Shown here: in pieces, positions 1 to 64,000 of the stretch
Position numbering within the stretch: the stretch's first letter is position 1
Layout of the letters: each line of letters begins with the position of its first letter
Assembly (NCBI RefSeq): GCF_041248615.1
Contig: NZ_CP158426.1
Source: Escherichia coli
GTDB taxonomy: Bacteria; Pseudomonadota; Gammaproteobacteria; Enterobacterales; Enterobacteriaceae
Direction: 5' to 3' (one strand)
Length of the DNA stretch: 64,000 bases
Notes under the pieces: generated by a model
What the model was told of the DNA's origin: nothing
What the model saw: the letters and a program-made list of their open reading frames with translations, nothing else
Databases searched by the model: none
Position numbers and translations under genes: made by a program

Positions 1-235
1 ACACAATAAACGGTTTATGGGCGAACTGGCTGATGTTTTGCGCCAGCAACACGCCATCCAGCGACGGAATATTGATATCCAGAAAAATGGCGTCGACGCG
101 GTTATGCTGCAAAAACTTCAACACGTCCAGACCGTCGTCAAAGGTGCCGACAATCTCCATCTGGCTGTGCTCTTTAATTAGCCAGCTCAGTTCCTGTTGT
201 GCCAGGAATTCGTCTTCAACAATGATGACTTTCAC
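1..235 (-). CDS. ypdB: LytTR-family two-component response regulator, N-terminal receiver domain only (3' end runs off the window)
   Basis: Minus-strand frame from GTG at 233-235 reads VKVIIVEDEFLAQQELSWLIKEHSQMEIVGTFDDGLDVLKFLQHNRVDAIFLDINIPSLDG; GGAG Shine-Dalgarno upstream; starts 14 bp after the ypdA stop. Too short for the six-frame track in this frame. Confidence 0.85.
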   Translation of the reverse strand, partial: MKVIIVEDEFLAQQELSWLIKEHSQMEIVGTFDDGLDVLKFLQHNRVDAIFLDINIPSLDGVLLAQNISQFAHKPFIV

Positions 236-249
236 AATATCACTCCGGC

Positions 250-1947
250 TCAAAGCAATAACGTAGCCTGTGAGGCGACTGGGGTGCGTTGGTTAGGAAT
301 GTAAAACGCAATTTCCGTCCCCGGTTCCAGGCGGCGGATATGCAGCCCCTCGCCATACAATAACTTCACGCGATGATGGACATTCAGCAGGCCAATTTTA
401 TTGCCCGGCATTTCGTTCGCTTCGACCCGCTCAATCACCTTTGGATCGATGCCGTGCCCGGTATCTCGCACCGCAATACGTACCCGATTACCGCACTCTG
501 CAACGCTGATGGTGACAACGCCTTTACCTTTGCAAGGCTGGATACCGTGGACAATGGCGTTTTCCACCAACGGCTGGATCAGCAGGCTGGGAATGCAGCA
601 ATTCACCTCTTCATCAATATCATAGATAACCGTCAGCTTGTCGCCAAAGCGGGCCTGCTCAATGGCAATATAGTCTTTAATTTGATACAGCTCTTTTTTG
701 ATATCGATTTGCTCATCGTCTTTTAATTCAATGTTATAGCGCAGATAACGCGACAGATTAAAGATCAGCTGGCGAGCGGTATCCGGATTCAGACGGATTG
801 ACGATGAAATAGCGTTCAAAGCGTTAAACAGGAAATGGGGATTAATTTTGCTTTGCAGGGCGCGAAGCTCTGCCTTATTTGCCATTTCACGTAGCTGCTC
901 GGCGCGTGAAACCTCCAGTTGCGTGGAGATGATTTGCGACAGACCGACCGCCATTTCCTGTAATGATGACGTAATCTGATGCGCGTGGCAGTAGTAAATT
1001 TTCAGTGTTCCGGTCACAACGCCTTTCTCCCACAATGGGATCACCAGCATGGAATGAATCTCTGGTGTGCGGTGGGCTTCATCATTGTTTTTAATGATGA
1101 TTTTTCCGTAATTCATCGCCTGTCGGGTAGTCGGGCTAATGAAGTCATCGCCATTCTGATAGTTGTGTTCACCCACGCCAACATAGGCCAGCACATGATC
1201 GGTATTGGTAATCGCCACCGCATCGGCATGAATATCATCGCGGATAATTTCACAAACTTTGCGTAATGACTCGCTATTGACATGGCGAAACAGCGGCAGC
1301 GTTTTGTTGGCGATATCCAGCGCCAGCTTGGCCTGCCGCGCGGCGCTGGCCTCTTTTTCGCCCTCAACGCTTTGCACCAGCAGCACAATAAAGCCGATAC
1401 AGACGCTACCGAGGATCATTGGAATCCCGATTTTAGAGACGATATCGATCCCCAATGCGGTAGTTGGTGCCCAGACAATCACCAGAATCATGGTCAACGT
1501 TTCACACAACATGCCGCCGAGAATACCGACGCGCCAGCGCTGTGCTTTGGGGATTTTCAGGTTGATCCAGCCCGATATACAACCCGCCAGAATGCTGGTG
1601 ATAAAGCAGGGGATTGCCGTCACGCCGCCGATATCAATTAAATAACGGTGAATACCTGCGATCACGCCGGTAATAATGCCTACCCACGGGCCAAACAGAA
1701 TCCCGCCTGACATCACCGCGATAATACGAACGTTCACCAGCGAGCCTTCTACGGGAACGCCGGACCAGGTGCTGAACAGGGCGAACAGCGAGAAAATGGC
1801 GGTAACAGCGAGCAGCTCTTTTGGGGAGTGCGCCGACTTGTGCAACAGTTCGCGAAACAGGCGGATACGGATGAGAAAGAACAGGCAGATAAGCATTAAC
1901 GCTGCCCGATCGAAGACCGCCAGCAGCATGTTGAATATTTCGTGCAC
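250..1947 (-). CDS. ypdA: LytS-family sensor histidine kinase (565 aa)
   Basis: 565-aa ORF with multi-pass membrane N-terminus, GAF-like middle and His-kinase C-terminus; immediately upstream of ypdB. Confidence 0.93.
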
Positions 1948-2323
1948 GGGTGACTCTGAATAAGGATTAAACCTCTATGATAGGTAACCTGAAGGCTGAT
2001 GACCAGCAGGCCGTTTTTGAGGAAAAACCACAATTTTAAAAGGGGATTGAAAGATAAATGGTGTATTAGCAATGCATCTCTTGATAATGCACATCTGCTT
2101 GGTAAATTTATTGAAATTATAATGTTAATAAAATGAGTGGTAATTTTCTTGTTAGCGCAGATAAATTTCCTGTTTTTGAAGTGGAGTTCCTCATTTAAAG
2201 CGATTGATAAAAATGTTCTAAAACGCTGGACAGACAGAAATTAATCAGGCTATTTTCAAAACAGCCACCATCGTGGCAGCGTCGCTCGGACGGTCCGGGC
2301 GCTAACGTTAATCTGAGGAAATT

Positions 2324-3562
2324 ATGGCTGACACTCGCCCTGAACGTCGCTTTACGCGCATTGATCGTCTCCCGCCCTACGTTTTTAATATTACCGCTGA
2401 ACTGAAAATGGCTGCGCGTCGGCGCGGCGAAGATATTATCGATTTCAGTATGGGTAACCCGGACGGTGCGACTCCGCCGCACATCGTCGAAAAATTATGT
2501 ACTGTGGCCCAGCGCCCGGACACGCATGGTTACTCCACGTCACGCGGCATTCCGCGGCTACGTCGCGCCATTTCCCGCTGGTATCAGGATCGCTACGACG
2601 TTGAAATCGACCCGGAATCAGAAGCCATCGTCACTATTGGTTCGAAAGAGGGACTGGCGCATCTGATGCTGGCGACGCTGGATCATGGTGACACGGTGCT
2701 GGTGCCTAATCCAAGCTACCCCATTCATATTTATGGCGCGGTGATTGCAGGGGCGCAGGTACGCTCAGTGCCGCTGGTGGAAGGTGTCGATTTCTTCAAC
2801 GAACTGGAACGCGCCATTCGCGAAAGTTATCCGAAACCGAAGATGATGATCCTCGGCTTCCCGTCGAACCCAACCGCGCAATGCGTGGAACTGGAATTCT
2901 TTGAGAAGGTTGTGGCGCTGGCAAAACGCTACGATGTGCTGGTGGTCCATGACCTGGCCTATGCCGATATCGTCTACGATGGCTGGAAAGCGCCGTCAAT
3001 CATGCAGGTGCCGGGCGCACGCGACGTGGCGGTCGAGTTCTTTACCCTGTCGAAAAGTTACAACATGGCGGGCTGGCGTATCGGCTTTATGGTTGGCAAC
3101 AAAACGCTGGTCAGCGCGTTGGCACGTATTAAAAGCTATCACGATTACGGCACCTTTACGCCGTTGCAGGTGGCAGCGATTGCGGCGCTGGAGGGCGATC
3201 AACAGTGCGTGCGCGACATTGCTGAACAGTACAAACGCCGCCGTGATGTACTGGTAAAAGGGCTGCATGAAGCGGGCTGGATGGTCGAAATGCCGAAGGC
3301 TTCGATGTATGTCTGGGCGAAAATCCCGGAACCGTATGCTGCCATGGGCTCGCTGGAATTTGCCAAGAAGCTGCTGAACGAAGCGAAGGTCTGTGTCTCT
3401 CCGGGGATTGGCTTTGGCGACTACGGCGACACGCATGTTCGCTTTGCACTGATTGAAAACCGCGACCGTATTCGTCAGGCGATTCGTGGAATTAAAGCGA
3501 TGTTCCGTGCCGACAGTTTACTACCCGCCAGCAGCAAACATATTCACGAAAACGCGGAATAA
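2324..3562 (+). CDS. alaC: glutamate-pyruvate aminotransferase AlaC (412 aa)
   Basis: 412-aa [24 protein letters not shown] with class I aminotransferase fold; GAGG Shine-Dalgarno upstream of the ATG. Confidence 0.95.
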
Positions 3563-3581
3563 ACACCATCGCCAGAAATGC

Positions 3582-3610
3582 AAACAGGAGCCAGATGGCT
3601 CCTGTTTTTC
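3582..3610. terminator. intrinsic terminator after alaC, plausibly bidirectional (also downstream of ypdK)
   Basis: Stem caggagcc/ggctcctg with 4-nt loop followed by TTTTT, 20 bp after the alaC stop. Confidence 0.75.
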
Positions 3611-3626
3611 ATTGCACAGTTTGCTT

Positions 3627-3698
3627 TTAGATCATCAGGGCAAAAGTACCGGCCCAAACGATGACCATAAAAGAAATGCCCATAAAGAAATATTTCAC
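3627..3698 (-). CDS. ypdK: 23-aa hydrophobic small membrane protein
   Basis: Minus-strand GTG at 3696-3698 with GGAGAG 8 nt upstream; translation (M)KYFFMGISFMVIVWAGTFALMI then TAA; matches the K-12 small protein YpdK as I recall it. Confidence 0.7.
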   Translation of the reverse strand: MKYFFMGISFMVIVWAGTFALMI

Positions 3699-4052
3699 TT
3701 TACATCTCTCCGCGTAATTACTGTTACGCCTGAATGACTTCATTACACCTGATACAGTGAGTTGACACCGGGCAAAACGACCTTAAAAGTCCTGTATTTT
3801 ACCGTGGGCATCACCCCAGAATTCTGAGCTAAACTGCTCCAGACGGCGCTAATGTACGCCTAAAACTGAAACGAGACAAGAGGCATTTTCTTATTTACTT
3901 TTAGTAACTTACAGGTGTCTCATATCGGCGACAGTTTAATTTCTGACGGTAATAATTAGAGATTCAGCGAAGGAAAAAACTTAAGAAAAAAGCCATAAAA
4001 ACCATGAGGTTATTATGGCTGATTTGAGGAGGGAAAGAGTAAGAGCAGTTTG

Positions 4053-4973
4053 TTAAATGTATAGCGACGATTCTCCCACCGGGCGCGTTTTAAAGCGACG
4101 GTGGATCCAGAGGTACTGCTCCGGTGCGCGCATGATCTCTTTTTCGATAATCTTGTTCATATAGGCAGCGGCTTGATTTTCATCTGCCGGGTAGCCTTCC
4201 ATCTCTGGGGTGATGTACAAACGATATCCGCTGTAATCCGCTTTTCTTACCATCGTTACGGTTAACATGGCTGCGCCAGAGAGACGTGAAAGGACATACG
4301 TACCATTGGTTGTGGCGACATTTTCCACCGCAAAGAACGGCGCGAAGGAGCTGCCTTTACGACCATAATCCTGATCGGGAGCAAACCATACCGCTTCACC
4401 TTTCTTCAGTGCACCGACAATGCCGCGCAGATTATTTCTGCCGATCATCGCTTTGTTAGAGCGCATGCGCCCACGGGTCTGCACCCATTCCATCAGCTGA
4501 TTATTATGTGGACGATAGGTAGCCATCATTGGTTGGCACAGTCCCATCACGCGGCCGCCCAGTTCCAGCGACATAAAATGGACGCCGACAACCATTACGC
4601 CGCGATTTTGCATTTGTGCGCGTTTAAGGTTATCCAACCCTTCAACATCAAACCATTTACGTACGCGACTGTCGGGCCAGAACCACGCCATGCCGGTTTC
4701 TACCAGCGCCATGCCGAGTGAACGAAAGTTTTCGGCAATCATCTTCTCGCGTTCTTCCGCAGAATGCTGTGGGAAACAAAGTTCCAGGTTTTTACGGGCG
4801 ATAGATTCACGCCGTTTCAGGAATGGTCGCGCCATTGCGCCAATACGCGTGCCGAGAAAGCAGAGAACAGGATAAGGAAGCTGTACCCAAAGCCAGAGTA
4901 CACCAAGCCCAAACCACGTGAGCCAGTAGCGAGGATGCAGAAACTCGCGGGAAAATTTGCATTTTGGAAACAT
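4053..4973 (-). CDS. lpxP: lipid A palmitoleoyl-ACP acyltransferase (cold-induced), 306 aa
   Basis: ORF 4053-5039; product begins MFPKCKFSREFLHPRYWLTWFGLG at the internal ATG (4971-4973), matching the LpxP/LpxL family; the longer upstream start is rejected. Confidence 0.9.
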   Translation of the reverse strand: MFPKCKFSREFLHPRYWLTWFGLGVLWLWVQLPYPVLCFLGTRIGAMARPFLKRRESIARKNLELCFPQHSAEEREKMIAENFRSLGMALVETGMAWFWPDSRVRKWFDVEGLDNLKRAQMQNRGVMVVGVHFMSLELGGRVMGLCQPMMATYRPHNNQLMEWVQTRGRMRSNKAMIGRNNLRGIVGALKKGEAVWFAPDQDYGRKGSSFAPFFAVENVATTNGTYVLSRLSGAAMLTVTMVRKADYSGYRLYITPEMEGYPADENQAAAYMNKIIEKEIMRAPEQYLWIHRRFKTRPVGESSLYI

Positions 4974-5325
4974 AGTTACCTTCTGTAGATACGAATTGTT
5001 GTATCGCAGAAGATTCCATGTCGACAGCGGTACACTCAATTGATTAGGCCATCATGTACGACAATGGTTCCTGTAAAGAGTGTAAAGACTAGTCAGGACA
5101 TAACCACGAGGAGCATGAATGCGGTATCTGTACTTTATCACTCGCTGACTGCTTTCAGCTACTGATTATTAATCGTGCAAAGTAAATATTTTTCCGTACG
5201 CAACAGTCTTGCATTTAACATGCTGTTTTCATTGATGCTTAGCAAAAATTGCCAGAGGTTAAGGATTGTCTTACTATTAAAGTGACTGAAGTTACAGGTT
5301 TTTTAGCGCGGCAGGAGGTTGAGCT

Positions 5326-5568
5326 ATGATTTATTTATGGATGTTTCTCGCCCTGTGTATTGTCTGCGTAAGCGGATACATCGGTCAGGTACTGAACGTG
5401 GTATCGGCGGTCTCTTCTTTCTTCGGCATGGTGATCCTCGCTGCACTCATTTATTACTTCACCATGTGGTTAACTGGCGGTAATGAACTGGTGACGGGGA
5501 TATTTATGTTTCTTGCCCCGGCTTGTGGCTTGATGATTCGCTTTATGGTGGGATATGGCAGGCGGTAG
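5326..5568 (+). CDS. yfdY: 80-aa small membrane protein YfdY
   Basis: 80-aa ORF with two predicted TM helices; GGAGG Shine-Dalgarno (5310-5314) upstream; position between lpxP and ypdI as in K-12. Confidence 0.8.
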   Translation: MIYLWMFLALCIVCVSGYIGQVLNVVSAVSSFFGMVILAALIYYFTMWLTGGNELVTGIFMFLAPACGLMIRFMVGYGRR

Positions 5569-5644
5569 TGGGTCAGGATGGCTCATTTGGGCAGGTGTTC
5601 ACATCAGCATCAGACATGATTGTTCACCTGCCGTGTGACAGACG

Positions 5645-5877
5645 CTATCGCACAGGATGGATAAGATAATTCGCCTTTGTCGGAAAAGGGGGCGGAATTT
5701 CTTCTGTGAGGTTTAATGGTGGCGCATCTTCTCTCATTTTTAACAAAATCGCCTGTGATGGCTGAAATTTTGTAGAGTGAGTTGTCGTCATCGCTGACGT
5801 TTTTTCCGTCTCTTTATAGCTCGTCTCACTTCCACCACCAGAAATGGAAAATGCAAAAACATTGCATGCCATAATAG
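5645..5877 (-). pseudogene. ypdI: ypdI lipoprotein gene remnant, 5' end and promoter removed at the IS1 boundary
   Basis: Minus-strand ORF encodes ...MACNVFAFSISGGGSE... with the candidate lipobox Cys at residue 3 of the remaining frame, so a signal peptide is missing; frame runs directly into the IS1 left end at 5878. Confidence 0.6.
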
Positions 5878-5932
5878 GGTGATGCTGCCAACTTACTGAT
5901 TTAGTGTATGATGGTGTTTTTGAGGTGCTCCA

Positions 5933-6208
5933 GTGGCTTCTGTTTCTATCAGCTGTCCCTCCTGTTCAGCTACTGACGGGGTGGTGCGTAACGGCAAAAG
6001 CACCGCCGGACATCAGCGCTATCTCTGCTCTCACTGCCGTAAAACATGGCAACTGCAGTTCACTTACACCGCTTCTCAACCCGGTACGCACCAGAAAATC
6101 ATTGATATGGCCATGAATGGCGTTGGATGCCGGGCAACCGCCCGCATTATGGGCGTTGGCCTCAACACGATTTTCCGCCATTTAAAAAACTCAGGCCGCA
6201 GTCGGTAA
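5933..6208 (+). CDS. insA: IS1 InsA (91 aa, transposition repressor / N-terminal part of the transposase)
   Basis: [43 protein letters not shown] with zinc-finger cysteines. Confidence 0.97.
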
Positions 6209-6630
6209 CCTCGCGCATACAGCCGGGCAGTGACGTCATCGTCTGCGCGGAAATGGACGAACAGTGGGGATACGTCGGGGCTAAATCGCGCCAGCGCTGG
6301 CTGTTTTACGCGTATGACAGGCTCCGGAAGACGGTTGTTGCGCACGTATTCGGTGAACGCACTATGGCGACGCTGGGGCGTCTTATGAGCCTGCTGTCAC
6401 CCTTTGACGTGGTGATATGGATGACGGATGGCTGGCCGCTGTATGAATCCCGCCTGAAGGGAAAGCTGCACGTAATCAGCAAGCGATATACGCAGCGAAT
6501 TGAGCGGCATAACCTGAATCTGAGGCAGCACCTGGCACGGCTGGGACGGAAGTCGCTGTCGTTCTCAAAATCGGTGGAGCTGCATGACAAAGTCATCGGG
6601 CATTATCTGAACATAAAACACTATCAATAA
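6127..6630 (+). CDS. insB: IS1 InsB frame (transposase C-terminal part; InsAB' is made by -1 frameshift)
   Basis: 167-aa ORF in the -1 frame overlapping the insA 3' end; slippery AAAAAAC at 6184-6190. Confidence 0.95.
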
Positions 6631-6645
6631 GTTGGAGTCATTACC

Positions 6646-7222
6646 TAATGCATTAAGTGCTGTGCGCGATGTATTGCGCGAGAACCAGGATATTTATTTA
6701 GTTAATGAAGGTGCAAATACCCTGGATAATGCACGAAATATTATTGATATGTATAAACCACGTCGCCGTCTGGATTGTGGTACCTGGGGTGTCATGGGCA
6801 TCGGTATGGGCTATGCCATCGGTGCTAGCGTGACCTCTGGTTCTCCGGTTGTCGCCATTGAAGGTGATAGTGCTTTTGGTTTCAGTGGGATGGAGATTGA
6901 AACGATTTGTCGATATAACCTGCCGGTGACGATCGTTATTTTTAATAATGGCGGCATTTACAGAGGAGACGGTGTTGATCTCAGTGGCGCTGGTGCACCA
7001 TCACCAACGGATCTGCTGCACCATGCAAGGTATGACAAATTAATGGATGCGTTTCGTGGCGTTGGCTATAACGTCACTACGACAGATGAACTTCGTCATG
7101 CTTTAACCACCGGTATTCAGTCGCGCAAACCGACCATTATTAATGTGGTCATCGACCCTGCAGCAGGAACTGAAAGTGGCCATATTACCAAACTTAACCC
7201 AAAACAAGTCGCTGGTAATTAA
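6646..7222 (+). pseudogene. oxc: oxalyl-CoA decarboxylase, 3' fragment only (C-terminal ~190 of ~564 aa)
   Basis: Frame right after the IS1 right end encodes [58 protein letters not shown]...GDSAFGFSG, a thiamine-diphosphate-binding C-terminal domain; no N-terminal or middle domain present. Confidence 0.85.
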
Positions 7223-7290
7223 ATACTGACATCGTCTCCTCTTGCCAACTCATTATCGATGGTGAGGGGACCCTTATCGGAAATACTATT

Positions 7291-8235
7291 ATGCTAACAT
7301 TTTTTATTGGCGATTTATTGCCTATTATCGTAATCATGCTGTTGGGTTATTTTAGCGGCAGACGAGAAACTTTTTCAGAAGATCAAGCCCGGGCATTTAA
7401 TAAACTGGTATTAAACTACGCTCTTCCTGCGGCCCTATTTGTTTCTATTACCCGGGCAAACAGGGAAATGATTTTTGCGGACACTCGCCTGACCCTTGTA
7501 TCACTTGTGGTTATTGTCGGATGTTTCTTTTTCTCCTGGTTTGGTTGCTACAAATTTTTTAAACGTACTCATGCAGAAGCAGCAGTATGTGCATTAATTG
7601 CAGGTTCACCTACCATCGGATTCCTGGGATTTGCAGTTCTCGATCCTATTTATGGTGATTCCGTATCAACAGGTTTAGTTGTAGCAATTATTTCTATTAT
7701 TGTTAACGCAATTACTATTCCTATTGGTCTGTATTTGCTGAATCCTTCCTCAGGAGCAGATGGTAAGAAGAATAGTAATCTGAGCGCATTAATTTCTGCG
7801 GCAAAGGAGCCAGTAGTATGGGCACCTGTTCTGGCAACGATCCTGGTGTTGGTTGGGGTAAAAATTCCGGCAGCATGGGACCCAACCTTTAATCTGATTG
7901 CGAAGGCTAACTCAGGGGTAGCGGTATTCGCTGCGGGGTTGACTCTGGCTGCACATAAATTCGAGTTCAGTGCTGAAATTGCTTATAACACCTTCCTGAA
8001 GCTGATTCTGATGCCACTGGCGCTGCTTCTCGTGGGTATGGCATGTCATTTGAACAGCGAACATTTGCAGATGATGGTACTGGCAGGCGCCTTACCGCCG
8101 GCATTCTCCGGAATCATTATTGCCAGCCGGTTTAATGTCTACACCCGCACTGGTACAGCATCATTGGCTGTGAGCGTACTGGGCTTTGTCGTCACGGCTC
8201 CTTTGTGGATTTATGTCAGTCGACTGGTTTCATAA
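7291..8235 (+). CDS. yfdV: AEC-family membrane transporter YfdV (314 aa)
   Basis: 314-aa polytopic membrane ORF downstream of the oxc fragment. Confidence 0.9.
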
Positions 8236-8263
8236 TTAATCATGTTATTGATTTTACATAAAT

Positions 8264-8294
8264 GCCGAAGTGTCTTTTCACCTTCGGCTTTTTT
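8264..8294 (+). terminator. intrinsic terminator between yfdV and yfdE
   Basis: Stem gccgaag(tg)/(ca)ccttcggc followed by TTTTTT. Confidence 0.65.
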
Positions 8295-8308
8295 CAAGGC
8301 ATAAGCAA

Positions 8309-9454
8309 ATGACAAATAATGAATGCAAAGGGCCGTTTGAAGGCTTATTAGTTATCGATATGACACATGTCCTTAATGGACCTTTCGGAACTCAACTTCT
8401 TTGTAATATGGGCGCAAGGGTAATTAAAGTTGAGCCGCCGGGTCATGGTGATGATACCCGCACATTTGGTCCCTATGTGGATGGGCAGTCACTCTATTAC
8501 AGTTTTATTAATCATGGCAAAGAGAGTGTGGTTCTTGATTTAAAGAATGCTCACGATAAAAGTATATTTATAAATATGCTTAAACAAGCTGATGTATTAG
8601 CTGAGAATTTTCGCCCAGGTACAATGGAAAAACTGGGGTTTTCATGGGAAAGGTTACAAGAAATCAACCCGCGCCTCATCTATGCTTCATCGTCGGGTTT
8701 CGGGCATACCGGTCCGTTAAAAGATGCTCCTGCCTACGATACCATTATTCAGGCAATGAGCGGGATAATGATGGAAACAGGGTACCCTGATGCTCCTCCA
8801 GTGCGTGTTGGTACCTCTCTTGCGGATCTATGCGGCGGTGTCTATTTATTCAGCGGAATAGTGAGTGCACTTTATGGTCGCGAAAAGAGCCAGAGAGGGG
8901 CGCATGTCGATATAGCGATGTTTGATGCCACGCTGAGTTTTCTGGAGCATGGTCTGATGGCATATATTGCGACAGGGAAGTCACCACAACGCCTGGGAAA
9001 TCGCCATCCCTACATGGCACCTTTTGATGTTTTTGATACTCAGGATAAGCCGATTACGATTTGTTGTGGTAATGACAAGCTTTTTTCTGCGTTATGCCAG
9101 GCACTGGAGCTTACAGAACTGGTTGATGATCCCCGATTTATCAGCAATATTTTACGCGTACAAAACCAGGCTATTCTTAAACAATATATTGAGCGGACGT
9201 TAAAAACACAGGCAGCTGAAGTTTGGTTAGCCAGAATACATGAAGTTGGTGTACCCGTAGCGCCGTTATTAAGTGTGGCTGAGGCCATTAATTTGCCACA
9301 AACTCAGGCGAGAAATATGTTGATTGAAGCCGGGGGAATAATGATGCCGGGTAATCCGATAAAAATCAGCGGCTGCGCGGACCCGCATGTTATGCCGGGA
9401 GCGGCAACGCTCGACCAGCATGGGGAACAAATTCGCCAGGAATTCTCATCGTAA
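8309..9454 (+). CDS. yfdE: family III CoA-transferase (acetyl-CoA:oxalate CoA-transferase), 381 aa
   Basis: ORF 8270-9454; product begins MTNNECKGPFEGLLVIDMTHVLNGPFGTQLL at the internal ATG 8309, CaiB/BaiF-type fold. Confidence 0.88.
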   Translation: MTNNECKGPFEGLLVIDMTHVLNGPFGTQLLCNMGARVIKVEPPGHGDDTRTFGPYVDGQSLYYSFINHGKESVVLDLKNAHDKSIFINMLKQADVLAENFRPGTMEKLGFSWERLQEINPRLIYASSSGFGHTGPLKDAPAYDTIIQAMSGIMMETGYPDAPPVRVGTSLADLCGGVYLFSGIVSALYGREKSQRGAHVDIAMFDATLSFLEHGLMAYIATGKSPQRLGNRHPYMAPFDVFDTQDKPITICCGNDKLFSALCQALELTELVDDPRFISNILRVQNQAILKQYIERTLKTQAAEVWLARIHEVGVPVAPLLSVAEAINLPQTQARNMLIEAGGIMMPGNPIKISGCADPHVMPGAATLDQHGEQIRQEFSS

Positions 9455-9475
9455 ATTAAGATGTGCTGGTAAATA

Positions 9476-9502
9476 GCTCCCACATTTGAACATTGTGGGA
9501 GC
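9476..9502. terminator. stem-loop between convergent yfdE and evgS, likely bidirectional terminator
   Basis: gctcccaca / tgtgggagc inverted repeat with 9-nt loop, between the two stop codons. Confidence 0.5.
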
Positions 9503-9508
9503 CGCTAT

Positions 9509-12500
9509 TTAGTCATTTTGTTGACAGAAAACAGCAATCTCCTGGTCCAGCTCTGCAATGTGTTCTTTAACAGAGTTCAGCAGCTGAAGAATTTCAGGCT
9601 TACTGTCATCTGAAACAGGTGTTATTTCTAACTGATGGCTAATATTAATCAACTTTTGCAAATTCAGGATGTTAGCCGCACCGTGGATGCGATGAATACA
9701 CTGATGGAAAGTTCTGTTGTCGCCAGCTTCTAGTGCATGAAACGCAGCGGGTAGATCTTTATGCGTTTCATGCTGGAAAGTCATGAGAATCTCCTGCATC
9801 AGTTGTAGATCGTTCGCCGTATTATTTTTCAGGGCCTCGATATCAAGGTGGCGATACTGAGGTGCAATAGGCGCAACCTGGTGTAACTGACTTAAATGTG
9901 TTTTCATTACATCCAGGGTCAACGGTTTGAACAAACATAAGTTCATGCCGTAATTTAACCCTTTTTCACGTTCGTTAGCCTGTGCGTTGGCTGTAAGCCC
10001 CCAGATGGGTAAGGAAGAATTTTGCTCACGGAGTTTGCGAGTCAACTCAAAACCATCCATATTCGGCATATTAACGTCAGTAATAAGCAGATCATAATGT
10101 TGCATACTGACTTTGTGTAGCGCTTGCACACCATCAGTTGCTTCATCAACATCATATCCTAATAGGTTTAGCTGGCGTTTGAGTAATAGCCTGTTGGTCG
10201 GATGATCATCCGCGATTAATATGCTCAACTTTTCAGGGAGTGTCATGGGTTGTTCTGCTTTTGCCTCGACAGTCGCCACTTGTTGGGTAATTTCTACCGG
10301 GATTGTGATCGTAAATGTCGTTCCTATGCCTGGATGACTTTCTAATGACAAATCGCCCTGCATGTTTTTAATTAATTCTTTGCAGATCATTAAGCCTAAA
10401 CCAGAACCTGTTTGCTGACGACCTGCACTTGTTTGGCTATAGCGTTTAAACAGTTGTTGTTGTTCTTCCTGTGATAATCCACTTCCAGAATCCATAATCG
10501 TCATTTTGATTACAGCGTGGTTGTCATCAATGTTAACCAGGGAGGTCGTAATTTTTACTGCCCCCTCGGTGGTAAATTTGAGAGCATTGCTCAGTAAATT
10601 AGATAAGACCTGCTTAAACGCCTGAGGGTCGATCTTAACCAGGTAATGTTCAGGAAACGTACTGCTGCAACTTAATGCGATCGATTTGCTTGCAGCAATC
10701 GCACCGAAAGAGTGACAAGTGTTCTGGACTAAAGTAGGGATATCGACCCATTGTGGTTGAAGTTGATAGTTACCCGACTCAATTTTGTCGACATCAAGGA
10801 TTTCACCAATTAAGCCGAGGAGTGATTGTCCGGTGGCGTAGGCAAGTGAAATCGCCTCCACCCGTTGCTCCTTGCTAAGACCAGAACCCGACAGAAGTTC
10901 CAGGAAGCCCATAATGGAGCTTATTGGTGTTCTTATTTCGTGACTCATTGTTGCCAGAAACTGGCTTTTTGCGACAGTTGCATTGATCGCTTTATTTCTC
11001 TCTACTTCGAGTGCATGAATTAAATCACGCGTCTCGGTAATATCTTGCCAACCACAAATATAAACAGCATGATCGCTGGCTGGCAGATTGCATAATGTAT
11101 GCCAGTGATTAATGCATCTTTTCTCTATGCCATTATCAATTTCAAATACCTGTGTGTATATTGTTCGATTTTCTTTCGTTTCTGCTGTGACTTCATGCGC
11201 ATTAGAAAAAACATCTTTAAAGGGTGAGTCACTGTTTTCTAATGGTAACATTGCATTTTTGTAGTAATCCGCAGTGAAATAATGTTCAAAAGCACTATTA
11301 TGACTAATGACATTACCTTGCCAGTTTACAACATAAGTTGGATTCGGTAAGGAATCCGAGAGTGCTTTTCGGAATGATATTTGGTTTTCTAAATCACCCT
11401 GAATGACTTTACGACGACGAACTGAGCGTAACAGGTAGAATCCCCATAAAAGGCTACTGCCAACTAATAAAACGGATAATGTCGTGACAATATAAAATTG
11501 CTCGCTATAGAGGTCCCATGTGTCAATGGTCACATTGGGCATTTTAATCCATTTTTCCGTCAGGCGCAGAACTTCGCTTGGGGGAATTGCATTCAGAGCT
11601 TTATTAATAATATCCTTAAGTTCCGGTTCTCCGCGAGGAAAAGCGAACGAAAGCGATGCATTCTGAACGCCGGGAATAAGAAAATGATAAAGTTCATTAG
11701 GATAGTAATGGTCGATCATGTAACGTGAATTTAGCTGTGTCGCGACCAGAGCATCAAGTTCACCTTCCTTGACCTTGTGAAATGCAGCGCTGGCGTTATC
11801 GACTTTTATCCACTCTACCTCCGGATACATCTCTTTTAATTGCGAATGCAGCTCATAATAATATGGAATGGCAACTTTCATTCCTTTTTTTAATGTTTGT
11901 TCACTGTCAGGCGCTTTTTGCATGACAAAAACGTAAGGCGTTGTTATGAAGGCTTCAGCAAATAAAACATTATTTTCTCTATCTTCACTATAAATAGCAC
12001 CGGGTAATATATCCCATCCGCCGGGATTCAGCTGTGTTCCAGCATGGATATTGTGTGAAACGGTGATCGGAGAAAAATTTAAACCTGTTTGCAAGGTAAT
12101 AATATTAAGAATATCCCCCATAACGCCCCGAACCGAGCCATTTTCATCCGTCATAGAATAGGGAGGGGAGTAAGGATTTTCCAGCACCTTTAAATCGGGA
12201 TGCTGCTTAATCCACTGTTTTTCATGTTCAGTGAGTTCTAATGGTTTGTTCAGAAAGGCCAGGTTTCCTGTATCAAGCCAATTTTGTGATACTTCATAGC
12301 GAACTTCGTTTGTCAAAGCATCAACAAATCGATTGAGTACTTCATTAAGAACGACAGATTCTTTTCTGGTCAAGAAAAAATTATATTGACGCGGTGAGTT
12401 ATAATATTTCACTACATTTAAGGAGTGAGTGAAATAGCGGGAAATCATACTGCTGGTAATAATGTTACTACCAATAAAGTAATCATTCTGTCCGGCTGAG

Positions 12501-13102
12501 ACGGATGCTAATGCCTGATATAAATTTGTAAAAGAGATAATTGTTGCTTTTGGAAATGATTGATGAATTACCTCGTCTGGAGGGTAATTTGCTACCCGAG
12601 CAATATTTACTGGTTTTGATGAGGTAAGCGGTCTCATTGAATCGTGAAGGGTGGTGACGAGCGCCGGAAAGGTAATTATCAGCGGTTTGGTTGCAGCAAT
12701 GTCATCATTAAGAGGCGGCGAAGCAACTAAATGTGATAACACTATATCGACTTCCCCTTCTGTAAGCGCGTCCATTGCTTTTTGATGATCTGCGTATTCC
12801 CGGAGTGTTAATTTGATATTTAACGCTCTTTTTAAAAGATTTAAATAATCAGCATTAATACCACGAACCCGTTGCTGCGAATCGGTATGCAACAAAGTAG
12901 CCGTTTGGGACTTGTGTACTGCAATCACAAGATTTTTTTTGCTCGCTAACCAACGTAATTCCTTGTTGCTCAGACGTAGTGGATCAAGCGTGACACGGTT
13001 GTTACTACTGATGCCACGATATTCGATGTAATCTTCGTCTGCGAAACTTATGGTCGACCAAAGACCACAACAGAGAAGAATAATATAGGGTAAAAACTTC
13101 AT
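9509..13102 (-). CDS. evgS: hybrid sensor histidine kinase EvgS (1197 aa)
   Basis: 1197-aa ORF: two periplasmic solute-binding-like domains, TM segment, PAS, HisKA/HATPase (SHEIRTP), receiver and HPt domains. Confidence 0.95.
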   Translation of the reverse strand: MKFLPYIILLCCGLWSTISFADEDYIEYRGISSNNRVTLDPLRLSNKELRWLASKKNLVIAVHKSQTATLLHTDSQQRVRGINADYLNLLKRALNIKLTLREYADHQKAMDALTEGEVDIVLSHLVASPPLNDDIAATKPLIITFPALVTTLHDSMRPLTSSKPVNIARVANYPPDEVIHQSFPKATIISFTNLYQALASVSAGQNDYFIGSNIITSSMISRYFTHSLNVVKYYNSPRQYNFFLTRKESVVLNEVLNRFVDALTNEVRYEVSQNWLDTGNLAFLNKPLELTEHEKQWIKQHPDLKVLENPYSPPYSMTDENGSVRGVMGDILNIITLQTGLNFSPITVSHNIHAGTQLNPGGWDILPGAIYSEDRENNVLFAEAFITTPYVFVMQKAPDSEQTLKKGMKVAIPYYYELHSQLKEMYPEVEWIKVDNASAAFHKVKEGELDALVATQLNSRYMIDHYYPNELYHFLIPGVQNASLSFAFPRGEPELKDIINKALNAIPPSEVLRLTEKWIKMPNVTIDTWDLYSEQFYIVTTLSVLLVGSSLLWGFYLLRSVRRRKVIQGDLENQISFRKALSDSLPNPTYVVNWQGNVISHNSAFEHYFTADYYKNAMLPLENSDSPFKDVFSNAHEVTAETKENRTIYTQVFEIDNGIEKRCINHWHTLCNLPASDHAVYICGWQDITETRDLIHALEVERNKAINATVAKSQFLATMSHEIRTPISSIMGFLELLSGSGLSKEQRVEAISLAYATGQSLLGLIGEILDVDKIESGNYQLQPQWVDIPTLVQNTCHSFGAIAASKSIALSCSSTFPEHYLVKIDPQAFKQVLSNLLSNALKFTTEGAVKITTSLVNIDDNHAVIKMTIMDSGSGLSQEEQQQLFKRYSQTSAGRQQTGSGLGLMICKELIKNMQGDLSLESHPGIGTTFTITIPVEITQQVATVEAKAEQPMTLPEKLSILIADDHPTNRLLLKRQLNLLGYDVDEATDGVQALHKVSMQHYDLLITDVNMPNMDGFELTRKLREQNSSLPIWGLTANAQANEREKGLNYGMNLCLFKPLTLDVMKTHLSQLHQVAPIAPQYRHLDIEALKNNTANDLQLMQEILMTFQHETHKDLPAAFHALEAGDNRTFHQCIHRIHGAANILNLQKLINISHQLEITPVSDDSKPEILQLLNSVKEHIAELDQEIAVFCQQND

Positions 13103-13106
13103 GTGG

Positions 13107-13721
13107 TTAGCCGATTTTGTTACGTTGTGCGAATGTGTAAAGATCCATCAGTGATTTACATTCTAATTTTTCCATCAGGCGACTTTTATAAGTGCTGACA
13201 GTTTTGTTGCTGATGAACATTTTTTCCGCAATGTCATTATTATCCTTGCCATCAAGAATATATCGCATGACACTAATTTCTTGTTTCGATAAGGAGTCGA
13301 GTTTTTGCTGGTCGGACGTTAAACTTCCAACAAACCGGTTGAGAGAGAAGGGGAAATAGCAGTAGCCATTTTTTGCAGCTTCAATAGCCGCAATGATATT
13401 GTTCATGCCTTCTTTTTTACTCACGAATCCATTAGCGCCAGCATCAGCACAATGTTTCCCGTAAAAATGGTCATTTTTAGCGGAGACGATAATAATAATT
13501 CCGCTATATTGGCGCTTCCTCAGCGTTTCTAACACCTGGATACCGTTAACTCCGGGGATATCGACATCAATGATGACGATATCAGGTTTAAGTGTTTCCA
13601 CCCGCTGAACGGCACTTCCCCCTTCAGTCAACTCCGCTAAGATTTCAATATCGTTTTTGATCAATAAATTACGAATTGCTGCGATAGCAAGAGGATGGTC
13701 ATCAATAATTATTGCGTTCAT
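13107..13721 (-). CDS. evgA: NarL/LuxR-family response regulator EvgA (204 aa)
   Basis: 204-aa ORF MNAIIIDDHPLAIAAIRNLL with receiver domain and C-terminal LuxR helix-turn-helix; 4 bp upstream of evgS. Confidence 0.95.
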   Translation of the reverse strand: MNAIIIDDHPLAIAAIRNLLIKNDIEILAELTEGGSAVQRVETLKPDIVIIDVDIPGVNGIQVLETLRKRQYSGIIIIVSAKNDHFYGKHCADAGANGFVSKKEGMNNIIAAIEAAKNGYCYFPFSLNRFVGSLTSDQQKLDSLSKQEISVMRYILDGKDNNDIAEKMFISNKTVSTYKSRLMEKLECKSLMDLYTFAQRNKIG

Positions 13722-13945
13722 AGATTATTCCCTTTGCAATGAAGCATCTCCCTTCTCCCTGTAGTAATACAGACATAAGGCATCATCTCATTTTCTCAAT
13801 AAAAATAAGAAAATTTGAGCTTCCTTTAAGATAATTCGACAAGTATACCATATAAATAGTCGGCATAAATGAAATGTCAACAATAAAATCAGGGATTGTA
13901 CCGATGATTTATAGTTTCACATTAGCACTATAAGTCTTCTCACTA

Positions 13946-13963
13946 ATCCTACATGCGTAAGAA
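13946..13963. promoter_or_regulatory. EvgA box (18-bp inverted repeat) in the evgA-emrK divergent region
   Basis: ATCCTACATGCGTAAGAA, i.e. TTCTTACG-CA-TGTAGGAT on the other strand, fits the EvgA consensus TTCYTACA-N2-TGTARGAA as I recall it. Confidence 0.6.
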
Positions 13964-14136
13964 TTGTATTGCAAAAGCTACGGTTTAGTCCTCTGTTGTT
14001 TTTTTTGCACCTCATTTAAATTAGGCCTCCAACGTTCCTGGGACAATGTGCAACACATGCACTGTGTTTGATATGAAGAATGAATACTCTTTTCATTCAA
14101 TTCATAAATTTCATCTATGCGAAATGAGAGATAATA

Positions 14137-15300
14137 GTGGAACAGATTAATTCAAATAAAAAACATTCTAACAGAAGAAAATACTTTTCTTTATTGGCGG
14201 TAGTTTTATTTATTGCGTTTTCAGGTGCCTATGCCTATTGGTCAATGGAATTAGAAGACATGATTAGTACAGATGACGCCTATGTCACGGGGAATGCAGA
14301 TCCAATTTCTGCACAAGTTTCAGGCAGCGTCACTGTCGTTAATCATAAAGATACGAACTACGTTCGACAGGGTGACATTTTAGTCTCACTGGATAAGACT
14401 GATGCCACTATCGCACTCAATAAAGCTAAAAATAATCTGGCCAATATTGTTCGGCAAACGAATAAACTGTACTTACAGGATAAACAATACAGTGCCGAAG
14501 TCGCTTCAGCACGTATTCAGTATCAACAATCTTTAGAAGATTATAACCGTCGTGTACCTTTAGCGAAGCAGGGGGTTATTTCAAAAGAAACGCTGGAGCA
14601 TACCAAAGATACGTTAATAAGTAGCAAAGCGGCATTGAATGCTGCTATTCAGGCTTATAAAGCGAATAAAGCTTTAGTAATGAACACACCATTAAACCGT
14701 CAGCCACAAGTCGTTGAAGCGGCGGATGCAACCAAAGAAGCCTGGTTGGCGCTTAAACGTACGGATATTAAGAGTCCGGTTACCGGCTATATTGCCCAGC
14801 GAAGTGTTCAGGTCGGCGAAACAGTGAGTCCCGGACAATCGTTAATGGCTGTCGTACCGGCACGTCAAATGTGGGTTAATGCTAACTTTAAAGAAACACA
14901 ACTCACGGATGTACGGATTGGTCAATCGGTCAATATTATCAGCGATCTTTATGGTGAAAATGTTGTGTTTCATGGTCGGGTGACAGGGATCAATATGGGA
15001 ACCGGCAATGCGTTCTCCTTATTACCTGCACAAAATGCGACAGGGAACTGGATCAAAATCGTTCAGCGTGTACCGGTTGAAGTTTCTCTTGATCCAAAAG
15101 AACTCATGGAACATCCCTTACGTATTGGTTTATCGATGACAGCAACTATTGATACGAAGAACGAAGACATTGCCGAGATGCCTGAGCTGGCTTCAACCGT
15201 GACGTCCATGCCTGCTTATACCAGTAAGGCTTTAGTTATCGATACCAGTCCGATAGAAAAAGAAATTAGCAACATTATTTCGCATAATGGACAACTTTAA
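14137..15300 (+). CDS. emrK: multidrug efflux periplasmic adaptor EmrK (387 aa, GTG start)
   Basis: HlyD/EmrA-family ORF with N-terminal TM anchor; stop overlaps the emrY start (TAATG). Confidence 0.92.
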   Translation: MEQINSNKKHSNRRKYFSLLAVVLFIAFSGAYAYWSMELEDMISTDDAYVTGNADPISAQVSGSVTVVNHKDTNYVRQGDILVSLDKTDATIALNKAKNNLANIVRQTNKLYLQDKQYSAEVASARIQYQQSLEDYNRRVPLAKQGVISKETLEHTKDTLISSKAALNAAIQAYKANKALVMNTPLNRQPQVVEAADATKEAWLALKRTDIKSPVTGYIAQRSVQVGETVSPGQSLMAVVPARQMWVNANFKETQLTDVRIGQSVNIISDLYGENVVFHGRVTGINMGTGNAFSLLPAQNATGNWIKIVQRVPVEVSLDPKELMEHPLRIGLSMTATIDTKNEDIAEMPELASTVTSMPAYTSKALVIDTSPIEKEISNIISHNGQL

Positions 15301-16838
15301 TGGCAATCACTAAATCAACTCCGGCACCATTAACCGGTGGGACGTTATGGTGCGTCACTATTGCATTGTCATTAGCGACGTTTATGCAAATGTTGGATTC
15401 CACTATTTCTAACGTCGCAATACCGACAATATCTGGCTTTCTGGGAGCATCAACAGACGAAGGCACCTGGGTTATCACCTCGTTTGGCGTAGCAAATGCC
15501 ATTGCGATCCCTGTTACCGGCAGGCTGGCACAAAGAATAGGCGAATTAAGATTATTTTTACTTTCAGTCACTTTTTTTTCGCTGTCTTCCTTAATGTGTA
15601 GTTTATCGACCAATCTTGATGTGCTGATATTTTTTAGAGTCGTTCAGGGATTAATGGCGGGGCCGTTAATTCCACTGTCACAGAGTTTATTATTAAGGAA
15701 TTATCCACCAGAAAAAAGAACATTTGCTCTGGCATTATGGTCTATGACCGTGATTATCGCGCCGATATGTGGGCCGATATTGGGCGGTTATATTTGTGAT
15801 AACTTTAGCTGGGGTTGGATATTTTTAATCAATGTCCCTATGGGGATTATCGTCCTGACATTATGCTTAACCTTACTTAAAGGAAGAGAAACTGAGACTT
15901 CACCGGTCAAAATGAATCTACCAGGACTGACCCTGTTAGTGCTCGGTGTTGGTGGCTTGCAAATTATGCTCGATAAAGGGCGCGATCTGGATTGGTTCAA
16001 CTCGAGTACAATAATAATACTAACAGTAGTGTCAGTTATTTCTCTGATCTCTTTAGTCATTTGGGAGTCGACCTCAGAGAATCCGATTCTTGACCTCAGT
16101 TTGTTTAAGTCCCGTAATTTCACCATTGGTATTGTGAGTATCACATGCGCGTATTTATTTTACTCTGGGGCAATAGTCCTTATGCCGCAATTACTCCAGG
16201 AAACGATGGGGTATAATGCGATATGGGCCGGACTTGCCTATGCGCCCATCGGCATCATGCCGCTATTAATATCGCCTTTGATAGGACGTTATGGCAACAA
16301 AATTGATATGCGGTTGTTGGTGACATTTAGTTTTTTAATGTATGCGGTTTGCTATTACTGGCGTTCTGTGACATTTATGCCAACGATTGATTTTACAGGC
16401 ATCATTTTGCCACAGTTTTTCCAGGGATTCGCCGTCGCCTGTTTCTTTTTACCCTTAACAACGATTTCGTTTTCAGGTTTGCCAGATAATAAATTTGCCA
16501 ATGCCTCGAGTATGAGTAATTTTTTTCGTACCTTGTCAGGATCAGTTGGTACGTCGTTGACAATGACGCTGTGGGGACGACGCGAATCGTTACACCATAG
16601 TCAGTTGACAGCAACCATCGATCAATTTAACCCCGTGTTTAATTCATCGTCACAAATTATGGATAAATACTATGGTTCGCTTTCAGGGGTTCTTAATGAA
16701 ATTAATAATGAAATAACTCAGCAGTCACTTTCAATTTCTGCAAATGAGATTTTCCGTATGGCGGCTATTGCTTTTATCTTACTTACGGTTTTGGTTTGGT
16801 TTGCGAAACCGCCGTTTACAGCGAAAGGCGTTGGGTGA
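15300..16838 (+). CDS. emrY: MFS multidrug efflux pump EmrY (512 aa, 14 TM)
   Basis: 512-aa EmrB-like MFS transporter ORF. Confidence 0.93.
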   Translation: MAITKSTPAPLTGGTLWCVTIALSLATFMQMLDSTISNVAIPTISGFLGASTDEGTWVITSFGVANAIAIPVTGRLAQRIGELRLFLLSVTFFSLSSLMCSLSTNLDVLIFFRVVQGLMAGPLIPLSQSLLLRNYPPEKRTFALALWSMTVIIAPICGPILGGYICDNFSWGWIFLINVPMGIIVLTLCLTLLKGRETETSPVKMNLPGLTLLVLGVGGLQIMLDKGRDLDWFNSSTIIILTVVSVISLISLVIWESTSENPILDLSLFKSRNFTIGIVSITCAYLFYSGAIVLMPQLLQETMGYNAIWAGLAYAPIGIMPLLISPLIGRYGNKIDMRLLVTFSFLMYAVCYYWRSVTFMPTIDFTGIILPQFFQGFAVACFFLPLTTISFSGLPDNKFANASSMSNFFRTLSGSVGTSLTMTLWGRRESLHHSQLTATIDQFNPVFNSSSQIMDKYYGSLSGVLNEINNEITQQSLSISANEIFRMAAIAFILLTVLVWFAKPPFTAKGVG

Positions 16839-16890
16839 TGGTAAAAAGAGAGAGCTATAGCAGGTAAGACGGTAGAATCTTAAGTCTGCG

Positions 16891-16940
16891 CCATCGGCAG
16901 CATCGCTCACCCAGGGAAAGGATGGCGATGCTGCGTTGAA
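16891..16940. terminator. stem-loop between convergent emrY and dsdA
   Basis: cagcatcgc ... gcgatgctg inverted repeat flanked by ccatc/gatgg. Confidence 0.4.
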
Positions 16941-16943
16941 ACG

Positions 16944-18275
16944 TTATGAACGGCCTTTTGCCAGATATTGCTCCATCTCTTCTTCCGGCACCATTCCACC
17001 TCCCGTCGCCCACACCAGATGAGTGGCATTACGCAGTTGTTCTGCGCTGAAACCGTGCATCTGTTGGTAACTTACTGATGCGCACACGCGCTGAGGCCCG
17101 GCCATACCCGCCAGTGCCGAAGGTTCAAGACGAATACCTTCTTCCTGCGCCAGCCAGCCAAGCATGTCATACATGGTTTGATCGCTAAGGGTATAGAAGC
17201 CATCCAGTAGACGCTCCATTGCCCGCCCGACAAAGCCTGATGCGCGACCAACTGCAAGGCCATCCGCTGCGGTAAGGTTGTCGATACCAATATCCTGAAC
17301 AGAAATCTGATCGTGTAATCCTGTATGGACGCCTAGCAGCATACAAGGGGAGTGCGTTGGTTCGGCAAAAAAGCAGTGAACATGATCGCCAAATGCCAGT
17401 TTAAGCCCGAATGCGACGCCACCAGGACCACCGCCAACACCACACGGCAGATAGACAAACAGTGGGTTATCAGCATCGACAATACGACCTTGCTCGGCAA
17501 ATTGCGCTTTAAGACGCTGGCCTGCGACGGAATACCCAAGGAACAACGTGCGGGAATTCTCGTCATCAATAAAGAAACAGTTCGGGTCAGACTGCGCTAC
17601 TTTACGTCCTTCCTCGACGGCAACACCATAATCTTGCTCATATTCCACGACCGTAACGCCATGGCTGCGCAGTTTCGCTTTTTTCCATGCCCGGGCATCA
17701 GCAGACATATGTACTGTCACCTTAAAGCCAATGCGGGCGCTCATAATGCCGATTGATAACCCCAGATTTCCGGTTGAGCCCACAGCAATGCTGTATTGAC
17801 TAAAGAACTGTTTAAACTCCGGAGAAAGCAGTTTGCTGTAGTCATCTTCAATCGTCAGCAACCCCGCTTCCAGAGCCAGTTTTTCTGCATGTGCCAGGAC
17901 TTCATAAATCCCGCCGCGTGCTTTTATGGAGCCGGAAATGGGCAAATGGCTATCTTTTTTCAGTAGCAGTTGCCCGCTGATCGGTTGTTGATATTCCTTT
18001 TCCAGCCGTTTTTGCATAGCCGGAATGGCAACCAGTTCTGATTCAATAATCCCCCCAGTAGCAGCAGTTTCAGGAAATGCTTTTGCCAGATAGGGTGCAA
18101 AACGGGATAAGCGCGCATGGGCGTCCTGAACATCCTGTTCGGTCAGGCCAACATAAGGTAAACCTTCAGCCAATGAGGTCGTGCCAGGATTAAACCAGGT
18201 GGTTTCTTTAAGAGCAACCAGATCCTTTACCAACGGATACTGGGCGATGAGCGAGTTCATTTTAGCGTTTTCCAT
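16944..18275 (-). CDS. dsdA: D-serine ammonia-lyase (D-serine deaminase), PLP-dependent
   Basis: 443-aa [34 protein letters not shown] with PLP-lysine motif SGSIKARGG. Confidence 0.95.
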
Positions 18276-18292
18276 AGTACGTCTCTTTGCGC

Positions 18293-18520
18293 TTAGATGA
18301 TAAATGACAGCAGGAATGTGCCCGCCAGAGCGACGACTGAAGCGATAAATGTCGCGGTCGTATAGTATTTAAATGTTTCATTGAGCGTAGCGTCGCAATA
18401 TTGCTTCACCAGCCAGAAAAGCGAGTCCGTAACGATCGTGCAGCCAATCGCACCTGAACCGATAGCAATCGCAATAATTTCCGGGCTGATGTCGGGATAC
18501 AGCGGCAGCACAATGATCCA
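18293..18520 (-). pseudogene. dsdX: dsdX D-serine permease (GntP family), 3' fragment only (~72 codons)
   Basis: Minus-strand frame encodes a GntP-family C-terminal TM segment ...[59 protein letters not shown]; in-frame stop at 18524-18526, no upstream dsdX sequence, cscR begins ~230 bp further on. Confidence 0.8.
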
Positions 18521-18753
18521 TATTTATATTTTCTTCTCCAGATTGGCGATGCCAGTTGGCATGTTTTACCTACTTGCCTACATGGTTACTCGTTGGCGAG
18601 AACAGAGGCGGAATTGGGTACAATTGTCCGGGAATTATTGTTATTTTTTATTGTATTGCCGTGTCGGGTGATAGGGCGTCGAGAATATCGTTGGATCTCG
18701 CCAGTGACGTCTGTTTCTGCTACAGTGCCCGTTTTACGGCAAACGGCTTGGGT

Positions 18754-19749
18754 ATGGCTTCATTAAAGGATGTCGCACGCCTGGCGGGAGTGTCGATGAT
18801 GACAGTCTCCCGGGTGATGCATAATGCAGAATCTGTGCGTCCTGCAACGCGTGATCGCGTATTGCAGGCAATCCAGACCCTGAATTATGTTCCTGATCTT
18901 TCCGCCCGTAAGATGCGCGCTCAAGGACGTAAGCCGTCGACTCTCGCCGTGCTGGCGCAGGACACGGCCACCACTCCTTTCTCTGTTGATATTCTGCTTG
19001 CCATTGAGCAAACCGCCAGCGAGTTCGGCTGGAATAGTTTTTTAATCAATATTTTTTCTGAAGATGACGCTGCCCGCGCGGCACGTCAGCTGCTTGCCCA
19101 CCGTCCGGATGGCATTATCTATACAACAATGGGGCTGCGACATATCACGCTGCCTGAGTCTCTGTATGGTGAAAATATTGTATTGGCGAACTGTGTGGCG
19201 GATGACCCAGCGTTACCCAGTTATATCCCTGATGATTACACTGCACAATATGAATCAACACAGCATTTGCTCGCGGCGGGCTATCGTCAACCGTTATGCT
19301 TCTGGCTACCGGAAAGTGCGTTGGCAACAGGGTATCGTCGGCAGGGATTTGAGCAGGCCTGGCGTGATGCTGGACGAGATCTGGCTGAGGTGAAACAATT
19401 TCACATGGCAACAGGTGATGATCACTACACCGATCTCGCAAGTTTACTCAATGACCACTTCAAATCTGGCAAACCAGATTTTGATGTTCTGATATGTGGT
19501 AACGATCGCGCAGCCTTTGTCGCTTATCAGGTTCTCCTGGCGAAGGGGGTACGTATCCCGCAGGATGTCGCCGTAATGGGCTTTGATAATCTGGTTGGCG
19601 TCGGGCATCTGTTTTTACCGCCGCTGACCACAATTCAGCTTCCACATGACATTATCGGGCGGGAAGCTGCATTGCATATTATTGAAGGTCGTGAAGGGGG
19701 AAGAGTGACGCGGATCCCTTGCCCGCTGTTGATCCGTTGTTCCACCTGA
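18754..19749 (+). CDS. cscR: LacI-family sucrose operon repressor CscR (331 aa)
   Basis: Product begins MASLKDVARLAGVSMMTVSRVMHN (helix-turn-helix) at the internal ATG 18754, followed by a periplasmic-binding-protein-like sugar-binding domain; the longer upstream ORF start is rejected. Confidence 0.9.
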   Translation: MASLKDVARLAGVSMMTVSRVMHNAESVRPATRDRVLQAIQTLNYVPDLSARKMRAQGRKPSTLAVLAQDTATTPFSVDILLAIEQTASEFGWNSFLINIFSEDDAARAARQLLAHRPDGIIYTTMGLRHITLPESLYGENIVLANCVADDPALPSYIPDDYTAQYESTQHLLAAGYRQPLCFWLPESALATGYRRQGFEQAWRDAGRDLAEVKQFHMATGDDHYTDLASLLNDHFKSGKPDFDVLICGNDRAAFVAYQVLLAKGVRIPQDVAVMGFDNLVGVGHLFLPPLTTIQLPHDIIGREAALHIIEGREGGRVTRIPCPLLIRCST

Positions 19750-19756
19750 TATTATG

Positions 19757-29470: not shown

Positions 29471-29713
29471 AATGTTGCAAGTATGTTTCTATCTTTTTTC
29501 AAATATGATCTAAGAAACGCGATCCAGCTGGCAAAATTTGGAGGTGGCGCACTCATGGATTCGGGTGAATTTTGTTTTAGATCATTTTTAAGTGTGATTT
29601 CGGTCACTTATCCGATTTTGCAGAATTAACAACTGGAGCAGCACTTTCCGGAAGCGTAAAATATCCACAACGTTTATCTGGCACCTTGGGTGCACATACA
29701 GAGGAAATCAACG

Positions 29714-29998
29714 ATGAGTAAATGTAGTGCTGATGAAACCCCGGTTTGCTGCTGTATGGATGTTGGCACCATTATGGACAACTCCGACTGCACCGCGTCT
29801 TATAGCCGCGTGTTTGCAAACCGCGCAGAAGCAGAACAAACGCTGGCGGCGCTGACTGAAAAAGCCCGTAGCGTGGAATCCGAACCGTGCAAAATCACCC
29901 CAACTTTCACTGAAGAGTCTGACGGTGTGCGCCTGGATATCGATTTCACTTTTGCCTGCGAAGCTGAAATGCTGATCTTCCAGCTGGGTCTGCGTTAA
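29714..29998 (+). CDS. yfcZ: UPF0381 small protein YfcZ (94 aa)
   Basis: MSKCSADETPVCCCMDVGTIMDNSDCTASYSRVF; AGAGGAAA Shine-Dalgarno before ATG 29714; the longer ORF from 29690 is rejected. Confidence 0.85.
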   Translation: MSKCSADETPVCCCMDVGTIMDNSDCTASYSRVFANRAEAEQTLAALTEKARSVESEPCKITPTFTEESDGVRLDIDFTFACEAEMLIFQLGLR

Positions 29999-30016
29999 TT
30001 CCTCTCGGGTACATAC

Positions 30017-30050
30017 GCCCCTGTCAGTTGTTGGCAGGGGCGTTTTATTT
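30017..30050 (+). terminator. intrinsic terminator after yfcZ
   Basis: GCCCCTG-tcagttgttgg-CAGGGGC followed by GTTTTATTTT. Confidence 0.75.
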
Positions 30051-30134
30051 TCTCTTCTACTTTTCTCTCTGTGTCATAGCTCCCACTTTCCCTTTTCTCC
30101 ATTTGGCTAAATGTAAAAAAATGGTTAAGACTAT

Positions 30135-30152
30135 GATCAGGTCAGACCACTT
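30135..30152. promoter_or_regulatory. FadR operator in the fadIJ promoter
   Basis: GATCAGGTCAGACCACTT about 30 bp upstream of the fadI start. Confidence 0.6.
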
Positions 30153-30178
30153 TATTTATTTTTTTACAGGGGAGTGTT

Positions 30179-31489
30179 ATGGGTCAGGTTTTACCGCTGG
30201 TTACCCGCCAGGGCGATCGTATCGCCATTGTTAGCGGGTTACGTACGCCTTTTGCCCGCCAGGCGACGGCTTTTCATGGCATTCCTGCTGTTGATTTGGG
30301 GAAGATGGTGGTAGGCGAACTGCTGGCACGCAGCGAAATTCCCGCCGAAGTGATTGAACAACTGGTCTTTGGTCAGGTCGTACAAATGCCGGAAGCCCCC
30401 AACATTGCGCGTGAAATTGTTCTCGGTACCGGAATGAATGTGCATACCGATGCTTACAGCGTCAGCCGCGCTTGCGCTACCAGTTTCCAGGCGGTTGCAA
30501 ACGTCGCAGAAAGCCTGATGGCGGGAACTATTCGCGCGGGGATTGCCGGTGGGGCAGATTCCTCTTCCGTATTGCCAATTGGCGTCAGTAAAAAACTGGC
30601 GCGCGTGCTGGTTGATGTCAACAAAGCTCGAACCATGAGCCAGCGCCTGAAACTCTTCTCTCGCCTGCGTTTGCGCGACTTAATGCCGGTGCCTCCGGCA
30701 GTGGCGGAATACTCTACTGGCTTGCGGATGGGCGACACCGCTGAACAAATGGCGAAAACCTACGGTATTACTCGCGAACAGCAAGATGCATTAGCGCACC
30801 GTTCGCATCAGCGAGCCGCTCAGGCGTGGTCAGACGGTAAACTCAAAGAAGAGGTGATGACTGCCTTTATCCCTCCTTATAAACAACCGCTTGTCGAAGA
30901 CAACAATATTCGCGGTAATTCCTCGCTTGCCGATTACGCAAAGCTGCGCCCGGCGTTTGATCGCAAACACGGAACGGTAACGGCGGCAAACAGTACGCCG
31001 CTGACCGATGGCGCGGCAGCGGTGATCCTGATGACTGAATCCCGGGCGAAAGAATTAGGGCTGGTGCCGCTGGGGTATCTGCGCAGCTACGCATTTACTG
31101 CGATAGATGTCTGGCAGGACATGTTGCTCGGTCCGGCCTGGTCAACGCCGCTGGCGCTGGAACGTGCCGGTTTGACAATGAGCGATCTGACATTGATCGA
31201 TATGCACGAAGCCTTTGCAGCTCAGACACTGGCGAATATTCAGTTGCTGGGTAGCGAACGTTTTGCTCGTGATGTACTGGGGCGTGCACATGCCACTGGC
31301 GAAGTGGACGATAGCAAATTTAACGTGCTTGGCGGTTCGATTGCTTACGGGCATCCCTTCGCGGCGACCGGCGCGCGGATGATTACCCAGACATTGCATG
31401 AACTTCGCCGTCGCGGCGGTGGATTTGGTTTAGTGACCGCCTGTGCTGCGGGTGGGCTTGGCGCGGCAATGGTTGTGGAGGCGGAATAA
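30179..31489 (+). CDS. fadI: 3-ketoacyl-CoA thiolase FadI (436 aa)
   Basis: Thiolase fold with active-site Cys context and C-terminal [14 protein letters not shown]; stop overlaps the fadJ start (TAATG). Confidence 0.95.
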
Positions 31490-33633
31490 TGGAAATGGCA
31501 TCAGCGTTTACCCTTAATGTCCGTCTGGACAACATTGCTGTTATCACCATCGACGTACCGGGTGAGAAAATGAATACCCTGAAGGCGGAGTTTGCCTCGC
31601 AGGTGCGCGCCATTATTAAGCAACTCCGTGAAAACAAAGAGTTGCGCGGCGTGGTGTTTATCTCCGCGAAACCAGACAACTTCATTGCTGGCGCAGACAT
31701 CAACATGATCGCCAACTGCAAAACGGCGCAAGAAGCGGAAGCACTGGCGCGGCAGGGTCAACAGTTAATGGCGGAGATTCATGCTTTGCCCGTTCCGGTT
31801 ATCGCGGCTATTCATGGCGCTTGCCTGGGCGGTGGGCTGGAGTTGGCGCTGGCGTGCCACGGTCGCATGTGTACTGACGATCCTAAAACGGTGCTCGGTT
31901 TGCCTGAAGTACAACTTGGATTATTACCCGGTTCAGGCGGCACCCAGCGTTTACCGCGCCTGATAGGTGTCAGCACAGCATTGGAGATGATCCTCACCGG
32001 AAAACAACTTCGGGCGAAACAGGCATTAAAGCTGGGGCTGGTGGATGACGTTGTTCCGCACTCCATTTTGCTGGAAGCCGCTGTCGAGCTGGCGAAGAAG
32101 GATCGCCCATCTTCCCGCCCTCTACCTGTACGCGAGCGTATTCTGGCGGGGCCGTTAGGTCGTGCGCTGCTGTTCAAAATGGTCGGCAAGAAAACAGAAC
32201 ACAAAACTCAAGGCAATTATCCGGCGACAGAACGCATCCTGGAGGTTGTCGAAACGGGATTAGCGCAGGGCTCCAGCAGCGGTTATGACGCCGAAGCTCG
32301 GGCGTTTGGTGAACTGGCGATGACGCCGCAATCGCAGGCTTTGCGTAGTATCTTTTTTGCCAGTACGGAAGTGAAGAAAGACCCCGGCAGTGATGCGCCG
32401 CCTGCGCCATTAAACAGCGTGGGAATTTTAGGTGGTGGCTTGATGGGCGGCGGTATTGCTTACGTCACTGCTTGTAAAGCGGGGCTTCCGGTCAGAATTA
32501 AAGATATCAACCCGCAGGGCATAAATCATGCGCTGAAGTACAGTTGGGATCAGCTGGAGGGCAAAGTTCGCCGTCGTCATCTCAAAGCCAGCGAACGTGA
32601 CAGACAGCTGGCATTAATCTCCGGAACGACGGACTATCGCGGCTTTGCCCATCGCGATCTGATTATTGAAGCGGTGTTTGAAAATCTCGAATTAAAACAA
32701 CAAATGGTGGCGGAAGTTGAGCAAAATTGCGCCGCTCATACCATCTTTGCTTCGAACACGTCATCTTTACCGATTGGCGATATCGCCGCTCACGCCGCGC
32801 GACCGGATCAAGTTATCGGCCTGCATTTCTTCAGCCCGGTAGAAAAAATGCCGCTGGTGGAGATTATTCCTCATGCGGGGACATCGGCGCAAACCATCGC
32901 TACCACAGTAAAACTGGCGAAAAAACAGGGTAAAACGCCAATTGTCGTGCGTGACAAAGCCGGGTTTTACGTCAATCGCATTTTAGCACCTTACATTAAT
33001 GAAGCTATCCGCATGTTGACCGAAGGTGAACGGGTAGAGCACATTGATGCCGCGCTGGTGAAATTTGGTTTTCCGGTAGGCCCAATCCAACTTTTGGATG
33101 AGGTAGGAATCGACACCGGGACTAAAATTATTCCTGTACTGGAAGCCGCTTATGGAGAACGTTTTAGCGCGCCTGCAAATGTTGTTTCTTCAATTTTGAA
33201 CGACGATCGCAAAGGCAGAAAAAATGGCCGGGGTTTCTATCTTTATGGTCAGAAAGGGCGTAAAAGCAAAAAACAGGTCGATCCCGCCATTTACCCGCTC
33301 ATTGGCGCACAAGGGCAGGGGCGACTCTCCGCACCGCAGGTAGCTGAACGGTGTGTGATGTTGATGCTGAATGAAGCAGTACGTTGTCTGGACGAGCAGG
33401 TTATCCGTAGCGTGCGTGACGGAGATATTGGCGCGGTATTTGGCATTGGTTTTCCGCCATTTCTCGGTGGTCCGTTCCGCTACATCGATTCTCTCGGTGC
33501 GGGTGAAGTGGTTGCAATAATGCAACGACTGGCCACGCAGTATGGTTCCCGTTTTACCCCTTGCGAGCGTTTAGTCGAGATGAGCAAGCGTGGGGAAAGT
33601 TTTTGGAAAACAACTGCAACTGACCTGCAATAA
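31489..33633 (+). CDS. fadJ: multifunctional fatty-acid oxidation protein FadJ (enoyl-CoA hydratase / 3-hydroxyacyl-CoA dehydrogenase), 714 aa
   Basis: N-terminal crotonase domain and C-terminal NAD-binding 3-hydroxyacyl-CoA dehydrogenase domain ([13 protein letters not shown]). Confidence 0.95.
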
Positions 33634-33835
33634 GAAGGTCAAAGCTATATGAATCCGCGCTGAATGGCGGAGTGTTGCTCAAAATGTAAACGCATATTGA
33701 CTATACTTACGCCATTGAGGTAAAAAACAGCGTTTCATTCGGTGAATGGATAAGGCACAATGCCGGCCACCGTTTTCTTTCTCTGGTTTCAGATGAAAGA
33801 AAACGGGCGAATCTGGTTAACAAAAGCGGTGCAAT

Positions 33836-34321
33836 ATGCAAGTTTTTATCATGCGTCACGGCGACGCAGCCCTCGATGCCGCCAGTGATTCGGTTCGTCC
33901 TCTGACTACTAACGGTTGTGACGAATCTCGCCTGATGGCGAACTGGCTGAAAGGTCAAAAAGTGGAAATCGAACGCGTTCTGGTGAGCCCGTTCCTGCGA
34001 GCCGAGCAAACACTGGAAGAAGTAGGGGATTGTCTGAACCTGCCTTCCAGTGCAGAAGTTCTGCCGGAGTTAACGCCCTGCGGCGATGTTGGTCTGGTCA
34101 GTGCCTATTTACAGGCGTTGACCAATGAAGGTGTTGCTTCGGTACTGGTGATCTCCCACTTACCCTTAGTCGGGTATCTGGTTGCTGAGTTATGTCCGGG
34201 CGAAACGCCGCCTATGTTTACCACCTCGGCCATTGCCAGCGTAACGCTTGATGAAAGCGGAAACGGCACATTCAACTGGCAGATGAGCCCGTGTAATCTG
34301 AAGATGGCAAAAGCGATTTAA
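33836..34321 (+). CDS. sixA: phosphohistidine phosphatase SixA (161 aa)
   Basis: MQVFIMRHGDAA with the RHG histidine-phosphatase motif. Confidence 0.93.
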   Translation: MQVFIMRHGDAALDAASDSVRPLTTNGCDESRLMANWLKGQKVEIERVLVSPFLRAEQTLEEVGDCLNLPSSAEVLPELTPCGDVGLVSAYLQALTNEGVASVLVISHLPLVGYLVAELCPGETPPMFTTSAIASVTLDESGNGTFNWQMSPCNLKMAKAI

Positions 34322-34333
34322 TACGCATGCACA

Positions 34334-34370
34334 AGGCCCGCTGGTGTAATCTATCGGGCCTTTATTTTCT
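34334..34370 (+). terminator. intrinsic terminator after sixA
   Basis: AGGCCCG-14 nt loop-CGGGCCT followed by TTATTTTCT. Confidence 0.6.
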
Positions 34371-34980
34371 GGCAATGTTGAATTTATGCAATCTTATTGT
34401 ACTAACAATGATCCGCTTGTGATCGAATGGTCTTTATTTTATACGGCATGACGCTTTTATTTGTAAAAATTTACATATTGAAAGAGAATTTACTTTTATT
34501 CATAAATTATTTTTCTGGAAGCATTTTTAGGTAAATAATGACTAAAGTGAAAAATATTATTGGGTCTTGATTTTATATTAATTATAGTGTTTTAATATTA
34601 TATCGTTGCGAAATTAATATCACAAGATAGTCATTGCCATGTGATTGTTTTTGACTTTAATTTATTCACTGGGTTTTTGCATTTGCCGTTTTTTTGAACT
34701 CATTCTTCATAACTGAGATGAAAAATTTCAGTAATTATTATTCCTGCCTATTAATTAAGTATTTCTAACTTTGAATGTTAGAAAATCTAAATTGCGTCAG
34801 TCATATTAAAATATCAATATGTTCGGCACGCCAAAGAATATTGATTCAAGGGACCTGTTTTTTCAGGATCTGAAAATATGTTCATTGGCTGGTTAAAAGT
34901 CGCTGCAAAAAATTGAAGAAGCTCTGTGTCAATATTTCAGTTGGCTTATATTCTAATTATTTATGATTTAAGGACAAATA

Positions 34981-35547
34981 ATGAGTAAGTTTGTAAAAGC
35001 AGCAGTTGCCACGGCAATGCTCATGGGGGCGCTGACTTCAGCATCAGTCGTTGCCGCAGGGAACAACGGTACAGTGAGATTTTACGGCACAATTGAAGAC
35101 TCCCCGTGCTCAATTGTTCCTGACGATCATAAACTGGAAGTGGATATGGGCAGCATCGGTACGGGTTCTTTAACCGGCGGCAAAACAACCACACCAAAAG
35201 ATTTCCAGATTCGTTTACAGGACTGTAATTTCAATACAGAAACGACAATGGCTACCACATTCACCGGTAATCCGTACTCCACTAACGCAGATAACTATTC
35301 TCTGTCTAACATGGATAATGGAACTGAAATTCCAAACGTTAGCCTGGTTATCGGTGACCAGCACGGTACAGGTTATGCACTGGGAGCAGAGATTAAGCAA
35401 CCTATCGTGAAGGACAGTTCAACGGGAAAAGGCAAGCCTAAACAAACTCTGAACTTTAAAGCATGGTTAGTGGGTGAAACGGATGCTGTAACACCAACAC
35501 CGGCACCGTTTGAAACGCTGACGACGTTCCAGATCACGTATCTCTAA
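34981..35547 (+). CDS. yfcV: fimbrial major subunit (chaperone-usher pilin), 188 aa
   Basis: Signal peptide then pilin domain with conserved Cys pair and C-terminal FQITYL donor strand. Confidence 0.88.
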   Translation: MSKFVKAAVATAMLMGALTSASVVAAGNNGTVRFYGTIEDSPCSIVPDDHKLEVDMGSIGTGSLTGGKTTTPKDFQIRLQDCNFNTETTMATTFTGNPYSTNADNYSLSNMDNGTEIPNVSLVIGDQHGTGYALGAEIKQPIVKDSSTGKGKPKQTLNFKAWLVGETDAVTPTPAPFETLTTFQITYL

Positions 35548-35618
35548 TGTATTTCCCCCATAGCTGCAAAGTTATGGGGTTTATAACTACCAAATAACTA
35601 AATTATAAAAAATCATGG

Positions 35619-38270
35619 ATGGATACGCCGATGCCAGAACATTCTTTTCTCCGTTTACGGGGGCTTTCGTGGTGGATTGCTCTGGCAATTTCTGGAAGTC
35701 CATTTAATGCCCTGGCAGACGATACCGTTCAGTTTGATGGCCGATTTCTTGATTTAAAAGGCAATACCAAAATTGATTTGGGCCGTTTTTCGCAAAAAGG
35801 CTATGTTGAACCGGGAAAATATAACTTACGCGTTCATGTAAATAATCAGCCGTTACCTGACGACTACGATATCTACTGGTACGCAACTGAAAACGATCCG
35901 AATAAATCATATGCCTGCTTATCGCCAGAGCTGGTTGCCCAGTTTGGTCTGAAGGAAGATATTGCAAAGAATTTGCAATGGATCCGCGATGGTCAGTGTC
36001 TGAATACGGCACTTTTAGCAGGTACAGAAATTAGCGGCGATTTAGGCCAGTCTGCACTCCTTGTTTCTGTACCGCAGGCTTATCTGGAATATACCGACAG
36101 CGAGTGGGACCCGCCTTCGCGCTGGGATGACGGTATCCCTGGGCTTATTGCCGATTACAGTATCAACGCGCAAACCCGACATGAAAATGGGGGTGATGAC
36201 ACTAACGACATCAGCGGTAATGGTATGGTCGGCGTTAACGTTGGGCCGTGGCGCTTACGAGCTGACTGGCAGAGCGATTATCAGCATACCCGCAGTAACG
36301 ATGACGGCGACACTGACGATAGCGGTACGCAAAAAAACTGGGAGTGGAGTCGTTACTACGCCTGGCGCGCCTTGCCGTCATTAAAAGCCAAACTTTCGCT
36401 GGGCGAAGATTATCTCAACTCCGATATTTTTGATGGCTTCAGTTACATTGGCGGCAGCATCAGTACCGATGATCAAATGTTACCGCCAAACCTGCGCGGC
36501 TACGCCCCCGATATTTCAGGTGTTGCACACACTACCGCTAAAGTGACTGTAACCCAAATGGGCCGTGTCATTTACGAAACCCAGGTACCCGCAGGTCCAT
36601 TCCGCATTCAGGATATTGGCGACTCCGTCTCTGGCACGCTGCATGTCCGCATTGAAGAACAAAACGGCCAGGTACAAGAATACGACGTCAGCACGGCGTC
36701 CATGCCGTTCCTGACTCGCCCCGGCCAGGTGCGTTATAAAGTGACAATGGGGCGTCCACAAAACTGGGACCATCAGGTTGCAGGTAGCTTCTTCTCGGGC
36801 GGCGAGGCGTCGTGGGGGATAGCCAATGGCTGGTCGCTCTACGGCGGTGCGTTAGCCGATGAAAACTACCAGTCGGCGGCGCTGGGCCTCGGTCGTGACC
36901 TGGCGCTGTTAGGCGCGTTAGCGTTTGATGTCACTCACTCTCGTGTTCAACTCGACGATAACAGCGTGTATGGCAACAAAACGCTGGACGGCAACTCTTA
37001 TCGCGTCAGCTATGCCAAAGATTTTGATGAACTCAACAGTCGGGTGACGTTTGCTGGATACCGCTTCTCTGAAAAAAACTACATGACCATGAGCGAGTAT
37101 CTGGATGCGAACGACGACGACCGGGCGCGCACCGGTAACGACAAAGAGATGTATACGGTCACCTATAACCAGAACTTCACGGATGCGCGCGTTTCGGTCT
37201 ATCTCAATTATTCCCACCATACCTACTGGGATCGCCAGGATCAAACCAACTACAACATGATGCTTTCTCATTATTTCAATTTAGGAAGCCTTCGTAACTT
37301 GAGCGTTTCTCTGACTGGTTATCGCTACGAATACGATAAAAGTGCCGACAAGGGTGTTTATCTGTCCTTAAGTTTGCCGTGGGGCGACAACAGCACCATC
37401 AGTTACAACGGCAACTATGGCAGCGGTGCCGACAGCAATCAGGTGAGCCTGTACCACCGCATTGATGACGCCAGCCACTACACGTTAAGCGCCGGAACCA
37501 GCGAAAACCACAGCAGCGTGGATGGCTACTACAGCCACGATGGCACTCTGGCAAAAGTTGATCTCAGTGCTAACTACCATGAAGGGCAATACACCTCAGC
37601 AGGGATCTCTTTACAGGGCGGGGCAACGTTGACCGCTCATGGCGGGGCACTGCATCGTACACAAAATATGGGCGGCACACGTCTGTTAATCGACGCTGAT
37701 GGTGTTGCTAATGTACCGGTTGAAGGTAATGGTTCCGCCGTTTATACCAACATGTTCGGCAAAGCGGTGGTGGCAGATGTGAATGATTACTACCGCAACC
37801 AGGCTTATATCGATTTGAACAAACTGCCGGAAAACGCCGAAGCTACAAAATCAGTGGTTCAGGCAACGCTGACGGAAGGCGCTATTGGCTACCGTAAATT
37901 TGCGGTAATCAGCGGTGAGAAGGCGATGGCAGTGCTGCGCTTGCAGGATGGCAGCCATCCGCCATTTGGGGCGGAAGTAAAAAACGATAATCAACAACAA
38001 GTAGGGTTGGTTGATGACGAAGGTAATGTTTATCTGGCAGGCGTTAAACCGGGTGAACATATGACCGTTTTCTGGGAGGGTGAATCTCACTGCGATATCA
38101 GCCTGCCAGACCCGTTACCGAATGACCTGTTCAATGGCTTGTTGTTGCCATGCCAGCAAAAGGGGGGAAGTTCTCCCGTCATACCGCATGATATTCAACC
38201 CGTCATTCAGGAACAGACACAACAGGTGACACCAATGGAACCGCCGATGTCTGTTTCATCGAACCAATAA
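35619..38270 (+). CDS. yfcU: fimbrial outer-membrane usher, apparently intact (883 aa)
   Basis: Single uninterrupted 883-aa ORF with usher-like N-terminal plug and beta-barrel regions; I recall the K-12 copy being split (yfcT/yfcU). Confidence 0.88.
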   Translation: MDTPMPEHSFLRLRGLSWWIALAISGSPFNALADDTVQFDGRFLDLKGNTKIDLGRFSQKGYVEPGKYNLRVHVNNQPLPDDYDIYWYATENDPNKSYACLSPELVAQFGLKEDIAKNLQWIRDGQCLNTALLAGTEISGDLGQSALLVSVPQAYLEYTDSEWDPPSRWDDGIPGLIADYSINAQTRHENGGDDTNDISGNGMVGVNVGPWRLRADWQSDYQHTRSNDDGDTDDSGTQKNWEWSRYYAWRALPSLKAKLSLGEDYLNSDIFDGFSYIGGSISTDDQMLPPNLRGYAPDISGVAHTTAKVTVTQMGRVIYETQVPAGPFRIQDIGDSVSGTLHVRIEEQNGQVQEYDVSTASMPFLTRPGQVRYKVTMGRPQNWDHQVAGSFFSGGEASWGIANGWSLYGGALADENYQSAALGLGRDLALLGALAFDVTHSRVQLDDNSVYGNKTLDGNSYRVSYAKDFDELNSRVTFAGYRFSEKNYMTMSEYLDANDDDRARTGNDKEMYTVTYNQNFTDARVSVYLNYSHHTYWDRQDQTNYNMMLSHYFNLGSLRNLSVSLTGYRYEYDKSADKGVYLSLSLPWGDNSTISYNGNYGSGADSNQVSLYHRIDDASHYTLSAGTSENHSSVDGYYSHDGTLAKVDLSANYHEGQYTSAGISLQGGATLTAHGGALHRTQNMGGTRLLIDADGVANVPVEGNGSAVYTNMFGKAVVADVNDYYRNQAYIDLNKLPENAEATKSVVQATLTEGAIGYRKFAVISGEKAMAVLRLQDGSHPPFGAEVKNDNQQQVGLVDDEGNVYLAGVKPGEHMTVFWEGESHCDISLPDPLPNDLFNGLLLPCQQKGGSSPVIPHDIQPVIQEQTQQVTPMEPPMSVSSNQ

Positions 38271-38289
38271 CGTGATTAAGGAATGATCC

Positions 38290-39039
38290 ATGACTAAATA
38301 TCTCTCTGCCAAAACATTGACAACGGTACTGTCGTTACTGGCAGCAACGGTAAGTTTTTCTGCTCAGGCGTCAGTAACGCCCGATCGTACTCGCCTGATT
38401 TTTAATGAAAGCGATAAATCTATCAGCGTGACGCTGCGTAATAACGACCCCAAACTGCCTTATCTGGCGCAAAGCTGGATTGAAGATGAAAAGGGCGTCA
38501 AAATCAGCTCGCCGCTGGCGGTATTGCCGCCTGTACAGCGCATTGAAGCAATGATGAATGGCCAGGTTAAAATTCAGGGCCTGCCGGATATTCATAAATT
38601 ACCTGCCGATCGGGAATCGATGTTCTATTTCAACGTGCGCGAAATTCCGCCGAAATCGAACAAATCCAACACGCTACAAATCGCTCTTCAGACGCGTATC
38701 AAACTTTTCTGGCGACCGAAAGCTCTGGAAAAAAACACCACGCAAAACCCGTGGCAGCATAAAGTGACCTTAACCCGCAACGGTCAGGAATTTACTGTCA
38801 ATAACCCGACGCCGTATTACGTCATTTTCAGTAATGCCAGCGCACAGAAAAATGGCAATCCGGCAGCCGGTTTCTCGCCTATAGTGATGTCGCCGAAAAC
38901 CTCTGCACCGCTGAATGTGAAGATGGGGAGTGTGCCGGTACTGACCTATGTCAACGACTATGGCGCTCGGATGCCGCTCTTTTTCACCTGCAACGGCAAT
39001 AGTTGCCAGGTTGATGAAGAGCAGAGCCGCAAAGGCTAA
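38290..39039 (+). CDS. yfcS: periplasmic fimbrial chaperone (PapD-like), 249 aa
   Basis: Signal peptide plus PapD-like two-domain ORF. Confidence 0.88.
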   Translation: MTKYLSAKTLTTVLSLLAATVSFSAQASVTPDRTRLIFNESDKSISVTLRNNDPKLPYLAQSWIEDEKGVKISSPLAVLPPVQRIEAMMNGQVKIQGLPDIHKLPADRESMFYFNVREIPPKSNKSNTLQIALQTRIKLFWRPKALEKNTTQNPWQHKVTLTRNGQEFTVNNPTPYYVIFSNASAQKNGNPAAGFSPIVMSPKTSAPLNVKMGSVPVLTYVNDYGARMPLFFTCNGNSCQVDEEQSRKG

Positions 39040-39055
39040 TGACGGGAGAGCCAGT

Positions 39056-39562
39056 ATGAAAGGATCTTGTTCTGTCTGGGCGGTAACTGGGTTACTGATA
39101 TGTTGTGTTGGTAGCGGCTTTGCAGTTGCAGCGAGTAAGTCAGTAAGTATGAATTTACGGGTACTTGTTGATGCCCCTCCTCCTTGTACGGTAAATGGTG
39201 CGGCAGTTGAGTTTGGTAATGTATTCATTAATAAGATCGATGGGGTGAGTTATAACCGTCCCATTGACTACTCGCTTGTTTGCAACAATTTGGCAATGGA
39301 TGACTTGCGTTTACAGATGCAGGCGACAACGGTCGTGATTAACGGTGAAACAGTTATCAGCACAGGTATTCCAGGGTTTGGTATTCGGGTTCAAAAAAGT
39401 AGTGATCACTCAATACTCGACTTAACGTCTGGTTCATGGTTGCCGTTTAATTTTTCCTCGGGCATCCCTGCACTTGAAGCCGTGCCGGTGAAACAGAGTG
39501 GTACAACCTTAGCGGCAGCGGAATTTAACGCCAGCGCCACAATTGTGGTGGATTATCAATGA
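39056..39562 (+). CDS. yfcR: fimbrial-like minor subunit
   Basis: Start placed at ATG 39056 (GGGAGAG Shine-Dalgarno, MKGSCSVWAVTGLLICCVGSGFAVA signal peptide); the longer ORF from 38948 overlapping yfcS is rejected; C-terminal VVDYQ. Confidence 0.8.
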   Translation: MKGSCSVWAVTGLLICCVGSGFAVAASKSVSMNLRVLVDAPPPCTVNGAAVEFGNVFINKIDGVSYNRPIDYSLVCNNLAMDDLRLQMQATTVVINGETVISTGIPGFGIRVQKSSDHSILDLTSGSWLPFNFSSGIPALEAVPVKQSGTTLAAAEFNASATIVVDYQ

Positions 39563-40029
39563 AACGGATCTCACTTCTTGTGCTGTGGGGCTTTTGCTCG
39601 ATGGCACTCTCAAATGTCTCTTTTCACGGCTATTTAGTGCAGCCGCCTAACTGCACTATTAGCAACGCTCAAACCATAGAAATCACCTTTCAGGATGTGT
39701 TTGTTGATGACATTAATGGCAGTAATTATGAGCAAACGGTGCCGTATTCAATTACCTGTGATACGGCGGTTCGCGACCCATCAATGGAAATGACCTTGAG
39801 CTGGAGTGGCACACAAAGCGATTTTGATGATGCCGCAGTAAGCAGCAATATCACTGGATTAGGTATTCAGCTTAAACAGGCTGGGCAGCGTTTTAGGATC
39901 AATACGCCACTCGTGGTGAATGAAACCGATTTACCGGTGTTAACGGCTGTGCCAGTAAAAAAGAGTGGTGTTGATCTGCCTGAGGCGGACTTTGAAGCCT
40001 GGGCCACGTTACAGGTGGATTATCAATGA
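39559..40029 (+). CDS. yfcQ: fimbrial-like minor subunit
   Basis: ATGA overlap with the yfcR stop; signal peptide; C-terminal QVDYQ. Confidence 0.85.
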   Translation: MKRISLLVLWGFCSMALSNVSFHGYLVQPPNCTISNAQTIEITFQDVFVDDINGSNYEQTVPYSITCDTAVRDPSMEMTLSWSGTQSDFDDAAVSSNITGLGIQLKQAGQRFRINTPLVVNETDLPVLTAVPVKKSGVDLPEADFEAWATLQVDYQ

Positions 40030-40550
40030 AGAAAAAGTGTGCGTTGATTTTTATCAATAGCCTACTGTTGCTGAACAGCGGCACCACAACAGCGGTAGAT
40101 AATCTGCACTTTACCGGCAATTTAATCAGTAAATCGTGTACACCAGTGATCAACGGTAGCCAGTTGGCAGAGGTACATTTTACTGCCATTGCCGCCAGCG
40201 ATTTAATGAACATTGGGCAGTCAGAGCGAGTGCCGTTGGTCATTCAATTGAAGGATTGTCAAAGTTCTACATCGCTGAGTGTCAGAGTCACGTTAACGGG
40301 AACAGAAGATAGTGAACTGCCCGGATTTCTGGCTTTTGACGCCTCGTCTTCTGCGTCCGGCGCTGGGATTGGAATTGAAACAGCGGCAGGTATACCAGTG
40401 CCAGTCAACAATACAACAGGCGTCACGCTCCCGCTGACTCAGGGAAATAACAGCCTAAATTTTAATGCCTGGTTACAGGCGAAGAGCGGGCGAAATGTAA
40501 CGTCCGGTGACTTTAACGCCACTGTGACGGCAACCTTTGAGTATTTATAA
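40026..40550 (+). CDS. yfcP: fimbrial-like minor subunit
   Basis: ATGA overlap with the yfcQ stop; signal peptide; C-terminal TFEYL. Confidence 0.85.
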   Translation: MKKKCALIFINSLLLLNSGTTTAVDNLHFTGNLISKSCTPVINGSQLAEVHFTAIAASDLMNIGQSERVPLVIQLKDCQSSTSLSVRVTLTGTEDSELPGFLAFDASSSASGAGIGIETAAGIPVPVNNTTGVTLPLTQGNNSLNFNAWLQAKSGRNVTSGDFNATVTATFEYL

Positions 40551-40551
40551 C

Positions 40552-41406
40552 ATGAAAAAATGGACCCTATTTTTCGCGAGCCTGATGCTGCTTGTCCTGA
40601 ATGTTGTCGGCACACCCAGGAGCTATGCTGGGGATAAACTTATGAGTTCAAGTTTCGACAGTGTGAGAGTTTATTATGCGATGGACACGGTAACAGGGGT
40701 GGCCGCGAGTATCGTTTTCAATGTTACGGTGTTAACACCAGGGGAGGTCGCGTATGGGAAATATAATTCTATTGGGCGTAAAGGAGATACTCTGAGGCTG
40801 ATTTCCTGGACGGGTTCGGGCCCGGCACCAACTCTGGTTATAACGGATTATGATACGATTAATAATTCACATTGCCCCGGTATTGATACGGATCTTTTCC
40901 GTTGTGCATATATGACATTTAAAGTCACCGTTGCATCTGATAATTATGGTTGCCCGTGGATCGCGTCCTTTTATTCATATACAAACTTACCCGGATATTT
41001 TGATGGAAGCTACACGAGCCCGACTGTGCATAACTCAATATGCCCAACGATACCGGTCGCCTCCTATGATATCTCCTGGAGTGAAAATTATGTCAGTCAT
41101 AATAAAGCGCTACAGCTACAGTCCACGGGGTCGACAATTACCACCACGCTTTCGACCTACCTGATGGAAAACGGCAAACTCTGTGACGGCAGCGTTTTTG
41201 ATAGTAGAGGTGCATACTGCCGTGCGGTATCAGAACTGTTAACCTTTACCTCTTATGGCTGCGACAAATCAACGGTAACGGTGACCCCCACACGTCATCC
41301 GGTAACCGATAAAGAGTTACATGATATCGTGGTGAAGGTGAATACCAGCAGTCGGCAACCGATTGATTCTACGTGTCGTTTTCAGTATGTATTGAATGAG
41401 TTATAG
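40552..41406 (+). CDS. yfcO: putative fimbrial tip adhesin-like protein
   Basis: ORF 40537-41406; start placed at MKKWTLFFASLMLLVLNVVG (signal peptide); last gene of the operon. Confidence 0.75.
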   Translation: MKKWTLFFASLMLLVLNVVGTPRSYAGDKLMSSSFDSVRVYYAMDTVTGVAASIVFNVTVLTPGEVAYGKYNSIGRKGDTLRLISWTGSGPAPTLVITDYDTINNSHCPGIDTDLFRCAYMTFKVTVASDNYGCPWIASFYSYTNLPGYFDGSYTSPTVHNSICPTIPVASYDISWSENYVSHNKALQLQSTGSTITTTLSTYLMENGKLCDGSVFDSRGAYCRAVSELLTFTSYGCDKSTVTVTPTRHPVTDKELHDIVVKVNTSSRQPIDSTCRFQYVLNEL

Positions 41407-41419
41407 CTCGTCGTTGTGC

Positions 41420-41520
41420 ACTGATGCCTGATGTGACGCCGACTGAAATGAATCACAATTTATTGAATTATCACATTTTTATCGGCCGGATAAGGCATTC
41501 ACGCCGCATCCGGCATTCGA
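41420..41520. repeat. REP/BIME repetitive extragenic palindromes
   Basis: GCCTGATGTGACGCC and GCCGGATAAGGCATTCACGCCGCATCCGGC. Confidence 0.8.
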
Positions 41521-41529
41521 TGCCAGCAT

Positions 41530-42081
41530 TCACGGTAATTCCGGCGGCAACCACTCATCCACTTCAATCAACACCAGCAATGCCGCATCACCACCGTACT
41601 CTTTTGGTGCCTGGTGAAATGCCATCACATGCGGATGTTGCGCCAGCCACAGCGGCGTTTGCTGCTTCAAAATATGCTTCCCATGACCATGCATCACGCA
41701 GGCACAAAACACATGTTCGCGGCGACAGGCGGCAATCAATGCGCCTAACTCCTGCTTGGCTTGCAGCTGCGTCAAACCGTGCAAATCCAAAAACAGCTCC
41801 GGTGAATAATCGCCACGGCGTAACTTCTTCGCCTCAAAATGGCTTACATCCGGGCGAACATATTTCACCGGACCTTCGGTATTCAATAACGGCTGAAATT
41901 CATCGGAAAAATAATGGCTGGCATCGGCCTGCTCCTGAATCAACCGTTTCACCGGCACTTCGCTGATTTTCTTACGCTGCGGTCGGTGGACAATCGTGTC
42001 CTGCTTAATCTTGCGAGTCCCCGCCATCAACTGGCGAAACAGAGCCTGGTCCTCCTCGCTAAGTGTTGTTTTCTTTTTCAT
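41530..42081 (-). CDS. smrB: Smr-domain ribosome-rescue endonuclease SmrB (183 aa)
   Basis: 183-aa ORF with Smr domain ([15 protein letters not shown]). Confidence 0.9.
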
Positions 42082-42246
42082 TTATCTGTCTCTATTTCTA
42101 ATTTTCCTACAGTTTACCCGACTCGTAGCACAATCGATCGTTTTAAACGTATTTTTCCTCACTCACCGCGCGTGAATGCTGATTTATCGTCATCTTCATG
42201 GCAAACTAGCCGCCGAAATTATTGCGATCATGCCCTGGAGGAATAC

Positions 42247-43179
42247 GTGGATAAAATTTTCGTTGATGAAGCAGTAAATGAGCTGCAAACCATTCAGGAC
42301 ATGTTGCGCTGGTCGGTGAGCCGCTTCAGCGCGGCGAATATCTGGTACGGCCACGGCACTGACAACCCGTGGGATGAAGCCGTGCAACTGGTGTTGCCTT
42401 CACTCTACCTGCCGCTGGATATTCCGGAAGATATGCGCACCGCGCGTCTGACCTCCAGCGAAAAACACCGTATTGTTGAACGCGTGATCCGCCGCGTCAA
42501 TGAACGTATTCCGGTGGCTTACCTGACTAACAAAGCCTGGTTCTGCGGTCATGAATTTTACGTCGATGAACGCGTGCTGGTGCCGCGCTCGCCGATTGGT
42601 GAACTGATCAACAATAAATTTGCCGGACTTATCAGCAAGCAACCGCAGCATATTTTAGATATGTGTACCGGTAGCGGCTGCATCGCCATTGCCTGTGCTT
42701 ATGCCTTCCCGGATGCGGAAGTTGACGCGGTGGATATCTCTCCCGACGCGCTGGCGGTTGCTGAACAGAACATCGAAGAACACGGTCTGATCCACAACGT
42801 CATTCCGATTCGCTCTGATCTGTTCCGTGATTTACCGAAAGTGCAGTACGACCTGATTGTCACTAACCCGCCGTATGTCGATGCGGAAGATATGTCCGAC
42901 CTGCCAAATGAGTACCGTCACGAGCCGGAACTGGGCCTGGCATCTGGCACCGACGGCCTGAAACTGACGCGTCGCATTCTCGGAAACGCGGCAGATTACC
43001 TCGCTGATGATGGCGTGCTGATTTGTGAAGTGGGCAACAGCATGGTACATCTTATGGAACAATATCCGGATGTTCCGTTCACCTGGCTGGAGTTTGATAA
43101 CGGCGGCGATGGTGTGTTTATGCTCACCAAAGAGCAGCTGCTGGCGGCCCGTGAACATTTCGCGATTTATAAAGATTAA
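42247..43179 (+). CDS. prmB: ribosomal protein L3 glutamine N5-methyltransferase PrmB (310 aa, GTG start)
   Basis: GGAGG Shine-Dalgarno then GTG 42247 ([14 protein letters not shown]); SAM-methyltransferase motifs [10 protein letters not shown] and NPPY; the long upstream ORF from 41914 is rejected. Confidence 0.88.
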
Positions 43180-43213
43180 GTAAACACGCAAACACAACAA
43201 TAACGGAGCCGTG

Positions 43214-44299
43214 ATGGCTGGAAACACAATTGGACAACTCTTTCGCGTAACCACCTTCGGCGAATCGCACGGGCTGGCGCTCGGCTGCATCGTCGATGGT
43301 GTTCCGCCAGGCATTCCGCTGACGGAAGCGGAGCTGCAACATGACCTTGATCGTCGTCGCCCTGGGACATCGCGCTATACCACCCAGCGCCGCGAGCCGG
43401 ATCAGGTCAAAATACTCTCCGGTGTTTTTGAAGGTGTTACTACTGGCACCAGCATTGGCTTGTTGATCGAAAATACCGACCAGCGTTCTCAGGATTACAG
43501 CGCCATTAAAGACGTTTTCCGTCCAGGCCATGCCGATTACACCTACGAACAAAAATACGGTCTGCGCGATTATCGCGGCGGCGGGCGCTCTTCCGCCCGC
43601 GAAACCGCCATGCGCGTGGCGGCAGGGGCGATTGCAAAAAAATATCTCGCCGAGAAATTTGGCATTGAGATTCGCGGCTGCCTGACCCAGATGGGTGACA
43701 TTCCGCTGGAAATCAAAGACTGGTCGCAGGTCGAGCAAAATCCGTTTTTCTGCCCGGACCCGGACAAAATCGACGCGTTAGATGCACTGATGCGCGCGCT
43801 GAAAAAAGAGGGCGACTCCATCGGCGCGAAAGTCACCGTTGTTGCCAGTGGCGTCCCCGCCGGACTTGGCGAGCCGGTCTTTGACCGCCTGGATGCCGAC
43901 ATCGCCCATGCGCTGATGAGCATCAACGCGGTGAAAGGCGTAGAAATTGGTGATGGTTTTGACGTGGTGGCGCTGCGTGGCAGCCAGAACCGCGACGAAA
44001 TCACCAAAGACGGTTTCCAGAGCAACCATGCGGGCGGCATTCTTGGCGGTATCAGCAGCGGGCAGCAAATCATTGCCCATATGGCGCTGAAGCCAACCTC
44101 CAGCATTACCGTGCCAGGGCGTACCATTAACCGCTTTGGCGAAGAAGTTGAGATGATCACCAAAGGCCGTCACGATCCTTGTGTCGGGATCCGAGCGGTG
44201 CCGATCGCAGAAGCGATGCTGGCGATCGTTTTAATGGATCACCTGTTACGGCAGCGGGCGCAAAATGCCGATGTGAAGACTGATATTCCACGCTGGTAA
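43214..44299 (+). CDS. aroC: chorismate synthase AroC (361 aa)
   Basis: [20 protein letters not shown]; start taken as the ATG immediately after an in-frame GTG. Confidence 0.95.
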
Positions 44300-44302
44300 A
44301 AA

Positions 44303-45127
44303 ATGAACAAAACCGCGATTGCGCTGCTGGCCCTGCTTGCCAGTAGCGCCAGCCTGGCAGCGACGCCGTGGCAAAAAATAACCCAACCTGTGCCGGGTAG
44401 CGCACAATCGATAGGCAGTTTTTCTAATGGTTGTATCGTCGGCGCTGACACGCTGCCGATACAGTCCGAACATTATCAGGTCATGCGTACCGATCAGCGT
44501 CGCTATTTCGGACATCCGGATCTGGTGATGTTTATCCAGCGTCTGAGTAGCCAGGTGAGCAATCTGGGCTTGGGCACGGTGCTGATTGGCGATATGGGGA
44601 TGCCTGCTGGTGGTCGTTTCAACGGCGGTCACGCCAGCCACCAGACCGGACTGGATGTTGATATCTTCCTGCAACTGCCAAAAACACGCTGGACCTCCGC
44701 GCAGCTCTTGCGCCCGCAAGCGTTAGATTTAGTTTCCCGCGACGGTAAACACGTTGTCCCGACGCTGTGGAAGCCGGAAATTTTCAGCTTGATCAAACTC
44801 GCCGCCCAGGACAAAGACGTCACGCGCATTTTTGTTAATCCGGCGATTAAACAACAACTTTGCCTTGATGCGGGCACCGATCGCGACTGGTTGCGCAAAG
44901 TGCGACCCTGGTTCCAGCATCGCGCGCATATGCATGTACGATTACGTTGTCCTGCCGATAGTCTGGAGTGTGAAGATCAACCTTTACCGCCACCAGGCGA
45001 TGGTTGCGGGGCAGAACTGCAAAGCTGGTTTGAACCTCCAAAACCGGGAACAACAAAGCCTGAGAAGAAGACACCGCCTCCGTTGCCGCCTTCCTGCCAG
45101 GCGCTACTGGATGAGCACGTGATCTAA
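44303..45127 (+). CDS. mepA: penicillin-insensitive murein DD-endopeptidase MepA (274 aa)
   Basis: Signal peptide and LAS metallopeptidase motifs; 3 bp after aroC. Confidence 0.93.
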
Positions 45128-45936
45128 TGGAAACGTTTAATAGCCTGTTTATGGTTTCCCCGCTGTTGCTGGGAGTTCTCTTTTTTGTCGCCATGCTGGC
45201 GGGATTTATCGACTCGATTGCCGGTGGCGGTGGGTTACTCACTATTCCGGCATTGATGGCGGCGGGGATGTCTCCCGCTAACGCGCTGGCAACCAATAAA
45301 CTGCAAGCCTGCGGCGGCTCTATTTCCGCCACTATCTACTTTATTCGCCGCAAAGTGGTTAGTTTAAGCGATCAGAAACTCAATATCGCCATGACCTTTG
45401 TCGGCTCAATGAGCGGCGCATTGCTGGTGCAGTATGTTCAGGCTGATGTCTTACGGCAGATTTTGCCCATTCTGGTGATTTGTATCGGCCTCTATTTCTT
45501 GCTGATGCCAAAGCTGGGTGAAGAAGATCGCCAGCGCCGGATGTACGGTTTACCCTTCGCGTTAATTGCCGGTGGCTGCGTCGGTTTTTATGACGGCTTC
45601 TTTGGTCCGGCAGCGGGATCGTTTTACGCGCTGGCCTTTGTTACGCTGTGCGGATTCAACCTCGCCAAAGCCACGGCTCACGCCAAATTACTCAACGCAA
45701 CGTCAAATATCGGCGGTTTACTGCTGTTTATTCTCGGTGGCAAAGTGATTTGGGCGACAGGATTCGTGATGCTGGTGGGGCAGTTCCTCGGCGCGCGCAT
45801 GGGTTCACGACTGGTGTTGAGCAAAGGACAAAAGCTGATCCGCCCGATGATTGTTATTGTCTCAGCGGTGATGAGTGCCAAATTACTTTACGATAGCCAC
45901 GGACAGGAGATCCTCCACTGGTTGGGGATTAACTAA
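45127..45936 (+). CDS. yfcA: TauE/SafE-family inner membrane transporter YfcA (269 aa)
   Basis: Polytopic membrane ORF; TAATG overlap with mepA. Confidence 0.9.
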   Translation: METFNSLFMVSPLLLGVLFFVAMLAGFIDSIAGGGGLLTIPALMAAGMSPANALATNKLQACGGSISATIYFIRRKVVSLSDQKLNIAMTFVGSMSGALLVQYVQADVLRQILPILVICIGLYFLLMPKLGEEDRQRRMYGLPFALIAGGCVGFYDGFFGPAAGSFYALAFVTLCGFNLAKATAHAKLLNATSNIGGLLLFILGGKVIWATGFVMLVGQFLGARMGSRLVLSKGQKLIRPMIVIVSAVMSAKLLYDSHGQEILHWLGIN

Positions 45937-46484
45937 TGAACAGTACACACCACTATGAGCAGTTGATTGAAATTTTTAATAGCTGCTTTGCCGATGATTT
46001 TAATACCCGTCTGATTAAAGGCGACGACGAACCGATCTATCTTCCTGCTGATGCGGAAGTACCGTATAACCGAATCGTCTTTGCTCATGGCTTTTATGCC
46101 AGCGCAATTCATGAGATTTCGCACTGGTGTATTGCCGGGAAAGCGCGCCGTGAGCTGGTTGATTTCGGCTACTGGTATTGCCCGGACGGACGCGATGCCC
46201 AAACGCAAAGCCAGTTTGAAGATGTTGAAGTGAAGCCGCAGGCGTTCGACTGGTTGTTCTGTGTGGCGGCGGGATATCCGTTTAATGTTAGCTGCGACAA
46301 TCTGGAAGGGGATTTCGAACCGGACCGCGTGGTGTTTCAACGGCGGGTACATGCACAGGTGATGGATTATCTGGAAAACGGCATTCCTGAACGCCCGGCA
46401 CGCTTCATTAAAGCATTACAAAATTATTATCACACGCCGGAACTTACGGCGGAACAGTTCCCGTGGCCGGAAGCGCTCAACTAA
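45936..46484 (+). CDS. epmC: elongation factor P hydroxylase EpmC (182 aa)
   Basis: MNSTHHYEQLIEIFNSCFADDFNTRLIKGDDEPIYLPA; TAATG overlap with yfcA. Confidence 0.9.
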   Translation: MNSTHHYEQLIEIFNSCFADDFNTRLIKGDDEPIYLPADAEVPYNRIVFAHGFYASAIHEISHWCIAGKARRELVDFGYWYCPDGRDAQTQSQFEDVEVKPQAFDWLFCVAAGYPFNVSCDNLEGDFEPDRVVFQRRVHAQVMDYLENGIPERPARFIKALQNYYHTPELTAEQFPWPEALN

Positions 46485-46517
46485 AGCCAGCGCCACGTTT
46501 TACAATGAGGAAAGAAG

Positions 46518-46796
46518 ATGATCGCGGAGTTTGAATCACGCATTCTGGCATTAATCGACGGTATGGTTGACCATGCCAGTGATGATGAGTTGTTTGCCAG
46601 TGGGTATTTGCGTGGCCACCTGACATTAGCCATCGCAGAACTGGAAAGTGGTGATGACCACTCCGCCCAGGCGGTACATACGACCGTTAGCCAGAGTCTG
46701 GAAAAAGCCATTGGTGCCGGTGAGTTGTCGCCGCGTGACCAGGCGCTGGTGACCGATATGTGGGAAAACCTGTTTCAGCAGGCGTCACAGCAGTAA
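46518..46796 (+). CDS. yfcL: small cytoplasmic protein YfcL (92 aa)
   Basis: [43 protein letters not shown]. Confidence 0.85.
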
Positions 46797-46802
46797 GTTG
46801 CG

Positions 46803-46903
<101 letters not shown>

Positions 46904-46916
46904 CTGCCAAAGCTGG

Positions 46917-48989
<2,073 letters not shown>

Positions 48990-48998
48990 CTATTAATT

Positions 48999-49034
48999 GG
49001 CTGATCGGACTTGTTCGGCGTACAAGTGTACGCT
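48999..49034. promoter_or_regulatory. fabB promoter operators: FadR site (CTGATCGGACTTGTTCG) next to the FabR palindrome (GCGTACAAGTGTACGCT)
   Basis: GGCTGATCGGACTTGTTCGGCGTACAAGTGTACGCT about 50 bp upstream of the fabB ATG. Confidence 0.7.
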
Positions 49035-49081
49035 ATTGTGCATTCGAAACTTACTCTATGTGCGACTTACAGAGGTATTGA

Positions 49082-50302
49082 ATGAAACGTGCAGTGATTA
49101 CTGGCCTGGGCATTGTTTCCAGCATCGGTAATAACCAGCAGGAAGTCCTGGCATCTCTGCGTGAAGGACGTTCAGGGATCACTTTCTCTCAGGAGCTGAA
49201 GGATTCCGGCATGCGTAGCCACGTCTGGGGCAACGTAAAACTGGATACCACTGGCCTCATTGACCGCAAAGTTGTGCGCTTTATGAGCGACGCATCCATT
49301 TATGCATTCCTTTCTATGGAGCAGGCAATTGCAGATGCTGGCCTCTCCCCGGAAGCTTACCAGAATAACCCGCGCGTTGGCCTGATTGCAGGTTCCGGCG
49401 GCGGTTCCCCGCGTTTTCAGGTGTTCGGCGCTGACGCAATGCGCGGCCCGCGCGGCCTGAAAGCGGTAGGCCCGTATGTGGTCACCAAAGCGATGGCATC
49501 CGGCGTTTCTGCCTGCCTCGCCACGCCGTTTAAGATTCACGGCGTTAACTACTCCATCAGCTCCGCATGTGCGACTTCCGCGCACTGTATCGGTAACGCA
49601 GTAGAGCAGATCCAACTGGGCAAACAGGACATCGTGTTTGCTGGTGGCGGCGAAGAGCTGTGCTGGGAAATGGCTTGTGAATTCGACGCGATGGGTGCGC
49701 TGTCTACCAAATACAACGACACCCCGGAAAAAGCCTCCCGTACTTATGACGCTCACCGAGACGGTTTCGTTATCGCTGGCGGCGGCGGTATGGTGGTGGT
49801 CGAAGAACTGGAACACGCGTTGGCACGTGGTGCTCATATCTACGCTGAAATCGTTGGCTACGGCGCAACGTCTGATGGCGCAGACATGGTTGCTCCGTCT
49901 GGCGAAGGCGCAGTGCGTTGCATGAAGATGGCGATGCACGGTGTTGATACCCCAATCGACTACCTGAACTCCCACGGTACTTCGACTCCGGTTGGCGACG
50001 TGAAAGAGCTGGCGGCTATCCGTGAAGTGTTCGGCGATAAGAGCCCGGCGATTTCTGCAACCAAAGCAATGACCGGTCACTCTCTGGGCGCTGCTGGCGT
50101 ACAGGAAGCTATCTACTCTCTGCTGATGCTGGAACACGGCTTTATCGCCCCGAGCATCAACATTGAAGAGCTGGACGAGCAGGCTGCGGGTCTGAACATC
50201 GTGACCGAAACGACCGATCGCGAACTGACCACCGTTATGTCTAACAGCTTCGGCTTCGGCGGCACCAACGCCACGCTGGTAATGCGCAAGCTGAAAGATT
50301 AA
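49082..50302 (+). CDS. fabB: 3-oxoacyl-ACP synthase I, FabB (406 aa)
   Basis: [22 protein letters not shown]...; active-site Cys in SSACATSAH and C-terminal [10 protein letters not shown]. Confidence 0.97.
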
Positions 50303-50308
50303 TTCGCA

Positions 50309-50380
50309 GTAGGCCGGAGTAGGTCGGATAAGACGCGCCAGCATCGCATCCGACATTACGCGCCAATGCGGCCTCCGGCA
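50309..50380. repeat. REP/BIME elements downstream of fabB
   Basis: GTAGGCCGGAGTAGGTCGGATAAGACGCGCCAGCATCGCATCCGACA and GCGGCCTCCGGCA. Confidence 0.75.
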
Positions 50381-50390
50381 CTAACGCCAA

Positions 50391-50415
50391 AGGGAACCTG
50401 ATGGTTCCCTTTTTC
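50391..50415 (+). terminator. intrinsic terminator (fabB transcript)
   Basis: AGGGAACC-tgat-GGTTCCCT followed by TTTTC. Confidence 0.7.
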
Positions 50416-50573
50416 ACATTATTGACAATCGCCGCCTGTTCCAGGCAAACTTCCCGCTTTGTCGATTTCCTTCTGAAAAGACGTACGCGTTAAATCCTGC
50501 CAACGCACCGTAACCCTGAAACCAGAGAGATGAGACGGGGATACTCCTCGCCTTGCGCTGCATTCTGGAGTAA

Positions 50574-52747
<2,174 letters not shown>

Positions 52748-52845
52748 TACGTATCCTTATACCTGAAATCTTCGCAAGTATGCCTGGCCGCGAGATTATG
52801 GCACACTTGTCCGGTTAACTCTCGTCTCATACAGGTAACACAAAC

Positions 52846-53982
52846 GTGAAAATCCTTGTTGATGAAAATATGCCTTATGCCCGCGACTTATTTAGCCGTT
52901 TGGGTGAGGTGACCGCGGTTCCCGGGCGTCCAATCCCCGTGGCTCAACTGGCAGACGCGGATGCGCTGATGGTGCGTTCGGTCACGAAAGTGAATGAATC
53001 TTTGCTGGCAGGAAAACCCATTAAATTTGTTGGCACTGCCACCGCGGGGACCGACCATGTCGATGAAGCGTGGTTAAAGCAGGCGGGAATTGGTTTTTCC
53101 GCGGCACCTGGCTGTAATGCGATTGCGGTGGTGGAATATGTTTTCTCCTCACTGCTGATGCTTGCCGAACGCGATGGATTTTCACTGCGCGAGCGTACCG
53201 TGGGGATCGTGGGCGTTGGTAACGTTGGTCGGCGTTTACAGGCACGACTGGAAGCGTTAGGGATTAAAACCTTACTTTGCGATCCGCCTCGCGCCGACCG
53301 TGGGGATGAGGGTGATTTCCGCTCGCTGGATGAATTAGTTCAGCATGCGGATATTCTGACTTTCCATACGCCACTCTTTAAAGATGGTCCGTACAAAACG
53401 CTACATCTGGCGGATGAAAAACTGATCCGTAGCCTGAAGCCCGGAGCGATTCTGATTAACGCCTGCCGTGGCGCAGTCGTCGATAATACTGCCCTATTGA
53501 CCTGTCTGAACGAAGGCCAGAAGTTAAGCGTAGTGCTGGATGTCTGGGAAGGCGAACCGGAACTCAACGTGGAATTGCTGAAAAAAGTGGATATCGGCAC
53601 GCCGCATATCGCAGGCTATACCCTGGAAGGTAAAGCACGCGGTACTACGCAAGTGTTTGAAGCCTATAGCAAGTTTATTGGGCATGAACAACACGTTGCG
53701 CTGGATACGTTGCTGCCCGCGCCAGAGTTTGGCCGCATTACGCTGCATGGTCCGCTCGATCAACCGACGCTGAAAAGGCTGGTGCATTTGGTGTATGATG
53801 TGCGCCGCGATGACGCACCGCTGCGTAAAGTCGCCGGAATACCGGGTGAGTTCGATAAGCTGCGCAAAAACTATCTTGAGCGCCGTGAATGGTCATCTCT
53901 GTATGTGATTTGTGATGACGCCAGTGCGGCATCATTGCTGTGTAAACTGGGTTTTAACGCCGTTCATCATCCGGCACGTTAA
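52846..53982 (+). CDS. pdxB: erythronate-4-phosphate dehydrogenase PdxB (378 aa, GTG start)
   Basis: D-2-hydroxyacid dehydrogenase fold with NAD motif GIVGVGNVG. Confidence 0.95.
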
Positions 53983-54047
53983 TCTCTTCTTCATGCTCTC
54001 TGCTGTAATATTGGCAGGGAGCTTTGCTATTTCTGGAGTAAACCACC

Positions 54048-55061
54048 ATGTCTGAAGGCTGGAACATTGCCGTCCTGGGCGCAACTGGCGCTGTGGGCGA
54101 AGCCCTGCTTGAAACGCTGGCTGAACGTCAGTTCCCGGTTGGGGAAATTTATGCACTGGCACGTAACGAAAGCGCAGGCGAACAACTGCGCTTTGGTGGT
54201 AAGACAATCACCGTGCAGGATGCCGCTGAATTCGACTGGACGCAGGCACAGCTGGCGTTTTTTGTCGCAGGCAAAGAAGCTACCGCTGCCTGGGTTGAAG
54301 AAGCGACCAACTCAGGTTGTCTGGTGATCGACAGCAGCGGATTGTTTGCTCTCGAACCTGACGTACCGCTGGTGGTGCCGGAAGTAAACCCGTTTGTACT
54401 GACCGATTACCGCAACCGGAATGTCATCGCCGTACCGGACAGTCTGACCAGCCAACTGCTGGCGGCACTGAAACCGTTAATCGATCAGGGCGGTTTGTCG
54501 CGTATCAGCGTTACCAGCCTGATTTCAGCCTCCGCCCAGGGCAAAAAAGCGGTCGATGCGTTAGCGGGGCAGAGTGCGAAATTACTCAATGGCATTCCGA
54601 TTGACGAAGAAGATTTCTTCGGGCGTCAGCTGGCATTCAATATGCTGCCGTTACTGCCGGATAGCGAAGGTAGCGTGCGTGAAGAACGTCGTATCGTTGA
54701 CGAAGTACGCAAAATCCTGCAGGACGAAGGGCTGATGATTTCGGCAAGCGTCGTCCAGGCACCGGTATTCTATGGTCATGCCCAGATGGTCAACTTTGAA
54801 GCACTGCGTCCGCTGGCGGCAGAAGAAGCGCGTGATGCGTTTGCTCAGGGCGAAGATATTGTGCTCTCTGAAGAGAACGAATTCCCGACTCAGGTGGGGG
54901 ATGCTTCTGGTACGCCGCATCTTTCCGTTGGCTGCGTACGTAATGACTACGGTATGCCGGAGCAAGTCCAGTTCTGGTCGGTGGCCGATAACGTTCGCTT
55001 TGGCGGCGCGCTGATGGCAGTAAAAATCGCCGAGAAACTGGTGCAGGAGTATCTGTACTAA
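54048..55061 (+). CDS. usg: USG-1 protein (aspartate-semialdehyde dehydrogenase paralogue), 337 aa
   Basis: [24 protein letters not shown]ossmann N-terminus. Confidence 0.9.
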
Positions 55062-55873
55062 TGTCCGACCAGCAACAACCGCCAGTTTATAAAATTGCGC
55101 TGGGCATTGAGTACGACGGCAGTAAGTATTACGGCTGGCAACGGCAGAACGAAGTCCGCAGTGTGCAGGAGAAGCTGGAAAAGGCGCTCTCCCAGGTGGC
55201 GAACGAACCGATCACCGTCTTCTGCGCCGGGCGTACTGACGCAGGTGTACACGGCACCGGGCAGGTTGTGCATTTCGAAACGACCGCGCAGCGCAAAGAC
55301 GCTGCGTGGACGTTGGGCGTAAATGCGAATTTACCTGGTGACATCGCCGTGCGTTGGGTTAAAGCTGTACCTGATGATTTTCATGCCCGATTTAGCGCCA
55401 CGGCTCGCCGTTATCGCTACATCATCTACAATCATCGGCTGCGCCCGGCGGTATTGAGTAAAGGGGTAACCCATTTTTACGAACCGCTGGACGCTGAACG
55501 GATGCATCGGGCTGCGCAATGTTTGCTGGGCGAGAATGATTTCACCTCGTTCCGTGCGGTGCAGTGTCAGTCCCGGACCCCGTGGCGCAACGTTATGCAT
55601 ATTAATGTCACGCGTCACGGTCCTTATGTGGTGGTAGATATCAAAGCGAATGCCTTTGTACATCATATGGTCAGGAATATTGTCGGCAGCCTGATGGAAG
55701 TCGGTGCCCACAACCAGCCGGAGAGCTGGATAGCAGAGTTGCTGGCGGCAAAGGACAGAACGCTGGCGGCAGCAACGGCAAAAGCGGAAGGGCTATATCT
55801 GGTCGCGGTGGATTACCCTGACCGATATGATCTTCCAAAACCGCCAATGGGCCCGCTATTTCTGGCGGACTAA
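55061..55873 (+). CDS. truA: tRNA pseudouridine(38-40) synthase TruA (270 aa)
   Basis: Catalytic Asp context in [24 protein letters not shown] overlap with usg. Confidence 0.95.
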
Positions 55874-55955
55874 CGAGAATAATGCTCGGAACATTTCAGG
55901 CTGTAGCCAACGTAGTTACAGCCTGATAGATGACGAGTACAAGGCATAGGCAAAT

Positions 55956-56615
55956 ATGGACCTGATTTATTTCCTCATCGATTTTATCCTGCACATTGAC
56001 GTGCATCTGGCAGAACTGGTCGCGGAGTATGGCGTCTGGGTTTATGCCATTTTGTTCTTAATTTTGTTCTGTGAAACCGGTCTGGTGGTAACGCCGTTTT
56101 TACCGGGTGATTCATTGCTGTTTGTTGCCGGTGCGTTGGCATCACTGGAAACCAACGATCTCAACGTCCATATGATGGTGGTGCTGATGCTGATCGCCGC
56201 GATTGTGGGTGACGCGGTGAACTACACCATTGGACGGTTATTTGGTGACAAACTGTTCAGTAATCCGGATTCGAAAATCTTTCGTCGCAGTTATCTTGAT
56301 AAGACTCATCAGTTTTACGAGAAACATGGCGGCAAAACGATTATTCTCGCCCGTTTTGTGCCGATCGTCAGAACGTTCGCGCCGTTCGTTGCGGGAATGG
56401 GCCACATGTCGTATCGTCATTTCGCCGCTTTTAACGTCATCGGCGCGTTGCTATGGGTACTGATTTTTACCTACGCGGGTTATTTCTTCGGAACGCTCCC
56501 CTTCATTCAGAGCAACCTTAAACTGATGATTGTTGGCATTATTTTTGTTTCAATATTGCCAGGTGTTTTCGAATTTATTCGCCACAAACGCGCTGCGGCA
56601 CGCGCCGCAAAATAA
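55956..56615 (+). CDS. dedA: DedA-family inner membrane protein (219 aa)
   Basis: DedA/SNARE-associated fold ORF. Confidence 0.9.

Positions 56616-64000: not shown

Follow-up and report, generated by a model that had tools for sequence, protein, structure and literature searches.

ypdK of Escherichia coli, a known 23-codon membrane protein gene between alaC and lpxP, and the putative module around it

Enterobacteria have several single-helix membrane micro-proteins, such as AcrZ, MgtS, MgrB, PmrR, KdpF and CydX, and among these the membrane peptide PmrR exerts control over an enzyme that modifies lipid A. Genes for type I toxins typically occur in multiple copies and with a patchy distribution. 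Epitope-tagged YpdK protein was reportedly detected by Hemm and co-workers in their 2008 study. The 18 small membrane proteins of Hemm et al. 2008, as listed in PMC3009722, include ypdK (2494943-2495014 in older K-12 coordinates), and the same article describes a tiling-array transcript (2494795-2494997) that overlaps ypdK, begins 148 nt upstream and is differentially expressed after UV. A deep-learning preprint on K. pneumoniae names YpdK solely as an attention feature.

Here we analysed a 64-kb stretch of DNA from a non-K-12 E. coli strain, referred to as the window, in which the initial annotation had pointed to a hydrophobic micro-ORF described as ypdK-like. The ORF proved to be ypdK itself. 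The best explanation overall, to which we assign a probability of about 0.9, is that the known gene ypdK (b4680), a real protein-coding gene, occupies 3627..3698 on the minus strand. The gene is already annotated and is not new; its recovery from raw sequence, despite size cut-offs, serves as a positive control for this kind of reading. What is possibly new, in both cases as a hypothesis, is the anatomy of the ypdK module and a FabR ChIP signal from Salmonella that falls on ypdK.

Identity of the ORF and coding selection

The ORF was found exactly where the initial annotation had placed it, on the minus strand and between the stops of alaC (3562) and lpxP (4053). Its GTG (3698..3696) is followed by 22 further sense codons and by TAA (3629..3627), in agreement with the claimed 23 codons and clean stop, and the minus-strand translation is (V/M)KYFFMGISFMVIVWAGTFALMI*, with the start counted among the 23 codons. 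The ribosome-binding arrangement had been given as GGAGAG-N8-GTG, which was right as to the box and the start codon and wrong as to the spacer, ATGTAAA, which has 7 nt and not 8. The ORF had also rightly been said to fall below the size limit of the six-frame track, since the default cut-off of the ORF listing is 60 aa. When ORFs of at least 20 aa were listed, the same frame appeared as a 38-aa ORF starting from an in-frame ATG at 3743.

Nearly all of YpdK is one hydrophobic helix (F4-I23, 20 uncharged residues), with the N-terminal K2 as the only charge, and this prediction from hydropathy agrees with the single helix that had been proposed. The whole 64-kb window was scanned for a start codon preceded by an SD core and opening an ORF of 16-50 codons with a mean Kyte-Doolittle hydropathy of at least 1.73, which is the mean of YpdK and the top value among the SD-preceded short ORFs of the window. 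ypdK was the sole ORF that passed, and dinucleotide shuffles gave 0.13 such ORFs per window. This sequence-only rarity is suggestive, not decisive, and it is conservation across species that places the ORF far above chance.

The same scan flagged MPFMVVSTEINFCQSAIVAVVAIHAAVVFAGSGA (31-34 codons, mean hydropathy 1.5), with minus-strand start codons at 37580..37589, which may lie within or antisense to a larger gene.

Of 5426 complete E. coli genomes examined by megablast, 5422 contained region 3560-3900, with a median of 1 copy per genome, and it was annotated there as "ypdK: membrane protein YpdK" beside alaC. In a 100%-identical genome (L001), the RefSeq CDS "membrane protein YpdK" (2568..2639) corresponds exactly to 3627..3698 of the window. 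The gene order in MG1655 is lpxP-ypdK-alaC, the translation of b4680 is identical to that of our ORF, and the 406-nt ypdK module showed 99% identity between the window and K-12 MG1655. The peptide matched the NCBIfam equivalog NF033437 "YpdK" with 57.5 bits (E = 9.4e-16, cut-off 30), residues 1-23 aligning to profile positions 1-23 of 23, while the profile search of Pfam gave no family for it. The exact sequence occurs in public protein collections under the name YpdK (262 taxa), and its UniRef name is "Uncharacterized membrane protein YpdK". It has the features that define a Hemm-type protein, namely at most 50 codons, an SD box, conservation in related species and one predicted transmembrane helix.

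YpdK homologues were then sought by peptide in 80 alaC loci of different species (the synteny route), and an intact ypdK was identified in 75 of them, from Enterobacteriaceae, Erwiniaceae and Serratia (three families). All 75 start with GTG and are 23 (55 loci) or 24 codons long (20 loci), with no frameshift or internal stop, and the GGAG box is invariant in a 37-sequence alignment and was seen in almost all of the 75 loci. Residues K2, Y3, M6, G7, S9, W15, G17, T18, F19 and M22 vary hardly or not at all. Variation is mostly at third positions, the column entropy being 0.58, 0.19 and 1.13 at codon positions 1, 2 and 3, respectively, in the 75 loci. Summed pairwise dN/dS was 0.16 in the ypdK frame; the antisense frame with which it has third positions in common gave 0.32. 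The initial annotation had named conservation of the ORF and of its SD as a check, and this check was passed. Its view of the ORF as a credible small membrane protein gene was likewise borne out, by coding selection and by the YpdK family match, with the membrane location predicted from hydropathy.

Two other readings of the same stretch were weighed against the 23-codon gene. One is that the ORF is fortuitous and its peptide irrelevant, the conservation being that of a non-coding element such as an sRNA, 3′ UTR or terminator region; the leader does have conserved RNA structure, a terminator hairpin lies directly 3′ of the ORF, and short hydrophobic ORFs do arise by chance at the shuffled rate given above. 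However, low dN/dS is confined to one frame (the shifted frames give 1.2-2.3), entropy at third positions is sixfold that at second positions, the frame with its GTG and GGAG stays intact at 23-24 codons throughout the 75 species, and Rfam gave no match, so we give this reading almost no credence. The other, to which we allow only a slight chance, is that the true product is a 38-aa protein (MKSFRRNSNYAERCK-VKYFF...) from the ATG at 3743, whose frame is open in the window and in the E. coli representative L003. Yet L003 is the only one of the loci with an in-frame start at that position, 15 codons upstream, and an in-frame stop occurs within 3 codons 5′ of the GTG in 33 of the 75 species. This ATG is preceded just by AGGTG at 2 nt, too near for an SD, and falls within the conserved leader structure; moreover, in the long form the NF033437 model matches no more than residues 17-38, and both RefSeq and EcoGene annotate 23 aa. 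The extended ORF was rejected as its extension is not conserved outside E. coli, and the 23-aa form is taken as the product because of the upstream stops in 33 species and the restriction of the extension ATG to E. coli.

An overlapping ORF in the +2 frame was also considered and rejected, with a dN/dS of 2.15 and a GGAG too near its ATG. This frame is free of stops in all 69 distinct ypdK sequences and is opened by an ATG at −7 in most genera, and its lack of stops is explained by the NTN codons that a hydrophobic peptide uses. In E. coli, an out-of-frame ATG-TAA start-stop (3700..3705, minus strand) lies between the SD and the GTG; at this position most other genera have ATGAAAC, which opens the +2 frame. 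The conserved GATGAA near 3700..3705 may instead serve in pairing with UUCAUU (P4x, Table 1).

The alaC loci with no intact ypdK were L004, which is a contig end, L067, L077, L078 and L081. In L067 (Erwinia endophytica), only a ypdK remnant with an internal stop (...Q*RGVNWVGVFYLML*) was detected 3′ of alaC, and it looks like a pseudogene. No ypdK homologue was found near alaC in L077 (Symbiopectobacterium) or L078 (Lonsdalea), nor in the L081 locus. The L081 contig (NZ_AUIE01000007.1) carries the label Pseudomonas resinovorans DSM 21078, and its AlaC shares 91% identity with that of E. coli, which is unexpected for Pseudomonas and may reflect contamination, mislabelling or transfer.

Putative promoter, predicted leader and boundaries of the module

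Table 1. Features of the ypdK locus, in window coordinates
Feature	Position	Strand	Remarks
Terminator-like hairpin common to convergent ypdK and alaC	3583..3606	both	AACAGGAGCC-loop-GGCTCCTGTT, U-rich tails on each strand; conserved
ypdK CDS	3627..3698	minus	GTG start, 23 codons, TAA stop; product MKYFFMGISFMVIVWAGTFALMI
Predicted ypdK 5′ leader	3699..3844	minus	about 146 nt; from inferred TSS and covariation
P4x, weaker extension (tentative)	3733..3738 with 3701..3706	minus	UUCAUU with GAUGAA across the SD-GTG spacer
Shine-Dalgarno box GGAGAG	3706..3711	minus	7 nt 5′ of the ypdK GTG; GGAG conserved
P4, hairpin abutting the SD	3712..3717 with 3724..3729	minus	double-sided changes
P2, long-range stem	3807..3817 with 3759..3769	minus	encloses variable hairpin P3
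P1, 5′-terminal hairpin	3824..3842	minus	sequence varies by genus
GC-rich discriminator AGCGCC	3845..3850	minus	putative ypdK promoter
−10 box TACATT	3851..3856	minus	putative ypdK promoter
−35 box TTGTCT	3874..3879	minus	putative ypdK promoter; 17-nt spacer to −10
A-tract	3885..3896	minus	part of the putative ypdK promoter (3845..3896)
Conserved upstream block	3897..3971	minus	5′ of the putative ypdK promoter
lpxP intrinsic terminator	about 3985..4020	minus	AGCCAUAA...UUAUGGCU, then U-run; z = -4.5

The block that holds the putative promoter (Table 1) is near-invariant in Enterobacteriaceae, with at most two substitutions in 66 of the 75 loci (three families), in which it lies 72-195 nt, mostly 120-165 nt, 5′ of the ypdK GTG. 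The −10 element (TAnATTAGCGCC) is retained in Pantoea and Serratia. A consensus promoter scan overlooked this promoter because no more than 8 of its 12 positions match. To judge from its boxes, a sigma-70-type promoter would drive ypdK; sigma-32 and sigma-E readings were dropped, as by eye neither the spacing nor the boxes fitted. Transcription probably starts at about 3844, as estimated from the −10 box together with the low-resolution array boundary, and the leader of ~146 nt that this gives matches the 148-nt offset of the tiling-array transcript.

Conservation extends about 115 nt 5′ of the −10 box and ends abruptly (~3971) in all genera, whatever the adjoining gene. The upstream block carries an inverted repeat, TGTCGCC-N-GAGACA (3916..3933), which takes the form GTGTCGCCG...CACGACAC in other genera, and also GTAAGTTACTAAAA. 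A promoter-like site on the plus strand (GCGACA-17-AATAAT, 3928..3956) lies within the same block.

RNAalifold, applied to 37 leaders, recovered P2 and P4 with double-sided changes in 8 of 18 predicted pairs, and folds of individual leaders followed the same plan with P1 in addition. When the P1/P2/P4/P4x structure was tested explicitly, 86% of the cells were paired, compared with 33-49% for slid partners, and the covariation score was 0.273 against at most 0.094 in controls, with 0 of 500 shuffles reaching the observed score. P2 (94.5% paired) and P4 (91.4%) each have 4 pairs that changed on both sides, and P4x, which shows no double-sided changes, is regarded as tentative. A conserved palindrome, CAGAATTCTG, occurs at 3817..3826. 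Taken by itself, the E. coli leader has no unusual stability (z = -1.5). P3 has been lost by a clean deletion from some E. coli and from Pseudocitrobacter, and in L057 and L065, both of which keep the ORF, the leader is only about 60 nt. Searches of the E. coli, Salmonella and Enterobacter loci against Rfam gave no family, and the sub-threshold matches fell on the terminator hairpin.

The covarying stems suggest that the leader acts in cis, on mRNA stability and/or on the initiation of translation. The transcript could in addition have a dual function, with the ~146-nt structured leader serving as a regulatory RNA besides being part of the peptide mRNA; it has about 280 nt, the size of an sRNA, and it combines compensatory changes in its stems with conserved single-stranded blocks such as the palindrome. 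We consider a second function of this kind improbable, as there was neither an Rfam match nor a predicted target, the leader is reduced to about 60 nt in two loci and lacks P3 in others, and a role in cis in mRNA stability or translation accounts for the data more simply. The same leader can also be compared with those of tisB, shoB, dinQ and zorO, and on this analogy ypdK would be a type I toxin-like gene whose structured 5′ UTR silences translation. The 23-aa hydrophobic product, the long leader with pairing around the SD-start spacer, and the listing of the overlapping transcript as UV-induced (value 1.06, PMC3009722) would all be in keeping with a toxin. On the other hand, ypdK is single-copy in 5422 of 5426 E. 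coli genomes and holds a fixed position next to alaC under strong purifying selection in three families, the promoter scan gave no promoter-like site antisense to the ORF, and no LexA box was seen in the sequence by eye; a toxin-like gene is thus very unlikely. We retain the reading of ypdK as a small membrane protein gene whose leader may act in cis.

At its 3′ end, ypdK faces alaC tail-to-tail in 71 of the 75 species, with a gap of about 40-150 nt, and about 730 nt separate the two in Serratia (L074, L079). The hairpin between them folds with -24.3 kcal/mol (z = -5.4) when read on the ypdK strand, and the alaC strand gives -21.5 kcal/mol (z = -3.6). A simple terminator scan reported neither this hairpin nor the lpxP terminator, both of which were revealed by folding and alignments. 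Upstream, the neighbour is lpxP in 17 of the 75 species only, including those of Escherichia, Salmonella, Citrobacter and Enterobacter. In Pantoea stewartii (L059), an emrA/emrB-like efflux pair (4054..6216 of that locus) lies directly 5′ of ypdK on the same strand, and in Phytobacter an EAL-like gene is found upstream. Co-transcription or a dedicated functional link with lpxP was rejected, since lpxP has its own terminator and is upstream in so few species, and as the neighbours other than alaC vary, synteny indicates no partner for YpdK. It is more likely that ypdK behaves as an autonomous module of ~390 nt (about 3578..3971), and not as an appendage of lpxP, made up of the conserved upstream block, the sigma-70-like promoter, the ~146-nt leader, the ORF and the hairpin shared with alaC.

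A FabR signal on ypdK

In S. Typhimurium, a FabR ChIP-chip peak was reported in the ddg/yfdZ (= lpxP/alaC) intergenic region and validated by ChIP-qPCR under three conditions, and it was judged non-regulatory because ddg and yfdZ converge (Hermans et al. 2016, PMC4804515). When the qPCR primers of that study were mapped, one matched the ypdK ORF at 3645..3663 (0 mismatches) and the other fell in the terminator, at 3595..3616. Both have the same places in Salmonella (L020), and the amplicon covers the 3′ half of ypdK and the terminator. PMC4804515 was not among the matches of our full-text literature search on ypdK, and our literature searches gave no report of FabR occupancy at ypdK in E. coli or of ypdK expression in fabR mutants.

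The core of the putative ypdK promoter, GGCGTACATTAGCGCC, resembles FabR operators, which we compared using those of fabB (GGCGTACAAGTGTACGCT), fabA (AGCGTACACGTGTTAGCT) and yqfA (AGCTAACAGGTGTTCACT). Over the −10 box, GGCGTACA (3853..3860) is identical in 8 of 8 positions to the left half-site of the fabB operator. A palindromic PWM was built from the three operators, which score 21-25 bits on it. The site at the −10 box scored 1.7 bits, its left half matching 8/8 and its right half poorly, and a full FabR operator at this place was rejected on that score. The best PWM match in the intergenic region was ACACCTGTAAGTT (3906..3918), with 6.5 bits, weak against 21-25; it fits the FabR core ACAnnTGTnnnnT (ACAnnTGT) proposed in PMC4804515, and the TGT of this core is CGT in many genera. 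Compared with the promoters of the FabR regulon (fabB, fabA and yqfA/trhA), ypdK thus shares a fabB-type half-site and the ACAnnTGTnnnnT core, and has the Salmonella ChIP amplicon on it, but by the PWM no 18-bp palindromic operator (AGCGTACA-NN-TGTTAGCT-like) was found at its promoter. The fabB operator GGCGTACAAGTGTACGCT itself occurs in the same window, at 49017..49034, and fabB with its promoter lies about 45 kb from ypdK.

The ChIP coincidence suggests a possible link of ypdK to FabR and to membrane-lipid control. Perhaps ypdK belongs, so far unrecognised, to the FabR (unsaturated-fatty-acid) regulon and the orphan peak represents FabR at the ypdK promoter, a proposal that we put forward as tentative and with the odds against it. 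A serious alternative is that the signal on ypdK is an artefact of high transcription, which is plausible because other FabR peaks in PMC4804515 are at tRNA and ribosomal-protein promoters and because the putative promoter of ypdK includes an A-tract together with a GC-rich discriminator. If FabR regulation were true, production of the 23-aa membrane peptide would respond to the state of the membrane acyl chains, a further, post-transcriptional control would come from the covarying leader, and this would be the first lead to the function of a micro-protein reported in 2008. Taken together, the anatomy of the module and the FabR signal provide a testable hypothesis for YpdK.

Possible mode of action and comparison with known systems

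We propose that transcription would start at about 3844 at the sigma-70-type promoter, pass through the structured leader and stop at the hairpin that serves both ypdK and alaC. The peptide would then enter the inner membrane with a cytoplasmic N-terminus, as predicted from hydropathy and from the positive-inside rule, K2 being the only charge. By analogy with described micro-proteins, YpdK would most likely pack against a larger inner-membrane protein and modulate it, and the polar or small invariant residues of its helix (Y3, G7, S9, W15, G17 and T18) would fit a specific helix-helix contact.

Compared with the type I toxins (tisB, shoB, dinQ, ibs and zorO), ypdK is alike in having a very short hydrophobic product and a long structured leader, but it is strictly single-copy, syntenic and near-universal, and an antisense promoter-like site was not found. 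The control of a lipid A enzyme by PmrR invites comparison, as ypdK adjoins lpxP in some genera; yet the two are not adjacent in 58 of the 75 species, and a dedicated link to LpxP is therefore not supported by synteny. In its general features, YpdK is like AcrZ, MgtS, MgrB, PmrR, KdpF and CydX: it has fewer than 50 aa and one hydrophobic helix, and its gene is chromosomal, vertically inherited and provided with its own SD. The closest system is YpdK of E. coli K-12, with which the ORF of this non-K-12 strain shares the same 23-aa sequence, the same place relative to alaC and lpxP, the GTG start and the full-length NF033437 match, and from which it differs in no tested feature.

Follow-up and report, generated by a model that had tools for sequence, protein, structure and literature searches.

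A complete IS1 copy in the 64,000-nucleotide stretch of Escherichia coli DNA analysed here (the window) stands at the edge of a deletion that has truncated ypdI and oxc and removed the genes between them. The same element, with the same right-hand junction, is found in strain NRZ14408 at a locus that still carries the lost genes, and the two sequences differ by a single gap, one edge of which coincides with the first base of IS1. We regard intramolecular transposition of IS1 from its place in oxc into ypdI, resolved as a deletion, as the most likely origin of this structure, a reading that we hold with moderate confidence.

A complete IS1 between two gene remnants

The junction region contains the following features, listed by window position.

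5645-5877, minus strand: ypdI remnant, nt 44-276 of the 276-nt gene, from alignment to the ypdI genes of K-12 and NRZ14408
5869-5877: 9-mer CCATAATAG, adjoining IRL; distal endpoint of the deletion and presumed IS1 target site
5877/5878: deletion joint, at which NRZ14408 positions 1,605,878-1,609,548 (3,671 bp) are absent from the window
5878-6645, plus strand: complete IS1, 768 bp, from end-sequence, ORF and inverted-repeat analysis
5878-5900: IRL, on the insA side, 23-nt imperfect inverted repeat
5933-6208, plus strand: insA ORF, match to NF033558 with E = 2e-25
6127-6630, plus strand: insB' frame, match to NF033558 with E = 6e-42
6184-6190: A6C -1 frameshift motif AAAAAAC, read from the sequence
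6623-6645: IRR, 23-nt imperfect inverted repeat
6646-6654: 9-mer TAATGCATT, adjoining IRR
6646-7222, plus strand: 3' fragment of oxc, nt 1119-1695, codons 374-564 (191 aa), TPP-binding C-terminal domain
7291-8235, plus strand: yfdV, intact, identical to the gene annotated as intact in NRZ14408
8309-9454, plus strand: yfdE, intact, identical to the gene annotated as intact in NRZ14408

The sequence-only reading had placed a complete 768-bp IS1 at 5878-6645, and its ends, repeats and matches to NF033558, the IS1 family transposase model, bear this out. The two 23-nt inverted-repeat arms are 78% complementary, and the length of about 768 bp, the imperfect repeats of about 23 bp, the insA and insB' frames with their A6C frameshift and the DDE transposase together assign the element to the IS1 family. 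Within the 64-kb window, the only IS1 end sequences were those of this copy. It was 100% identical to the oxc copies of NRZ14408 and strain ES7, and the RefSeq label on the identical NRZ14408 copy reads 'IS1-like element IS1B family transposase, programmed frameshift'. A simple IS1 insertion is bounded at both ends by a target-site duplication (TSD) of 8-9 bp. None was found in the window: the 9-mers at the two IS1 ends, CCATAATAG and TAATGCATT, differ, as had been noted before, and the 9-bp repeat that would speak for a simple insertion is absent.

Alignment to K-12 MG1655 fixed both breakpoints to the base and showed the structure proposed from the letters to be exact. On the ypdI side, where loss of the signal-peptide end had been claimed, the first 43 nt are gone (14 codons plus 1 nt, encoding the start of the lipoprotein signal peptide); the residual ORF, 5645-5872, begins at Met17 and encodes 75 aa, compared with 91 aa for the full gene. 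On the oxc side, the C-terminal portion of about 190 residues that had been described corresponds to the 191 codons listed above and covers positions 382-571 of the 574 in the oxalyl-CoA decarboxylase profile. Relative to K-12 MG1655, 3,908 bp are missing (2,490,833-2,494,740), the final kept base of ypdI being 2,494,741 and the first kept base of oxc 2,490,832. The absent interval takes in the whole of yfdX and frc, together with the ypdI 5' end and oxc nt 1-1118, in agreement with the earlier proposal that yfdX, frc and roughly two-thirds of oxc were lost. Likewise, evgAS, emrKY, yfdV and yfdE had been called intact, and evgS, evgA, emrK and emrY, like yfdV and yfdE, proved base-identical to NRZ14408 genes annotated as intact.

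NRZ14408 carries the parent arrangement

Megablast searches against 5,426 complete E. coli genomes returned the whole window arrangement from none of them, and only NRZ14408 (NZ_LT599825.1) matched IS1 together with the right flank at 100%. In a base-by-base comparison, the window corresponded to NZ_LT599825.1 positions 1,600,001-1,667,671 with 0 mismatches over 64,000 bp, save for one 3,671-bp gap between identical flanks of 5,877 bp on the left and 58,123 bp on the right. The DNA lost across this gap consists of the first 43 nt of ypdI, the intergenic region that separates ypdI from yfdX, the whole of yfdX and frc, and nt 1-884 of oxc; it carries three matches to the EvgA box. The right edge of the gap is the first base of IS1, that is the IRL end, and microhomology at the joint is 0 bp. 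Because the breakpoint falls exactly on the IS1 terminus and microhomology is lacking, chance does not explain the joint. An IS-independent deletion, arising by replication slippage or illegitimate recombination, would have had to end on the first base of IRL by accident among thousands of possible positions, and at an IS1 end that had already lost adjoining DNA in NRZ14408; we consider such an origin extremely improbable.

In NRZ14408, IS1 lies within oxc and leaves nt 1-884 of that gene in place; ypdI, yfdX and frc are all intact. The junction of IRR with TAATGCATT in oxc is the same in the window and in NRZ14408 and was absent elsewhere among the 5,426 complete genomes. The NRZ14408 element is flanked by GGGCGGCAGA on the left and TAATGCATT on the right, with no target duplication; IRL sits directly against oxc nt 884, and 234 bp of the gene (nt 885-1118) have gone from this end. 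Since it has the same IS1 and right junction and still possesses ypdI, yfdX and frc, NRZ14408 evidently represents the base-exact parent arrangement, and it too evidently arose by a deletion at this IRL end. The parent arrangement, with the oxc'-IS1 read-through ORF specific to it, was present on 8 contigs from several NCBI assemblies and is not a one-off assembly product; in one of these, GCA_014863425.1, identity extends across 16.5 kb and takes in both junctions.

The comparison of parent and derivative supports the claim that the locus underwent an IS1-associated deletion and not a simple insertion. What did not hold was the idea of a single step from a K-12-like locus, as oxc of the parent was already disrupted by IS1 and 234 bp short. 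Judged from the two sequences, the IRR-oxc junction would have served as a fixed anchor, with DNA apparently lost from beside the IRL end at least twice. Alternatively, the window and NRZ14408 could each descend independently from an unseen simple insertion; the nested pattern at one end would be the same regardless.

Searches for the joint in other sequences

The left joint, of ypdI with IRL, occurred in 0 of the 5,426 complete E. coli genomes, where three near-matches were insertions offset by 1-6 bp, and it was not found in JGI metagenome contigs or GTDB species representatives. According to an exact-protein look-up, no genome assembly encodes the exact 75-aa YpdI remnant. Its sole match, metagenome contig k111_1779 of ENA ERZ27238078, ends in a Nextera/Tn5 mosaic-end adaptor (AGATGTGTATAAGAGACAG, positions 1-24) that joins ypdI at the same base as IS1 does in the window; we rejected this contig, which looks like an untrimmed-adaptor assembly artefact of coincident position and not like an IS1 joint. 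By exact look-up, the 196-aa form of the oxc 3' ORF is not on record; the 157-aa and 186-aa forms belong mostly to frameshifted oxc genes in unrelated assemblies, and also to the NRZ14408-type arrangement. BLAST near-matches had further raised the prospect of a pre-existing ypdI-IS1 joint in other strains, which would favour IS1-IS1 recombination, and this candidate was set aside when the base-level positions turned out to differ.

The joint may itself be an artefact, either of assembly collapse across IS1 repeats or of an edit of the public NRZ14408 sequence, and its absence from every public collection searched would fit such an origin. The window is otherwise base-identical to, and in exact coordinate phase with, NZ_LT599825.1, starting at 1,600,001 (25 x 64,000 + 1), so its source must be a derived, re-assembled or edited version of that chromosome. 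In addition, NZ_LT599825.1 matched a 2.1-kb query at nine places, mostly through the IS1 part, and several copies could mislead an assembler. For repeat collapse, however, the reads would have to contain a real ypdI-IRL junction, whereas the public assembly shows none and carries an intact ypdI. Moreover, the joint lies exactly at the IS1 terminus and its distal endpoint is AT-rich and within an insertion hot spot, properties that a random artefact would not show. We therefore judge an artefact distinctly unlikely.

IS1 joints at the same locus in other strains

For 12 other strains, the IS1 copies at the locus were placed on K-12 coordinates; they are grouped below by the type of joint.

Simple insertions in ypdI: J2, ST131-751 and JNEC-KY203, each with a 9-bp TSD
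Simple insertions in the ypdI-yfdX spacer: GN02270 (8-bp TSD) and GPEC548 (9-bp TSD)
Simple insertion in the yfdX-frc spacer: 184/2aE, with a 9-bp TSD
Simple insertions in oxc: ES7 and the second copy of 2273-PO3, each with a 9-bp TSD
TSD-less copies adjoining shorter deletions: NRZ14408 (234 bp) and MIN12 (1,823 bp)
TSD-less copies adjoining longer deletions: 2273-PO3 (2,916 bp), FORC_081 (3,199 bp) and the window (3,908 bp)
TSD-less copies adjoining deletions that reach dsdA: JNEC-KY203 and CUVET17-972

Throughout the 13 strains examined, each simple IS1 insertion carried a TSD of 8-9 bp (n = 8 in the other strains) and each TSD-less copy adjoined a deletion. The survey also yielded a second pair of parent and derivative, the left junction of MIN12 being the simple insertion junction of 184/2aE.

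The 5' end of ypdI and the spacer beside it hold 8 independent IS1 joints within 160 bp, in unrelated E. coli strains, and four joints lie within 8 bp of one another, at positions 3259, 3260 (that of the window), 3265 and 3266. In ST131-751, JNEC-KY203 and J2, independent insertions, all with 9-bp TSDs, lie 1, 5 and 6 bp from the CCATAATAG endpoint, respectively, and represent three IS1 sequence variants; the variants are 95-100% identical to the window copy (94-100% identity for the hot spot as a whole) and occur in both orientations. In the GC profile, the stretch around the endpoint has 32-34% GC and is part of the 400 bp with the highest AT content at the locus. In view of this AT-rich stretch and of the independent insertions 1-6 bp away, the distal endpoint in the window has the character of a target site and looks like a genuine IS1 target. 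The recurrent ypdI IS1 joints are a caution that look-alike IS junction regions across strains can be independent events.

A literature search on ypdI, yfdX and IS1 found nothing on a hot spot in ypdI. One could suppose that the ypdI 5' end and spacer form a strong hot spot, and that the recurrent erosion of the operon by IS1 in unrelated lineages (at least six with the window included) reflects selection against oxalate-linked acid tolerance, or its relaxation, in some niches, beyond target preference. We entertain this only tentatively and think it unlikely; if true, the window would have caught an ongoing series of nested deletions at one of its steps, in a clinical clone that is pan-resistant.

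In JNEC-KY203 and CUVET17-972, IS1-flanked deletions extend from the ypdI/yfdX region to dsdA, so that frc, oxc, yfdV, yfdE, evgSA and emrKY are gone and no EvgAS regulator is left. In 2273-PO3, two inverted IS1 copies bracket a 5'-truncated oxc, evgS is annotated as truncated and the locus is heavily eroded.

Origin of the deletion

Adjacent deletion by IS1 is a well-known type of rearrangement, and the nearest natural analogue of the window, 2273-PO3, is already public. Classical IS1-promoted adjacent deletions were reportedly described by Reif and Saedler (1975), and Turlan and Chandler (1995, EMBO J 14:5410) are said to have dealt with IS1 adjacent ('replicative') deletions. In such events, the IS remains intact in place, the deletion runs from its terminus to a target site without a TSD and a nested series forms at one end, all of which is also seen here; the window differs in that its event is deduced from comparative sequence alone.

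Adjacent deletions start precisely at the terminus of the element and have a transposition target as their far end, and they are typical of IS1 and Tn9 (PMC9330008). Chromosomal IS1 moves replicatively and normally makes TSDs of 8-9 bp (PMC12428005). In the window, the deletion begins at the exact IS terminus, the other junction is unchanged and the distal end resembles a target. IS1 would have inserted into oxc at an earlier time in the NRZ14408 lineage. From there it would have undergone intramolecular replicative transposition, in which IRL attacked the AT-rich target at the 5' end of ypdI, 3.7 kb away on the same chromosome. Resolution would have left one chromosomal IS1, with IRL joined to CCATAATAG, and the segment between (the start of ypdI, yfdX, frc and oxc nt 1-884) would have been lost, presumably as a non-replicating circle, while the IRR-oxc junction stayed put. 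Since 234 bp had already gone from beside IRL in the parent, the deletion in the window would stand later in a nested series of such events. That the transposase catalysed the event, that it happened in a single step and that the steps occurred in this order, we infer from the arrangement of the sequences.

The same product could arise by a two-step route, in which a second IS1 first inserted in direct orientation into the ypdI hot spot, duplicating CCATAATAG, and RecA-dependent recombination between the two IS1 copies then deleted 3.7 kb together with one IS1. Four independent joints within 8 bp mark the ypdI 5' end as an IS1 hot spot, strains with two IS1 copies at the locus exist (JNEC-KY203 and 2273-PO3), and IS-IS recombination is listed as a frequent cause of missing TSDs (PMC11708052). 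The outcome would be identical to that of an adjacent deletion, and sequence does not separate the routes. Two events would be needed, however, and the window and NRZ14408 have accumulated 0 substitutions over 64 kb. Moreover, no IS1 was present at the exact base in complete E. coli genomes, JGI metagenome contigs or GTDB species representatives, the 8 examined contigs with the parent arrangement carry a single IS1 copy, and an ancestral copy at the distal endpoint, which may have been transient, was not seen, ypdI being intact in NRZ14408 and the other parent-arrangement assemblies. The TSD-less loss of 234 bp at the same IS1 end of the parent is also hard to account for in this way and suggests deletions driven from the end of the element. 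We find the two-step route rather unlikely.

Returning to intramolecular transposition resolved as a deletion, several documented cases resemble the one proposed for the window. Strain 2273-PO3 (O15:H12, NZ_CP061749.1) carries an independent, TSD-less, IS1-flanked deletion from the ypdI 5' end to oxc, in which yfdX and frc are gone. Its deletion, 2,916 bp relative to K-12, differs in endpoints (16 bp further into ypdI and at oxc nt 111) and in its IS1 variant (95.7% identity), and a second, inverted IS1 with a 9-bp TSD sits at the 3' end of oxc. FORC_081, MIN12, JNEC-KY203 and CUVET17-972 likewise have a TSD-less IS1 adjoining deletions that remove frc, ranging from 1.8 kb to more than 14 kb, but with other endpoints, and the two largest deletions take evgAS and emrKY as well. 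In the LTEE, IS150 adjacent deletions proceeded from insertion through a small adjacent deletion to its extension, always without a TSD (PMC11708052). Their multistep, TSD-less course is like that of the window; unlike the window, they concern an IS3-family element and a laboratory setting.

Consequences for the EvgA-controlled genes

The EvgA-controlled yfdXWUVE operon is not intact in the window: it has no yfdX or frc, and of oxc it keeps just codons 374-564. The scan for EvgA boxes used the consensus reportedly given by Masuda and Church (2003). In NRZ14408, matches were located at 6063, 6101 and 7092 (window numbering, with 3,671 added beyond 5877), all within the deleted DNA. The lost boxes stood upstream of yfdX and frc, and the sole box left in the window is that of evgA-emrK, at 13946-13963. 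As a result, yfdV and yfdE are now cut off from the EvgA-dependent promoters of both units, yfdX and yfdWUVE. A search at IRR for outward promoter-like sites gave none. Given the loss of the EvgA boxes and the lack of such a site at IRR, yfdV and yfdE are probably promoter-less remnants whose expression would be low and EvgA-independent.

Relative to the parent, the new losses are yfdX, frc, a functional ypdI and the promoters with EvgA boxes, with evgAS and emrKY untouched. The oxalate-decarboxylation pathway, and with it oxalate-dependent acid tolerance, would already be inactive in the parent, because oxc is interrupted by IS1 there, and an oxalate acid-tolerance phenotype would hence not separate parent from derivative.

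Across the complete genomes, frc was present in 5,410 of 5,426, with at least 80% coverage in 5,404. Loss of frc is thus rare (about 0.4%) but has happened repeatedly, with IS1 flanking it in at least five of those genomes. The base-exact parent documents the stepwise removal, by one IS1 copy, of an operon that nearly all E. coli carry; beyond strain-level annotation, the finding has little import. In practical terms, an amplicon from yfdY to yfdV, 2.0 kb compared with 5.7 kb in NRZ14408, offers a simple lineage marker for NRZ14408 derivatives.

Other features of the window

Where K-12 has yfdF, between mlaA and fadL, the window encodes a 415-aa hypothetical protein (26390-27637, minus strand) with no NCBIfam match. 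Further, a csc sucrose-utilisation cluster (cscR, cscA, cscK and cscB; 18293-23900) stands in place of dsdC and the 5' part of dsdX, positions in this region being those of the NRZ14408 annotation shifted by -3,671. Of dsdX, a 219-bp remnant persists. The cluster adjoins a DUF4942 gene fragment of 60 aa and, at 24080-24154, tRNA-Arg(CCT); we take this to be the known variable argW-dsdA region.

Follow-up and report, generated by a model that had tools for sequence, protein, structure and literature searches.

In the 64,000-nt stretch of Escherichia coli DNA analysed here (the window), the genes yfdV and yfdE have been uncoupled from EvgS/EvgA control by an IS1-made deletion, an ordinary case of IS-mediated gene loss. 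Taken as a whole, the explanation to which we assign a probability of roughly 0.55 is that an IS1 adjacent deletion abolished EvgA control and that the residual transcription of both genes most likely comes from a candidate sigma-70 promoter in the oxc-yfdV spacer. IS1 read-through, which the initial annotation had named as the most likely source, is probably not the main one.

The locus consists, all on the plus strand, of an intact 768-bp IS1 of the IS1B type (5878-6645), a 577-bp oxc 3' remnant (6646-7222) encoding Oxc residues 374-564 plus the stop codon, a 68-bp spacer, yfdV (7291-8235) and yfdE (8309-9454). Both genes are retained as first annotated, in coordinates as well as in content: yfdV encodes an intact AEC-family transporter of 314 aa identical to the K-12 protein, and yfdE, free of internal stops, encodes an acetyl-CoA:oxalate CoA-transferase (PMC3720670) of 381 aa with seven substitutions relative to K-12. 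They had been described as lying directly downstream of IS1 and co-oriented with it; the orientation was right, but the oxc remnant and the spacer intervene. On the other side of the element, the minus strand carries a ypdI 3' remnant (5645-5877) that keeps 233 of the 276 nt of ypdI in NZ_LT599825.1 (1605645-1605920). It has lost the promoter, the start codon and the first 14 codons (43 nt of the 5' end), and its residual ORF of 75 aa starts at an internal ATG at 5872. An exact-protein match to this truncated YpdI was found in one ENA contig, which begins with a Nextera adapter instead of IS1, and was discarded as a false lead.

The IS1 copy begins with GGTGATGCTGCC and ends with GAGTCATTACC. 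As in other members of this family of about 768 bp, it is bounded by imperfect terminal inverted repeats (GGTGATGCTGCC... and ...GGAGTCATTACC) and contains two overlapping plus-strand ORFs, insA (5933-6208) and insB' (6127-6630), with the A6C -1 frameshift motif AAAAAAC at 6184. Its promoter, CTGCCA-16-TATGAT at 5885-5912, has the hexamers given for insAB-1 in PMC3946193, and the whole element is 100% identical to the copy that the RefSeq record of strain NRZ14408 lists as IS1B. No target-site duplication surrounds it, the left flank ending in CATAATAG and the right flank starting with TAATGCATT, as is expected after an adjacent deletion. Duplications of 9 bp do flank the IS1 copies in ES7, in JNEC-KY203 and in emrK of strain 3359.

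The origin of this structure can be read from NRZ14408 (NZ_LT599825.1), to whose positions 1600001-1667671 the window corresponds with zero mismatches, minus 1605878-1609548 (3671 bp). The missing segment runs from the ypdI 5' end (43 nt) through the region between ypdI and yfdX, the yfdX gene, the spacer that separates it from frc, and frc itself into oxc, of which it takes 885 bp. NRZ14408 keeps ypdI, yfdX, frc, these 885 bp and both EvgA boxes and thus represents the undeleted parent; across its locus (1605645-1613125) the flanks are 100% identical, the IS1 copy is the same, and so are yfdV and yfdE. The right junction between IS1 and oxc is common to the window and NRZ14408 and occurs in no other complete genome. 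Already in NRZ14408 the IS1 has no target-site duplication and oxc is short of 234 bp, and the window has lost 3671 bp more at the same IS1 end. An IS-free form of the locus, with 100% identity, is found in NZ_OW967178.1.

The deletion is flush with the left end of the element, window base 5878 being the first base of IS1, and the element itself is retained. The finding is structural and raises no question of chance; such an end point at exactly the terminal base marks the deletion as IS1-made. Adjacent deletions reviewed in PMC9330008 likewise keep the IS, start at one of its ends and lose the direct repeat. The window displays the same traits as the classical IS1-mediated adjacent deletions by intramolecular replicative transposition (e.g. 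IS1/Tn9) with no essential difference, here on the chromosome and in the yfd locus. The IS1 sitting in oxc would thus have made an adjacent deletion leftwards from its own left end, probably by intramolecular transposition, and would have reached an AT-rich IS1 target in the ypdI 5' end; yfdV and yfdE were presumably spared only through lying on the other side of the element.

Two co-oriented IS1 copies, the one in oxc and one newly inserted in ypdI, could also have undergone homologous recombination, with the same regulatory outcome; like transposition, this route leaves one IS1 without target-site duplication. The ypdI 5' end is indeed a recurrent site of IS1 insertion, independent copies being found 5 to 125 bp from the breakpoint in other genomes, among them one in JNEC-KY203, 5 bp away, which is a simple insertion flanked by a 9-bp duplication (ATAGAGACC), and one in GN02270 about 40 bp away. 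Nevertheless, the known JNEC-KY203 insertion does not coincide with the window breakpoint, and recombination needs an extra step, since ypdI is free of IS1 in NRZ14408. The recombination route and one-step transposition leave products that are inseparable by sequence alone; we consider the former rather unlikely.

Still less probable, and in our view very unlikely, is a non-biological deletion, through faulty assembly, as a minority variant or by editing of the NRZ14408 sequence. Such an origin would fit the fact that, the deletion excepted, the window equals the RefSeq record base for base with a coordinate offset of exactly 1,600,000, and that its left junction is absent from the complete genomes of E. 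coli searched (5,426). Against it, one breakpoint coincides exactly with the IS1 terminus and the other falls in a known hot spot of IS1 insertion, a pattern that looks like a real IS1 deletion and would be unlikely for a random artefact, and strain FORC_081 independently carries the same kind of product.

FORC_081 (NZ_CP029057.1), with the order yfdX' - IS1A - 'oxc - yfdV - yfdE, is a near copy of the window layout that arose independently, so that the arrangement IS1 - 'oxc - yfdV - yfdE has arisen at least twice. Here too a co-oriented IS1 made an adjacent deletion, the target-site duplication is absent, frc and the 5' part of oxc are gone, and a 627-bp oxc 3' remnant precedes intact yfdV and yfdE. 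The two differ in IS1 subtype and in breakpoints, which in FORC_081 lie at nt 321 of yfdX and nt 1069 of oxc; moreover, FORC_081 keeps ypdI intact and retains the EvgA-dependent yfdX promoter, which reads into IS1. That both deletions, each stripping frc and oxc, were selected for an EvgA-independent, IS1-linked expression of YfdV/YfdE serving a role unrelated to oxalate decarboxylation seems extremely improbable. Separately, a differential retention of yfdVE versus yfdX-frc-oxc across E. coli was considered and rejected, with 5399 versus 5397 of 5426 genomes.

The loss of EvgA control follows from the position of the deletion. In agreement with the initial annotation, yfdV and yfdE normally belong to EvgA-activated yfdXWUVE and yfdWUVE transcription units, EvgA binding to inverted repeats ahead of both yfdX and yfdW and inducing yfdX and yfdWUVE (PMC3720670). 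Both EvgA boxes of the locus, upstream of yfdX (L001 7064) and, as a perfect match, upstream of frc (L001 8093), fall within the deleted stretch, and with them went two EvgA-dependent promoters, that of yfdX and that of frc/yfdW. The promoter upstream of yfdX that was first taken to be missing is therefore gone, but it was one of two. The EvgA box is reportedly an 18-bp inverted repeat, TTCYTACA-N2-TGTARGAA, in the consensus attributed to Masuda and Church 2003. This consensus gave four matches where 0.28 were expected, each in an intergenic region known to be under EvgA control; the single box left in the window belongs to evgA-emrK (13946), and none is present upstream of yfdV. Compared with the EvgA-activated units of K-12 (yfdXWUVE, or yfdX and yfdWUVE), the window has the same oxc-yfdV-yfdE order, the same spacer and the same terminator-like hairpin, but it is without the promoter-proximal half and without any EvgA site of the locus.

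On the earlier view, read-through from IS1 would now be the main source of yfdV and yfdE transcription, an IS1-dependent rewiring; as considered here, this covers both the promoter of the element itself and yfdY transcription crossing it. Several features are in line with this proposal. The element is intact and its promoter is co-oriented with both genes. No strong intrinsic terminator was predicted at 6400-7290, where only a weak hairpin (6848-6871) was found, and the terminator-like structures between yfdY and IS1 are only weak. Upstream, yfdY points into IS1 from a constitutive promoter at 5249-5277 (PMC3946193), and lacZ placed after insAB' gives a measurable expression that is raised by upstream read-in (PMC12428005, PMC12903888). 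This output is however very small: a lacZ fusion on the chromosome, placed immediately behind the insAB' stop codon of a native IS1, yielded some 1.1 units versus 18.5 without InsA, a level that its authors call "extremely low" (PMC12903888), so that the IS1 3' end delivers about 1 LacZ unit under InsA repression. In the same way, PMC12428005 characterises the IS1 promoter as extremely weak and subject to autorepression by InsA. A supply of InsA in trans is probable too, since a query containing IS1 matches eight separate places in the NRZ14408 record, a figure that is not a direct count of IS1 copies.

Transcripts leaving IS1 would also have to cross the 577-nt oxc remnant. Within the element, a terminator has been reported (Hubner, Iida and Arber 1987, as cited in PMC12095673). 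The RNA ahead of yfdV would be mostly untranslated for about 1.1 kb (insB' and the oxc remnant), the remnant having no in-frame start with a Shine-Dalgarno sequence and no credible translation start. Polarity is a classical property of IS1 insertions, in whichever orientation they lie; a literature search on IS1 Rho-dependent polarity gave no result. The untranslated remnant, together with a C-rich, G-poor stretch at 7087-7242 upstream of yfdV, would favour Rho-dependent termination. An Rfam scan of 5000-9700 (E<=1) had zero matches, hence no known RNA element in the oxc remnant or the spacers. Given, in addition, the IS1-independent promoter candidate at 7226-7256, read-through as the main source is improbable; transcripts crossing IS1, from its promoter or as yfdY read-in, may amount to a trickle at most, yet not to zero.

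An IS1-derived hybrid promoter, also put forward initially, did not hold up. The IS1 fusion promoters mentioned in PMC9330008 include those of blaTEM-1 (Prentki 1986), acrEF (Olliver 2005) and blaTEM-6 (Goussard 1991). The window resembles these cases in having IS1 upstream of, and co-oriented with, genes deprived of their own activator-dependent promoter. In those cases, however, the -35 lies in the IS end and a properly spaced -10 in the flank, near the activated gene, whereas here no -35/-10 pair fits the junction between the right inverted repeat and oxc (6632-6670) and yfdV is 645 bp further on. For the hexamer TTGGAG (6632-6637), the positions 6654-6661, i.e. those at a spacing of 16-18 bp, offer no usable -10, and the search for a hybrid promoter gave no plus-strand promoter-like site at 5913-8290.

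The spacer between oxc and yfdV offers a better candidate. Genomic SELEX with the RpoD holoenzyme, an in-vitro binding assay on K-12 DNA, places there a constitutive promoter, CTGACA-19-CATTAT (PMC3946193). Its hexamers are unchanged in the window, with CTGACA at 7226-7231 and CATTAT at 7251-7256 on the plus strand. It is a weak candidate, with a non-optimal 19-nt spacing and a low SELEX peak (0.04 of the top peak), and the supplement of the same study flags the spacer as H-NS bound (PMC3946193). The candidate lies within 6646-7290, the interval in which a start independent of IS1 had been named as evidence against read-through; it is backed there by in-vitro binding but not by a mapped start, the accessible parts of published start-site datasets (including SMRT-Cappable-seq, Kim 2012 and Cho 2014) containing no usable in-vivo start for yfdV or yfdE. 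At this locus, only an antisense start inside oxc is present in the data of Mendoza-Vargas 2009, and only an antisense signal in yfdE in those of Adams 2021. An RpoH SELEX peak reported 'inside oxc' (PMC5493296) was set aside because its coordinates put it close to where oxc meets frc and not in the 577 bp that remain.

Remaining transcription of yfdV and yfdE would accordingly be that of a weak constitutive sigma-70 promoter in the spacer. yfdE lies further behind a terminator-like hairpin in the yfdV-yfdE spacer (8264-8294, plus strand; GCCGAAGTG...CACCTTCGGC then T6), with a folding energy of about -11 to -12 kcal/mol and a sequence identical to that of K-12.

Another view is that both genes are effectively silent leftovers, their EvgA promoters gone and H-NS covering the AT-rich region, that will decay. 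The induction known for this operon depends on EvgA (PMC3720670), and the weakness of the spacer promoter and the H-NS flag on the spacer point in the same direction. In addition, Frc and Oxc, which are required for the oxalate-induced acid tolerance response (PMC3720670), are deleted, so that the oxalate-decarboxylation pathway served by yfdV/yfdE is broken, and the two genes appear dispensable since strains 3359 and JNEC-KY203 have lost them altogether. Zero mismatches to NRZ14408 over 64 kb imply an event too recent for decay to show, and for this reason the integrity of both ORFs, although it speaks against silence, says little. Against it as well, the RpoD holoenzyme binds the spacer without any activator (PMC3946193). 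We regard effective silence as rather unlikely, and a low constitutive output from the spacer promoter as the preferred reading.

The isolate has thus lost Frc, Oxc, YfdX and a functional YpdI, and its surviving yfdV and yfdE are outside EvgS/EvgA control. As a routine IS1 adjacent deletion, the event has little importance beyond strain annotation, and the locus provides a handy natural setting in which to measure the transcription that leaves a chromosomal IS1. More broadly, it belongs to a repeated erosion of the evgAS-yfd region by IS1 in clinical and animal isolates, which will not surprise the specialist.

From the ORF listing and direct reading of the sequence, the locus in the window was found to begin with yfdY (5326-5568, plus strand) and a shortened ypdI (5645-5877, minus strand), followed by a complete IS1 of 768 bp (5878-6645, plus strand) carrying insA (5933-6208, plus), insB' (6127-6630, plus) and the A6C frameshift motif at 6184. 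A 577-bp oxc remnant (6646-7222, plus), whose translation corresponds to Oxc residues 374-564, and a 68-bp spacer lead to yfdV (7291-8235, plus), itself separated by 73 bp from yfdE (8309-9454, plus), with which evgS (9509-13102) is convergent. YfdV is identical to its K-12 counterpart and YfdE shows 7 substitutions and no stop. The initial annotation was correct as to coordinates and co-orientation of yfdV and yfdE with insA/insB, but the genes do not lie directly downstream of IS1, as 645 bp of oxc remnant and spacer intervene. On the other flank, ypdI, which encodes a colanic acid lipoprotein, has lost its promoter, start codon and codons 1-14, presumably the N-terminal lipoprotein signal region; the leftover ORF of 75 aa starts at an internal ATG.

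Compared with bases 1600001-1667671 of the NRZ14408 record (NZ_LT599825.1), the window shows no mismatch and a constant coordinate offset, one deletion excepted. Record bases 1605878-1609548 (3671 bp) are missing at 5877/5878, so that the source must be a sibling isolate, a variant or subpopulation, or a separate assembly of NRZ14408. Lost with these bases are 43 nt from the 5' end of ypdI, the intergenic region between ypdI and yfdX, yfdX itself, the yfdX-frc spacer of 512 bp, frc (yfdW) and 885 bp from the 5' end of oxc. The deletion ends at the very first base of IS1, and a target-site duplication around the element is lacking. In NRZ14408, the same IS1 copy (10550-11317 in L001, the local coordinates of that locus) already lacks a target-site duplication, as well as 234 bp of oxc beside it (residues 296-373), which points to an earlier small deletion or rearrangement at this element. 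The whole locus is present at 100% identity in an IS-free relative, NZ_OW967178.1.

In the window the IS is kept, the deletion runs right up to its end and the direct repeat has gone, a combination characteristic of an IS1 adjacent deletion by intramolecular transposition (PMC9330008). Recombination between two IS1 copies would give an identical end product and may instead have been the route. The ypdI breakpoint sits within a cluster of IS1 targets comprising the ypdI 5' end and the ypdI-yfdX spacer (about 5870-5880 of the window). In strain JNEC-KY203 (NZ_AP045179.1), a simple insertion lies 5 bp from this breakpoint and has ATAGAGACC as its 9-bp duplication; the insertion of GN02270 is at a distance of about 40 bp, and that of strain 3359 is in the ypdI-yfdX intergenic region. 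IS1 was present in or beside ypdI in 7 of 5426 genomes. In a comparison with 5,426 complete E. coli genomes, NRZ14408 was the only one with the right IS1-oxc junction, and none had the left ypdI-IS1 junction. An ENA metagenome contig (ERZ27238078 k111_1779) was discarded as an instance of the latter, its bases 1-19 being the Nextera adapter AGATGTGTATAAGAGACAG, a contig-end contamination; the adapter meets ypdI at exactly the joining base of IS1 in the window, probably by coincidence. An assembly artefact at the junction was judged very improbable and, artefact aside, the structural part is near certain.

A consensus of the EvgA box, the inverted repeat for EvgA, reportedly as in Masuda and Church 2003, was run on the NRZ14408 locus and on the window. 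The former gave 4 matches where 0.28 were expected: a pair upstream of yfdX, a perfect match ahead of frc and a single one in the evgA-emrK interval. The yfdX pair and the frc match fall within the deleted stretch, and the evgA-emrK box, at 13946, is the sole one left in the window. EvgA activates the yfdXWUVE genes: it binds inverted repeats in front of yfdX and in front of yfdW (frc), and so induces yfdX and yfdWUVE (PMC3720670). This bears out the proposal that yfdV and yfdE were severed from their native EvgA-dependent promoter; a promoter upstream of yfdX was indeed lost, but two such promoters (yfdX and frc) are gone rather than one. The deletion has in this way stripped both genes of EvgA control.

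Read-through from IS1 had been put forward as the likeliest origin of yfdV-yfdE transcripts. The IS1 promoter CTGCCA-16-TATGAT is retained at 5885-5912, with the hexamers listed for insAB-1 (PMC3946193). It is described as extremely weak and as subject to autorepression through InsA (PMC12428005). Chromosomal lacZ placed right after the insAB' stop of native IS1 gave about 1.1 units, against 18.5 without InsA, and insB' is translated on <2% of transcripts (PMC12903888). In NRZ14408, an IS1-containing query matched 8 separate places, a count of matching places and not of IS1 copies; from these matches, several IS1 copies probably supply InsA in trans. IS1 also reportedly contains a transcription terminator (Hubner, Iida and Arber 1987, as cited in PMC12095673). 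No in-frame start with a preceding Shine-Dalgarno was found in the oxc remnant; given also the rare translation of insB', a transcript exiting IS1 would go all but untranslated over about 1.1 kb, and this together with a C-rich, G-poor stretch at 7087-7242 would invite Rho action. IS1 insertions are classically polar in either orientation. As for the suggested IS1-derived hybrid promoter, no fit was found at the IS1-oxc junction. Upstream read-in is able to raise transcription across IS1 (PMC12428005), and between the yfdY promoter (5249-5277) and IS1 only weak terminator-like structures occur; yfdY read-in could add to such transcription but would face the same obstacles. IS1-derived or through-IS1 transcription is therefore quite unlikely to be the main source.

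Genomic SELEX with purified RpoD holoenzyme without activators placed a constitutive promoter, CTGACA-19-CATTAT, in the oxc-yfdV spacer and assigned it to yfdV (PMC3946193). Both hexamers (7226-7231 and 7251-7256) are identical to K-12, and the spacer differs by a 1-nt deletion just past the -10 hexamer. The peak was weak, 0.04 of the strongest and comparable to that of the frc spacer (0.03), and the oxc-yfdV spacer is flagged as H-NS bound in the supplement (PMC3946193). From in vitro binding, it is the best-documented candidate promoter remaining upstream of yfdV. The initial annotation had named a mapped, IS1-independent start between 6646 and 7290 as grounds for rejecting IS1 read-through; the RpoD-bound candidate at 7226-7256 bears directly on this, as in vitro binding rather than as a mapped start. 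IS1 read-through is less likely than transcription from this weak constitutive promoter or near silence. We give a probability of about 0.55 to the combined reading in which an IS1 adjacent deletion took away EvgA control and what transcription remains starts chiefly at the spacer promoter; that yfdV and yfdE are essentially silent leftovers is a possible but less probable reading. Such values are rough and need not sum to one, as the explanations partially overlap.

Within the yfdV-yfdE spacer, a conserved hairpin followed by T6 (8264-8294), identical in K-12, resembles an intrinsic terminator, although the yfdXWUVE genes are supposed to form one operon; if it terminates, even less transcription would reach yfdE. 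In a supplement table of Adams et al. 2021 there is a signal antisense to yfdE at K-12 2488340 (+), about 9100-9200 on the minus strand of the window, which may be transcription from evgS running into yfdE.

Loss at the locus is rare: at a coverage of at least 80%, 5397 complete genomes out of 5426 keep the deleted segment and 5399 keep yfdV-yfdE, figures that show no preference for either half. IS1 strikes the locus repeatedly, co-oriented with the operon in every case examined. In ES7, oxc is interrupted by a simple insertion flanked by a 9-bp duplication, and FORC_081, arranged as yfdX' - IS1 - 'oxc - yfdV - yfdE, is an independent analogue that, unlike the window, keeps the yfdX promoter. 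The three independent right junctions (FORC_081, NRZ14408/window and ES7) lie in about 120 bp (oxc nt 1069-1195), possibly a hot spot for IS1 insertion with a bias in orientation. JNEC-KY203, a clinical isolate, has a second, inverted IS1 after yfdX, joined directly to dsdA. Elsewhere in the window (about 18290-23640; 1964-7309 of the extracted stretch L002), a truncated dsdX-like permease adjoins a sucrose (csc) cluster (LacI-family regulator, cscA, kinase and MFS transporter) just before tRNA-Arg, an arrangement that suggests insertion of an island at the dsd locus.

Larger deletions were also found, from yfdX through most of yfdE in strain 3359 and from frc through emrY in JNEC-KY203 (frc, oxc, yfdV, yfdE, evgS, evgA, emrK and emrY). 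Since some strains have lost both, yfdV and yfdE are dispensable. The deletion in the window is a routine IS1 adjacent deletion, which costs the EvgA regulon the function of its oxalate branch.

Follow-up and report, generated by a model that had tools for sequence, protein, structure and literature searches.

A probable partial intrinsic terminator between the yfdV and yfdE genes of Escherichia coli

The window analysed here is a stretch of 64,000 nucleotides of Escherichia coli DNA (RefSeq assembly GCF_041248615.1, contig NZ_CP158426.1), and positions given below are those of the window unless K-12 is named. Its yfdV gene (7291–8235, + strand; taken from the list of open reading frames) encodes a 314 amino acid transporter of the AEC family that matches Pfam PF03547 (Mem_trans, E = 2e-80), and yfdE (8309–9454, + strand) encodes a 381 amino acid acetyl-CoA:oxalate CoA-transferase, a function described in PMC3720670, and matches Pfam PF02515 (CoA_transf_3). 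The RefSeq annotation of genomes identical at this locus also names the two genes yfdV and yfdE, in agreement with the identities proposed in a preliminary description of this DNA. The ATG at 8309 is the start of yfdE in the K-12 annotation; in the list of open reading frames the same frame runs upstream as far as a GTG at 8270. The next gene, evgS (9509–13102), lies on the minus strand and is convergent with yfdE. The yfdV/yfdE intercistronic spacer (8236–8308, + strand) is 73 nt long and identical to positions 2489241–2489169 (minus strand) of K-12 MG1655, and any K-12 position at the locus is 2497477 minus the window position.

The spacer is made up, in order, of TTAATCATGTTATTGATTTTACATAAAT, GCCGAAGTG, TCTTTT, CA(C)CTTCGGC, TTTTTT and CAAGGCATAAGCAA, after which comes the yfdE ATG. 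RNAfold predicts a hairpin that begins 28 nt past the yfdV stop codon (TAA, 8233–8235), with the 5' arm GCCGAAGTG at 8264–8272, a 6 nt loop, TCTTTT, at 8273–8278 and the 3' arm CACCTTCGGC (CA-C-CTTCGGC) at 8279–8288, all on the + strand. The stem has nine base pairs, six of them G-C with three G-C pairs at the base, and one bulge, C8281. The T-tract TTTTTT (8289–8294, + strand), which gives six U residues in the RNA, abuts C8288 directly. A short A-tract, AAAT (8260–8263, + strand), lies just 5' of the stem and is complementary to the first residues of the U-tract, and a local hairpin search found this extended pairing of AAA with TTT around the stem. The likely Shine-Dalgarno sequence of yfdE, AAGG (8297–8300, + strand), is 8 nt before the ATG and outside the hairpin pairing, and AGGCA at this ribosome-binding region is retained in all three of the Escherichia-type alleles described below. 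On the minus strand of K-12 the hairpin corresponds to 2489213–2489189 and the T-tract, whose residues are the predicted release sites, to 2489188–2489183; RefSeq annotates no feature under the hairpin. The preliminary description had reported a GC-rich hairpin and six T residues in a 73 bp gap, and its coordinates, gap length and T count are all correct; with six G-C pairs in nine, "GC-rich" is a fair description.

The hairpin is considerably more stable than expected by chance. The segment 8260–8296 has a predicted folding energy of -12.4 kcal/mol (RNAfold), the mean of its shuffled versions is -3.3 +/- 2.1 (z = -4.3), and none of 200 shuffles folded as well; the entire 73 nt spacer folds at -15.4 (z = -2.8). 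When 53 to 289 nt of upstream RNA were included, the six basal pairs kept a pairing probability of 0.92–1.0 in every context, and no competing antiterminator fold was predicted in any of them. A regulated attenuator or riboswitch was considered and rejected, as there is no alternative fold, the RNA upstream is yfdV coding region, and there is no Rfam match.

A simple terminator scan skipped the hairpin at 8264–8288 because its bulge leaves an uninterrupted stem of 7 bp and a loop of 11 nt. A custom scan of both strands of the 64 kb window looked for hairpins of at most 30 nt and at most -11 kcal/mol that are followed directly by at least six T residues. It found two matches, the yfdV/yfdE hairpin and a site after lpxP (4019–3992, - strand), and 40 dinucleotide shuffles of the window gave 0.35 +/- 0.57 sites. 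The stem energy of the yfdV/yfdE hairpin is at the weak end of the range of the window's clean terminators (-13 to -21), and its T-tract is among the best. Hairpins as such are common here, and 10 of the 14 co-oriented spacers in the window contain one of -11 kcal/mol or lower. Other clean canonical terminators noted with the custom scan lie at 30016–30042, 3585–3604 and 59806–59831 (all + strand). We also note a perfectly symmetrical bidirectional terminator at 26221–26252, an A6-stem-T6 structure that reads on both strands and has convergent ORFs on either side.

A hairpin directly abutting six U residues is a sufficient intrinsic termination signal, and every sequence feature of an intrinsic terminator is present between yfdV and yfdE; the preliminary description had called the element canonical. 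Like the canonical Rho-independent terminators of E. coli, it has a stem of about 9 bp closed by G-C pairs, a short loop, an adjacent U run and a short A-tract before the stem, it lies just 3' of a stop codon, and its alleles differ by compensatory substitutions (see below). It differs from them in that it is situated between two genes of one regulon and not at the end of a unit, that its stem is bulged and of moderate stability (about -11 to -12 kcal/mol), and that its release sites are so far predicted ones.

The position of the element leaves yfdE little room for a promoter of its own. The T-tract ends just 14 nt before the yfdE ATG, which makes a promoter 3' of the hairpin physically impossible. 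A sigma-70 scan of the spacer gave no credible match (the only match, 8291–8320, overlaps the start codon), and inspection of the spacer hexamers by hand found none that has the key A2 and T6 of the -10 box at a usable distance. Genomic SELEX with RpoD identified sites in the oxc/yfdV and yfdX/frc spacers and none in the yfdV/yfdE spacer (PMC3946193). With no room for a promoter, no sigma-70 match and no SELEX site, yfdE must, as far as these data predict, be expressed by read-through and be reachable only in that way; the separate yfdE promoter suggested in the preliminary description thus finds no place in the spacer. Upstream, the oxc/yfdV spacer (7223–7290) contains a hairpin at 7234–7271 (-15 to -19 kcal/mol) that has no T-tract, and CTGACA (7226–7231) and CATTAT (7251–7256), 19 bp apart, form a listed constitutive RpoD promoter for yfdV (Shimada et al. 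2014, PMC3946193). We note that the -10 hexamer CATTAT of this promoter sits in the loop of the oxc/yfdV hairpin.

The same observations bear on the idea that the conserved sequence is a site at the DNA level, bound by a protein such as CysB or acting as an element of a yfdE promoter. A CysB ChIP-exo peak, CysB-49, is located at K-12 position 2489195, which is window position 8282 in the 3' arm of the stem (PMC6892915 supplement, Sastry et al. 2019), and two transcriptome papers report yfdE as changed without frc, oxc or yfdV. With an intensity of 9, CysB-49 is the weakest peak noted in that table, against 158–227 for genuine CysB sites, and yfdE is given only under the EvgA iModulon (PMC6892915), the sources consulted showing no sign of its membership in the CysB iModulon; the peak on the hairpin is probably noise or a result of AT-rich stickiness. 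As for a promoter element, there is no room 3' of the hairpin and neither a sigma-70 match upstream of it in the spacer nor an RpoD SELEX site in the spacer (PMC3946193), and a transcript initiated further upstream would in any case run into the terminator. A binding site or promoter element is accordingly a highly improbable explanation of the sequence. The possibility that the CysB-49 coordinate refers to NC_000913.2, in which case it would fall in oxc, was rejected, as the cysK and cysP positions show that the numbering is that of NC_000913.3.

The yfdV/yfdE locus is present in single copy in 5404 of 5426 complete E. coli genomes. A 45 nt core containing the hairpin and T-tract (8256–8300) is identical in 5283 of 5405 E. 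coli records (97.7%), and the surrounding 146 nt have at least 99% identity in only 1418 records. Both the 45 nt and the 146 nt queries match a median of one place per genome, which rules out a repeat of the REP/BIME type. The element resembles REP/BIME-type and other stabilising hairpins in that it forms a stable stem-loop in the spacer that follows a cistron and that relatives have analogous hairpins lacking a U-tract; it is unlike them in being single-copy, in having no REP consensus and in its perfect adjacent U6, which REP elements lack.

Representative genomes were scanned with YfdE and homologues of YfdV were looked up, which yielded 13 loci with a junction between yfdV and a CoA-transferase gene. 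The E. coli stem recurs in two divergent alleles. That of a divergent Escherichia (L011) has GCCGAAG, a 12 nt loop and CTTCGGC followed by T7, so that relative to E. coli the loop and upper stem are altered and the T-tract is kept. That of Yersinia vastinensis (L003) has ACCGAAGTA, the loop CATATTT and TACTTCGGT, followed by an A and T8; here the basal G-C pair and one upper G-C pair are replaced by A-U pairs through changes on both sides of the stem, and the bulge is absent. Across these three Escherichia-type alleles the T-tract is thus T6, T7 and A plus T8, and the loop and the upstream 3' untranslated region drift while the stem and T-tract stay. Three alleles are a small sample, and in it the retention of stem and T-tract amid a drifting loop appears as the pattern expected of a terminator. 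The YfdV and YfdE proteins of the Y. vastinensis locus (strain IP38594, NZ_CACVAF010000001.1) are 93% and 89% identical to those of E. coli, respectively; this is closer than expected between Yersinia and Escherichia and suggests horizontal transfer of the locus.

The divergence of the alleles also argues against a small RNA. The roughly 59 nt yfdV 3' untranslated region (8236–8294) could in principle be released as an Hfq-binding small RNA, with the hairpin and U-tail as its terminator, since it consists of an AU-rich stretch and then a terminator hairpin with U6. A search of Rfam at a permissive threshold gave no family match; the best were rseX and Qrr (E = 5–7), and both of these weak matches end at 8295–8297. 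Their scores are 24 and 17 bits, respectively, against a gathering score of 50, the part that would have to serve as the "seed" (8236–8263) is the least conserved between alleles, with 5 differences in 28 nt in the divergent Escherichia, and no mention of such an RNA was found in the literature. We give a small RNA very little credence.

In other genera unrelated hairpins of -15 to -23 kcal/mol occupy the same junction and have no T-tract. They were found in Klebsiella sp. BIGb0407, Klebsiella sp. RIT-PI-d, two Erwinia loci and Winslowiella, and also in three contigs of the Logan metagenome collection (L041, L045 and L046). At the Moellerella junction a canonical hairpin is followed by TTTTGTTT. 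The oxc/yfdV spacer of the relatives has a hairpin without a T-tract in all cases. From these comparisons the ancestral role of the junction hairpin need not have been termination. Two Providencia loci are arranged differently, and in P. alcalifaciens (L005) and P. rustigianii (L006) yfdV and the yfdE homologue are separated by an extra class III CoA-transferase gene; in P. rustigianii a long AT-rich hairpin lies directly 3' of yfdV.

These relatives bring up the alternative that the E. coli hairpin is mainly an element of RNA stability or processing, a barrier to 3'-to-5' exonucleases or a boundary of differential decay, that protects the frc-oxc-yfdV message and causes little termination, its T-tract being incidental. 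A stable hairpin at the junction in every relative examined agrees with this, as do the fact that most of them lack a U-tract (L041, L042, L004, L043, L045, L044/L014 and L046) and the fact that all of these have an oxc/yfdV hairpin without a T-tract. The presence of hairpins in all relatives had at first been taken as strong evidence of a shared function and was then downgraded; little weight is placed on it because stable hairpins are common, the base rate in the window being the 10 of 14 co-oriented spacers given above. Both divergent alleles with this stem, moreover, keep the T-tract and even extend it, to T7 and T8, and some termination is to be expected in any case from a hairpin followed by U6. 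A role mainly in message stability is rather unlikely on this balance.

The operon to which these genes belong is disrupted in the strain from which the window comes. A complete IS1 of 768 bp (5878–6645, + strand; flanks 5337–5877 and 6646–7222), containing insA (5933–6208) and insB (6127–6630), was identified from the Pfam matches of InsA and InsB and from its ends, and it adjoins the 3' remnant of oxc; the locus was compared with K-12, L001 and strain NRZ14408. NRZ14408 is otherwise identical and has this IS1 simply inserted in oxc; relative to it the window lacks 3,671 bp, which comprise the initial 43 nt of ypdI, yfdX and frc in full and the 5' part of oxc. The 9-mers that flank the IS1 differ, and the missing DNA looks like the product of an IS1-mediated adjacent deletion. 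With this stretch lost, both EvgA-dependent promoters are gone. The deletion takes away the oxalate-decarboxylation enzymes and breaks the operon context in this strain, where read-out from IS1 and the weak site between oxc and yfdV are presumably the only sources of yfdV and yfdE transcription. It has left the sequence of the terminator unchanged. The preliminary description had spoken of what is usually treated as one operon; this is in accord with the literature, in which yfdE is co-expressed with its neighbours (PMC3720670), but it missed that IS1 has decapitated the operon in this genome.

Such disruptions might be taken to mean that the hairpin is a relic, the former end terminator of a frc-oxc-yfdV unit that persists by mutational inertia after yfdE arrived downstream and has negligible function. 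Disruption is tolerated in some lineages, both in the window, through the IS1 deletion, and in strain ETEC1701, through an IS200C after the T6, and the different Providencia gene order with its extra CoA-transferase gene between yfdV and yfdE also speaks for such a relic. The same is true of the hairpin that ends the region, GCTCCCACA/TGTGGGAGC between yfdE and evgS (9476–9502; 9 bp, -16.7 on the + and -17.2 on the - strand), whose T tails are poor in both directions, much poorer than that of the internal hairpin, and which looks a weaker terminator than the yfdV/yfdE one. A relic is nonetheless distinctly unlikely: 97.7% of E. coli records share an identical core between variable flanks, compensatory changes keep the stem in Y. 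vastinensis, and such a sequence would still physically terminate. In ETEC1701 (NZ_CP122938.1; L050, 2596–3305) the IS200C is inserted exactly between the T6 and CAAGG and puts about 0.7 kb between yfdV and yfdE. In another genome (L040, GCA_045584115.1) oxc is shortened, yfdE is split into ORFs of 136 and 228 amino acids and the evgS-like gene is fragmented, so that the locus looks like one in decay; the hairpin is unchanged there.

The available expression data fit a terminator that is leaky. The yfdXWUVE genes have been described as an operon activated by EvgA, yfdE being co-expressed with the others (PMC3720670), and the EvgA iModulon of PRECISE contains frc, oxc, yfdV, yfdX and yfdE (PMC6892915 supplement). 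When MG1655 at pH 5.8 was compared with pH 7.6, yfdX, frc, yfdV and oxc were among the 20 genes most induced by ribosome footprints, with log2 values (footprint/RNA) of 4.89/5.23 for yfdX, 4.78/4.01 for frc, 4.40/4.58 for yfdV and 4.28/3.75 for oxc (PMC10746267, Table 1). The yfdE gene is not in this top 20, whose 20th gene has a value of 3.33 (PMC10746267, Table 1), and its induction is therefore at least about two-fold below that of yfdV. This lower induction fits a leaky terminator and could alternatively reflect a higher basal level of yfdE mRNA or its faster decay. The differential expression suggested in the preliminary description is borne out to the extent that yfdE falls outside the acid top 20 that holds yfdX, frc, yfdV and oxc, and is limited by the co-regulation of all five genes in the same EvgA iModulon. 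Its word "strong" overstated the case, as the stem energy is at the weak end for the window's terminators and yfdE stays in the EvgA iModulon.

Published Term-seq data come from other conditions. The Term-seq tables (Adams 2021; cultures in LB at OD 0.4 and 2.0 and in M63) contain no 3' end at or close to the spacer, and EvgA was presumably inactive in those cultures. Judging by its EvgA dependence the operon should be essentially silent in LB and M63, and we regard the Term-seq blank as uninformative because EvgA is not expected to be active in those media. The genes of this operon are not mentioned in the SMRT-Cappable-seq tables, and a literature search for yfdE or yfdV together with a terminator gave nothing useful. 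A Rho-dependent (bicyclomycin-sensitive) region has been mapped at K-12 position 2488340 (+ strand), about window position 9137, antisense within yfdE (Adams et al.); this suggests that read-through from evgS is stopped by Rho.

Taken together, we think it probable that the element following yfdV acts as an intrinsic terminator, constitutive and only partly effective; both its action in vivo and its partial character we infer from the sequence and the expression data. Termination must be partial since yfdE is still in the EvgA iModulon and co-expressed with the operon. Transcription would begin at the yfdX and frc promoters, which EvgA activates, with a possible further start at the weak sigma-70 site between oxc and yfdV. 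RNA polymerase would proceed through yfdV, and the nascent RNA would then fold into the 8264–8288 hairpin. At 28 nt past the stop codon the hairpin is presumed to be clear of the terminating ribosome; as it has no competing fold either, it would fold constitutively. A fraction of the complexes that reach the U6 tract would be released at about 8289–8294. The remaining complexes would read through, yfdE would be translated from the AAGG and ATG at 8297 and 8309, and the read-through transcripts would probably stop close to the hairpin between yfdE and evgS. The net effect would be a yfdE gene that is under EvgA control but less strongly expressed than yfdX, frc, oxc and yfdV. Such a level fits the accessory "priming" role proposed for YfdE (PMC3720670).

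Work on E. coli by end-enriched and by full-length RNA sequencing has described partial terminators within operons that set the ratios of expression of their genes. The yfdV/yfdE element is like them in being an apparently leaky terminator in a short intercistronic spacer whose downstream gene is co-regulated and seemingly less induced; it is unlike them in that the step in mRNA level is drawn from a top-20 table and iModulon membership only. A broader scheme is also conceivable, in which hairpins in the oxc/yfdV and yfdV/CoA-transferase spacers bracket yfdV across the Enterobacterales at the same positions and with unrelated sequences, and would uncouple the dosage of YfdV and YfdE from that of Frc and Oxc; E. 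coli would have made the downstream one a leaky terminator and other genera would use it for processing or stability. We consider this scheme speculative and quite unlikely to hold.

Many E. coli operons have leaky terminators inside them, and the yfdV/yfdE terminator would be an ordinary example of a well-known kind that raises no new question. If it works as proposed, the textbook yfdXWUVE operon is a graded unit that would yield less of the accessory YfdE than of the transporter and the core oxalate-decarboxylation enzymes. This would be a small refinement for annotation of the RegulonDB and EcoCyc type, for models of EvgA regulon expression and for engineering of the oxalate pathway.

Follow-up and report, generated by a model that had tools for sequence, protein, structure and literature searches.

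A conserved site in the evgA–emrK spacer of Escherichia coli is probably the EvgA operator of emrKY

The evgAS and emrKY operons of E. coli are divergent and are separated by a single intergenic spacer, within which a binding site for the response regulator EvgA had been proposed from sequence. The locus raises two related questions: whether this site is a genuine EvgA box in the strain considered here and, if so, which of the two operons it serves. The DNA examined, referred to below as the window, is a stretch of 64,000 nucleotides (64 kb), and all positions are counted from its first letter. The spacer itself spans 415 bp (13722–14136) and contains the box. Its G+C content is 33.5%, compared with 49% for the window as a whole.

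On the minus strand, evgA (13107–13721) encodes a response regulator of 204 amino acids with no differences from K-12 EvgA. The protein consists of a receiver domain (Response_reg) and a LuxR-type helix–turn–helix domain (GerE), the DNA-binding domain is intact, and two solved EvgA structures (PDB 5f64 and 8zwn) match the sequence. The sensor kinase gene evgS (9509–13102, also on the minus strand) encodes 1197 residues, 26 of which differ from K-12 EvgS, many of them in the periplasmic domain. Since natural EvgS variants that are unresponsive to acid have been described, notably in phylogroup B2 (PMC5706723), the signal that acts on the box in this strain may differ from that in K-12. On the plus strand, emrK (14137–15300, 387 amino acids) encodes a protein 100% identical to K-12 EmrK and forms an efflux-pump operon with emrY (15300–16838, 512 amino acids). 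A megablast search of complete E. coli genomes found the region in 5,398 of 5,426, with the genes annotated as evgS, evgA, emrK and emrY. We note that about 20 of approximately 5,440 matches to the evgA–emrK region lie on plasmid-typed records and that some genomes carry two copies.

The proposed box is an imperfect inverted repeat of 18 bp at 13946–13963, ATCCTACA-TG-CGTAAGAA, to which no strand is assigned. It comprises half-sites at 13946–13953 and 13956–13963. The plus strand of the window reads ATCCTACATGCGTAAGAA at these positions and the reverse complement is TTCTTACGCATGTAGGAT. The 18 bp inverted repeat of the EvgA regulon reportedly follows the consensus TTCYTACA-NN-TGTARGAA, which is said to have been described by Masuda and Church in 2003. 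The box agrees with this consensus at 14 of the 16 specified bases, seven of eight in each half-site. Its two mismatches to TTCYTACANNTGTARGAA are at 13946 (A for T) and at 13956 (C for T). As in the operator of a dimer, the two half-sites are inverted, lie 2 bp apart and are related by dyad symmetry, but the arms ATCCTACA and TTCTTACG are self-complementary at only five of eight positions. The inverted repeat of the original prediction therefore stands as a pair of inverted half-sites, each a good match to the consensus, and falls short as a palindrome. The significance of the box lies in its consensus match, location and conservation rather than in its palindromy.

The two mismatches and the imperfect symmetry of the arms are what might be expected of a chance occurrence or of a decayed, non-functional site, and we considered this explanation against the background frequency of such matches. 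When up to three mismatches to the consensus were allowed, the box was the sole match in the whole 64 kb window. At this threshold 0.72 matches are expected in a shuffled window and 53% of shuffles had a match somewhere, which lends the chance explanation some support; a match of this quality somewhere in 64 kb is unremarkable. With at most two mismatches, however, the expectation fell to 0.03 matches per window and at least one match was present in only three of 100 shuffles. A position weight matrix derived from six K-12 EvgA boxes, with the emrK box left out, ranked the site first in the window at 17.2 bits, far above the runner-up at 7.8 bits, and this score was attained anywhere in only six of 200 random Markov-1 sequences of 64 kb. 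As the spacer makes up approximately 0.65% of the window, the rough joint probability of a chance match within it is about 2 × 10^-4, and chance is effectively excluded. The motif scan that had been proposed as a check on the site thus places it at the top of the window.

The consensus itself can be judged from the K-12 genes that EvgA is known to control. The closest matches upstream of these genes carry one mismatch at safA, two at ydeP, one at yegR, none at frc, and one and three at the two sites of yfdX, while 0.06–0.2 matches per locus would be expected by chance, a figure far below that observed. We regard the consensus as valid because matches precede every K-12 gene reported to be directly activated by EvgA (safA, ydeP, yegR, yfdX twice and frc). 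This is in line with the published statement that an EvgA site is present at all directly regulated genes (PMC4283999). De novo k-mer discovery in five K-12 target upstream regions returned mainly AT-rich k-mers and no exact 6–8-mer of the box that was common to the five, as a result of the Y/R degeneracy of the motif.

The boxes of ydeP, safA–ydeO, yegR, yfdX and frc share both the TTCYTACA-NN-TGTARGAA pattern and the promoter layout of the emrK box. Within this set the emrK box is among the weaker matches, with 17.2 bits compared with 19–27 bits for the other K-12 EvgA boxes. It differs from them in that the innermost base of one half-site is G rather than A and the outermost base of the other is not T, and it is the only one of the set to be placed between divergent operons. 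Similar operators are recognized by homologous regulators that also combine a receiver with a GerE helix–turn–helix, as in the case of Bordetella BvgA (for example at the fha promoter), NarL with its heptamers and RcsB with the RcsB box. For regulators of the BvgA/NarL/FixJ type the binding unit is a dimer and the target an inverted, heptamer-like repeat that precedes the −35 region, and the BvgA half-site TTTCCTA resembles the TTCCTA of EvgA. BvgA, NarL and RcsB are nevertheless different proteins from EvgA, with different regulons. Cooperative spreading of additional dimers toward the −35 region is documented for BvgA, whereas for EvgA such spreading is only suggested here, by a conserved 8-mer described below. 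A reading of TAAGAAT (13958–13964) as part of an RcsB box was dropped, as the second half of the RcsB box is absent.

Comparison with K-12 MG1655 indicates that the site is orthologous to the one in that strain. The MG1655 spacer carries TTCTTACGCCTGTAGGAT at about 2483513–2483530 of NC_000913.3, with both half-sites and the flanking conserved blocks identical to those of the window and with the same gaps to the emrK and evgA start codons (173 and 224 nt, respectively). The sole difference within the box is at 13954, in the unspecified central dinucleotide, which on the evgA-sense strand is CA in the window and CC in K-12. The conservation extends to a wider alignment of eight spacers from the window, K-12, O157:H7, three other E. 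coli, a divergent genome labelled E. coli (L005) and a genome labelled Yersinia vastinensis (L006), the EvgA of which is 94% identical. The most conserved 25 nt blocks of this alignment start at 13948–13951 and consist of the box together with the adjoining TTGTATT. Among the six E. coli spacers there are 26 variable columns, only one of which falls inside the box, namely the central position 13954. The divergent lineages carry better boxes than the window does, with no mismatches in L005 and one in L006. On the emrK side the box is adjoined by a conserved flank, TTGTATTGCAAA (13964–13975, plus strand), the TTGTATT and CAAA motifs of which are invariant in all eight spacers, L006 included. With half-sites that are the same as those of the experimentally studied K-12 site, in the most conserved block of the spacer, the box is very hard to reconcile with chance or decay, and we consider that explanation barely credible. 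The observation of an EvgA-type box at 13946–13963 is confirmed.

The EvgA homologues of Hafnia, Klebsiella (KvgA), Enterobacter and Buttiauxella, which are 66–71% identical, have no box within 3 kb on either side, and the open reading frame lists for three of these distant homologues contain no emrK-like divergent neighbour. The absence of the box from these loci, and of the emrK neighbour where reading frames were listed, shows the box to travel with the emrK–evgA arrangement. Two database records deserve mention. The presence of an emrK–evgA locus in L006 (NZ_CACVAF010000001.1) under a Y. vastinensis label suggests horizontal transfer or mislabelling. A 398 bp contig labelled Rhizobium cauense (NZ_JAEUAT010000078.1) encodes an EvgA N-terminus 100% identical to that of E. 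coli, which suggests contamination.

For the binding of EvgA to the spacer and the dependence of emrKY on EvgA, we draw on the literature. PMC9496106, PMC8174306 and PMC5706723 cite Kato 2000 for binding of EvgA to the emrKY promoter region and for its direct activation. Tanabe 1998 is likewise cited at second hand for binding in K-12, and the early work as summarized in PMC5573083 also has EvgA regulating emrKY. In Shigella, loss of either evgA or evgS abolishes induction of emrK (PMC6393483). Together with the orthology of the box to the K-12 site, these reports on K-12 and Shigella support the EvgA-dependent expression of emrKY that the original prediction envisaged. In our view, the most consistent interpretation is that the box is the operator through which EvgA switches on emrKY, to which we assign a probability of about 0.87. 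The present analysis shows that the site matches the consensus, is unique in the window, is orthologous to the K-12 site and is conserved, that the regulator is intact, and that five other EvgA promoters have the same layout. As an EvgA operator of emrKY, the site is already known, conserved and ordinary.

In the proposed mechanism EvgS would phosphorylate EvgA, and a dimer of this NarL/FixJ-family regulator would bind the half-sites at 13946–13953 and 13956–13963 through its GerE-type helix–turn–helix. Bound EvgA-P would then activate, from about −74.5, a sigma-70 promoter of low strength that faces emrK, possibly with a second contact of EvgA or RNA polymerase at an 8-mer at −41 to −34. The box would in this way link the sensing of acid, alkali metal and redox state by EvgS to expression of the EmrKY–TolC efflux pump, which contributes to bile-salt tolerance and to the survival of Shigella in macrophages (PMC6393483). 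For annotation, the gain is that a regulatory site and a likely emrK promoter, the latter predicted, can be fixed in this strain.

The position of this promoter can be predicted from a comparison of K-12 EvgA promoters, each anchored on its box and oriented toward its own gene, with the proximal box used for yfdX. The six promoters (emrK, ydeP, safA, yegR, frc and yfdX) share the same arrangement, in which the box is followed by 23 nt, an 8-mer, a further 21–22 nt and a −10 hexamer. At emrK the 8-mer is AGTCCTCT (13987–13994, plus strand), 23 nt 3' of the box and at a predicted −41 to −34 of the promoter. Its counterparts at equal offset are AGTCCTAT in safA, AGTCTTAT in ydeP, AATCCTAT in yegR and TCTCTGAT in both frc and the proximal yfdX promoter. 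In an ungapped, box-anchored alignment the information content peaks at offsets 24–33 with 9.1 bits, compared with 4.9 ± 0.5 bits for the null. This peak was attained by none of 5000 randomly shifted control alignments, although safA and ydeP, like frc and yfdX, look like paralogous pairs, so that the six promoters are not fully independent.

The layout comparison predicts a −10 element for EvgA-dependent transcription of emrK at 14016–14022 (plus strand), reading TTAAAT or TAAATT. The corresponding −10-like hexamers are TATATT in safA, TAATTT in ydeP, TATTAT in yegR, TATTCT in frc, TATGAT in yfdX and TAGAAT in the emrK promoter of L006. A simple sigma-70 consensus scan of the spacer gave no match 3' of the box and a single match that points away from the relevant promoters. 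Such a miss is to be expected for an activator-dependent promoter, but it lends the predicted emrK promoter no support. The ydeP leader begins at −178 relative to its start codon (PMC11210196), which puts the ydeP transcription start 66 nt past its box, centres that box at −74.5 and leaves the −10 hexamer correctly placed. Applied to emrK, this spacing gives a predicted start at about 14029 ± 2 and a leader of approximately 107 nt, and the box would be centred near −74.5 of this start. The gap from the box to the emrK start codon is 173–175 nt in the window, K-12, L005 and L006. We note that a different, constitutive emrK promoter has been predicted (TTGATA-17-TTTCAT, window 14067–14095; PMC3946193), from which the box would sit near −147.

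The TCCT core of the 8-mer repeats that of the box half-site and is four helical turns (42 bp) away from the left, upstream half-site. One possibility is that the 8-mer is an additional, weak half-site for EvgA; another is that it is a special −35 region. Extended to the regulon, this would mean that all EvgA-activated promoters are rigid, with a box near −74.5 and a second 8-mer (AGTCCTMT or TCTCTGAT) that offers a second EvgA dimer a site of low affinity, or RNA polymerase a specialized contact, in the manner of BvgA. We put this forward tentatively and think it somewhat unlikely to hold in full. A second site of this kind, if real, would account for the box acting on emrK rather than on evgA. 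No description of the 8-mer layout was found in the accessible literature. The rigid arrangement of box, 8-mer and −10 hexamer in the EvgA regulon is the only mildly new point here and is possibly under-described. Two further short sequences occur on the other side of the box. One, AGTCTTCT (13932–13939), resembles the downstream 8-mer and lies 6 nt upstream of the box. The other, ACTATAAG (window 13926–13933), precedes the box by an equal distance in the emrK and safA promoters, and ACTAT is invariant in all eight spacers.

The same spacing bears on how EvgA would act from the box. The main effect of bound EvgA could be to relieve the silencing of this AT-rich spacer by H-NS rather than to recruit RNA polymerase directly. 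The low G+C content of the spacer relative to the window fits this idea, as does the 'HNS' flag on the emrK–evgA spacer in a genomic SELEX table (PMC3946193), and the box, at approximately 75 bp from the predicted start, is further away than most direct class II contacts. Anti-silencing, however, usually tolerates variable spacing. The spacing between box, 8-mer and −10 hexamer is rigid and preserves helical phase across the six promoters, a regularity that favours stereospecific contact, either with RNA polymerase or with a second EvgA dimer. We therefore regard relief of silencing as the main mode of action as improbable, while noting that it is compatible with the reading of the box as the EvgA operator of emrKY.

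The original prediction had also taken the site as support for autoregulation of evgAS, so that the box would be bidirectional and, besides controlling emrKY, would mediate positive autoregulation of the regulator operon. In favour of this reading, an inverted repeat has no intrinsic direction. The core promoter region of evgA is at 13835–13880 on the minus strand, with a −35 hexamer TTGACA at 13880–13875 and a −10 hexamer TATACT at 13847–13842, both read from the sequence; PMC3946193 likewise lists a promoter with TTGACA that faces evgA in this spacer. The evgA leaders start at −114, from a sigma-S promoter, and at −124 (PMC11210196), and these lengths correspond to starts at window positions 13835 and 13845, respectively. 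This puts the centre of the box near −119.5 for the first start and near −109.5 for the second, approximately 65 bp beyond the −35 hexamer. The 8-mer and −10 layout was looked for on the evgA side of the box and is absent. Moreover, a 29 bp deletion between the box and evgA in L006 shifts their spacing, whereas the distance from the box to emrK in the same genome is kept within 2 nt.

Published accounts of evgAS autoregulation conflict and are mostly against it. Early work, as summarized in PMC5573083, has EvgA binding upstream of evgAS and regulating that operon as well as emrKY, and EvgA is 'reported to be autoregulatory' in PMC11210196. On the other hand, evgAS is stated not to be autoregulated in PMC8174306, citing Eguchi 2003. 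When emrK is induced in macrophages evgA mRNA stays flat (PMC6393483), published data have the levels of EmrK, EmrY and Frc rising while those of EvgA and EvgS do not change, and evgA fusions did not respond to mild acid (PMC11210196). Given this mixed record, the distance of some 110 or 120 bp from the box to the evgA starts and the variable spacing between box and gene, the claimed support for autoregulation appears overstated. The box probably controls emrKY and not evgAS. A bidirectional role is unlikely on this evidence, although it would not conflict with control of emrKY. Between the evgA promoter and the gene lies an intact leader peptide reading frame, evgL (MLHCKGNNL; 13718–13747, minus strand), which is annotated in K-12 and the stop codon of which overlaps the ATG of evgA. 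Translational coupling of evgL to evgA has been reported, together with CsrA targeting (PMC11210196).

K-12 has neighbouring EvgA boxes at yfdX and frc, and these are deleted in the window. In their place is an IS1 element of 768 bp (5878–6645, plus strand; InsB reading frame 6127–6630), which adjoins a 5'-truncated ypdI (5645–5877), joined at codon 15 to the left end of IS1, and a 3' remnant of oxc (6647–7222) to its right. The window is 100% identical to two segments of E. coli NRZ14408 (NZ_LT599825.1), 1600001–1605877 and 1609549–1667671. The 3,671 bp that separate these segments are absent from the window, flush with the left end of IS1. NRZ14408 carries the same IS1 inside oxc. Lost with the gap are the start of ypdI, yfdX with its two boxes, frc with its perfect box and the 5' portion of oxc, so that three EvgA boxes are missing (two of yfdX and one of frc). 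A search of 5,426 complete E. coli genomes found the junction between IS1 and the oxc remnant only in NRZ14408 and the junction between ypdI and IS1 in none. The gap has the appearance of an IS1-mediated adjacent deletion; as every other base of the window agrees with a single public record, it may instead be an artefact of assembly or editing.

The deletion of the yfdX–frc–oxc locus noted in the original prediction is borne out by this comparison, and so is the remark that the emrKY site may be the only EvgA target left in the window. No other EvgA-like box was found in the 64 kb, either with the consensus at up to three mismatches or with the weight matrix, and the remark is therefore correct. 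The deletion leaves emrKY as the sole EvgA-controlled operon in the neighbourhood of evgAS, in a strain that lacks the EvgA-controlled oxalate genes (yfdX–frc–oxc) through an IS1-associated deletion. The yfdV and yfdE genes (7291–9454), the distal members of the EvgA-induced yfdX–frc–oxc–yfdV–yfdE cluster, survive behind IS1 and the oxc fragment without the three upstream EvgA boxes and hence without their EvgA-dependent promoters, and their expression would need read-through from IS1 or some other promoter.

Elsewhere in the window, on the far side of emrKY, a 3' fragment of dsdX (18293–18511) adjoins a csc sucrose-utilization cluster (18754–22330) that is inserted beside dsdA. The cluster comprises a cscR-like LacI regulator, cscA, a kinase and an MFS transporter. 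The dsdX/csc/dsdA segment is a known variable region of E. coli.

Follow-up and report, generated by a model that had tools for sequence, protein, structure and literature searches.

Between emrY and the tRNA gene argW, the window (the whole 64-kb stretch of DNA that was analyzed) carries a full-length D-serine ammonia-lyase gene, dsdA, a short remnant of the permease gene dsdX, and the four genes of a sucrose locus, cscRAKB (Table 1). The left side beyond dsdA reads emrY, emrK, evgA, and evgS, as in K-12.

Table 1. Features of the emrY-argW interval, with positions counted from the first letter of the window.
Feature	Position	Strand	Description	Basis
emrY	15300..16838	+	EmrB/EmrY family; conserved left flank, convergent with dsdA	Family match; annotated emrY in NZ_LT599825.1; same neighbor in K-12
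dsdA	16944..18275	-	D-serine ammonia-lyase, 443 aa	TIGR02035 profile and K-12 alignment
dsdX remnant	18293..18510	-	Last 72 codons, K-12 DsdX residues 374-445	NF007395 and K-12 homology
Breakpoint	18510..18511		Border of dsdX-derived and csc-derived DNA; minus-strand sequence ...AAATATGGATCATTG/TGCTGCCGCTG...	Cross-genome comparison
Intergenic region	18511..18753		csc-specific, upstream of cscR	Unlike the K-12 dsdC-dsdX control region
cscR	18754..19749	+	LacI-family sucrose repressor, divergent from dsdX'-dsdA	LacI-family matches, annotation
cscA	19757..21190	-	Sucrose hydrolase (invertase)	TIGR01322, 477 bits; annotation
cscK	21406..22329	+	Fructokinase	NF006957, 506.8 bits (cut-off 450)
cscB	22391..23638	+	Sucrose:H+ symporter (oligosaccharide MFS transporter)	TIGR00882, 594.6 bits
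DUF4942-domain ORF	23718..23900	-	60 aa, between cscB and argW	RefSeq annotation only
argW	24080..24154	-	tRNA-Arg(CCT)	ARAGORN

The dsdA product matches the whole of the D-serine ammonia-lyase profile TIGR02035/NF002823 (positions 1-431 of 431) with 810.8 bits, against a cut-off of 368.25, and is the same as K-12 DsdA at 436 of 442 residues with no gaps. The SGSIKARGG motif is kept in this alignment and includes Lys118, which we take to be the PLP-binding lysine. The stop region (16944-16949) has a TAA to TCA change by which the product gains one C-terminal serine; among the 12 dsdA genes compared, the change is otherwise found just in isolate CNREC_004-43. Going by the full-length profile match above the curated cut-off and the conserved SGSIKARGG, the dsdA of the window is a complete D-serine ammonia-lyase gene.

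Directly upstream of dsdA on the minus strand, the six-frame ORF list has a 72 aa ORF (18293-18511), and the native 17-nt dsdX-dsdA spacer is retained between the two. The DsdX model NF007395, 445 positions long, matches this ORF over positions 374-445 only, with 144.2 bits against a cut-off of 618. The ORF falls short of a full-length GntP-family permease and is, as judged by this match, a remnant rather than a transporter. Near-identity to K-12 DNA extends from where dsdA starts, across the spacer and the 3' end of dsdX, to position 18510, where the homology ends abruptly. Searches of the 64-kb window with K-12 queries (tblastn and blastn) found no dsdC, no dsdC-dsdX intergenic region, and nothing of DsdX residues 1-384 beyond the overlap with the stump. 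A gapped "microhomology" of 9 nt appeared in a MAFFT alignment of the breakpoint and was judged to be due to chance. The initial annotation of this DNA had described dsdA as intact, dsdX as reduced to about 72 codons, and dsdC as absent, and all three descriptions are borne out: the ORF of dsdA is full length at 443 aa, 72 is the exact number of dsdX codons, and K-12 dsdC matched nothing in the window. The end coordinate that it gave, 18526, belongs to the in-frame stop codon at the upstream limit of the open frame, whereas the boundary of homology is 18510.

All four csc genes are full length by family match. They are ordered R(+), A(-), K(+), B(+), in a segment that shares 99-100% identity with annotated csc loci. 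cscA is encoded on the same strand as dsdA and is convergent with cscR, with 7 nt between the two stops. The small DUF4942 ORF is probably what is left of an element that had integrated at argW, a known hotspot of integration and recombination that bounds a variable island (PMC4366372, PMC11251922). The closest public genome, NRZ14408 (NZ_LT599825.1, in which window position 1 corresponds to record position 1600001), is 100% identical to the window except for one deletion. The window is without 3,671 bp of that record (1605878-1609548), which hold the 5' end of ypdI, yfdX, frc, and the 5' part of oxc, and this absence removes part of an oxalate/acid-resistance cluster. An IS1 element interrupts oxc at window positions 5878-6645 (left junction 5877/5878), and the missing block stops exactly at the inverted repeat of this element, GGTGATGCTGCC. 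The absence has the appearance of an adjacent deletion mediated by IS1 or of a difference between assembly versions, and the DNA may thus come from a variant of the NRZ14408 genome.

The replacement of dsdCX by csc genes has been described in E. coli EC3132 and O157:H7 EDL933 (Jahreis, 2002; Moritz and Welch, 2006, both as cited in PMC4366372 and PMC7486766). The mutual exclusivity of sucrose and D-serine use is older still (Alaeddinoglu and Charles, 1979, as cited in PMC4366372 and PMC11251922). The csc-type allele of EC3132, EDL933/TUV93-0, and E. coli W sits in the same place as the locus in the window, between emrY-dsdA and argW. It shares the gene order and strands, dsdA(-) dsdX'(-) cscR(+) cscA(-) cscK(+) cscB(+), as well as the absence of dsdC, the 219-nt dsdX remnant, and the breakpoint sequence. 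By its position, the absence of dsdC, the dsdX breakpoint, and the complete cscRAKB, the locus is, at the sequence level, the csc-type (EC3132/EDL933) allele. Its differences from O157:H7 are allelic only: 97% identity across the junction, the extra C-terminal serine in DsdA, and two SNPs in the stump. These SNPs (18393, TTGCGG to TTGCGA; 18356, CGACAG to CGACCG) are private to the window among seven csc-type genomes and fall where a weak dsdA promoter has been reported. As far as can be judged, the isolate is a clinical NRZ strain rather than an EHEC. Compared with the intact dsdCXA locus of K-12 and CFT073, dsdA, the spacer, and the last 72 dsdX codons are collinear and ~98-99% identical, next to the same emrY flank, whereas dsdC, the dsdC-dsdX control region, and dsdX codons 1-373 are replaced by ~5.1 kb of csc DNA. 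The K-12 emrY-argW interval contains dsdA-dsdX-dsdC and, between dsdC and argW, the CPS-53 prophage. The arrangement in the window is real, was read correctly, and has long been known.

Of 5426 complete E. coli genomes, 2686 (49.5%) cover a 301-nt probe spanning the junction over its full length, and 2646 cover at least 80% of the 7.7-kb emrY'-dsdA-dsdX'-cscRAKB-argW segment. In the intact-locus genomes among the matches listed, the probe match ends at query position 131, which is window position 18510. We inspected six junction-bearing genomes, namely O157:H7 F7386, O104:H4 2009EL-2071, a pig isolate, a porcine isolate, and two human stool isolates. All six have a full-length dsdA and a 219-nt dsdX remnant annotated as partial, followed by cscR and cscA, and in every inspected example RefSeq labels the stump a partial permease pseudogene. 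This annotation, together with the number of genomes in which the probe is fully covered, argues that the junction is neither a chance finding nor an assembly artifact. The breakpoint sequence is the same in seven genomes (the window and these six) of differing lineages, which points to one ancestral event, since inherited and exchanged. Because about half of the complete genomes carry the junction, the arrangement is an ordinary one. The initial annotation had likened it to that of some csc-positive pathogenic E. coli; the D-serine phenotype of such strains is indeed published, but the arrangement is not peculiar to pathogens. That nearly half of the complete RefSeq genomes share one breakpoint goes slightly beyond the textbook statement.

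The expression of dsdA in this setting has been studied in EHEC. In EDL933, dsdC is lost and dsdX is truncated by cscBKAR; EHEC does not grow on D-serine and is strongly inhibited by it in minimal medium (O'Boyle et al., 2020, PMC7486766). D-serine enters by other carriers, CycA and SstT, and the variants of EHEC that tolerate it have either a block in uptake or deletions upstream of dsdA (PMC7486766). These deletions measure 1,120 bp, from the 3' end of cscA to the 5' end of cscR, and 5,637 bp; the shorter one raised dsdA expression 33-fold (PMC7486766). Reporter fusions placed the reactivated dsdA under the cscA promoter, with an enhancement by the loss of CscR, and the wild-type arrangement gave a low signal (PMC7486766). 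The same work placed a weak dsdA promoter ~115 bp before the ATG, a position within the part of dsdX that is retained (PMC7486766). A 2026 study likewise found EHEC dsdA to be intact and not induced (PMC13012123). Beyond EHEC, csc takes the place of dsdCX in most dsd-negative strains (Connolly et al., 2015, PMC4366372). A study that types both alleles by triplex PCR, also from 2026, found D-serine use to track the dsd-type locus strictly (PMC13054288).

We scanned window positions 16700-21500 for promoters and terminators. At the scan threshold, no sigma-70-like site was detected upstream of dsdA on the minus strand, including 18511-18753, and a search by eye for the reported dsdA promoter in 18380-18430 gave no convincing hexamers. 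The matches of the scan were about as numerous as chance would give, so its negative result carries no weight. According to the initial annotation, inducible D-serine catabolism would be lost, which is what we would expect and which agrees with published strains of the same arrangement (PMC7486766, PMC4366372, PMC13054288). It had also proposed that any dsdA transcription would have to be read-through from upstream. This came close, in that deletions that join dsdA to the cscA promoter reactivate it, but it needs to be amended on two points (PMC7486766). The neighboring cscR is divergent, so that read-through into dsdA can come only from cscA, antisense through cscR. A weak internal promoter has been reported, so dsdA transcription need not all be read-through. 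Read-through from cscA was effective in O157:H7 only after deletions that removed cscR (PMC7486766). Most likely, then, the dsdA of the window is silent or barely expressed, and D-serine entry would continue by other carriers in the absence of dedicated uptake. Because of this entry through CycA and SstT, the phenotype to be expected is sensitivity and not only non-utilization. By analogy with the strains above, the isolate should be sucrose-positive, should not grow on D-serine, and should be inhibited by it.

The history of the locus may be pictured as follows. An ancestral recombination would have put cscR-cscA-cscK-cscB in the place of dsdC, of the promoter from which DsdC drives dsdX, and of codons 1-373 of dsdX; the last 72 dsdX codons and, beside emrY, an intact dsdA would have stayed behind. 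With DsdC and the promoter it acts on both gone, dsdA would not be induced by D-serine and would have low basal expression only, as O157:H7 suggests. Such a silent dsdA could come back into use through deletions that eliminate CscR and bring the gene under the control of the cscA promoter. We consider it very probable that this explanation holds as a whole, i.e., that the locus is a csc-type allele of the argW-dsd island with an uninduced dsdA in a D-serine-sensitive strain; what it says of function is carried over from work on O157:H7 and other strains.

The orphan dsdA might instead have been kept by selection for a role independent of DsdC, either low constitutive detoxification from the internal promoter or an expression coupled to sucrose by read-through from cscA. 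If this were true, the csc-type allele would represent regulatory rewiring and not simple loss, but we regard it as unlikely. The coupling to sucrose can be set out in full: sucrose would lift CscR, and transcripts from the cscA promoter would cross cscR in antisense into dsdX'-dsdA, so that the deaminase would be co-expressed with the sucrose genes. The shared strand of cscA and dsdA and the short distance between the cscA and cscR stops are in keeping with such a path. The scan returned no terminator-like site on the minus strand from 19757 to 18330, although, with 5 terminator-like matches in 16700-21500 against 4.6 expected by chance, it is uninformative on read-through. The read density over dsdA in O157:H7 followed that of cscA after cscR had been deleted, and a clean cscR deletion conferred tolerance to D-serine (PMC7486766). 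Against this stand the low fluorescence of a reporter with the wild-type arrangement (cscA promoter to dsdA codon 6) and the sensitivity that wild-type EHEC still displays (PMC7486766). The ~1.2 kb of untranslated antisense RNA facing the convergent cscR would be a likely target of Rho termination. Phenotype surveys consistently found csc-type strains to be D-serine-negative (PMC13054288), and the literature cited here on csc-type strains reports no effect of sucrose on dsdA. Expression of dsdA coupled to sucrose in this way thus seems quite improbable to us.

The opposite fate, in which the orphan dsdA is dead and heading for decay and is intact in the window by chance, would be easy to understand in a gene that has lost its activator and main promoter and that is silent in EHEC (PMC7486766). 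The dsdA genes themselves argue otherwise. We aligned window positions 16947-18275 with 11 other loci; all seven sampled orphan dsdA ORFs are full length, as are the five from intact loci. The mean pairwise dN/dS was 0.053 for the orphans (n=7), which we judged to be no higher than the 0.041 of the intact loci (n=5), although alleles are exchanged between the two locus types, so that the comparison is confounded and its evidence weak. At least 80% of dsdA is covered in 5377 of the 5426 complete genomes, and an EHEC dsdA mutant had a raised basal activity of the recA promoter (PMC13012123). Decay is therefore very unlikely in our view. The orphans show no sign of it in this small sample, an observation that again goes slightly beyond the textbook statement.

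In the same alignment, the alleles of orphan and intact-locus dsdA interleave: one nucleotide separates the O104:H4 orphan from the K-12 gene, and the allele nearest to the DCE7 orphan is one from UPEC. This indicates that csc and dsdCX cassettes have repeatedly been exchanged by homologous recombination and were not inherited strictly clonally. The crossovers of these swaps evidently lie in or near dsdA, to judge from the aligned alleles. Recombination with functional alleles could keep dsdA intact without direct selection, and because of the exchange, direct selection and rescue by recombination are inseparable in the dN/dS test.

Second copies of the dsd genes do occur in E. coli. Some genomes have two or three dsdA places, e.g., IAI39 and Ch1, and K1/NMEC strains such as CE10, which share the variable island of the window, carry two copies of dsdCXA (PMC7486766; Moritz and Welch, 2006, as cited there). 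We therefore looked for a further copy by counting megablast places per record, a search that detects copies down to ~85% identity and in which NRZ14408 is assumed to stand for the source genome. Unlike in the two-copy K1/NMEC genomes, a second dsdA, a dsdC, or a dsdX 5' part was not detected in NRZ14408, the chromosome of which has dsdA in a single place. A chimeric query of cscR-cscA and K-12 dsdC-dsdX5' found two places in this genome and at first suggested a second copy. It was rejected, since the csc part alone also finds two places; the extra place is thus related to csc and not to dsd. Across the genome collection there are 10 plasmid places whether or not dsdC-dsdX5' is included in the query; by this count, dsdC and the dsdX 5' part are missing from every plasmid of the collection. 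The initial annotation had named a complete dsdC-dsdX elsewhere as the finding that would speak against its reading, and none was detected in NRZ14408 by megablast or in the 64-kb window. That the strain is still D-serine-positive through a second complete dsdCXA, as in many K1 strains, is hence scarcely credible and largely refuted by the single dsdA place of NRZ14408, the lack of any added place for K-12 dsdC-dsdX5', and the absence of such matches from the plasmids and the window. The second place in NRZ14408 matches cscR-cscA-cscK5' of the window (18527-21500), and most csc-type genomes have only one; it may be another sucrose locus such as scr.

We return to the reading of the locus as a csc-type allele with an uninduced dsdA. 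The dsd/csc switch at argW is well established as a marker of niche preference in E. coli (PMC4366372). The ability to use D-serine goes with urinary and meningitic strains, and the use of sucrose together with sensitivity to D-serine goes with intestinal and LEE-positive ones; carriage of the LEE and of dsdCXA is nearly exclusive (PMC4366372). The locus described here adds no new biology to this picture, and what it predicts is an isolate that would be sucrose-positive and D-serine-sensitive.

Follow-up and report, generated by a model that had tools for sequence, protein, structure and literature searches.

A predicted FadR operator covers the transcription start site of the Escherichia coli fadIJ promoter and is conserved across enterobacterial genera

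The 17-bp sequence at positions 30136..30152 of a 64,000-nucleotide stretch of the Escherichia coli chromosome (hereafter the window) is very probably the FadR operator of the sigma-70 promoter of fadIJ. We favor this reading because motif score, promoter position, deep conservation and the literature all agree. The box is almost certainly the already documented FadR site of this operon, a textbook feature, and we infer this identity from the position described for that site. Specifically, a review (PMC9329746) describes fadIJ as a direct target of FadR repression whose LCFA induction depends on FadR, and it places the FadR site over the transcription start site (TSS), citing Campbell, Morgan-Kiss & Cronan 2003. 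Comparative-genomics regulon reconstructions (including PMC5343134) additionally list fadIJ together with fadL as FadR targets common to Enterobacterales, Vibrionales and Shewanella. A literature search with the box sequence in either orientation returned no relevant match, and among the papers covered we found no FadR EMSA, footprint or ChIP at the fadI box. Control of this kind couples the expression of beta-oxidation genes to acyl-CoA availability, which is textbook biology, and the sequence-only reading that our analysis followed up had picked a true regulatory site without the use of any tools. The FadR-fadIJ interaction is presumably also listed in RegulonDB and EcoCyc.

The sequence-only reading had proposed as operator an 18-mer, GATCAGGTCAGACCACTT, lying about 30 bp before the fadI ATG. 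This 18-mer is found at exactly 30135..30152 on the + strand, and the 26 nt that separate its end from the ATG at 30179 agree with the proposed distance. Its leading G falls outside of the 17-bp FadR box. The + strand sequence of the box is ATCAGGTCAGACCACTT and its - strand sequence is AAGTGGTCTGACCTGAT, the latter being closer to the FadR consensus. The box is an imperfect palindrome centered on A30144 that is AnCTGGTCnGACCtgTT-like and carries three mismatches to the FadR consensus, with a left half-site of AGGT as opposed to the consensus TGGT. In crystal structures of FadR-DNA complexes the TGGT/ACC cores are the contacted bases. Downstream of the box lie fadI (30179..31489, + strand), the first gene of the operon, coding for a 3-ketoacyl-CoA thiolase, and fadJ (31489..33633, + strand), the second gene, which codes for a multifunctional hydroxyacyl-CoA dehydrogenase / enoyl-CoA hydratase and whose start overlaps the fadI stop.

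RefSeq annotation of K-12, like that of an identical genome, gives the local gene order on the E. coli chromosome as fadL(-), yfcZ(+), fadI(+), fadJ(+). A 3.7 kb region spanning the box exhibits 100% identity in two RefSeq genomes and is present in 5425 of 5426 complete genomes. An 81-bp query matched 5297 of the 5426 E. coli genomes at 95% identity or better, a count that holds no per-base information on the box. The window strain carries a SNP relative to K-12 that is located 5' of the box and outside of it (CTCCATTTGGCT in the window strain versus CTCCACTTGGCT in K-12). Elsewhere the window holds csc sucrose-utilisation genes at 18293..24154 (a LacI-family regulator, cscA, a kinase and an MFS transporter). 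Since their neighbors are a tRNA-Arg gene and a truncated dsdX pseudogene, they form a strain-variable island, in which no K-12 gene names occur. Between mlaA and fadL there is also an ORF at 26390..27637 (- strand) for a hypothetical protein of 415 aa, at a place where K-12 has yfdF (352 aa).

Three details of the sequence-only reading call for correction, namely the strand of the better consensus match (the - strand, as described above), the 'anaerobic' label of the operon (discussed below), and the placement of the box in a divergent interval between fadL and fadI. The genes fadL (28002..29342, - strand) and fadI are in fact separated by yfcZ (29714..29998, + strand), both fadL and yfcZ being as annotated in RefSeq, and by a strong intrinsic terminator hairpin after yfcZ at 30015..30043 (+ strand) that consists of a 13-bp stem followed by TTTTATTTT. 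This terminator divides the yfcZ and fadIJ transcription units. The fadL operators are located in the divergent spacer of fadL and yfcZ at a distance of at least 668 bp from the fadI box. Site 1, AGCTGGTCCGACCTATA, occupies 29452..29468 (- strand), which corresponds to -25..-9 of the fadL TSS at window position 29443, and site 2, CACTGGTCTGATTTCTA, occupies 29428..29444 (- strand), which corresponds to -1..+16; the fadL TSS was taken from the Kim et al. 2012 table that is also the source of the fadI TSS. The idea that fadIJ and fadL share control by FadR, which had been put forward together with the divergent interval, is nonetheless supported by the score of the motif, its position in the promoter, its conservation and published work. 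We also note that a distal yfcZ TSS at 29503 (+ strand, 10 reads; Kim 2012) puts fadL site 1 at -51..-35 with its center at -43, a placement that resembles the FadR activating position at fabA.

The position of the box relative to the promoter is that of a repressor site. The supplementary TSS table of Kim et al. 2012 (PMC3415461) places the fadI TSS, supported by 3 reads, at an A at 30139 on the + strand, 40 nt 5' of the ATG, with a listed upstream sequence that ends ...GACTATGATCA. The numbering used by Park et al. 2013 (PMC3798270) implies a fadI start at 30137. The FadR box consequently spans -3..+14 from the TSS at 30139 or -1..+16 from the Park start, so that it occupies the -10/+1 region of the promoter of a gene for fatty-acid metabolism, as at repressed genes, with the 3-read support of the TSS applying to this placement. 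From this TSS and from conservation we place the -10 hexamer AAGACT at 30127..30132 (+ strand); in an alignment of 23 genera its A at -11 is invariant (column A90) and its T at -7 nearly so (column T94, at least 90%). The -35 hexamer assigned from the TSS is TTGGCT at 30103..30108 (+ strand, conservation 0.88), giving an inferred -35 to -10 spacer of 18 bp. Judged by these hexamers (-35 TTGGCT, -10 AAGACT), the predicted fadIJ promoter is weak.

The promoter is probably CRP-dependent. A CRP-like site, TGTGTCATAGCTCCCA, is present at 30070..30085 with two mismatches to TGTGA-N6-TCACA, and its center at -61.5 from the fadI TSS corresponds to a class I activation position. Its second half-site, TCnCA, and the CTTT that follows it are conserved across genera, and by simple arithmetic the spacer should contain ~0.075 such matches by chance. 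A CRP site in the fadIJ promoter is mentioned in the review PMC9329746, where it is attributed to Li et al. 2019; the main text of that source contains no mention of the fad genes. We tentatively propose that 30070..30085 is the CRP site of the fadIJ promoter, and it may be the one that is attributed to Li et al. 2019.

A second repressor site adjoins the FadR box. The ArcA box mapped by Park et al. 2013, ATGTAAAAAAATGGTTAAGAC, consists of two direct repeats at 30111..30131 (+ strand), extends over the spacer and the -10 region of the promoter, and stops 4 bp short of the FadR box. Its conservation across 23 genera is 0.84, and the presence of this box accounts for the strong conservation (0.84) of the promoter spacer. 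According to the supplements of Park et al. 2013 (PMC3798270), ArcA gives a ChIP peak at fadI, its box scores 18.9 bits and is numbered '-26 to -6', and fadIJ expression rises 10.2-fold without ArcA. The fadIJ promoter thus has the features of an ArcA-repressed promoter, with box mapping and conservation computed by us and with ChIP occupancy and derepression taken from PMC3798270. Given that ArcA represses fadIJ ~10-fold under anaerobiosis from a box directly upstream, the label 'anaerobic beta-oxidation operon' that the sequence-only reading gave to fadIJ appears dated and questionable. Read from 5' to 3', the promoter comprises the CRP-like site, the -35 hexamer, the ArcA box (spanning spacer and -10 region) and the FadR box on the start site.

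We consider classical operator occlusion the best account of how the box acts. In the absence of long-chain acyl-CoA a dimer of FadR, a GntR family protein, would bind the box, and from its location at about -3 to +14 it would block RNA polymerase at the start site, at the step of either open-complex formation or initiation, thereby repressing fadIJ. Upon import and activation of fatty acids, the acyl-CoA formed would bind FadR, causing it to leave the DNA and the operon to be derepressed. Under anaerobiosis ArcA-P would separately block the -10 region and the spacer.

In order to score the motif we used a position weight matrix (PWM) built from seven EMSA-validated sites (fadL1, fadL2, fadD1, fadD2, fadBA, fabA and fabB), with site sequences being the EMSA probes in Table 2 of PMC4259882 and with fadI excluded. 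Among 128,000 positions on both strands the box was the best match that is not a training site, which bears out the match to the FadR consensus noted in the sequence-only reading; it scored 14.29 bits when read on the - strand, as against 9.84 bits on the + strand. The three top matches in the window were the training sites fabB, fadL1 (29452..29468) and fadL2 (29428..29444). When the PWM was built from only the four sites that lie out of the window, the top three matches were fabB, the fadI box and fadL1. Leave-one-out scores of the validated sites span 6.6-17.2 bits, a range that includes the score of the box, and by PWM the fadI box falls between fadBA and fadL1. A search for the consensus AGCTGGTCNGACCTGTT allowing up to three mismatches returned exactly three matches in the window, which are fadL site 1, the fadI box and the fabB site; 0.41 matches are expected, and three or more were obtained in 1 of 100 shuffles. 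The core CAGGTCNGACC is unique within the window, with 0.02 occurrences expected. The window holds three FadR-regulated promoters, those of fadL, fadIJ and fabB, with the known fabB site (GGCTGATCGGACTTGTT, 48999..49015, + strand) being 67 bp 5' of the fabB start at 49082 and separate from the fadIJ promoter.

The score alone is not significant on the scale of the whole window. Its chance probability is 6e-6 per position, equivalent to 0.77 matches expected in 64 kb, and a first-order random sequence of 64 kb attains this PWM score in 49% of cases. These figures would fit a functionless chance match to a degenerate consensus, as would the occurrence of a comparable match inside a coding sequence. 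The latter is the second-best match outside the training set, a FadR-like 17-mer (TGCTGGTCGGACGTTAA, 13306..13322, 13.3 bits) within evgA, which we treated as a probable chance match. In the 180-bp yfcZ-fadI spacer, however, only 0.002 matches of the score of the fadI box are expected. The significance of the match therefore rests on its location and not on its score alone.

One scan of species-representative genomes with FadI yielded 80 loci, of which 78 were usable, from Escherichia, Citrobacter, Salmonella, Enterobacter, Klebsiella, Kluyvera, Cedecea, Kosakonia, Serratia, Rahnella, Yersinia, Hafnia, Photorhabdus, Pantoea and other genera; the occurrence of fadR in the genomes compared was taken from PMC5343134. 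The 11-bp core CAGGTCnGACC (CAGGTCNGACC in the window) is present within 400 bp 5' of fadI in 77 of the 78 loci, which represent more than 30 enterobacterial genera, and the remaining locus has a single change in the core, reading GAGGTCAGACC. The site is thus conserved 5' of fadI orthologues, and just one further copy of the core was found elsewhere in ~570 kb of these loci. In the 23-genus alignment the box columns C100-C105 and G107-C110 are invariant. Mean identity to E. coli over the 23 genera is 0.94 for the box and 0.98 for its core, as compared with 0.38-0.47 for the DNA 5' of the promoter and 0.50, with many indels, for the 5' UTR from the box to the ribosome-binding site, making the FadR box the most conserved stretch of the yfcZ-fadI spacer. 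This near-perfect conservation while the flanks diverge excludes the chance reading, and FadR-dependent expression of fadIJ has moreover been published (PMC9329746); we assign a chance match virtually no probability.

The pattern of variation in the box also resembles that of a FadR site. Only the central base (A, C, T or G) and the outer flank (ACTT, TCTT or TGTT) differ between genera, at positions where the validated FadR sites differ as well, and in distant genera the outer flank shifts toward the FadR consensus CCTGTT. The distance from the box to the ATG ranges from 15 to 158 nt, whereas the distance from the box to the -10 block shifts by only 0-3 nt. A nearly constant distance to the promoter combined with a variable distance to the ATG indicates that the box is tied to the promoter rather than to translation, as expected of a transcriptional operator. 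Among the individual loci, three from Buttiauxella (L021, L024 and L046) have the box ~155 nt from the ATG as opposed to ~30 nt elsewhere, which implies a 5' UTR insertion, and in Photorhabdus the box is ~65 nt from the fadI ATG.

Conservation by itself could also reflect something other than a repressor, such as a 5'-terminal RNA element in the fadIJ mRNA, or constraint on the discriminator or the initial transcribed sequence. The box does start at the TSS, and the only invariant departure from the FadR consensus (CAGGT as opposed to CTGGT, an A for a T) is A30139, the mapped +1 nucleotide, which is conserved in all 78 loci. A departure from consensus at just this nucleotide suggests that the promoter, too, constrains part of the box. 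The coincidence of this invariant deviation with +1, one of only two mildly new points of our analysis, suggests that A30139 may be a compromise between initiation and repressor affinity. As an explanation of the whole box, however, a non-repressor role fares poorly. An RNA structure was rejected given that the folding of the fadIJ 5' UTR does not surpass that of shuffled sequence (z = -0.70), and the remainder of the 5' UTR is poorly conserved and rich in indels. Initial transcribed regions are not normally invariant across families over 11 bp, and what is conserved is a palindrome in the DNA whose central base is free to change, as is the case for independently validated FadR sites. We regard a non-repressor role as having a very slim chance, with the operator reading remaining the one we prefer.

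The other regulator to be considered, and the one for which independent evidence exists at this spacer, is PdhR, a pyruvate-sensing member of the FadR subfamily of GntR proteins, which could bind the box instead of or besides FadR and so integrate pyruvate and acyl-CoA signals. The PdhR box, AATTGGTnnnACCAATT, and the fadI box have the same GGT-N3-ACC core, which is typical of FadR-subfamily GntR regulators. A published PdhR study reported a PdhR gSELEX-chip peak in the fadI/yfcZ spacer and a 1.6-4-fold decrease of fadI/fadJ mRNA in a pdhR mutant, and it assigned the binding to a 7/14 box inside fadI codons 2-7 (30183..30199). The FadR box agrees with the PdhR consensus in 10 of 14 positions, which is the best match in the spacer and the 5' coding end, and several other PdhR gSELEX boxes in Table 1 of that study are FadR-like, with TGGTcngACC occurring at fumD/pykF, ybcV/ybcW and acpP. 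That the best PdhR-like sequence beneath the published peak is the FadR box constitutes the second mildly new point; the resolution of the gSELEX peak is too coarse to separate the FadR box from the 7/14 box.

Several observations count against PdhR as the regulator for which the box is conserved. A 10/14 match to the PdhR consensus is reached at 21 positions of the window and is not significant alone, and an agreement of 10/14 also means that the flanks of the two boxes match only in part. The variation of the fadI box across genera tracks FadR, its flanks drifting toward the FadR consensus (CCTGTT) and not toward ACCAATT. PdhR has furthermore been reported as an activator of fadIJ, a role that is hard to square with binding at -3..+14, and in the published study its EMSA with a fadI probe gave a smear. 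Overall we consider an involvement of PdhR at the box in either form improbable. That PdhR replaces FadR there is very unlikely; PdhR might bind alongside FadR. A related proposal is that the fadIJ operator is common to both proteins, each binding the GGTcagACC core, such that pyruvate and acyl-CoA status compete at one 17-bp site. We think this unlikely as well, if somewhat less so. If true, a shared operator would account for the PdhR gSELEX peak more convincingly than does the 7/14 box within fadI, and some of the PdhR 'activation' could then be displacement of FadR, the tighter repressor, or could be indirect.

As a FadR operator, the box is readily placed among known systems. The fadIJ (yfcYX) operator of the literature (Campbell, Morgan-Kiss & Cronan 2003; PMC9329746) has the same gene, promoter, TSS-overlapping position and regulator, and the window box is most likely the very same site; there is no substantive difference between the two, the SNP of the window strain being outside of the box. 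Much like the fadI box, fadL site 2 and the fadBA operator are 17-bp imperfect palindromes with TGGT..ACC cores that overlap -10/+1, with fadL site 2 at -1..+16 compared with -3..+14 for the fadI box. Repression through fadL site 2 and the fadBA operator is relieved by acyl-CoA (PMC9329746), and we propose the same for fadI. The fadI box differs in its left half-site, which is AGGTC as opposed to the TGGTC of fadL site 2 and fadBA, and fadI has a single FadR site whereas fadL and fadD have two each. The FadR sites of fabA and fabB are bound by the same protein and belong to the same motif family as the fadI box; they sit 5' of the promoter core, at about -40, and activate, in contrast to the fadI box, which is on the start site and represses. 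A further parallel is the fadH promoter (Feng & Cronan 2010), which is like fadIJ a beta-oxidation promoter with ArcA and FadR boxes on its core. According to the title of the paper the ArcA and FadR sites of fadH overlap, whereas those of fadIJ are adjacent, with a 4-bp gap between the end of the ArcA box at 30131 and the start of the FadR box at 30136.

Follow-up and report, generated by a model that had tools for sequence, protein, structure and literature searches.

Inverted repeat upstream of sixA

The region between fadJ and sixA in E. coli carries an inverted repeat close to the sixA start codon, which raises the question of what kind of element it is. The original prediction took it for a protein-binding site or an RNA structural element and not for a terminator. 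We analyzed it within a stretch of 64,000 nucleotides of E. coli DNA, hereafter the window, whose + strand contains fadI (30179-31489), fadJ (31489-33633) and sixA (33836-34321), followed by a fimbrial operon. The 202-nt fadJ-sixA spacer is present in exactly one copy in 5425 of 5426 complete E. coli genomes, with 95-100% identity, shows no annotation in E. coli genomes, and ranges between 191 and 227 nt across species. In K-12 MG1655, sixA is located at 2456327-2456812 on the minus strand, therefore window position x corresponds to 2490648 minus the NC_000913.3 coordinate. The features of the locus, in window coordinates, are:

fadJ, 31489-33633, + strand: upstream gene, co-oriented with sixA; its stop codon lies 136 nt 5' of the hairpin
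Conserved upstream block, 33685-33767, no strand assigned: presumed sixA promoter or regulatory DNA, with putative functions for its parts, which are a weak -35 (33732-33738), an A6 UP-like tract (33722-33727) and TTGACTATACTTAC (33697-33710)
-10 hexamer CACAAT, 33756-33761, + strand: 7 nt 5' of the transcription start; putative, assigned from this spacing
sixA transcription start, 33768, + strand: mapped from Kim 2012 (PMC3415461); starts with C, and the stem begins 2 nt downstream (+3)
Hairpin, 33770-33806, + strand: 12-bp outer stem (33770-33781/33795-33806) and 4-bp inner stem (33782-33785/33790-33793), with a GUUU loop (33786-33789) and U33794 bulged
Rest of the sixA 5' UTR, 33807-33835, + strand: weak Shine-Dalgarno (SD) sequence GCGGUG (33826-33831) and A-rich AACAAAAGC
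sixA coding sequence, 33836-34321, + strand: phosphohistidine phosphatase of 161 amino acid residues; the synonymous sites of codons 2-10 are invariant too

The arms of the repeat are CGTTTTCTTTC at 33771-33781 and GAAAGAAAACG at 33795-33805, which agrees with the 11-bp repeat and 13-nt spacer initially described. Its distance to sixA, given as about 30 bp, is 30 nt from the hairpin end to the ATG (33836). Neither flank contains a T-run, as had been stated, and a scan for promoter and terminator patterns found no terminator and no + strand promoter. The repeat is larger than first described, with an added pair C33770-G33806 that makes 12 perfect bp. Furthermore, the 13-nt spacer is itself structured: TCTG (33782-33785) pairs with CAGA (33790-33793), leaving a GTTT loop and T33794 bulged. 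The E. coli stem is AU-rich, and RNA folding of the hairpin gave -21.7 to -22.3 kcal/mol with z of -4.2 to -6.2 (dinucleotide shuffles); when folded from the mapped 5' end, the values were -21.7 kcal/mol and z -6.2, and the hairpin represents 83% of the ensemble. For comparison, RNase III substrates have approximately 20 bp or more of near-continuous dsRNA, and the E. coli sixA stem is 16 bp with a bulge. No covariance model of Rfam 15 (cmscan, E <= 10) matched any region overlapping 33634-33835.

For perfect inverted repeats with arms of 12 bp or more and a spacer of 3-20 nt, a first-order Markov model predicts 0.18 per 64 kb; three such loci occur in the window, and the repeat alone is therefore only modestly unusual. 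Selection on the hairpin is shown by the cross-species evidence, not by the repeat itself.

Conservation of the hairpin in Enterobacteriaceae

The sixA loci of at least 80 Enterobacteriaceae species among the matches listed, plus three more distant genera, were compared. Across species the hairpin ranges between 36 and 59 nt, with 37 nt in Kluyvera, and its sequence changes completely. With a mean identity to E. coli of 0.38, against 0.56 for third positions elsewhere in sixA (at least 80 species), the hairpin evolves faster than synonymous sites, and its flanks are unchanged across the bacterial family. Near-invariance extends over approximately 85 nt 5' of the hairpin, the 23-27 nt on its 3' side and the first ten codons of sixA; mean identities to E. 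coli are 0.91 for about 33685-33769, 0.99 for 33813-33835 and 0.95 for the third positions of codons 2-10.

Each of the 75 distinct orthologous inserts gives one hairpin, always anchored at the same position, with a mean dG of -20.5 and a mean z of -2.85. Equally long variable intergenic segments of the same loci, used as control, gave -7.8 and +0.29 (p = 5e-22). Pairing was further analyzed in the nine basal pairs, chosen for being held in register by MAFFT in most genera. In these, 84% of the cells are paired, in relation to 75% in the shuffle control and 30-57% in slid controls. Double changes occur in seven of the nine pairs, and the covariation score was 0.431 versus 0.271, none of 500 shuffles scoring higher. 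The same pattern is found within the species: six hairpin positions distinguish E. coli 2EC1 (L085) from the window, and together they form three fully compensated pairs (33774/33802, 33775/33801 and 33777/33799). Between 2EC1 and the window the flanks are identical, and these compensated pairs hold six of the approximately ten differences in the 202-nt spacer.

Absence of the palindrome in related genomes had been named as the outcome that would speak against a functional element. The sequence of the palindrome is indeed not conserved, but a hairpin lies at the same position in every species examined. That outcome was thus mis-specified, since sequence is lost while hairpin position is kept. 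The comparison indicates that selection acts on pairing ability only and not on sequence, and the locus offers an unusually clean natural case of selection for RNA pairing alone.

Two other analyses of the same sequences were less informative. When run on a plain MAFFT alignment, in which the stems are mis-registered, RNAalifold for that reason did not recover the hairpin. It reported instead a 4-bp pairing between CAYY, at the base of the 5' arm, and the GGUG of the SD region, which is invariant. This pairing was dismissed, as it has four pairs and one-sided C-to-U changes only, compared with a local hairpin of -20 kcal/mol. Single-linkage clustering of the hairpin interiors gave eight clusters at 65% identity, with excessive chaining.

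Strand preference of the element

The fold on the sixA-sense strand is the more stable in 70 of the 75 inserts (mean ddG -5.6 kcal/mol; p = 2e-13), and G·U pairs account for 199 of 1374 pairs on this strand and 72 of 1160 on the opposite one. The folding bias together with the G·U excess points to an RNA element and not to a symmetric DNA operator. Of the two possibilities raised originally, the RNA structural element is thus borne out by a conserved structure with compensatory changes, a sense-strand bias and no U-tract, and the existence of a selected sense-RNA hairpin is near certain.

The protein-binding site, understood as a palindromic DNA operator, fares poorly. A binding site for a dimeric regulator, or another DNA element such as a cruciform or a REP/MITE repeat, would account for a perfect 12-bp dyad that adjoins a promoter. 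However, the arms are 38% identical, below the synonymous level, and the half-site is not conserved; the lengths of arms and spacer vary; G·U is tolerated in the pairing on one strand only; and, against a repeat element, each of 5425 E. coli genomes has it in a single copy. The element resembles REP/BIME and ERIC sequences in being an intergenic imperfect palindrome in E. coli, but unlike them it occurs once per genome, lacks the REP consensus and has no Rfam or repeat match. A symmetric operator or repeat element is contradicted by these results, and we consider such a DNA element very improbable.

An antisense RNA was ruled out by the strand test, which favours the sixA-sense fold. Three small ORFs run across the element (42 amino acids at 33760-33888, 16 amino acids from the ATG at 33746, and 19 amino acids on the minus strand); they were ruled out because a 1-nt indel (ATGCCGGCC vs ATGCCCGGCC) changes the frame between genera and conservation is equal at all three codon positions.

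Promoter and transcription start of sixA

A single sixA transcription start was reported by Kim et al. 2012, PLoS Genet, Table S1 (PMC3415461), at NC_000913.2 2454902(-) with 93 reads; the printed sequence ends in ...ATGCCGGCC and gives a sixA 5' UTR of 68 nt. The -10 region is GGCACAAT in 78 of 81 sequences and GGCAAAAT in the remaining three. Assuming the same -10-to-start spacing throughout, 0-2 nt separate the 5' end from the hairpin in 76 of 78 distinct sequences. Furthermore, the distance between hairpin and -10 is fixed while the length of the fadJ-sixA spacer varies. RNA coverage in the study of Adams et al. 2021 (PMC7815308) rises 3.4-fold from the upstream to the downstream side of window position 33719, a step consistent with a promoter in between. 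It is therefore likely, on a single transcription start dataset, that the hairpin forms the 5' terminus of the sixA mRNA.

Variation in the conserved upstream block is confined to 33692-33695 and 33741-33749. Its element TTGACTATACTTAC contains what we take to be a sigma-S-like -10, CTATACTTA, together with a TTGACT hexamer that is presumably -35-like. The TGTAAA-N6-TTGACT arrangement in this block is, we assume, TyrR-box-like. Comparison of the block by eye with the consensus sequences for CRP, ArcA, CpxR, IscR, FadR, Cra, sigma-28 and sigma-54 gave nothing convincing. The constraint on the block exceeds what a simple promoter explains. A dyad within it, CATTC-NNN-GAATG (33736-33748), was considered as a second hairpin or operator and rejected: it is absent in Siccibacter, Atlantibacter and Buttiauxella while the length stays constant, and for this reason we read it as promoter spacer.

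RNA 3' ends and leader downstream of the hairpin

Term-seq data (Adams 2021, PMC7815308) show sense 3' ends close to the hairpin: one at K-12 2456833 (window 33815) in LB at OD 2.0 with 39.9k reads, and another at K-12 2456835 (window 33813) in a third condition with 68k reads. These ends, which were not called in LB at OD 0.4 (Adams 2021, PMC7815308), lie 7-9 nt past the stem. Combined with the start at 33768, they delimit an RNA of 46-48 nt that is essentially the hairpin alone. In 70 of 78 sequences, the 8 nt past the stem hold two to four interrupted U; only eight sequences have five or more.

In LB at OD 0.4, a different sense 3' end was found at K-12 2456929 (33719) with 32k reads, with a Rho score of 1.0 (not significant) and an intrinsic-terminator score of 6.7 (Adams 2021, PMC7815308). 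This end falls between TTGACT and the A-tract of the invariant block, and no conserved hairpin explaining a 3' end at 33719 was seen.

The invariant leader contains ACA at 33820-33822, 16 nt 5' of the sixA AUG, which matches the sixA position in the published 'MazF regulon' (Sauert et al. 2016, PMC5001579); cleavage by MazF at this site would remove the leader, hairpin included. In addition, an invariant hairpin is predicted at 33822-33847 (-5.9 kcal/mol, z -2.4), which includes part of the SD along with the start codon, and a second one at 33852-33868 (-8.6 kcal/mol, z -2.3). Nothing varies in either of them. The translation-initiation region (33813-33867) also shows an (ARN)3-like tract, AACAAAAGC.

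Function of the hairpin

RppH and the 5' sensor of RNase E require single-stranded 5' termini (review PMC3997798), and this requirement is the accepted explanation of why 5' structures, as in ompA and papA, stabilise mRNAs (PMC3997798). Known examples are hairpin 1 of the ompA 5' UTR and the papA 5' stem-loop (Emory, Bouvet and Belasco 1992; Bricker and Belasco 1999; both cited in PMC3997798). The sixA hairpin shares the features of these 5' stabilising stem-loops, that is, an extreme 5' position (one transcription start dataset), a stable sense stem-loop and conservation of structure, not of sequence. As in ompA and papA, the stable hairpin lies 0-2 nt from the primary 5' end, its function is expected to be sequence-independent, in keeping with structure-only conservation, and a single-stranded A/U-rich leader with the ribosome-binding site comes after it. 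It differs from them in its 16-25 bp, longer than needed, and in the abundant 46-48 nt hairpin RNA detected.

We therefore favour, with a confidence somewhat above an even balance, a 5'-terminal, sequence-independent stem-loop that would protect the sixA mRNA from 5'-end-dependent decay by RppH and RNase E and leave a stable remnant of 46-48 nt. This class acts sequence-independently, which matches the selection pattern found. Transcription from the CACAAT promoter would begin at C33768, with the stem from +3. The 0-2 unpaired 5' nucleotides would then hinder both pyrophosphate removal by RppH and 5'-end-dependent attack by RNase E, making the sixA mRNA stable. After a downstream cut, trimming by 3' exonucleases would stop at the exonuclease-resistant hairpin and yield the 46-48 nt remnant detected by Term-seq. 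A stabilising function is the most probable one, and we infer that the 3' ends at 33813 and 33815 originate as a decay remnant. Most likely, the sixA hairpin works like the 5' stem-loops of ompA and papA. In itself it is of modest interest.

Several points bear against this reading. The start at 33768 comes from one dataset, with 93 reads and a C start. The invariant block also holds TTGACT-18-TAAAAA and the sigma-S -10-like CTATACTTA, and transcription from these upstream promoter-like elements would place the hairpin inside a longer leader. Ends 7-9 nt past the stem are as compatible with the geometry of termination as with trimming by exonucleases, and a hairpin of 16-25 bp exceeds the needs of 5' protection.

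The main rival is premature termination or pausing. A promoter-proximal attenuator or pause, in which the nascent hairpin stops RNA polymerase at +46/+48 and gives a short abortive RNA that throttles sixA, more strongly in stationary phase and minimal medium, is unlikely in our judgment. It would explain several observations: the ends at 33815 and 33813, 7-9 nt past the stem, have the geometry of intrinsic termination and are condition dependent, not being called in LB at OD 0.4, and the sequence 3' of the stem is invariant. The elemental pause consensus is G-10/Y-1/G+1, and G33805...U33814 G33815 fits it. The sixA leader thus resembles intrinsic terminators and 5' UTR attenuators in having a strong hairpin with 3' ends 7-9 nt downstream. 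It departs from them in its AU-rich E. coli stem and in having no U-tract, the tails being AUUCUGGU or GCGAAUCU and the terminator-pattern scan without a match; moreover, a start at 33768 leaves no upstream RNA for antiterminator pairing. To our knowledge, there is no condition-specific regulator of this region. A more elaborate form of this idea, which we rate somewhat lower still, is a dedicated control module for SixA, formed by the hairpin and its invariant flanks, in which the U-less hairpin would bring about regulated pausing or premature termination at +46/+48. This module would possibly act together with the invariant start-codon hairpin and a putative factor bound to the invariant leader. 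In that case, an abundant tiny 5' RNA would be made in stationary phase and minimal medium, and the SixA level would be set during starvation.

Two further readings displace the hairpin from the 5' end of the message, and both seem doubtful, clearly more so than attenuation. The hairpin could be a 3'-end element of fadIJ, where read-through mRNA ends at the hairpin or is trimmed to it and its 3' end is protected. fadJ is co-oriented, no terminator is predicted between the genes, and sense 3' ends occur just past the stem; hairpin-protected 3' ends without a U-tract are known for Rho-terminated transcripts, and the sixA element resembles the protected ends of Rho-terminated or processed transcripts in lacking U, in its nearby trimmed end and in its location downstream of co-oriented fadIJ. 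However, the position of the hairpin is fixed to the sixA promoter (0-2 nt from the start) and not to fadJ, from whose stop codon its distance varies. It also sits downstream of the mapped promoter, fadJ shows low coverage compared with the region downstream, and the locus has a Rho score of about 1. The other reading places the hairpin inside a longer conserved leader or small RNA, starting upstream at about 33714 or 33733, whose invariant 35-55 nt 5' part would be functional and whose variable hairpin would be the 3' structural module. Enterobacterial sRNAs show a similar pattern, in which an invariant 5' segment precedes a 3' hairpin that varies and covaries; moreover, neither TTGACT-18-TAAAAA nor CTATACTTA varies, and 3' ends are found past the hairpin. 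Against it, the sole mapped start is 33768, and 33741-33749 varies at constant length between invariant blocks, like a -35/-10 spacer. In addition, there is no U-tail for Hfq, no Rfam match and no + strand promoter in the scan.

SixA and its control region

Three reports (PMC6282199, PMC7948535, PMC12934123) deal with SixA, a phosphohistidine phosphatase whose targets are nucleoside diphosphate kinase and, in the nitrogen PTS, NPr; SixA also promotes starvation survival. In the literature searched, nothing was found on the control of SixA expression, and full-text searches found no paper describing the present element. The present analysis locates a sixA control region composed of a near-invariant promoter, a 5' hairpin conserved in structure only and a translation-initiation region that is invariant. 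The hairpin gains interest because SixA regulation is unexplored and the surrounding region is conserved far beyond the needs of a simple promoter.

Additional observations in the window

SixA database entries P0001, P0003, P0004, P0005, P0007 and P0033 have 173-223 amino acids in relation to the 161 of the E. coli protein. They probably represent mis-called start codons, in which case the extra N-terminus would come from the promoter and hairpin region. At the other end of the spacer, AAGGTCAAAG (33635-33643), immediately 3' of the fadJ stop, is 80-100% conserved in the 81-sequence alignment, unlike the rest of the 5' part, which is otherwise unconserved; this could be an alignment effect from variable FadJ C-termini. 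Finally, further perfect or near-perfect inverted repeats of 12-16 bp were found in the window at 3582-3607, 9735-9773 and 26218-26255, the last of which is flanked by an A-run and a T-run in a bidirectional-terminator-like arrangement.

Follow-up and report, generated by a model that had tools for sequence, protein, structure and literature searches.

The Yfc chaperone-usher locus is present in essentially all E. coli. The operon and its location have been described before, as have its presence and intact state in nearly all strains, the pseudogene of K-12 and the occurrence of divergent alleles (RefSeq annotation; PMC3559732, PMC3032704, PMC4850163, PMC7512150). Wurpel 2013 (PMC3559732) assigned Yfc to the core-associated fimbriae and found it intact in every genome examined. 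PMC3032704 lists the yfc/eso site as pi type, E. coli W and O157 having a different seven-gene cluster of this type at sixA–yfcN, and according to PMC4850163 the Yfc genes show high nucleotide diversity and trees that are incongruent with MLST. The 64,000-nt stretch of E. coli DNA analysed here (the window), which matches E. coli NZ_OW967178.1, a RefSeq chromosome annotated likewise, at 100% identity, carries an allele of this locus that is strongly diverged, but already catalogued.

Based on our findings we conclude, with a probability of about 85%, that the conserved sixA–smrB site holds a complete chaperone-usher operon of the pi class (Pap-like), the usher being intact as it normally is, and that this operon is one among several allelic forms that have diverged deeply, are under strong purifying selection and have been reshuffled as two modules. 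The operon spans positions 34981-41406 of the + strand and lies between sixA on one side and smrB (yfcN) on the other, the position that, together with usher phylogeny, defines Yfc in Wurpel 2013. All seven ORFs are open and, according to Pfam, encode a major pilin, an usher, a PapD-like chaperone, three minor pilins and an adhesin-like protein of the DUF2544 (StfH/YfcO) type. The ORF list, the Pfam matches and the sixA–smrB position thus bear out the preliminary description of the region, which had reported seven open yfc chaperone-usher genes. It had also suggested translational coupling via ATGA overlaps, which are found at the R/Q (39559-39562) and Q/P (40026-40029) junctions, but not at the other four of the six: the pilin and usher genes are separated by 83 nt (up to the usher start at 35631) that hold a hairpin, the usher and chaperone genes by 19 nt, and at the P/O junction the stop codon is followed by 1 nt and the ATG at 40552. 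A REP-like palindromic element (41484-41527; Rfam and fold) lies past the adhesin gene, in front of the convergent smrB; it matches naRNA4 on both strands, its 32.9 bits being below the Rfam gathering score of 59.5.

The outer-membrane usher (35631-38270, + strand, 879 aa) is uninterrupted, its PapC_N, Usher and PapC_C domains (Pfam) spanning residues 38-828 of a single ORF that contains no internal stop codon. The ORF is open from the first ATG at 35619, as in the 883-aa version described initially, but the start that matches K-12 and RefSeq is at 35631. The protein reaches 1789.6 bits against NCBIfam NF011812 (cutoff 972) and, among solved structures, 738 bits with PapC versus 273-276 bits with FimD, i.e. 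as judged from its sequence it groups with PapC and not with FimD and belongs to the pi clade. Although it passes NF011812 and is 81% identical to K-12 YfcU at the amino acid level, RefSeq does not use the name yfcU here and PMC3032704 names a sister allele otherwise. The preliminary description took the K-12 usher to be disrupted, and our usher comparison agrees: K-12 yfcU is a pseudogene (b4661), interrupted at codon 579 by a single in-frame TAG, the window having a Tyr codon there. The intact usher is, however, not special to this strain, as had been implied. In all five non-K-12 alleles inspected the usher is open with Tyr at this position, and 363 of 5426 complete genomes contain the exact K-12 61-mer with the stop, a count that is a proxy based on exact 61-mers and not a codon-by-codon census, the five matches listed being K-12 laboratory derivatives. 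Together with the intactness in all genomes of the published survey (PMC3559732) these observations make an intact usher the expected, normal state and the K-12 nonsense mutation a private exception. Moreover, usher dN/dS is 0.06-0.08 in comparison with five alleles (about 0.06 with K-12) at a saturated dS of ~2 versus K-12, which argues for long-term purifying selection; dS of sixA versus K-12 is 0.08.

The major pilin (34981-35547, + strand, 188 aa; Pfam Fimbrial, E = 4e-18) is YfcV/StfA-like, with StfA as best NCBIfam match, though under its cutoff, and is 74% identical to B2-type YfcV. In total, the operon encodes four proteins with a Fimbrial domain (Pfam), as is typical of chaperone-usher pilins, and their translations show hydrophobic N-termini and the C-terminal ends ...ITYL, ...VDYQ, ...VDYQ and ...FEYL. 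Nine nt past the pilin stop codon a hairpin with a 10-bp stem and a U-rich tail is predicted by folding (35556-35579, + strand; CCCCAUAGCU-GCAA-AGUUAUGGGG). In a comparison comprising only six sequences it is kept in six of six alleles, with two-sided, pairing-preserving changes at columns 20/33 and 22/31, the other parts of the spacer having diverged. The hairpin is a candidate for a leaky terminator or an mRNA-stabilising element that would set the pilin-to-usher ratio and would probably hold expression of the usher and tip genes under the level of the rod subunit.

The periplasmic chaperone (38290-39039, + strand, 249 aa) is PapD-like and has the two domains PapD_N and PapD_C (Pfam). It scores 208 bits with PapD versus ~96 bits with FimC, and its sequences DRTR and LQTRIKLF (LQTxIKLF) align with DRTR and LQTKIKLF of PapD, which we take to be the subunit-anchoring Arg8/Lys112 motifs (PapD numbering). 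Downstream, all on the + strand, follow the genes of three minor pilins assigned by Pfam (Fimbrial in all three) and NCBIfam, i.e. a YfcR/StfE-like (39056-39562, 168 aa; best NCBIfam match StfE), a YfcQ/StfF-like (39559-40029, 156 aa) and a YfcP/StfG-like protein (40026-40550, 174 aa), the latter two genes each starting in the ATGA overlap with the preceding gene. For the R-like gene RefSeq uses the start at 39014 and the longest ORF, encoding 204 aa, begins at 38948. The latter is too long, since the ATG at 39056 is preceded by a GGGAGAG Shine-Dalgarno sequence and immediately followed by a putative signal peptide, so that this ATG is most plausibly the start.

The last gene (40552-41406, + strand) encodes a putative two-domain tip adhesin of 284 aa (Pfam DUF2544, E = 6e-79), named 'StfH/YfcO family fimbrial adhesin' by RefSeq; an earlier start at TTG 40537 is unlikely and ATG 40552 is preferred. 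In an alignment of 42 sequences the N-terminal ~165 residues are hypervariable with many indels, whereas the C-terminal ~120 residues are conserved, (nearly) invariant columns being located mostly after position ~164. The AlphaFold2 model is all-beta (mean pLDDT 84.9). The terminal position of the gene and the combination of a variable N-terminal with a conserved C-terminal part correspond to a FimH/PapG-type architecture, and the alignment, the DUF2544 match and the model are in line with the initial view of this protein as adhesin-like, more precisely as a probable tip adhesin. Similarity to a characterised adhesin of the FimH/PapG type was found neither by sequence, as the search among solved structures returned no relative, nor by structure, as that search gave generic Ig-like matches only. 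The YfcO/StfH family is hypervariable and has neither a solved structure nor a known receptor. As a whole, and not specifically for the protein in the window, it may be worth a targeted study.

By analogy with the Pap and Fim systems we suggest that the subunits would be exported by Sec and captured by the PapD-like chaperone via donor-strand complementation. The PapC-like usher would then polymerise them in the order YfcO-like tip adhesin, the three adaptor/fibrillum pilins and finally the YfcV-like rod.

The sixA-yfcV intergenic region (34322-34980, + strand) is presumed to be the promoter region of the operon. With 659 bp and a GC content of 29%, versus 49% for the whole window, it is the AT-rich leader of ~660 bp noted earlier and belongs to the two 600-bp bins with the highest AT content. 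The intrinsic terminator hairpin of sixA (34333-34368, + strand), which has perfect 8-nt arms (AAGGCCCG ... CGGGCCTT then TTATTTTC), takes up the first ~45 bp of the leader. Blocks conserved across six alleles are restricted to the ~200 bp before the ATG and include the invariant ribosome-binding region TTTAAGGACAAATAATG. The leader has no Rfam match and no ORF of more than 35 aa wholly inside it, and a scan of the + strand near the ATG for the sigma-70 consensus yielded nothing convincing, with fewer matches than in shuffled sequences. Four two-mismatch matches to the H-NS nucleation motif are present, a motif that does not discriminate in AT-rich DNA. PMC3559732, with reference to Korea 2010, states that H-NS represses the cryptic chaperone-usher operons of E. 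coli K-12, Yfc among them, and the AT-richness of the leader fits this statement. Transcription probably begins within the AT-rich leader, and H-NS, with the leader as proposed target, probably silences the operon under laboratory conditions.

The operon is not simply that of K-12 with an unbroken usher, but a different allelic form. Protein identity to K-12 is 67% for V, 81% for U, 84% for S, 52% for R, 49% for Q, 55% for P and 48% for O, whereas the flanking SixA and SmrB are 99-100% identical; at the nucleotide level, identity is 42-83% inside the locus versus 91-99% from ~41600 onward and in sixA/fadJ. The R-like protein is 96% identical to its ET120 counterpart, and the ET120 allele reveals a recombination breakpoint at 38743-38747, inside the chaperone gene, being K-12-like upstream and window-like downstream: before the breakpoint 190 informative sites are K-12-like and 14 window-like, after it 339 are window-like and 18 K-12-like. 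On this comparison of alleles the locus is a mosaic, the breakpoint splitting an assembly module from a tip module. The assembly module would run from the pilin through the usher into the chaperone, of which it includes the N-terminal half, and the tip module from the C-terminal half of this protein to the adhesin, with the three minor pilins in between; both would be reshuffled by homologous recombination. The pilin-plus-usher module is at least 95% identical in 555 genomes and the tip module in 314, the tip module being 80-90% identical in a further 1007. Modular recombination suggests selection on binding specificity, and we consider it an even bet that sixA–smrB harbours a two-module cassette system in which ancient 'assembly' and 'tip' alleles are kept by diversifying or frequency-dependent selection and are recombined at a preferred inter-domain crossover in the chaperone. 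If so, receptor specificity could be swapped without disturbing the pairing of usher and rod, and the window would represent one combination.

The divergence might, instead of reflecting an old E. coli polymorphism, stem from import of the allele from another Escherichia or enterobacterial lineage by homologous replacement. Several features would suit this somewhat unlikely scenario: the usher dS of ~2 against 0.08 for sixA, the abrupt drop of identity to K-12 at the sixA stop codon and its recovery within the 3' part of smrB, GC contents of ~47% (operon) and 29% (leader), both lower than in the flanks, and YfcO relatives in E. albertii, E. fergusonii, E. ruysiae, cryptic Escherichia clades, Salmonella salamae and Pseudocitrobacter. 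However, the borders lack mobility genes, tRNA and direct repeats, all YfcO relatives found with at least 66% identity are from E. coli or Shigella, and the presence of the allele in hundreds of genomes of E. coli, also within recombinant combinations, fits a long residence in this species; in addition, import and old polymorphism are not mutually exclusive. We regard it as very improbable that the operon, though ORF-intact, is a functionless relic, i.e. that it is never expressed or assembled and has simply not yet accumulated disabling mutations. Its description as cryptic in K-12 (PMC3559732, PMC7512150), the lack of a clear promoter in the consensus scan, an IS2/IS3 insertion in the operon in two carriers of the window allele and the tolerance of usher loss by K-12 could be read in this way, but the low dN/dS of the usher at high dS, the seven uninterrupted reading frames that all five independent non-K-12 alleles have and the conservation of both the ribosome-binding region and the post-pilin hairpin argue against it. 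Moreover, PMC3559732, again with reference to Korea 2010, describes the products of yad, yeh and yfc as surface organelles that are functional but cryptic.

The AT-rich leader with its short inverted repeats had been described initially as typical of a silenced promoter. The two repeats named in the preliminary description, TTCTAAC/GTTAGAA (34763/34777) and TCAATAT/ATATTGA (34814/34838), are both present, but they are not kept in the K-12, O157, B2 and ET120 alleles, one being broken even in an allele of ~90% identity, and because of this lack of conservation they provide no evidence of a regulatory site. Inverted repeats with 7-nt arms are about 3-fold more frequent in the leader than in dinucleotide shuffles (11 versus 3.75 ± 2.65, with 2.3% of the shuffles reaching 11). 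This modest excess, a perfect 9-nt inverted repeat pair separated by 332 nt (34473/34814) and three GATC sites might hint at a phase-variation switch, either fim-like and invertible or pap-like and Dam/Lrp-dependent, instead of plain H-NS silencing, particularly as Pap pili, the closest characterised relative, are phase variable. We consider such a switch extremely unlikely. Distant 9-nt inverted repeats occur in 89% of the shuffles, the named repeats vary among alleles, no recombinase gene and no papI/papB-like gene is found within or adjoining the locus, and the leader is colinear in the best 60 genome matches, with the inverted orientation in none of them. Consequently, a fim-type invertible element was rejected. 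A pap-type Dam/Lrp switch was likewise rejected, since the GATC sites, located only at 34410, 34421 and 34867, do not form a pair with the ~102-bp spacing of pap and ORFs for papI/papB-like regulators are missing.

As a complete pi-class operon the locus can be compared with several known systems. P (Pap) pili provide the solved structures closest to the usher and the chaperone and share the gene order major pilin, usher, chaperone, tip subunits and, in last position, the adhesin. Unlike pap, the window has neither papI/papB regulators nor a PapH-like terminator gene between pilin and usher nor a pap-type GATC pair, and its adhesin is a DUF2544 protein that has no detectable similarity to PapG. 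Salmonella Stf (stfACDEFGH) has the same seven-gene architecture, and in NCBIfam six of the seven proteins encoded here score best with StfA, the StfC-type usher subfamily, StfD, StfE, StfF and StfG, the scores of all subunits and of the chaperone being under the Stf equivalog cutoffs; the stf operon of Salmonella is located at another chromosomal site. The UPEC marker yfcV (Spurbeck 2012 PCR; VirulenceFinder) corresponds to the window pilin in gene position and family, and is the B2-type allele of the same pilin gene. The published primer sites are absent from the window allele, neither primer (PMC6057003) having a site in the window at up to 3 mismatches, and an exact match to the forward primer is, among the loci fetched, found in the PSUO2 allele only. 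The strain would therefore score negative in this PCR, i.e. 'yfcV' typing detects only the B2-type allele and a strain with a complete fimbrial operon can score negative. The K-12 Yfc operon (yfcV-yfcU-yfcS-yfcR-yfcQ-yfcP-yfcO, b2339-b2332) has the site, seven-gene order, orientation and protein families in common with the window, and it likewise has an extended AT-rich stretch upstream, of 680 bp in K-12, together with the conserved ribosome-binding region and a hairpin past the pilin gene, although the two leaders are mostly unalignable except for short blocks. K-12, whose usher is broken and whose tip proteins share only about half of their residues with those of the window, does not serve well as a reference here, and functional inferences from K-12 should therefore not be transferred to the window allele. 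Finally, the cluster of E. coli W and O157:H7 (ECs3222-ECs3216, eso/epo in PMC3032704) sets a precedent for differing seven-gene pi-type clusters at this site: with identities of 80% (R), 81% (Q) and 76% (O) the tip genes of the window resemble those of O157 more than those of K-12, and still O157 represents a distinct allele, with 80% identity in the usher, 67% in the pilin and a nucleotide match of ~76%.

The operon in the window is not the K-12 operon. It belongs to a well-known type that nearly every E. coli carries and that is usually intact, as it is here, and its allele is far from that of K-12. Seven consecutive open reading frames on the + strand are flanked by sixA (33836-34321) and by smrB (41530-42081), which converges on them from the minus strand, and the seven-gene content given in the preliminary description is confirmed, all frames being open and assigned to Pfam domains. 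The pilin gene (34981-35547, Fimbrial domain) is followed by the usher frame (35619-38270; PapC_N, Usher and PapC_C in a single frame), the chaperone gene (38290-39039; PapD_N and PapD_C), three further Fimbrial-domain pilins 3' of the chaperone, and a last gene with a DUF2544 domain, which ends at 41406. Over this entire interval the sequence does not differ from that of E. coli isolate 362 (NZ_OW967178.1; 100% identity), on whose chromosome RefSeq annotates the same seven genes and names the last one 'StfH/YfcO family fimbrial adhesin'. By annotation, the wider window spans alaC to yfcA and is unremarkable E. coli chromosome. It also carries a csc sucrose-utilisation cluster (18293-23638; LacI-family regulator, cscA sucrose-6-phosphate hydrolase, kinase and MFS transporter), which adjoins a truncated dsdX pseudogene near tRNA-Arg (24080-24154) and represents a variable insertion already known at the dsd/argW region.

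The usher is uninterrupted, as had been described, but the length of 883 aa counted for it uses an ATG four codons upstream of the RefSeq start; from ATG 35631, which is homologous to the K-12 start and is the RefSeq choice, the protein has 879 aa. Likewise, the ATGA overlaps exist but are confined to 39559-39562 and 40026-40029. The R-like minor pilin probably starts at ATG 39056, which is preceded by a GGGAGAG Shine-Dalgarno sequence and followed immediately by a signal peptide, and not at the first ATG of its frame within the chaperone gene. The adhesin-like gene starts at ATG 40552, one base past the preceding stop, and not at TTG 40537. Downstream of the operon, the long + strand frames at 41424-41966 (180 aa) and 41914-43179 (421 aa) are artefacts overlapping smrB and the region upstream of prmB, whose RefSeq start is at 42247. 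A REP-like palindromic element (41484-41527) separates the adhesin-like gene from smrB; on both strands Rfam matches it weakly to naRNA4, under the gathering score, the sole match in a scan of 34200-41700.

The disruption of the K-12 usher given in the preliminary description is correct: MG1655 yfcU (b4661) is annotated as a pseudogene, and its translation contains one in-frame stop, at codon 579 (...ADKGM*ISLS...). The window, 200177, ET120, O157:H7 NE122 and PSUO2 all have Tyr at this position (codon 577 of the window usher), the latter four alleles also being free of internal stops in the usher, and ET120 shares the identical local context, so that K-12 carries a simple nonsense mutation, Tyr to TAG. 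Of 5426 complete genomes, 363 contain the exact K-12 61-mer across the TAG, and a further 1410 contain it with one or two base differences. Five records are listed among the exact matches, each a K-12 or laboratory derivative: ER1709, a K-12 strain, MC1061, a 'laboratory developed' strain and a mouse-passaged strain. According to Wurpel et al. Yfc is a core-associated fimbria, and yfc was the only cluster intact across all genomes that they examined (PMC3559732). An uninterrupted usher is therefore what one would expect, and no peculiarity of this strain.

The allele is distant from that of K-12. Protein identity to K-12 is 67% for the pilin YfcV, 81% for the usher and 84% for the chaperone, and 52%, 49%, 55% and 48% for the minor pilins R, Q and P and for YfcO, with 100% for the flanking SixA and 99% for SmrB. 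On the nucleotide level, 200-bp windows up to 34199 share 95-99% identity with K-12, those from 34400 to about 41600 share 42-83% and those beyond share 91-99%. In the usher dS against K-12 is saturated at about 2, with a dN/dS of 0.06, and the flanks have a dS of 0.08 (sixA) and 0.45 (smrB). The 3' end of smrB borders the divergent block, and with distance from the fimbrial operon the identity of the gene climbs from 91% to 99%, which suggests that recombination tracts around the block end within smrB. The locus was matched in 5408 of the 5426 complete genomes, with an identity to the window allele of at least 95% in 555, of 80-90% in 1056 and of 60-80% in 3797 of them. The published primers for yfcV of uropathogenic E. 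coli (UPEC; PMC6057003) have no match in the window within three mismatches, and among the fetched loci the forward primer matches exactly in the PSUO2 allele only.

The locus is mosaic. In ET120 YfcV and the usher are K-12-like (98%), and R and Q are window-like (96% and 94%). In a three-way alignment the informative sites switch at 38743-38747, in the part of the chaperone gene that separates the two Pfam domains, with 190 K-12-like vs 14 window-like sites before and 339 window-like vs 18 K-12-like sites after this point. Nord122 (NZ_CP139853.1) is the reciprocal recombinant of ET120: its match to the window, at 98.4%, is limited to the first 4743 bp, from the leader to the chaperone, with no match to the window allele across the tip genes. 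The population counts agree with an independent assortment of the two segments: 555 genomes have a pilin-plus-usher segment at least 95% identical to that of the window, but only 314 reach this level in the tip segment (39056-41406), which is 80-90% identical in 1007. Homologues of the YfcO-like protein, almost all from E. coli or other Escherichia, form a continuous range from 100% down to about 40% identity. In an alignment of 42 sequences, hypervariability and indels mark the N-terminal ~165 residues and the invariant columns concentrate in the C-terminal ~120, as would be expected if a receptor-binding domain were fused to a pilin domain. The RefSeq name notwithstanding, NCBIfam gave no family for this protein at E <= 0.001.

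The leader (34322-34980) has 29% GC, its initial ~45 bp being the sixA terminator. As most AT-rich part of the window it is equalled by the stretch of 33-36% GC that holds 26390-27637, a minus-strand gene for a 415-aa 'hypothetical protein' between mlaA and fadL; an extended low-GC region (7200-16800; 39-47%, mostly 40-43%) spans yfdV, yfdE, evgS, evgA and emrKY. Both inverted repeats singled out in the preliminary description are present in the leader, but neither is conserved in the five other alleles, TCAATAT/ATATTGA being disrupted even in the allele of 200177, which is ~90% identical. Short inverted repeats are about three times as frequent as in dinucleotide shuffles, 2.3% of which reach the observed count. 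What is conserved across the alleles amounts to some blocks within the final ~200 bp and an invariant ribosome-binding region.

Three modes of regulation may be considered for this leader. A Pap-like methylation switch is rejected on the GATC sites (34410, 34421 and 34867), which lack the pap spacing, and on the absent regulators, as neither a regulator nor a recombinase gene was found at the leader or locus. An invertible switch might be built on 9-nt inverted repeats 332 nt apart; however, shuffling shows such distant repeats to be expected by chance, they are not conserved, and the best 60 genome matches are all colinear over the leader, and this reading is rejected too. Silencing by H-NS is the most likely regulation, given the base composition of the leader and what has been published on cryptic chaperone-usher operons of K-12, for which H-NS silencing is cited from Korea 2010 in PMC3559732. 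The H-NS nucleation motif TCGATAAATT has four weak matches in the leader and is uninformative, as 80 matches occur across the whole window vs 75 expected. The Rfam scan (E <= 1) gave nothing in the leader, and a promoter/terminator consensus scan gave fewer promoter-like sites than shuffles, none convincingly placed, so that we leave the promoter unnamed.

A further candidate element lies at 35556-35579, nine bases past the pilin stop, where a 10-bp stem with a U-rich tail is predicted. It is kept in all six alleles, the rest of the spacer being poorly conserved, and paired substitutions at columns 20/33 and 22/31 maintain the stem. Judged from these six sequences, the hairpin is probably a partial terminator or stabiliser that raises pilin expression over that of the usher and tip genes, by analogy with papA and fimA.

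Compared with known systems, usher and chaperone score higher against PapC and PapD (738 and 208 bits) than against FimD and FimC (about 275 and 96 bits), and the DRTR and LQTxIKLF motifs of the chaperone align with PapD. The usher clears the cutoff of NCBIfam subfamily NF011812; for the remaining proteins the nearest families are Salmonella StfA/D/E/F/G, whose equivalog cutoffs they do not reach. The system is of the pi class, Stf/Yfc type. The diversity of the locus is already published in outline: the nucleotide diversity of the yfc genes is unusually high and their trees disagree with MLST (PMC4850163), and the VirulenceFinder authors were obliged to set K-12 yfcV apart as a 'cryptic' variant (PMC7512150). 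What is added here is limited to an allele far from K-12 and to a locus that is modular and recombining, both with precedents in the literature, where E. coli W and O157 are described as carrying a different pi-type seven-gene cluster at sixA-yfcN (PMC3032704).

Follow-up and report, generated by a model that had tools for sequence, protein, structure and literature searches.

Genomic context of the four sites

The stretch of DNA analysed here (the window, 64 kb) is part of an Escherichia coli chromosome, as a 1-kb query around the first of the sites described below matches E. coli chromosomes. It corresponds to positions 2.42–2.46 Mb of K-12 in reversed orientation, and the closest record is NZ_LT599825.1 (isolate NRZ14408). 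According to annotation carried over from identical or near-identical records, the gene order comprises the yfc fimbrial operon, smrB, prmB-aroC-mepA-yfcA-epmC-yfcL, mnmC, fabB, yfcJ and flk, followed by pdxB-usg-truA-dedA, accD, folC-dedD, cvpA-purF-ubiX, argT and hisJ.

Repetitive extragenic palindromes (REPs) are found at four sites in this region. Site 1 is located between two convergent genes annotated as a yfcO-family fimbrial adhesin and smrB, and site 2 between convergent yfcL (stop codon ending at 46796) and mnmC (stop codon at 46917–46919). Site 3 follows fabB, and site 4 is located between dedD and cvpA, where its first REP starts 9 nt downstream of the stop codon of dedD. All four sites are intergenic and just 3′ of stop codons of annotated genes, so that the REPs are transcribed into 3′ untranslated RNA. 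The preliminary description had placed REP clusters at these four sites, with coordinates that proved right to within a few bases, and had called them typical E. coli intergenic repeats. This agrees with their position between genes, with the y and z2 types of their REPs and with their organisation into bacterial interspersed mosaic elements (BIMEs). The features are listed in Table 1.

Table 1 Features at the four REP sites (positions in the window)
Site	Feature	Position	Strand	Basis or remark
1, 2	Complete REP palindromes, first three of six	41485–41514, 46819–46851, 46869–46898	−, +, −	Palindrome-aware regular expression
3, 4	Complete REP palindromes, other three of six	50323–50354, 59685–59716, 59739–59768	−, +, −	Palindrome-aware regular expression
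1	Truncated z-type REP	41426–41439	+	Head arm GCCTGATGTGACGC, 1 mismatch to pattern
1	Long (L-type) linker, AT-rich	41445–41480		Recurs beside y REPs elsewhere
1	IHF-core-like ATTCAATAAATTG in linker	41456–41468	−	Matches WATCAANNNNTTR
1	Complete y-type REP	41485–41514	−	Core search, regular expression, stem alignment
2	z2-type REP with CTAC tag	46819–46855	+	Palindrome 46819–46851, CTAC 46852–46855
2	Tail-to-tail linker ACGTCACAC, 9 nt	46856–46864		Read from sequence
2	y-type REP	46865–46898	−	GTAG 46865–46868, palindrome 46869–46898
3	Extra REP tail copy GTAGGCCGGA	50309–50318		Unit of 9–10-bp tandem repeat
3	Single complete REP	50319–50354	−	GTAG 50319–50322, palindrome 50323–50354
3	Possible decayed y REP	50360–50398	−	y half of naRNA4 model, non-canonical pairs
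3	fabB intrinsic terminator AAAGGGAACC/GGTTCCCTTT, then T-run	50389–50417	+	Separate from the REP
4	z2-type REP with CTAC tag	59685–59720	+	Palindrome 59685–59716, CTAC 59717–59720
4	Tail-to-tail linker ACAGGGGTAGAACC, 14 nt	59721–59734		Read from sequence
4	y-type REP	59735–59768	−	GTAG 59735–59738, palindrome 59739–59768
4	91-bp BIME-2 unit, present or absent among strains	59688–59778		Strain comparison
4	Intrinsic terminator after the dedD BIME, GATGGCGTTGAA...TTCAGCGCCATT, then T-run	59804–59838	+	Hairpin 59804–59833

Identification of the REP units

The REP types (y, z1 and z2) and the BIME definitions used throughout are those of PMC3333891. Searches with REP consensus patterns, the check that had been proposed for these sites, gave motif counts well above chance. 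When one mismatch is allowed, the 26-nt y-type core CGGATAAGGCGTTCACGCCGCATCCG has three matches in the window (41487–41512, 46871–46896 and 59741–59766) and none in 100 shuffles. The REP head-arm pattern has 13 matches in the window against 3.76 ± 1.85 expected, and nine of the 13 fall at the four sites. The other matches, at 17406, 40580, 47872 and 57782, have no palindromic partner and were rejected as chance occurrences; three of them lie inside genes. By a palindrome-aware regular expression, the number of complete REPs in the 64 kb is exactly six; each of them belongs to one of the four sites, and the rest of the window has no complete REP palindrome.

When the six REPs are aligned from their GTAG ends, they share an 11-pair stem. 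Three of the stem pairs are kept through two-sided changes (C:G to U:A, G:C to U:A and G:C to A:U), and an internal mismatch of two bases (columns 12–13 and 29–30, AA opposite GC) is left unpaired in all six. The tetranucleotide GTAG stands 5′ of the palindrome foot in five REPs, the exception being the y REP of site 1, which carries ATCG instead (41481–41484). Each of the six units is an imperfect palindrome of 30–40 nt with a y or z consensus, as in E. coli REPs (palindromic units). Compared with shuffled sequences, the RNA folds are far more stable at site 2 (z = −6.4 on the plus strand and −5.3 on the minus strand), site 3 (z = −5.1) and site 4 (z = −4.8), and marginally so at site 1 (z = −2.4), where the hairpin of the y REP is nevertheless seen in the folds of both strands. 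The high copy number of REPs is also apparent, as an 85-nt query hits at least 25–66 places per genome among the matches listed.

These observations leave us nearly certain that the four sites carry standard E. coli REP sequences organised as BIMEs. The finding as a whole is already known, REP and BIME repeats having long been described in E. coli.

Organisation of the individual sites

The preliminary description had reported paired REP units at all four sites. REP sequence is indeed present at each of them, but true pairs are found at sites 2 and 4 only. By their sequence, both of these are single BIME-2 units, in which a z2 REP and an inverted y REP are arranged tail to tail across a short linker. 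They resemble published BIME-2 elements in this composition, in their linkers of 9 and 14 nt, in the GTAG/CTAC tags and in the stem mismatch. They differ in that each site of the window has one unit and not a tandem array; the variable tandem number of BIME-2 elements is found at site 4 when strains are compared. The BIME-2 pair architecture is not found at sites 1 and 3.

Site 3 consists of one complete REP and a 10-bp duplicate of its GTAG tail. The inner stem and loop of this REP are z2-like and its outer positions y-like, and it aligns to the z2 half of the Rfam family naRNA4. An outer inverted repeat (50306–50316/50369–50379) and an alignment to the y half of naRNA4 hint at a decayed second REP, which would be arranged head to head with the intact one and would overlap the stem of the fabB terminator. 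On this weak evidence, the segment may be a REP remnant; it is too thin to treat site 3 as a true REP pair, and that assignment was rejected. Site 3 is thus best described as a REP standing alone, the tail of which has undergone a small tandem duplication. The duplicated element belongs to a minisatellite of 9–10 bp (AGTAGGTCGG / AGTAGTCGG), in which the GTAG tail of the REP is combined with the first part of its stem (50309–50322 in the window).

Site 1 contains one complete REP, 15 nt from the smrB stop codon, and a 14-nt head arm of a second. The 3′ arm and the CTAC tag of this left REP are missing; a search for the inverted partner of the head arm at the site found none. Together with the long linker, the y REP forms a dispersed repeat with copies at fliC-fliA, tyrB-alr, mtlA-mtlD and nadR-ettA in other genomes, at 82–88% identity. 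Each aligned copy of the linker is arranged in the same way: a REP, the conserved linker of about 35 nt and an inverted y REP. The left REP is complete in the intact alleles of JSWP006 and 141, where it is z2-like and not z1. Compared with the full left palindrome of JSWP006, the allele of the window is 17 bp shorter, the missing segment being the 3′ arm and the CTAC tag.

Site 1 therefore fits neither BIME-1, because of its z2-like left REP, nor BIME-2, because of its long linker. It resembles BIME-1 elements (RIB/RIP) in having a conserved long linker and a y REP, in its single copy and in its location between convergent 3′ ends, and its linker aligns with those at mtlA-mtlD and fliC-fliA. 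In the latter two elements the left REP is z1-type, so that site 1, with its z2-like left REP, is a chimera, which in the window is further altered by the loss of half of the left REP and by a y REP without GTAG. The z1 + y composition of BIME-1 is not found here; the composition is that of a truncated z2 REP, an L linker and a y REP, and by the published scheme (PMC3333891) site 1 is an atypical BIME, z2-L-y.

The AT-rich linker of site 1 includes a sequence similar to the core of the integration host factor (IHF) site. The IHF core consensus is WATCAANNNNTTR. The linker sequence ATTCAATAAATTG agrees with it at eight of nine specified positions, and matches of at least this quality occur about once per kb with both strands combined. 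None of the IHF-core-like positions (T, C, A, A...T, T, G) varies among the eight linker copies that were aligned. A single core match being weak, it is this conservation across copies that points to a putative IHF-type site in the L linker.

Variation among strains

All four sites vary among E. coli strains. The 17-bp deletion at site 1 is present with the same junction in 138 of 5,426 complete genomes. In K-12, the intergenic region between the two genes is 70 bp long and has unrelated sequence with a different hairpin, because the yfcO allele differs; published K-12 binding data therefore cannot apply to this site. The yfcO-family adhesin allele and the intergenic region downstream of it (40537–41529) are strongly polymorphic in general, and the segment 41000–42000 is covered to at least 80% in only 1,332 of 5,424 genomes.

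Site 2 is present in its full form in 4,763 of 5,425 genomes. Strain CFSAN061763, which differs from the window at sites 2 to 4, lacks 65 bp that hold the z2 REP of site 2. Downstream of fabB, the GTAG-tail minisatellite of site 3 ranges from one to four tandem copies among strains; it could have arisen by slippage or by transposase action.

The most extensive series of alleles was observed at site 4, where a unit of 91 bp is present once in the window and in K-12, twice in A36 and four times in SSGNw2. The site is empty in CFSAN061763, in which ACGGTCTTGCC is followed directly by CGATGCC. A query containing the unit, which makes up 27% of the query, is covered to at least 80% in 4,081 of 5,425 genomes. 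The pentanucleotide TTGCC borders the unit on both sides (59683–59687 and 59774–59778) and is found at every unit junction of the two-copy allele of A36 and the four-copy allele of SSGNw2. Because of this 5-bp repeat, the boundary of the polymorphic segment is ambiguous. Directly to the right of the unit, at 59779–59800, lies CGATGCCGCAAAGGCAT, which looks like a degenerate head arm of a REP and folds into a small hairpin (ATGCC/GGCAT). The empty-site allele has this sequence too, and it could be what is left of an older REP and have acted as the point of insertion or recombination.

Variability among strains has been described for BIME-2 elements and atypical BIMEs (PMC3333891), and the variation at the four sites is of this known kind and thus nothing new. 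It accounts for length differences that appear when this region is aligned across E. coli genomes, namely the 91-bp unit between dedD and cvpA, the loss of the z2 REP between yfcL and mnmC, the minisatellite of the REP tail after fabB and the decaying element between yfcO and smrB. The four sites provide a compact and clear illustration of BIME dynamics as already known, and their importance is mainly that of a negative result.

Alternative interpretations of the palindromes

Repeats of this kind can be taken for the ends of conventional mobile elements, that is, for terminal inverted repeats of an insertion sequence or a MITE. The absence of the 91-bp segment of site 4 from some strains could be read in this way, with the 5-bp direct repeat TTGCC resembling a target-site duplication, and REP pairs are indeed regarded as non-autonomous mobile DNA (REPINs) (PMC3337134, PMC3116915). 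However, TTGCC belongs to the consensus of the REP head (TGCC^TGAT), and since it recurs at each unit junction of the multicopy alleles, it marks the register of the repeat and not a target duplication. The units are hairpins of 30–40 nt and not terminal inverted repeats around a cargo, and neither between the arms nor next to them is there any coding capacity; cargo and transposase are both lacking. The true insertion sequence of the window, an IS1 copy at 5878–6648, looks quite different. We regard an origin as conventional mobile-element ends as extremely unlikely.

A role of the palindromes as Rho-independent terminators of yfcO/smrB, yfcL/mnmC, fabB and dedD would be in keeping with GC-rich hairpins that directly follow stop codons, at sites 1 and 2 between convergent genes, and an attenuation of transcription by BIMEs has been reported (Espeli et al. 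2001, as cited in PMC5082802). Yet none of the REP hairpins is followed by a T-run, and a terminator scan calls none of them an intrinsic terminator. The same scan called a separate hairpin located between the dedD BIME and cvpA (59804–59833), and fabB has a terminator of its own, with a perfect 10-bp inverted repeat (50389–50412) that appears as a hairpin in the fold and is immediately followed by a T-run. As sites 3 and 4 have these canonical terminators downstream, their REPs are not needed for termination. REP sequences are, moreover, dispersed repeats and not locus-specific hairpins, and the terminator interpretation appears improbable. As a further alternative, one or more of the sites might encode a small nucleoid-associated RNA of the naRNA4 (REP325) type, which bridges DNA cruciforms together with HU. 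naRNA4 (RF02564) is the sole Rfam family matched at any of the sites; it shares the y and z2 hairpins, both of which are said to be needed (PMC4550694) and both of which are supplied by sites 2 and 4. Matches to it were found at all four sites, at site 3 over the full 77-nt model. None of them reaches the gathering score of 59.5, the best being that of site 3 with 49.7 bits and the others lying at 25–44 bits, and they reflect shared REP sequence only; at gathering thresholds, the Rfam search of the window returned only a tRNA and no curated RNA family at the four sites. Further differences are the orientation of the REPs, which are tail to tail at sites 2 and 4 and head to head through an 'l' linker in naRNA4, the degenerate y half at site 3 with its non-canonical pairs, and the lack of a tandem array of six units. 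The elements are also absent from many strains, which counts against an RNA of this type, and we consider it very improbable that any of the sites encodes one.

We therefore retain the assignment of the four sites to REPs organised as BIMEs. In annotation, such palindromes should not be flagged as insertion sequence or prophage ends, as CRISPR-like repeats or as novel RNA genes.

Possible functions of the REPs

While our own observations concern the sequence, palindromic structure, family membership, position and inter-strain variation of the elements, the functional roles considered here are those likely to apply at these loci by analogy with published work on the family. Roles reported for REPs include IHF and gyrase binding, mRNA stabilisation and termination (PMC3333891, PMC2817692). 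When located in 3′ untranslated RNA, REPs hinder 3′-to-5′ exonucleases, which stabilises the message upstream of them; they are also able to attenuate transcription (PMC3333891, PMC5082802). By analogy, the RNA hairpins at the four sites may slow such exonucleases and thereby stabilise the upstream messages. Gyrase cleavage in vivo is enriched in BIME-2 elements, mostly at y REPs and independently of transcription (PMC6379681), and the y REPs of sites 2 and 4 would accordingly be preferred sites of DNA gyrase. The linker of BIME-1 elements binds IHF (PMC2817692, PMC3333891), as might the L linker of site 1.

According to Liang et al. 2015 (as cited in PMC5082802), ribosomes stall at REPs located no more than 15 nt from a stop codon, and trans-translation is triggered. 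Only site 4, at 9 nt from dedD, is clearly within this distance, and its REP might stall terminating ribosomes and so lower expression. Many strains lack the element of site 4 or the z2 half of site 2, and any local function of these elements is therefore dispensable.

A possible contribution of the REP-associated transposase

Changes in copy number and the gain or loss of units may proceed through recombination between units or through the REP-associated Y1 transposase (TnpA-REP, or RAYT), which needs GTAG as well as the mismatch within the stem. In vitro, binding and cleavage by TnpA-REP depend on the tag and on an intact stem (PMC3333891). The inverted REP doublets of the window resemble REPIN/RAYT systems in having both the tag and the mismatch. 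They differ in that the 64-kb window contains no RAYT gene; the cognate gene reported for E. coli K-12 is yafM (PMC2817692, PMC3333891).

In one placement, the left junction of the site-4 polymorphism reads TGCC^TGAT, which is the type I iREP cleavage site of TnpA-REP in vitro (PMC3333891). The right junction has C followed by C, whereas cleavage needs C followed by T. Given this right junction and the ambiguous boundary, a transposase origin of the difference between the empty and the single-copy allele is only a possibility. In this lineage, site 1 has lost one half of its left REP through a 17-bp deletion and also the GTAG of its y REP; both are features that TnpA-REP needs, and the copy of the window thus looks inert and decaying.

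Taken together, the series of alleles with zero, one, two and four units at site 4 could document, in natural strains, how a whole BIME was excised, inserted and amplified by RAYT, and the site-1 allele may show how a BIME decays once the transposase no longer recognises it. We put this joint reading forward as a speculative one that is, on present observations, rather unlikely to be correct. If it were true, mapping the site-4 alleles over a tree of more than 5,000 genomes could provide the first in vivo rates of gain and loss.

Other variable segments of the window

The IS1 copy mentioned above interrupts oxc. Its left end is joined directly to ypdI sequence in the window (CATGCCATAATAG followed by GGTGATGCTGCC), and in NZ_LT599825.1, which is otherwise identical, the same IS1 end is joined to the 5′ part of oxc. 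At this point the window is 3,671 bp shorter than NZ_LT599825.1 and lacks yfdX, frc and the 5′ part of oxc, a difference that looks like an IS1-adjacent deletion.

A sucrose-utilisation cluster extends over about 18750–24154 and contains genes for a LacI-family regulator, CscA, a kinase and an MFS permease. It adjoins tRNA-Arg(CCU) (24080–24154), beside a truncated dsdX and dsdA. CFSAN061763, which also differs from the window upstream of the tRNA, carries at the same tRNA-Arg(CCU) a P22-like prophage that includes an O-antigen glucosylation cassette. The differing cargo identifies this tRNA as a variable integration hotspot.
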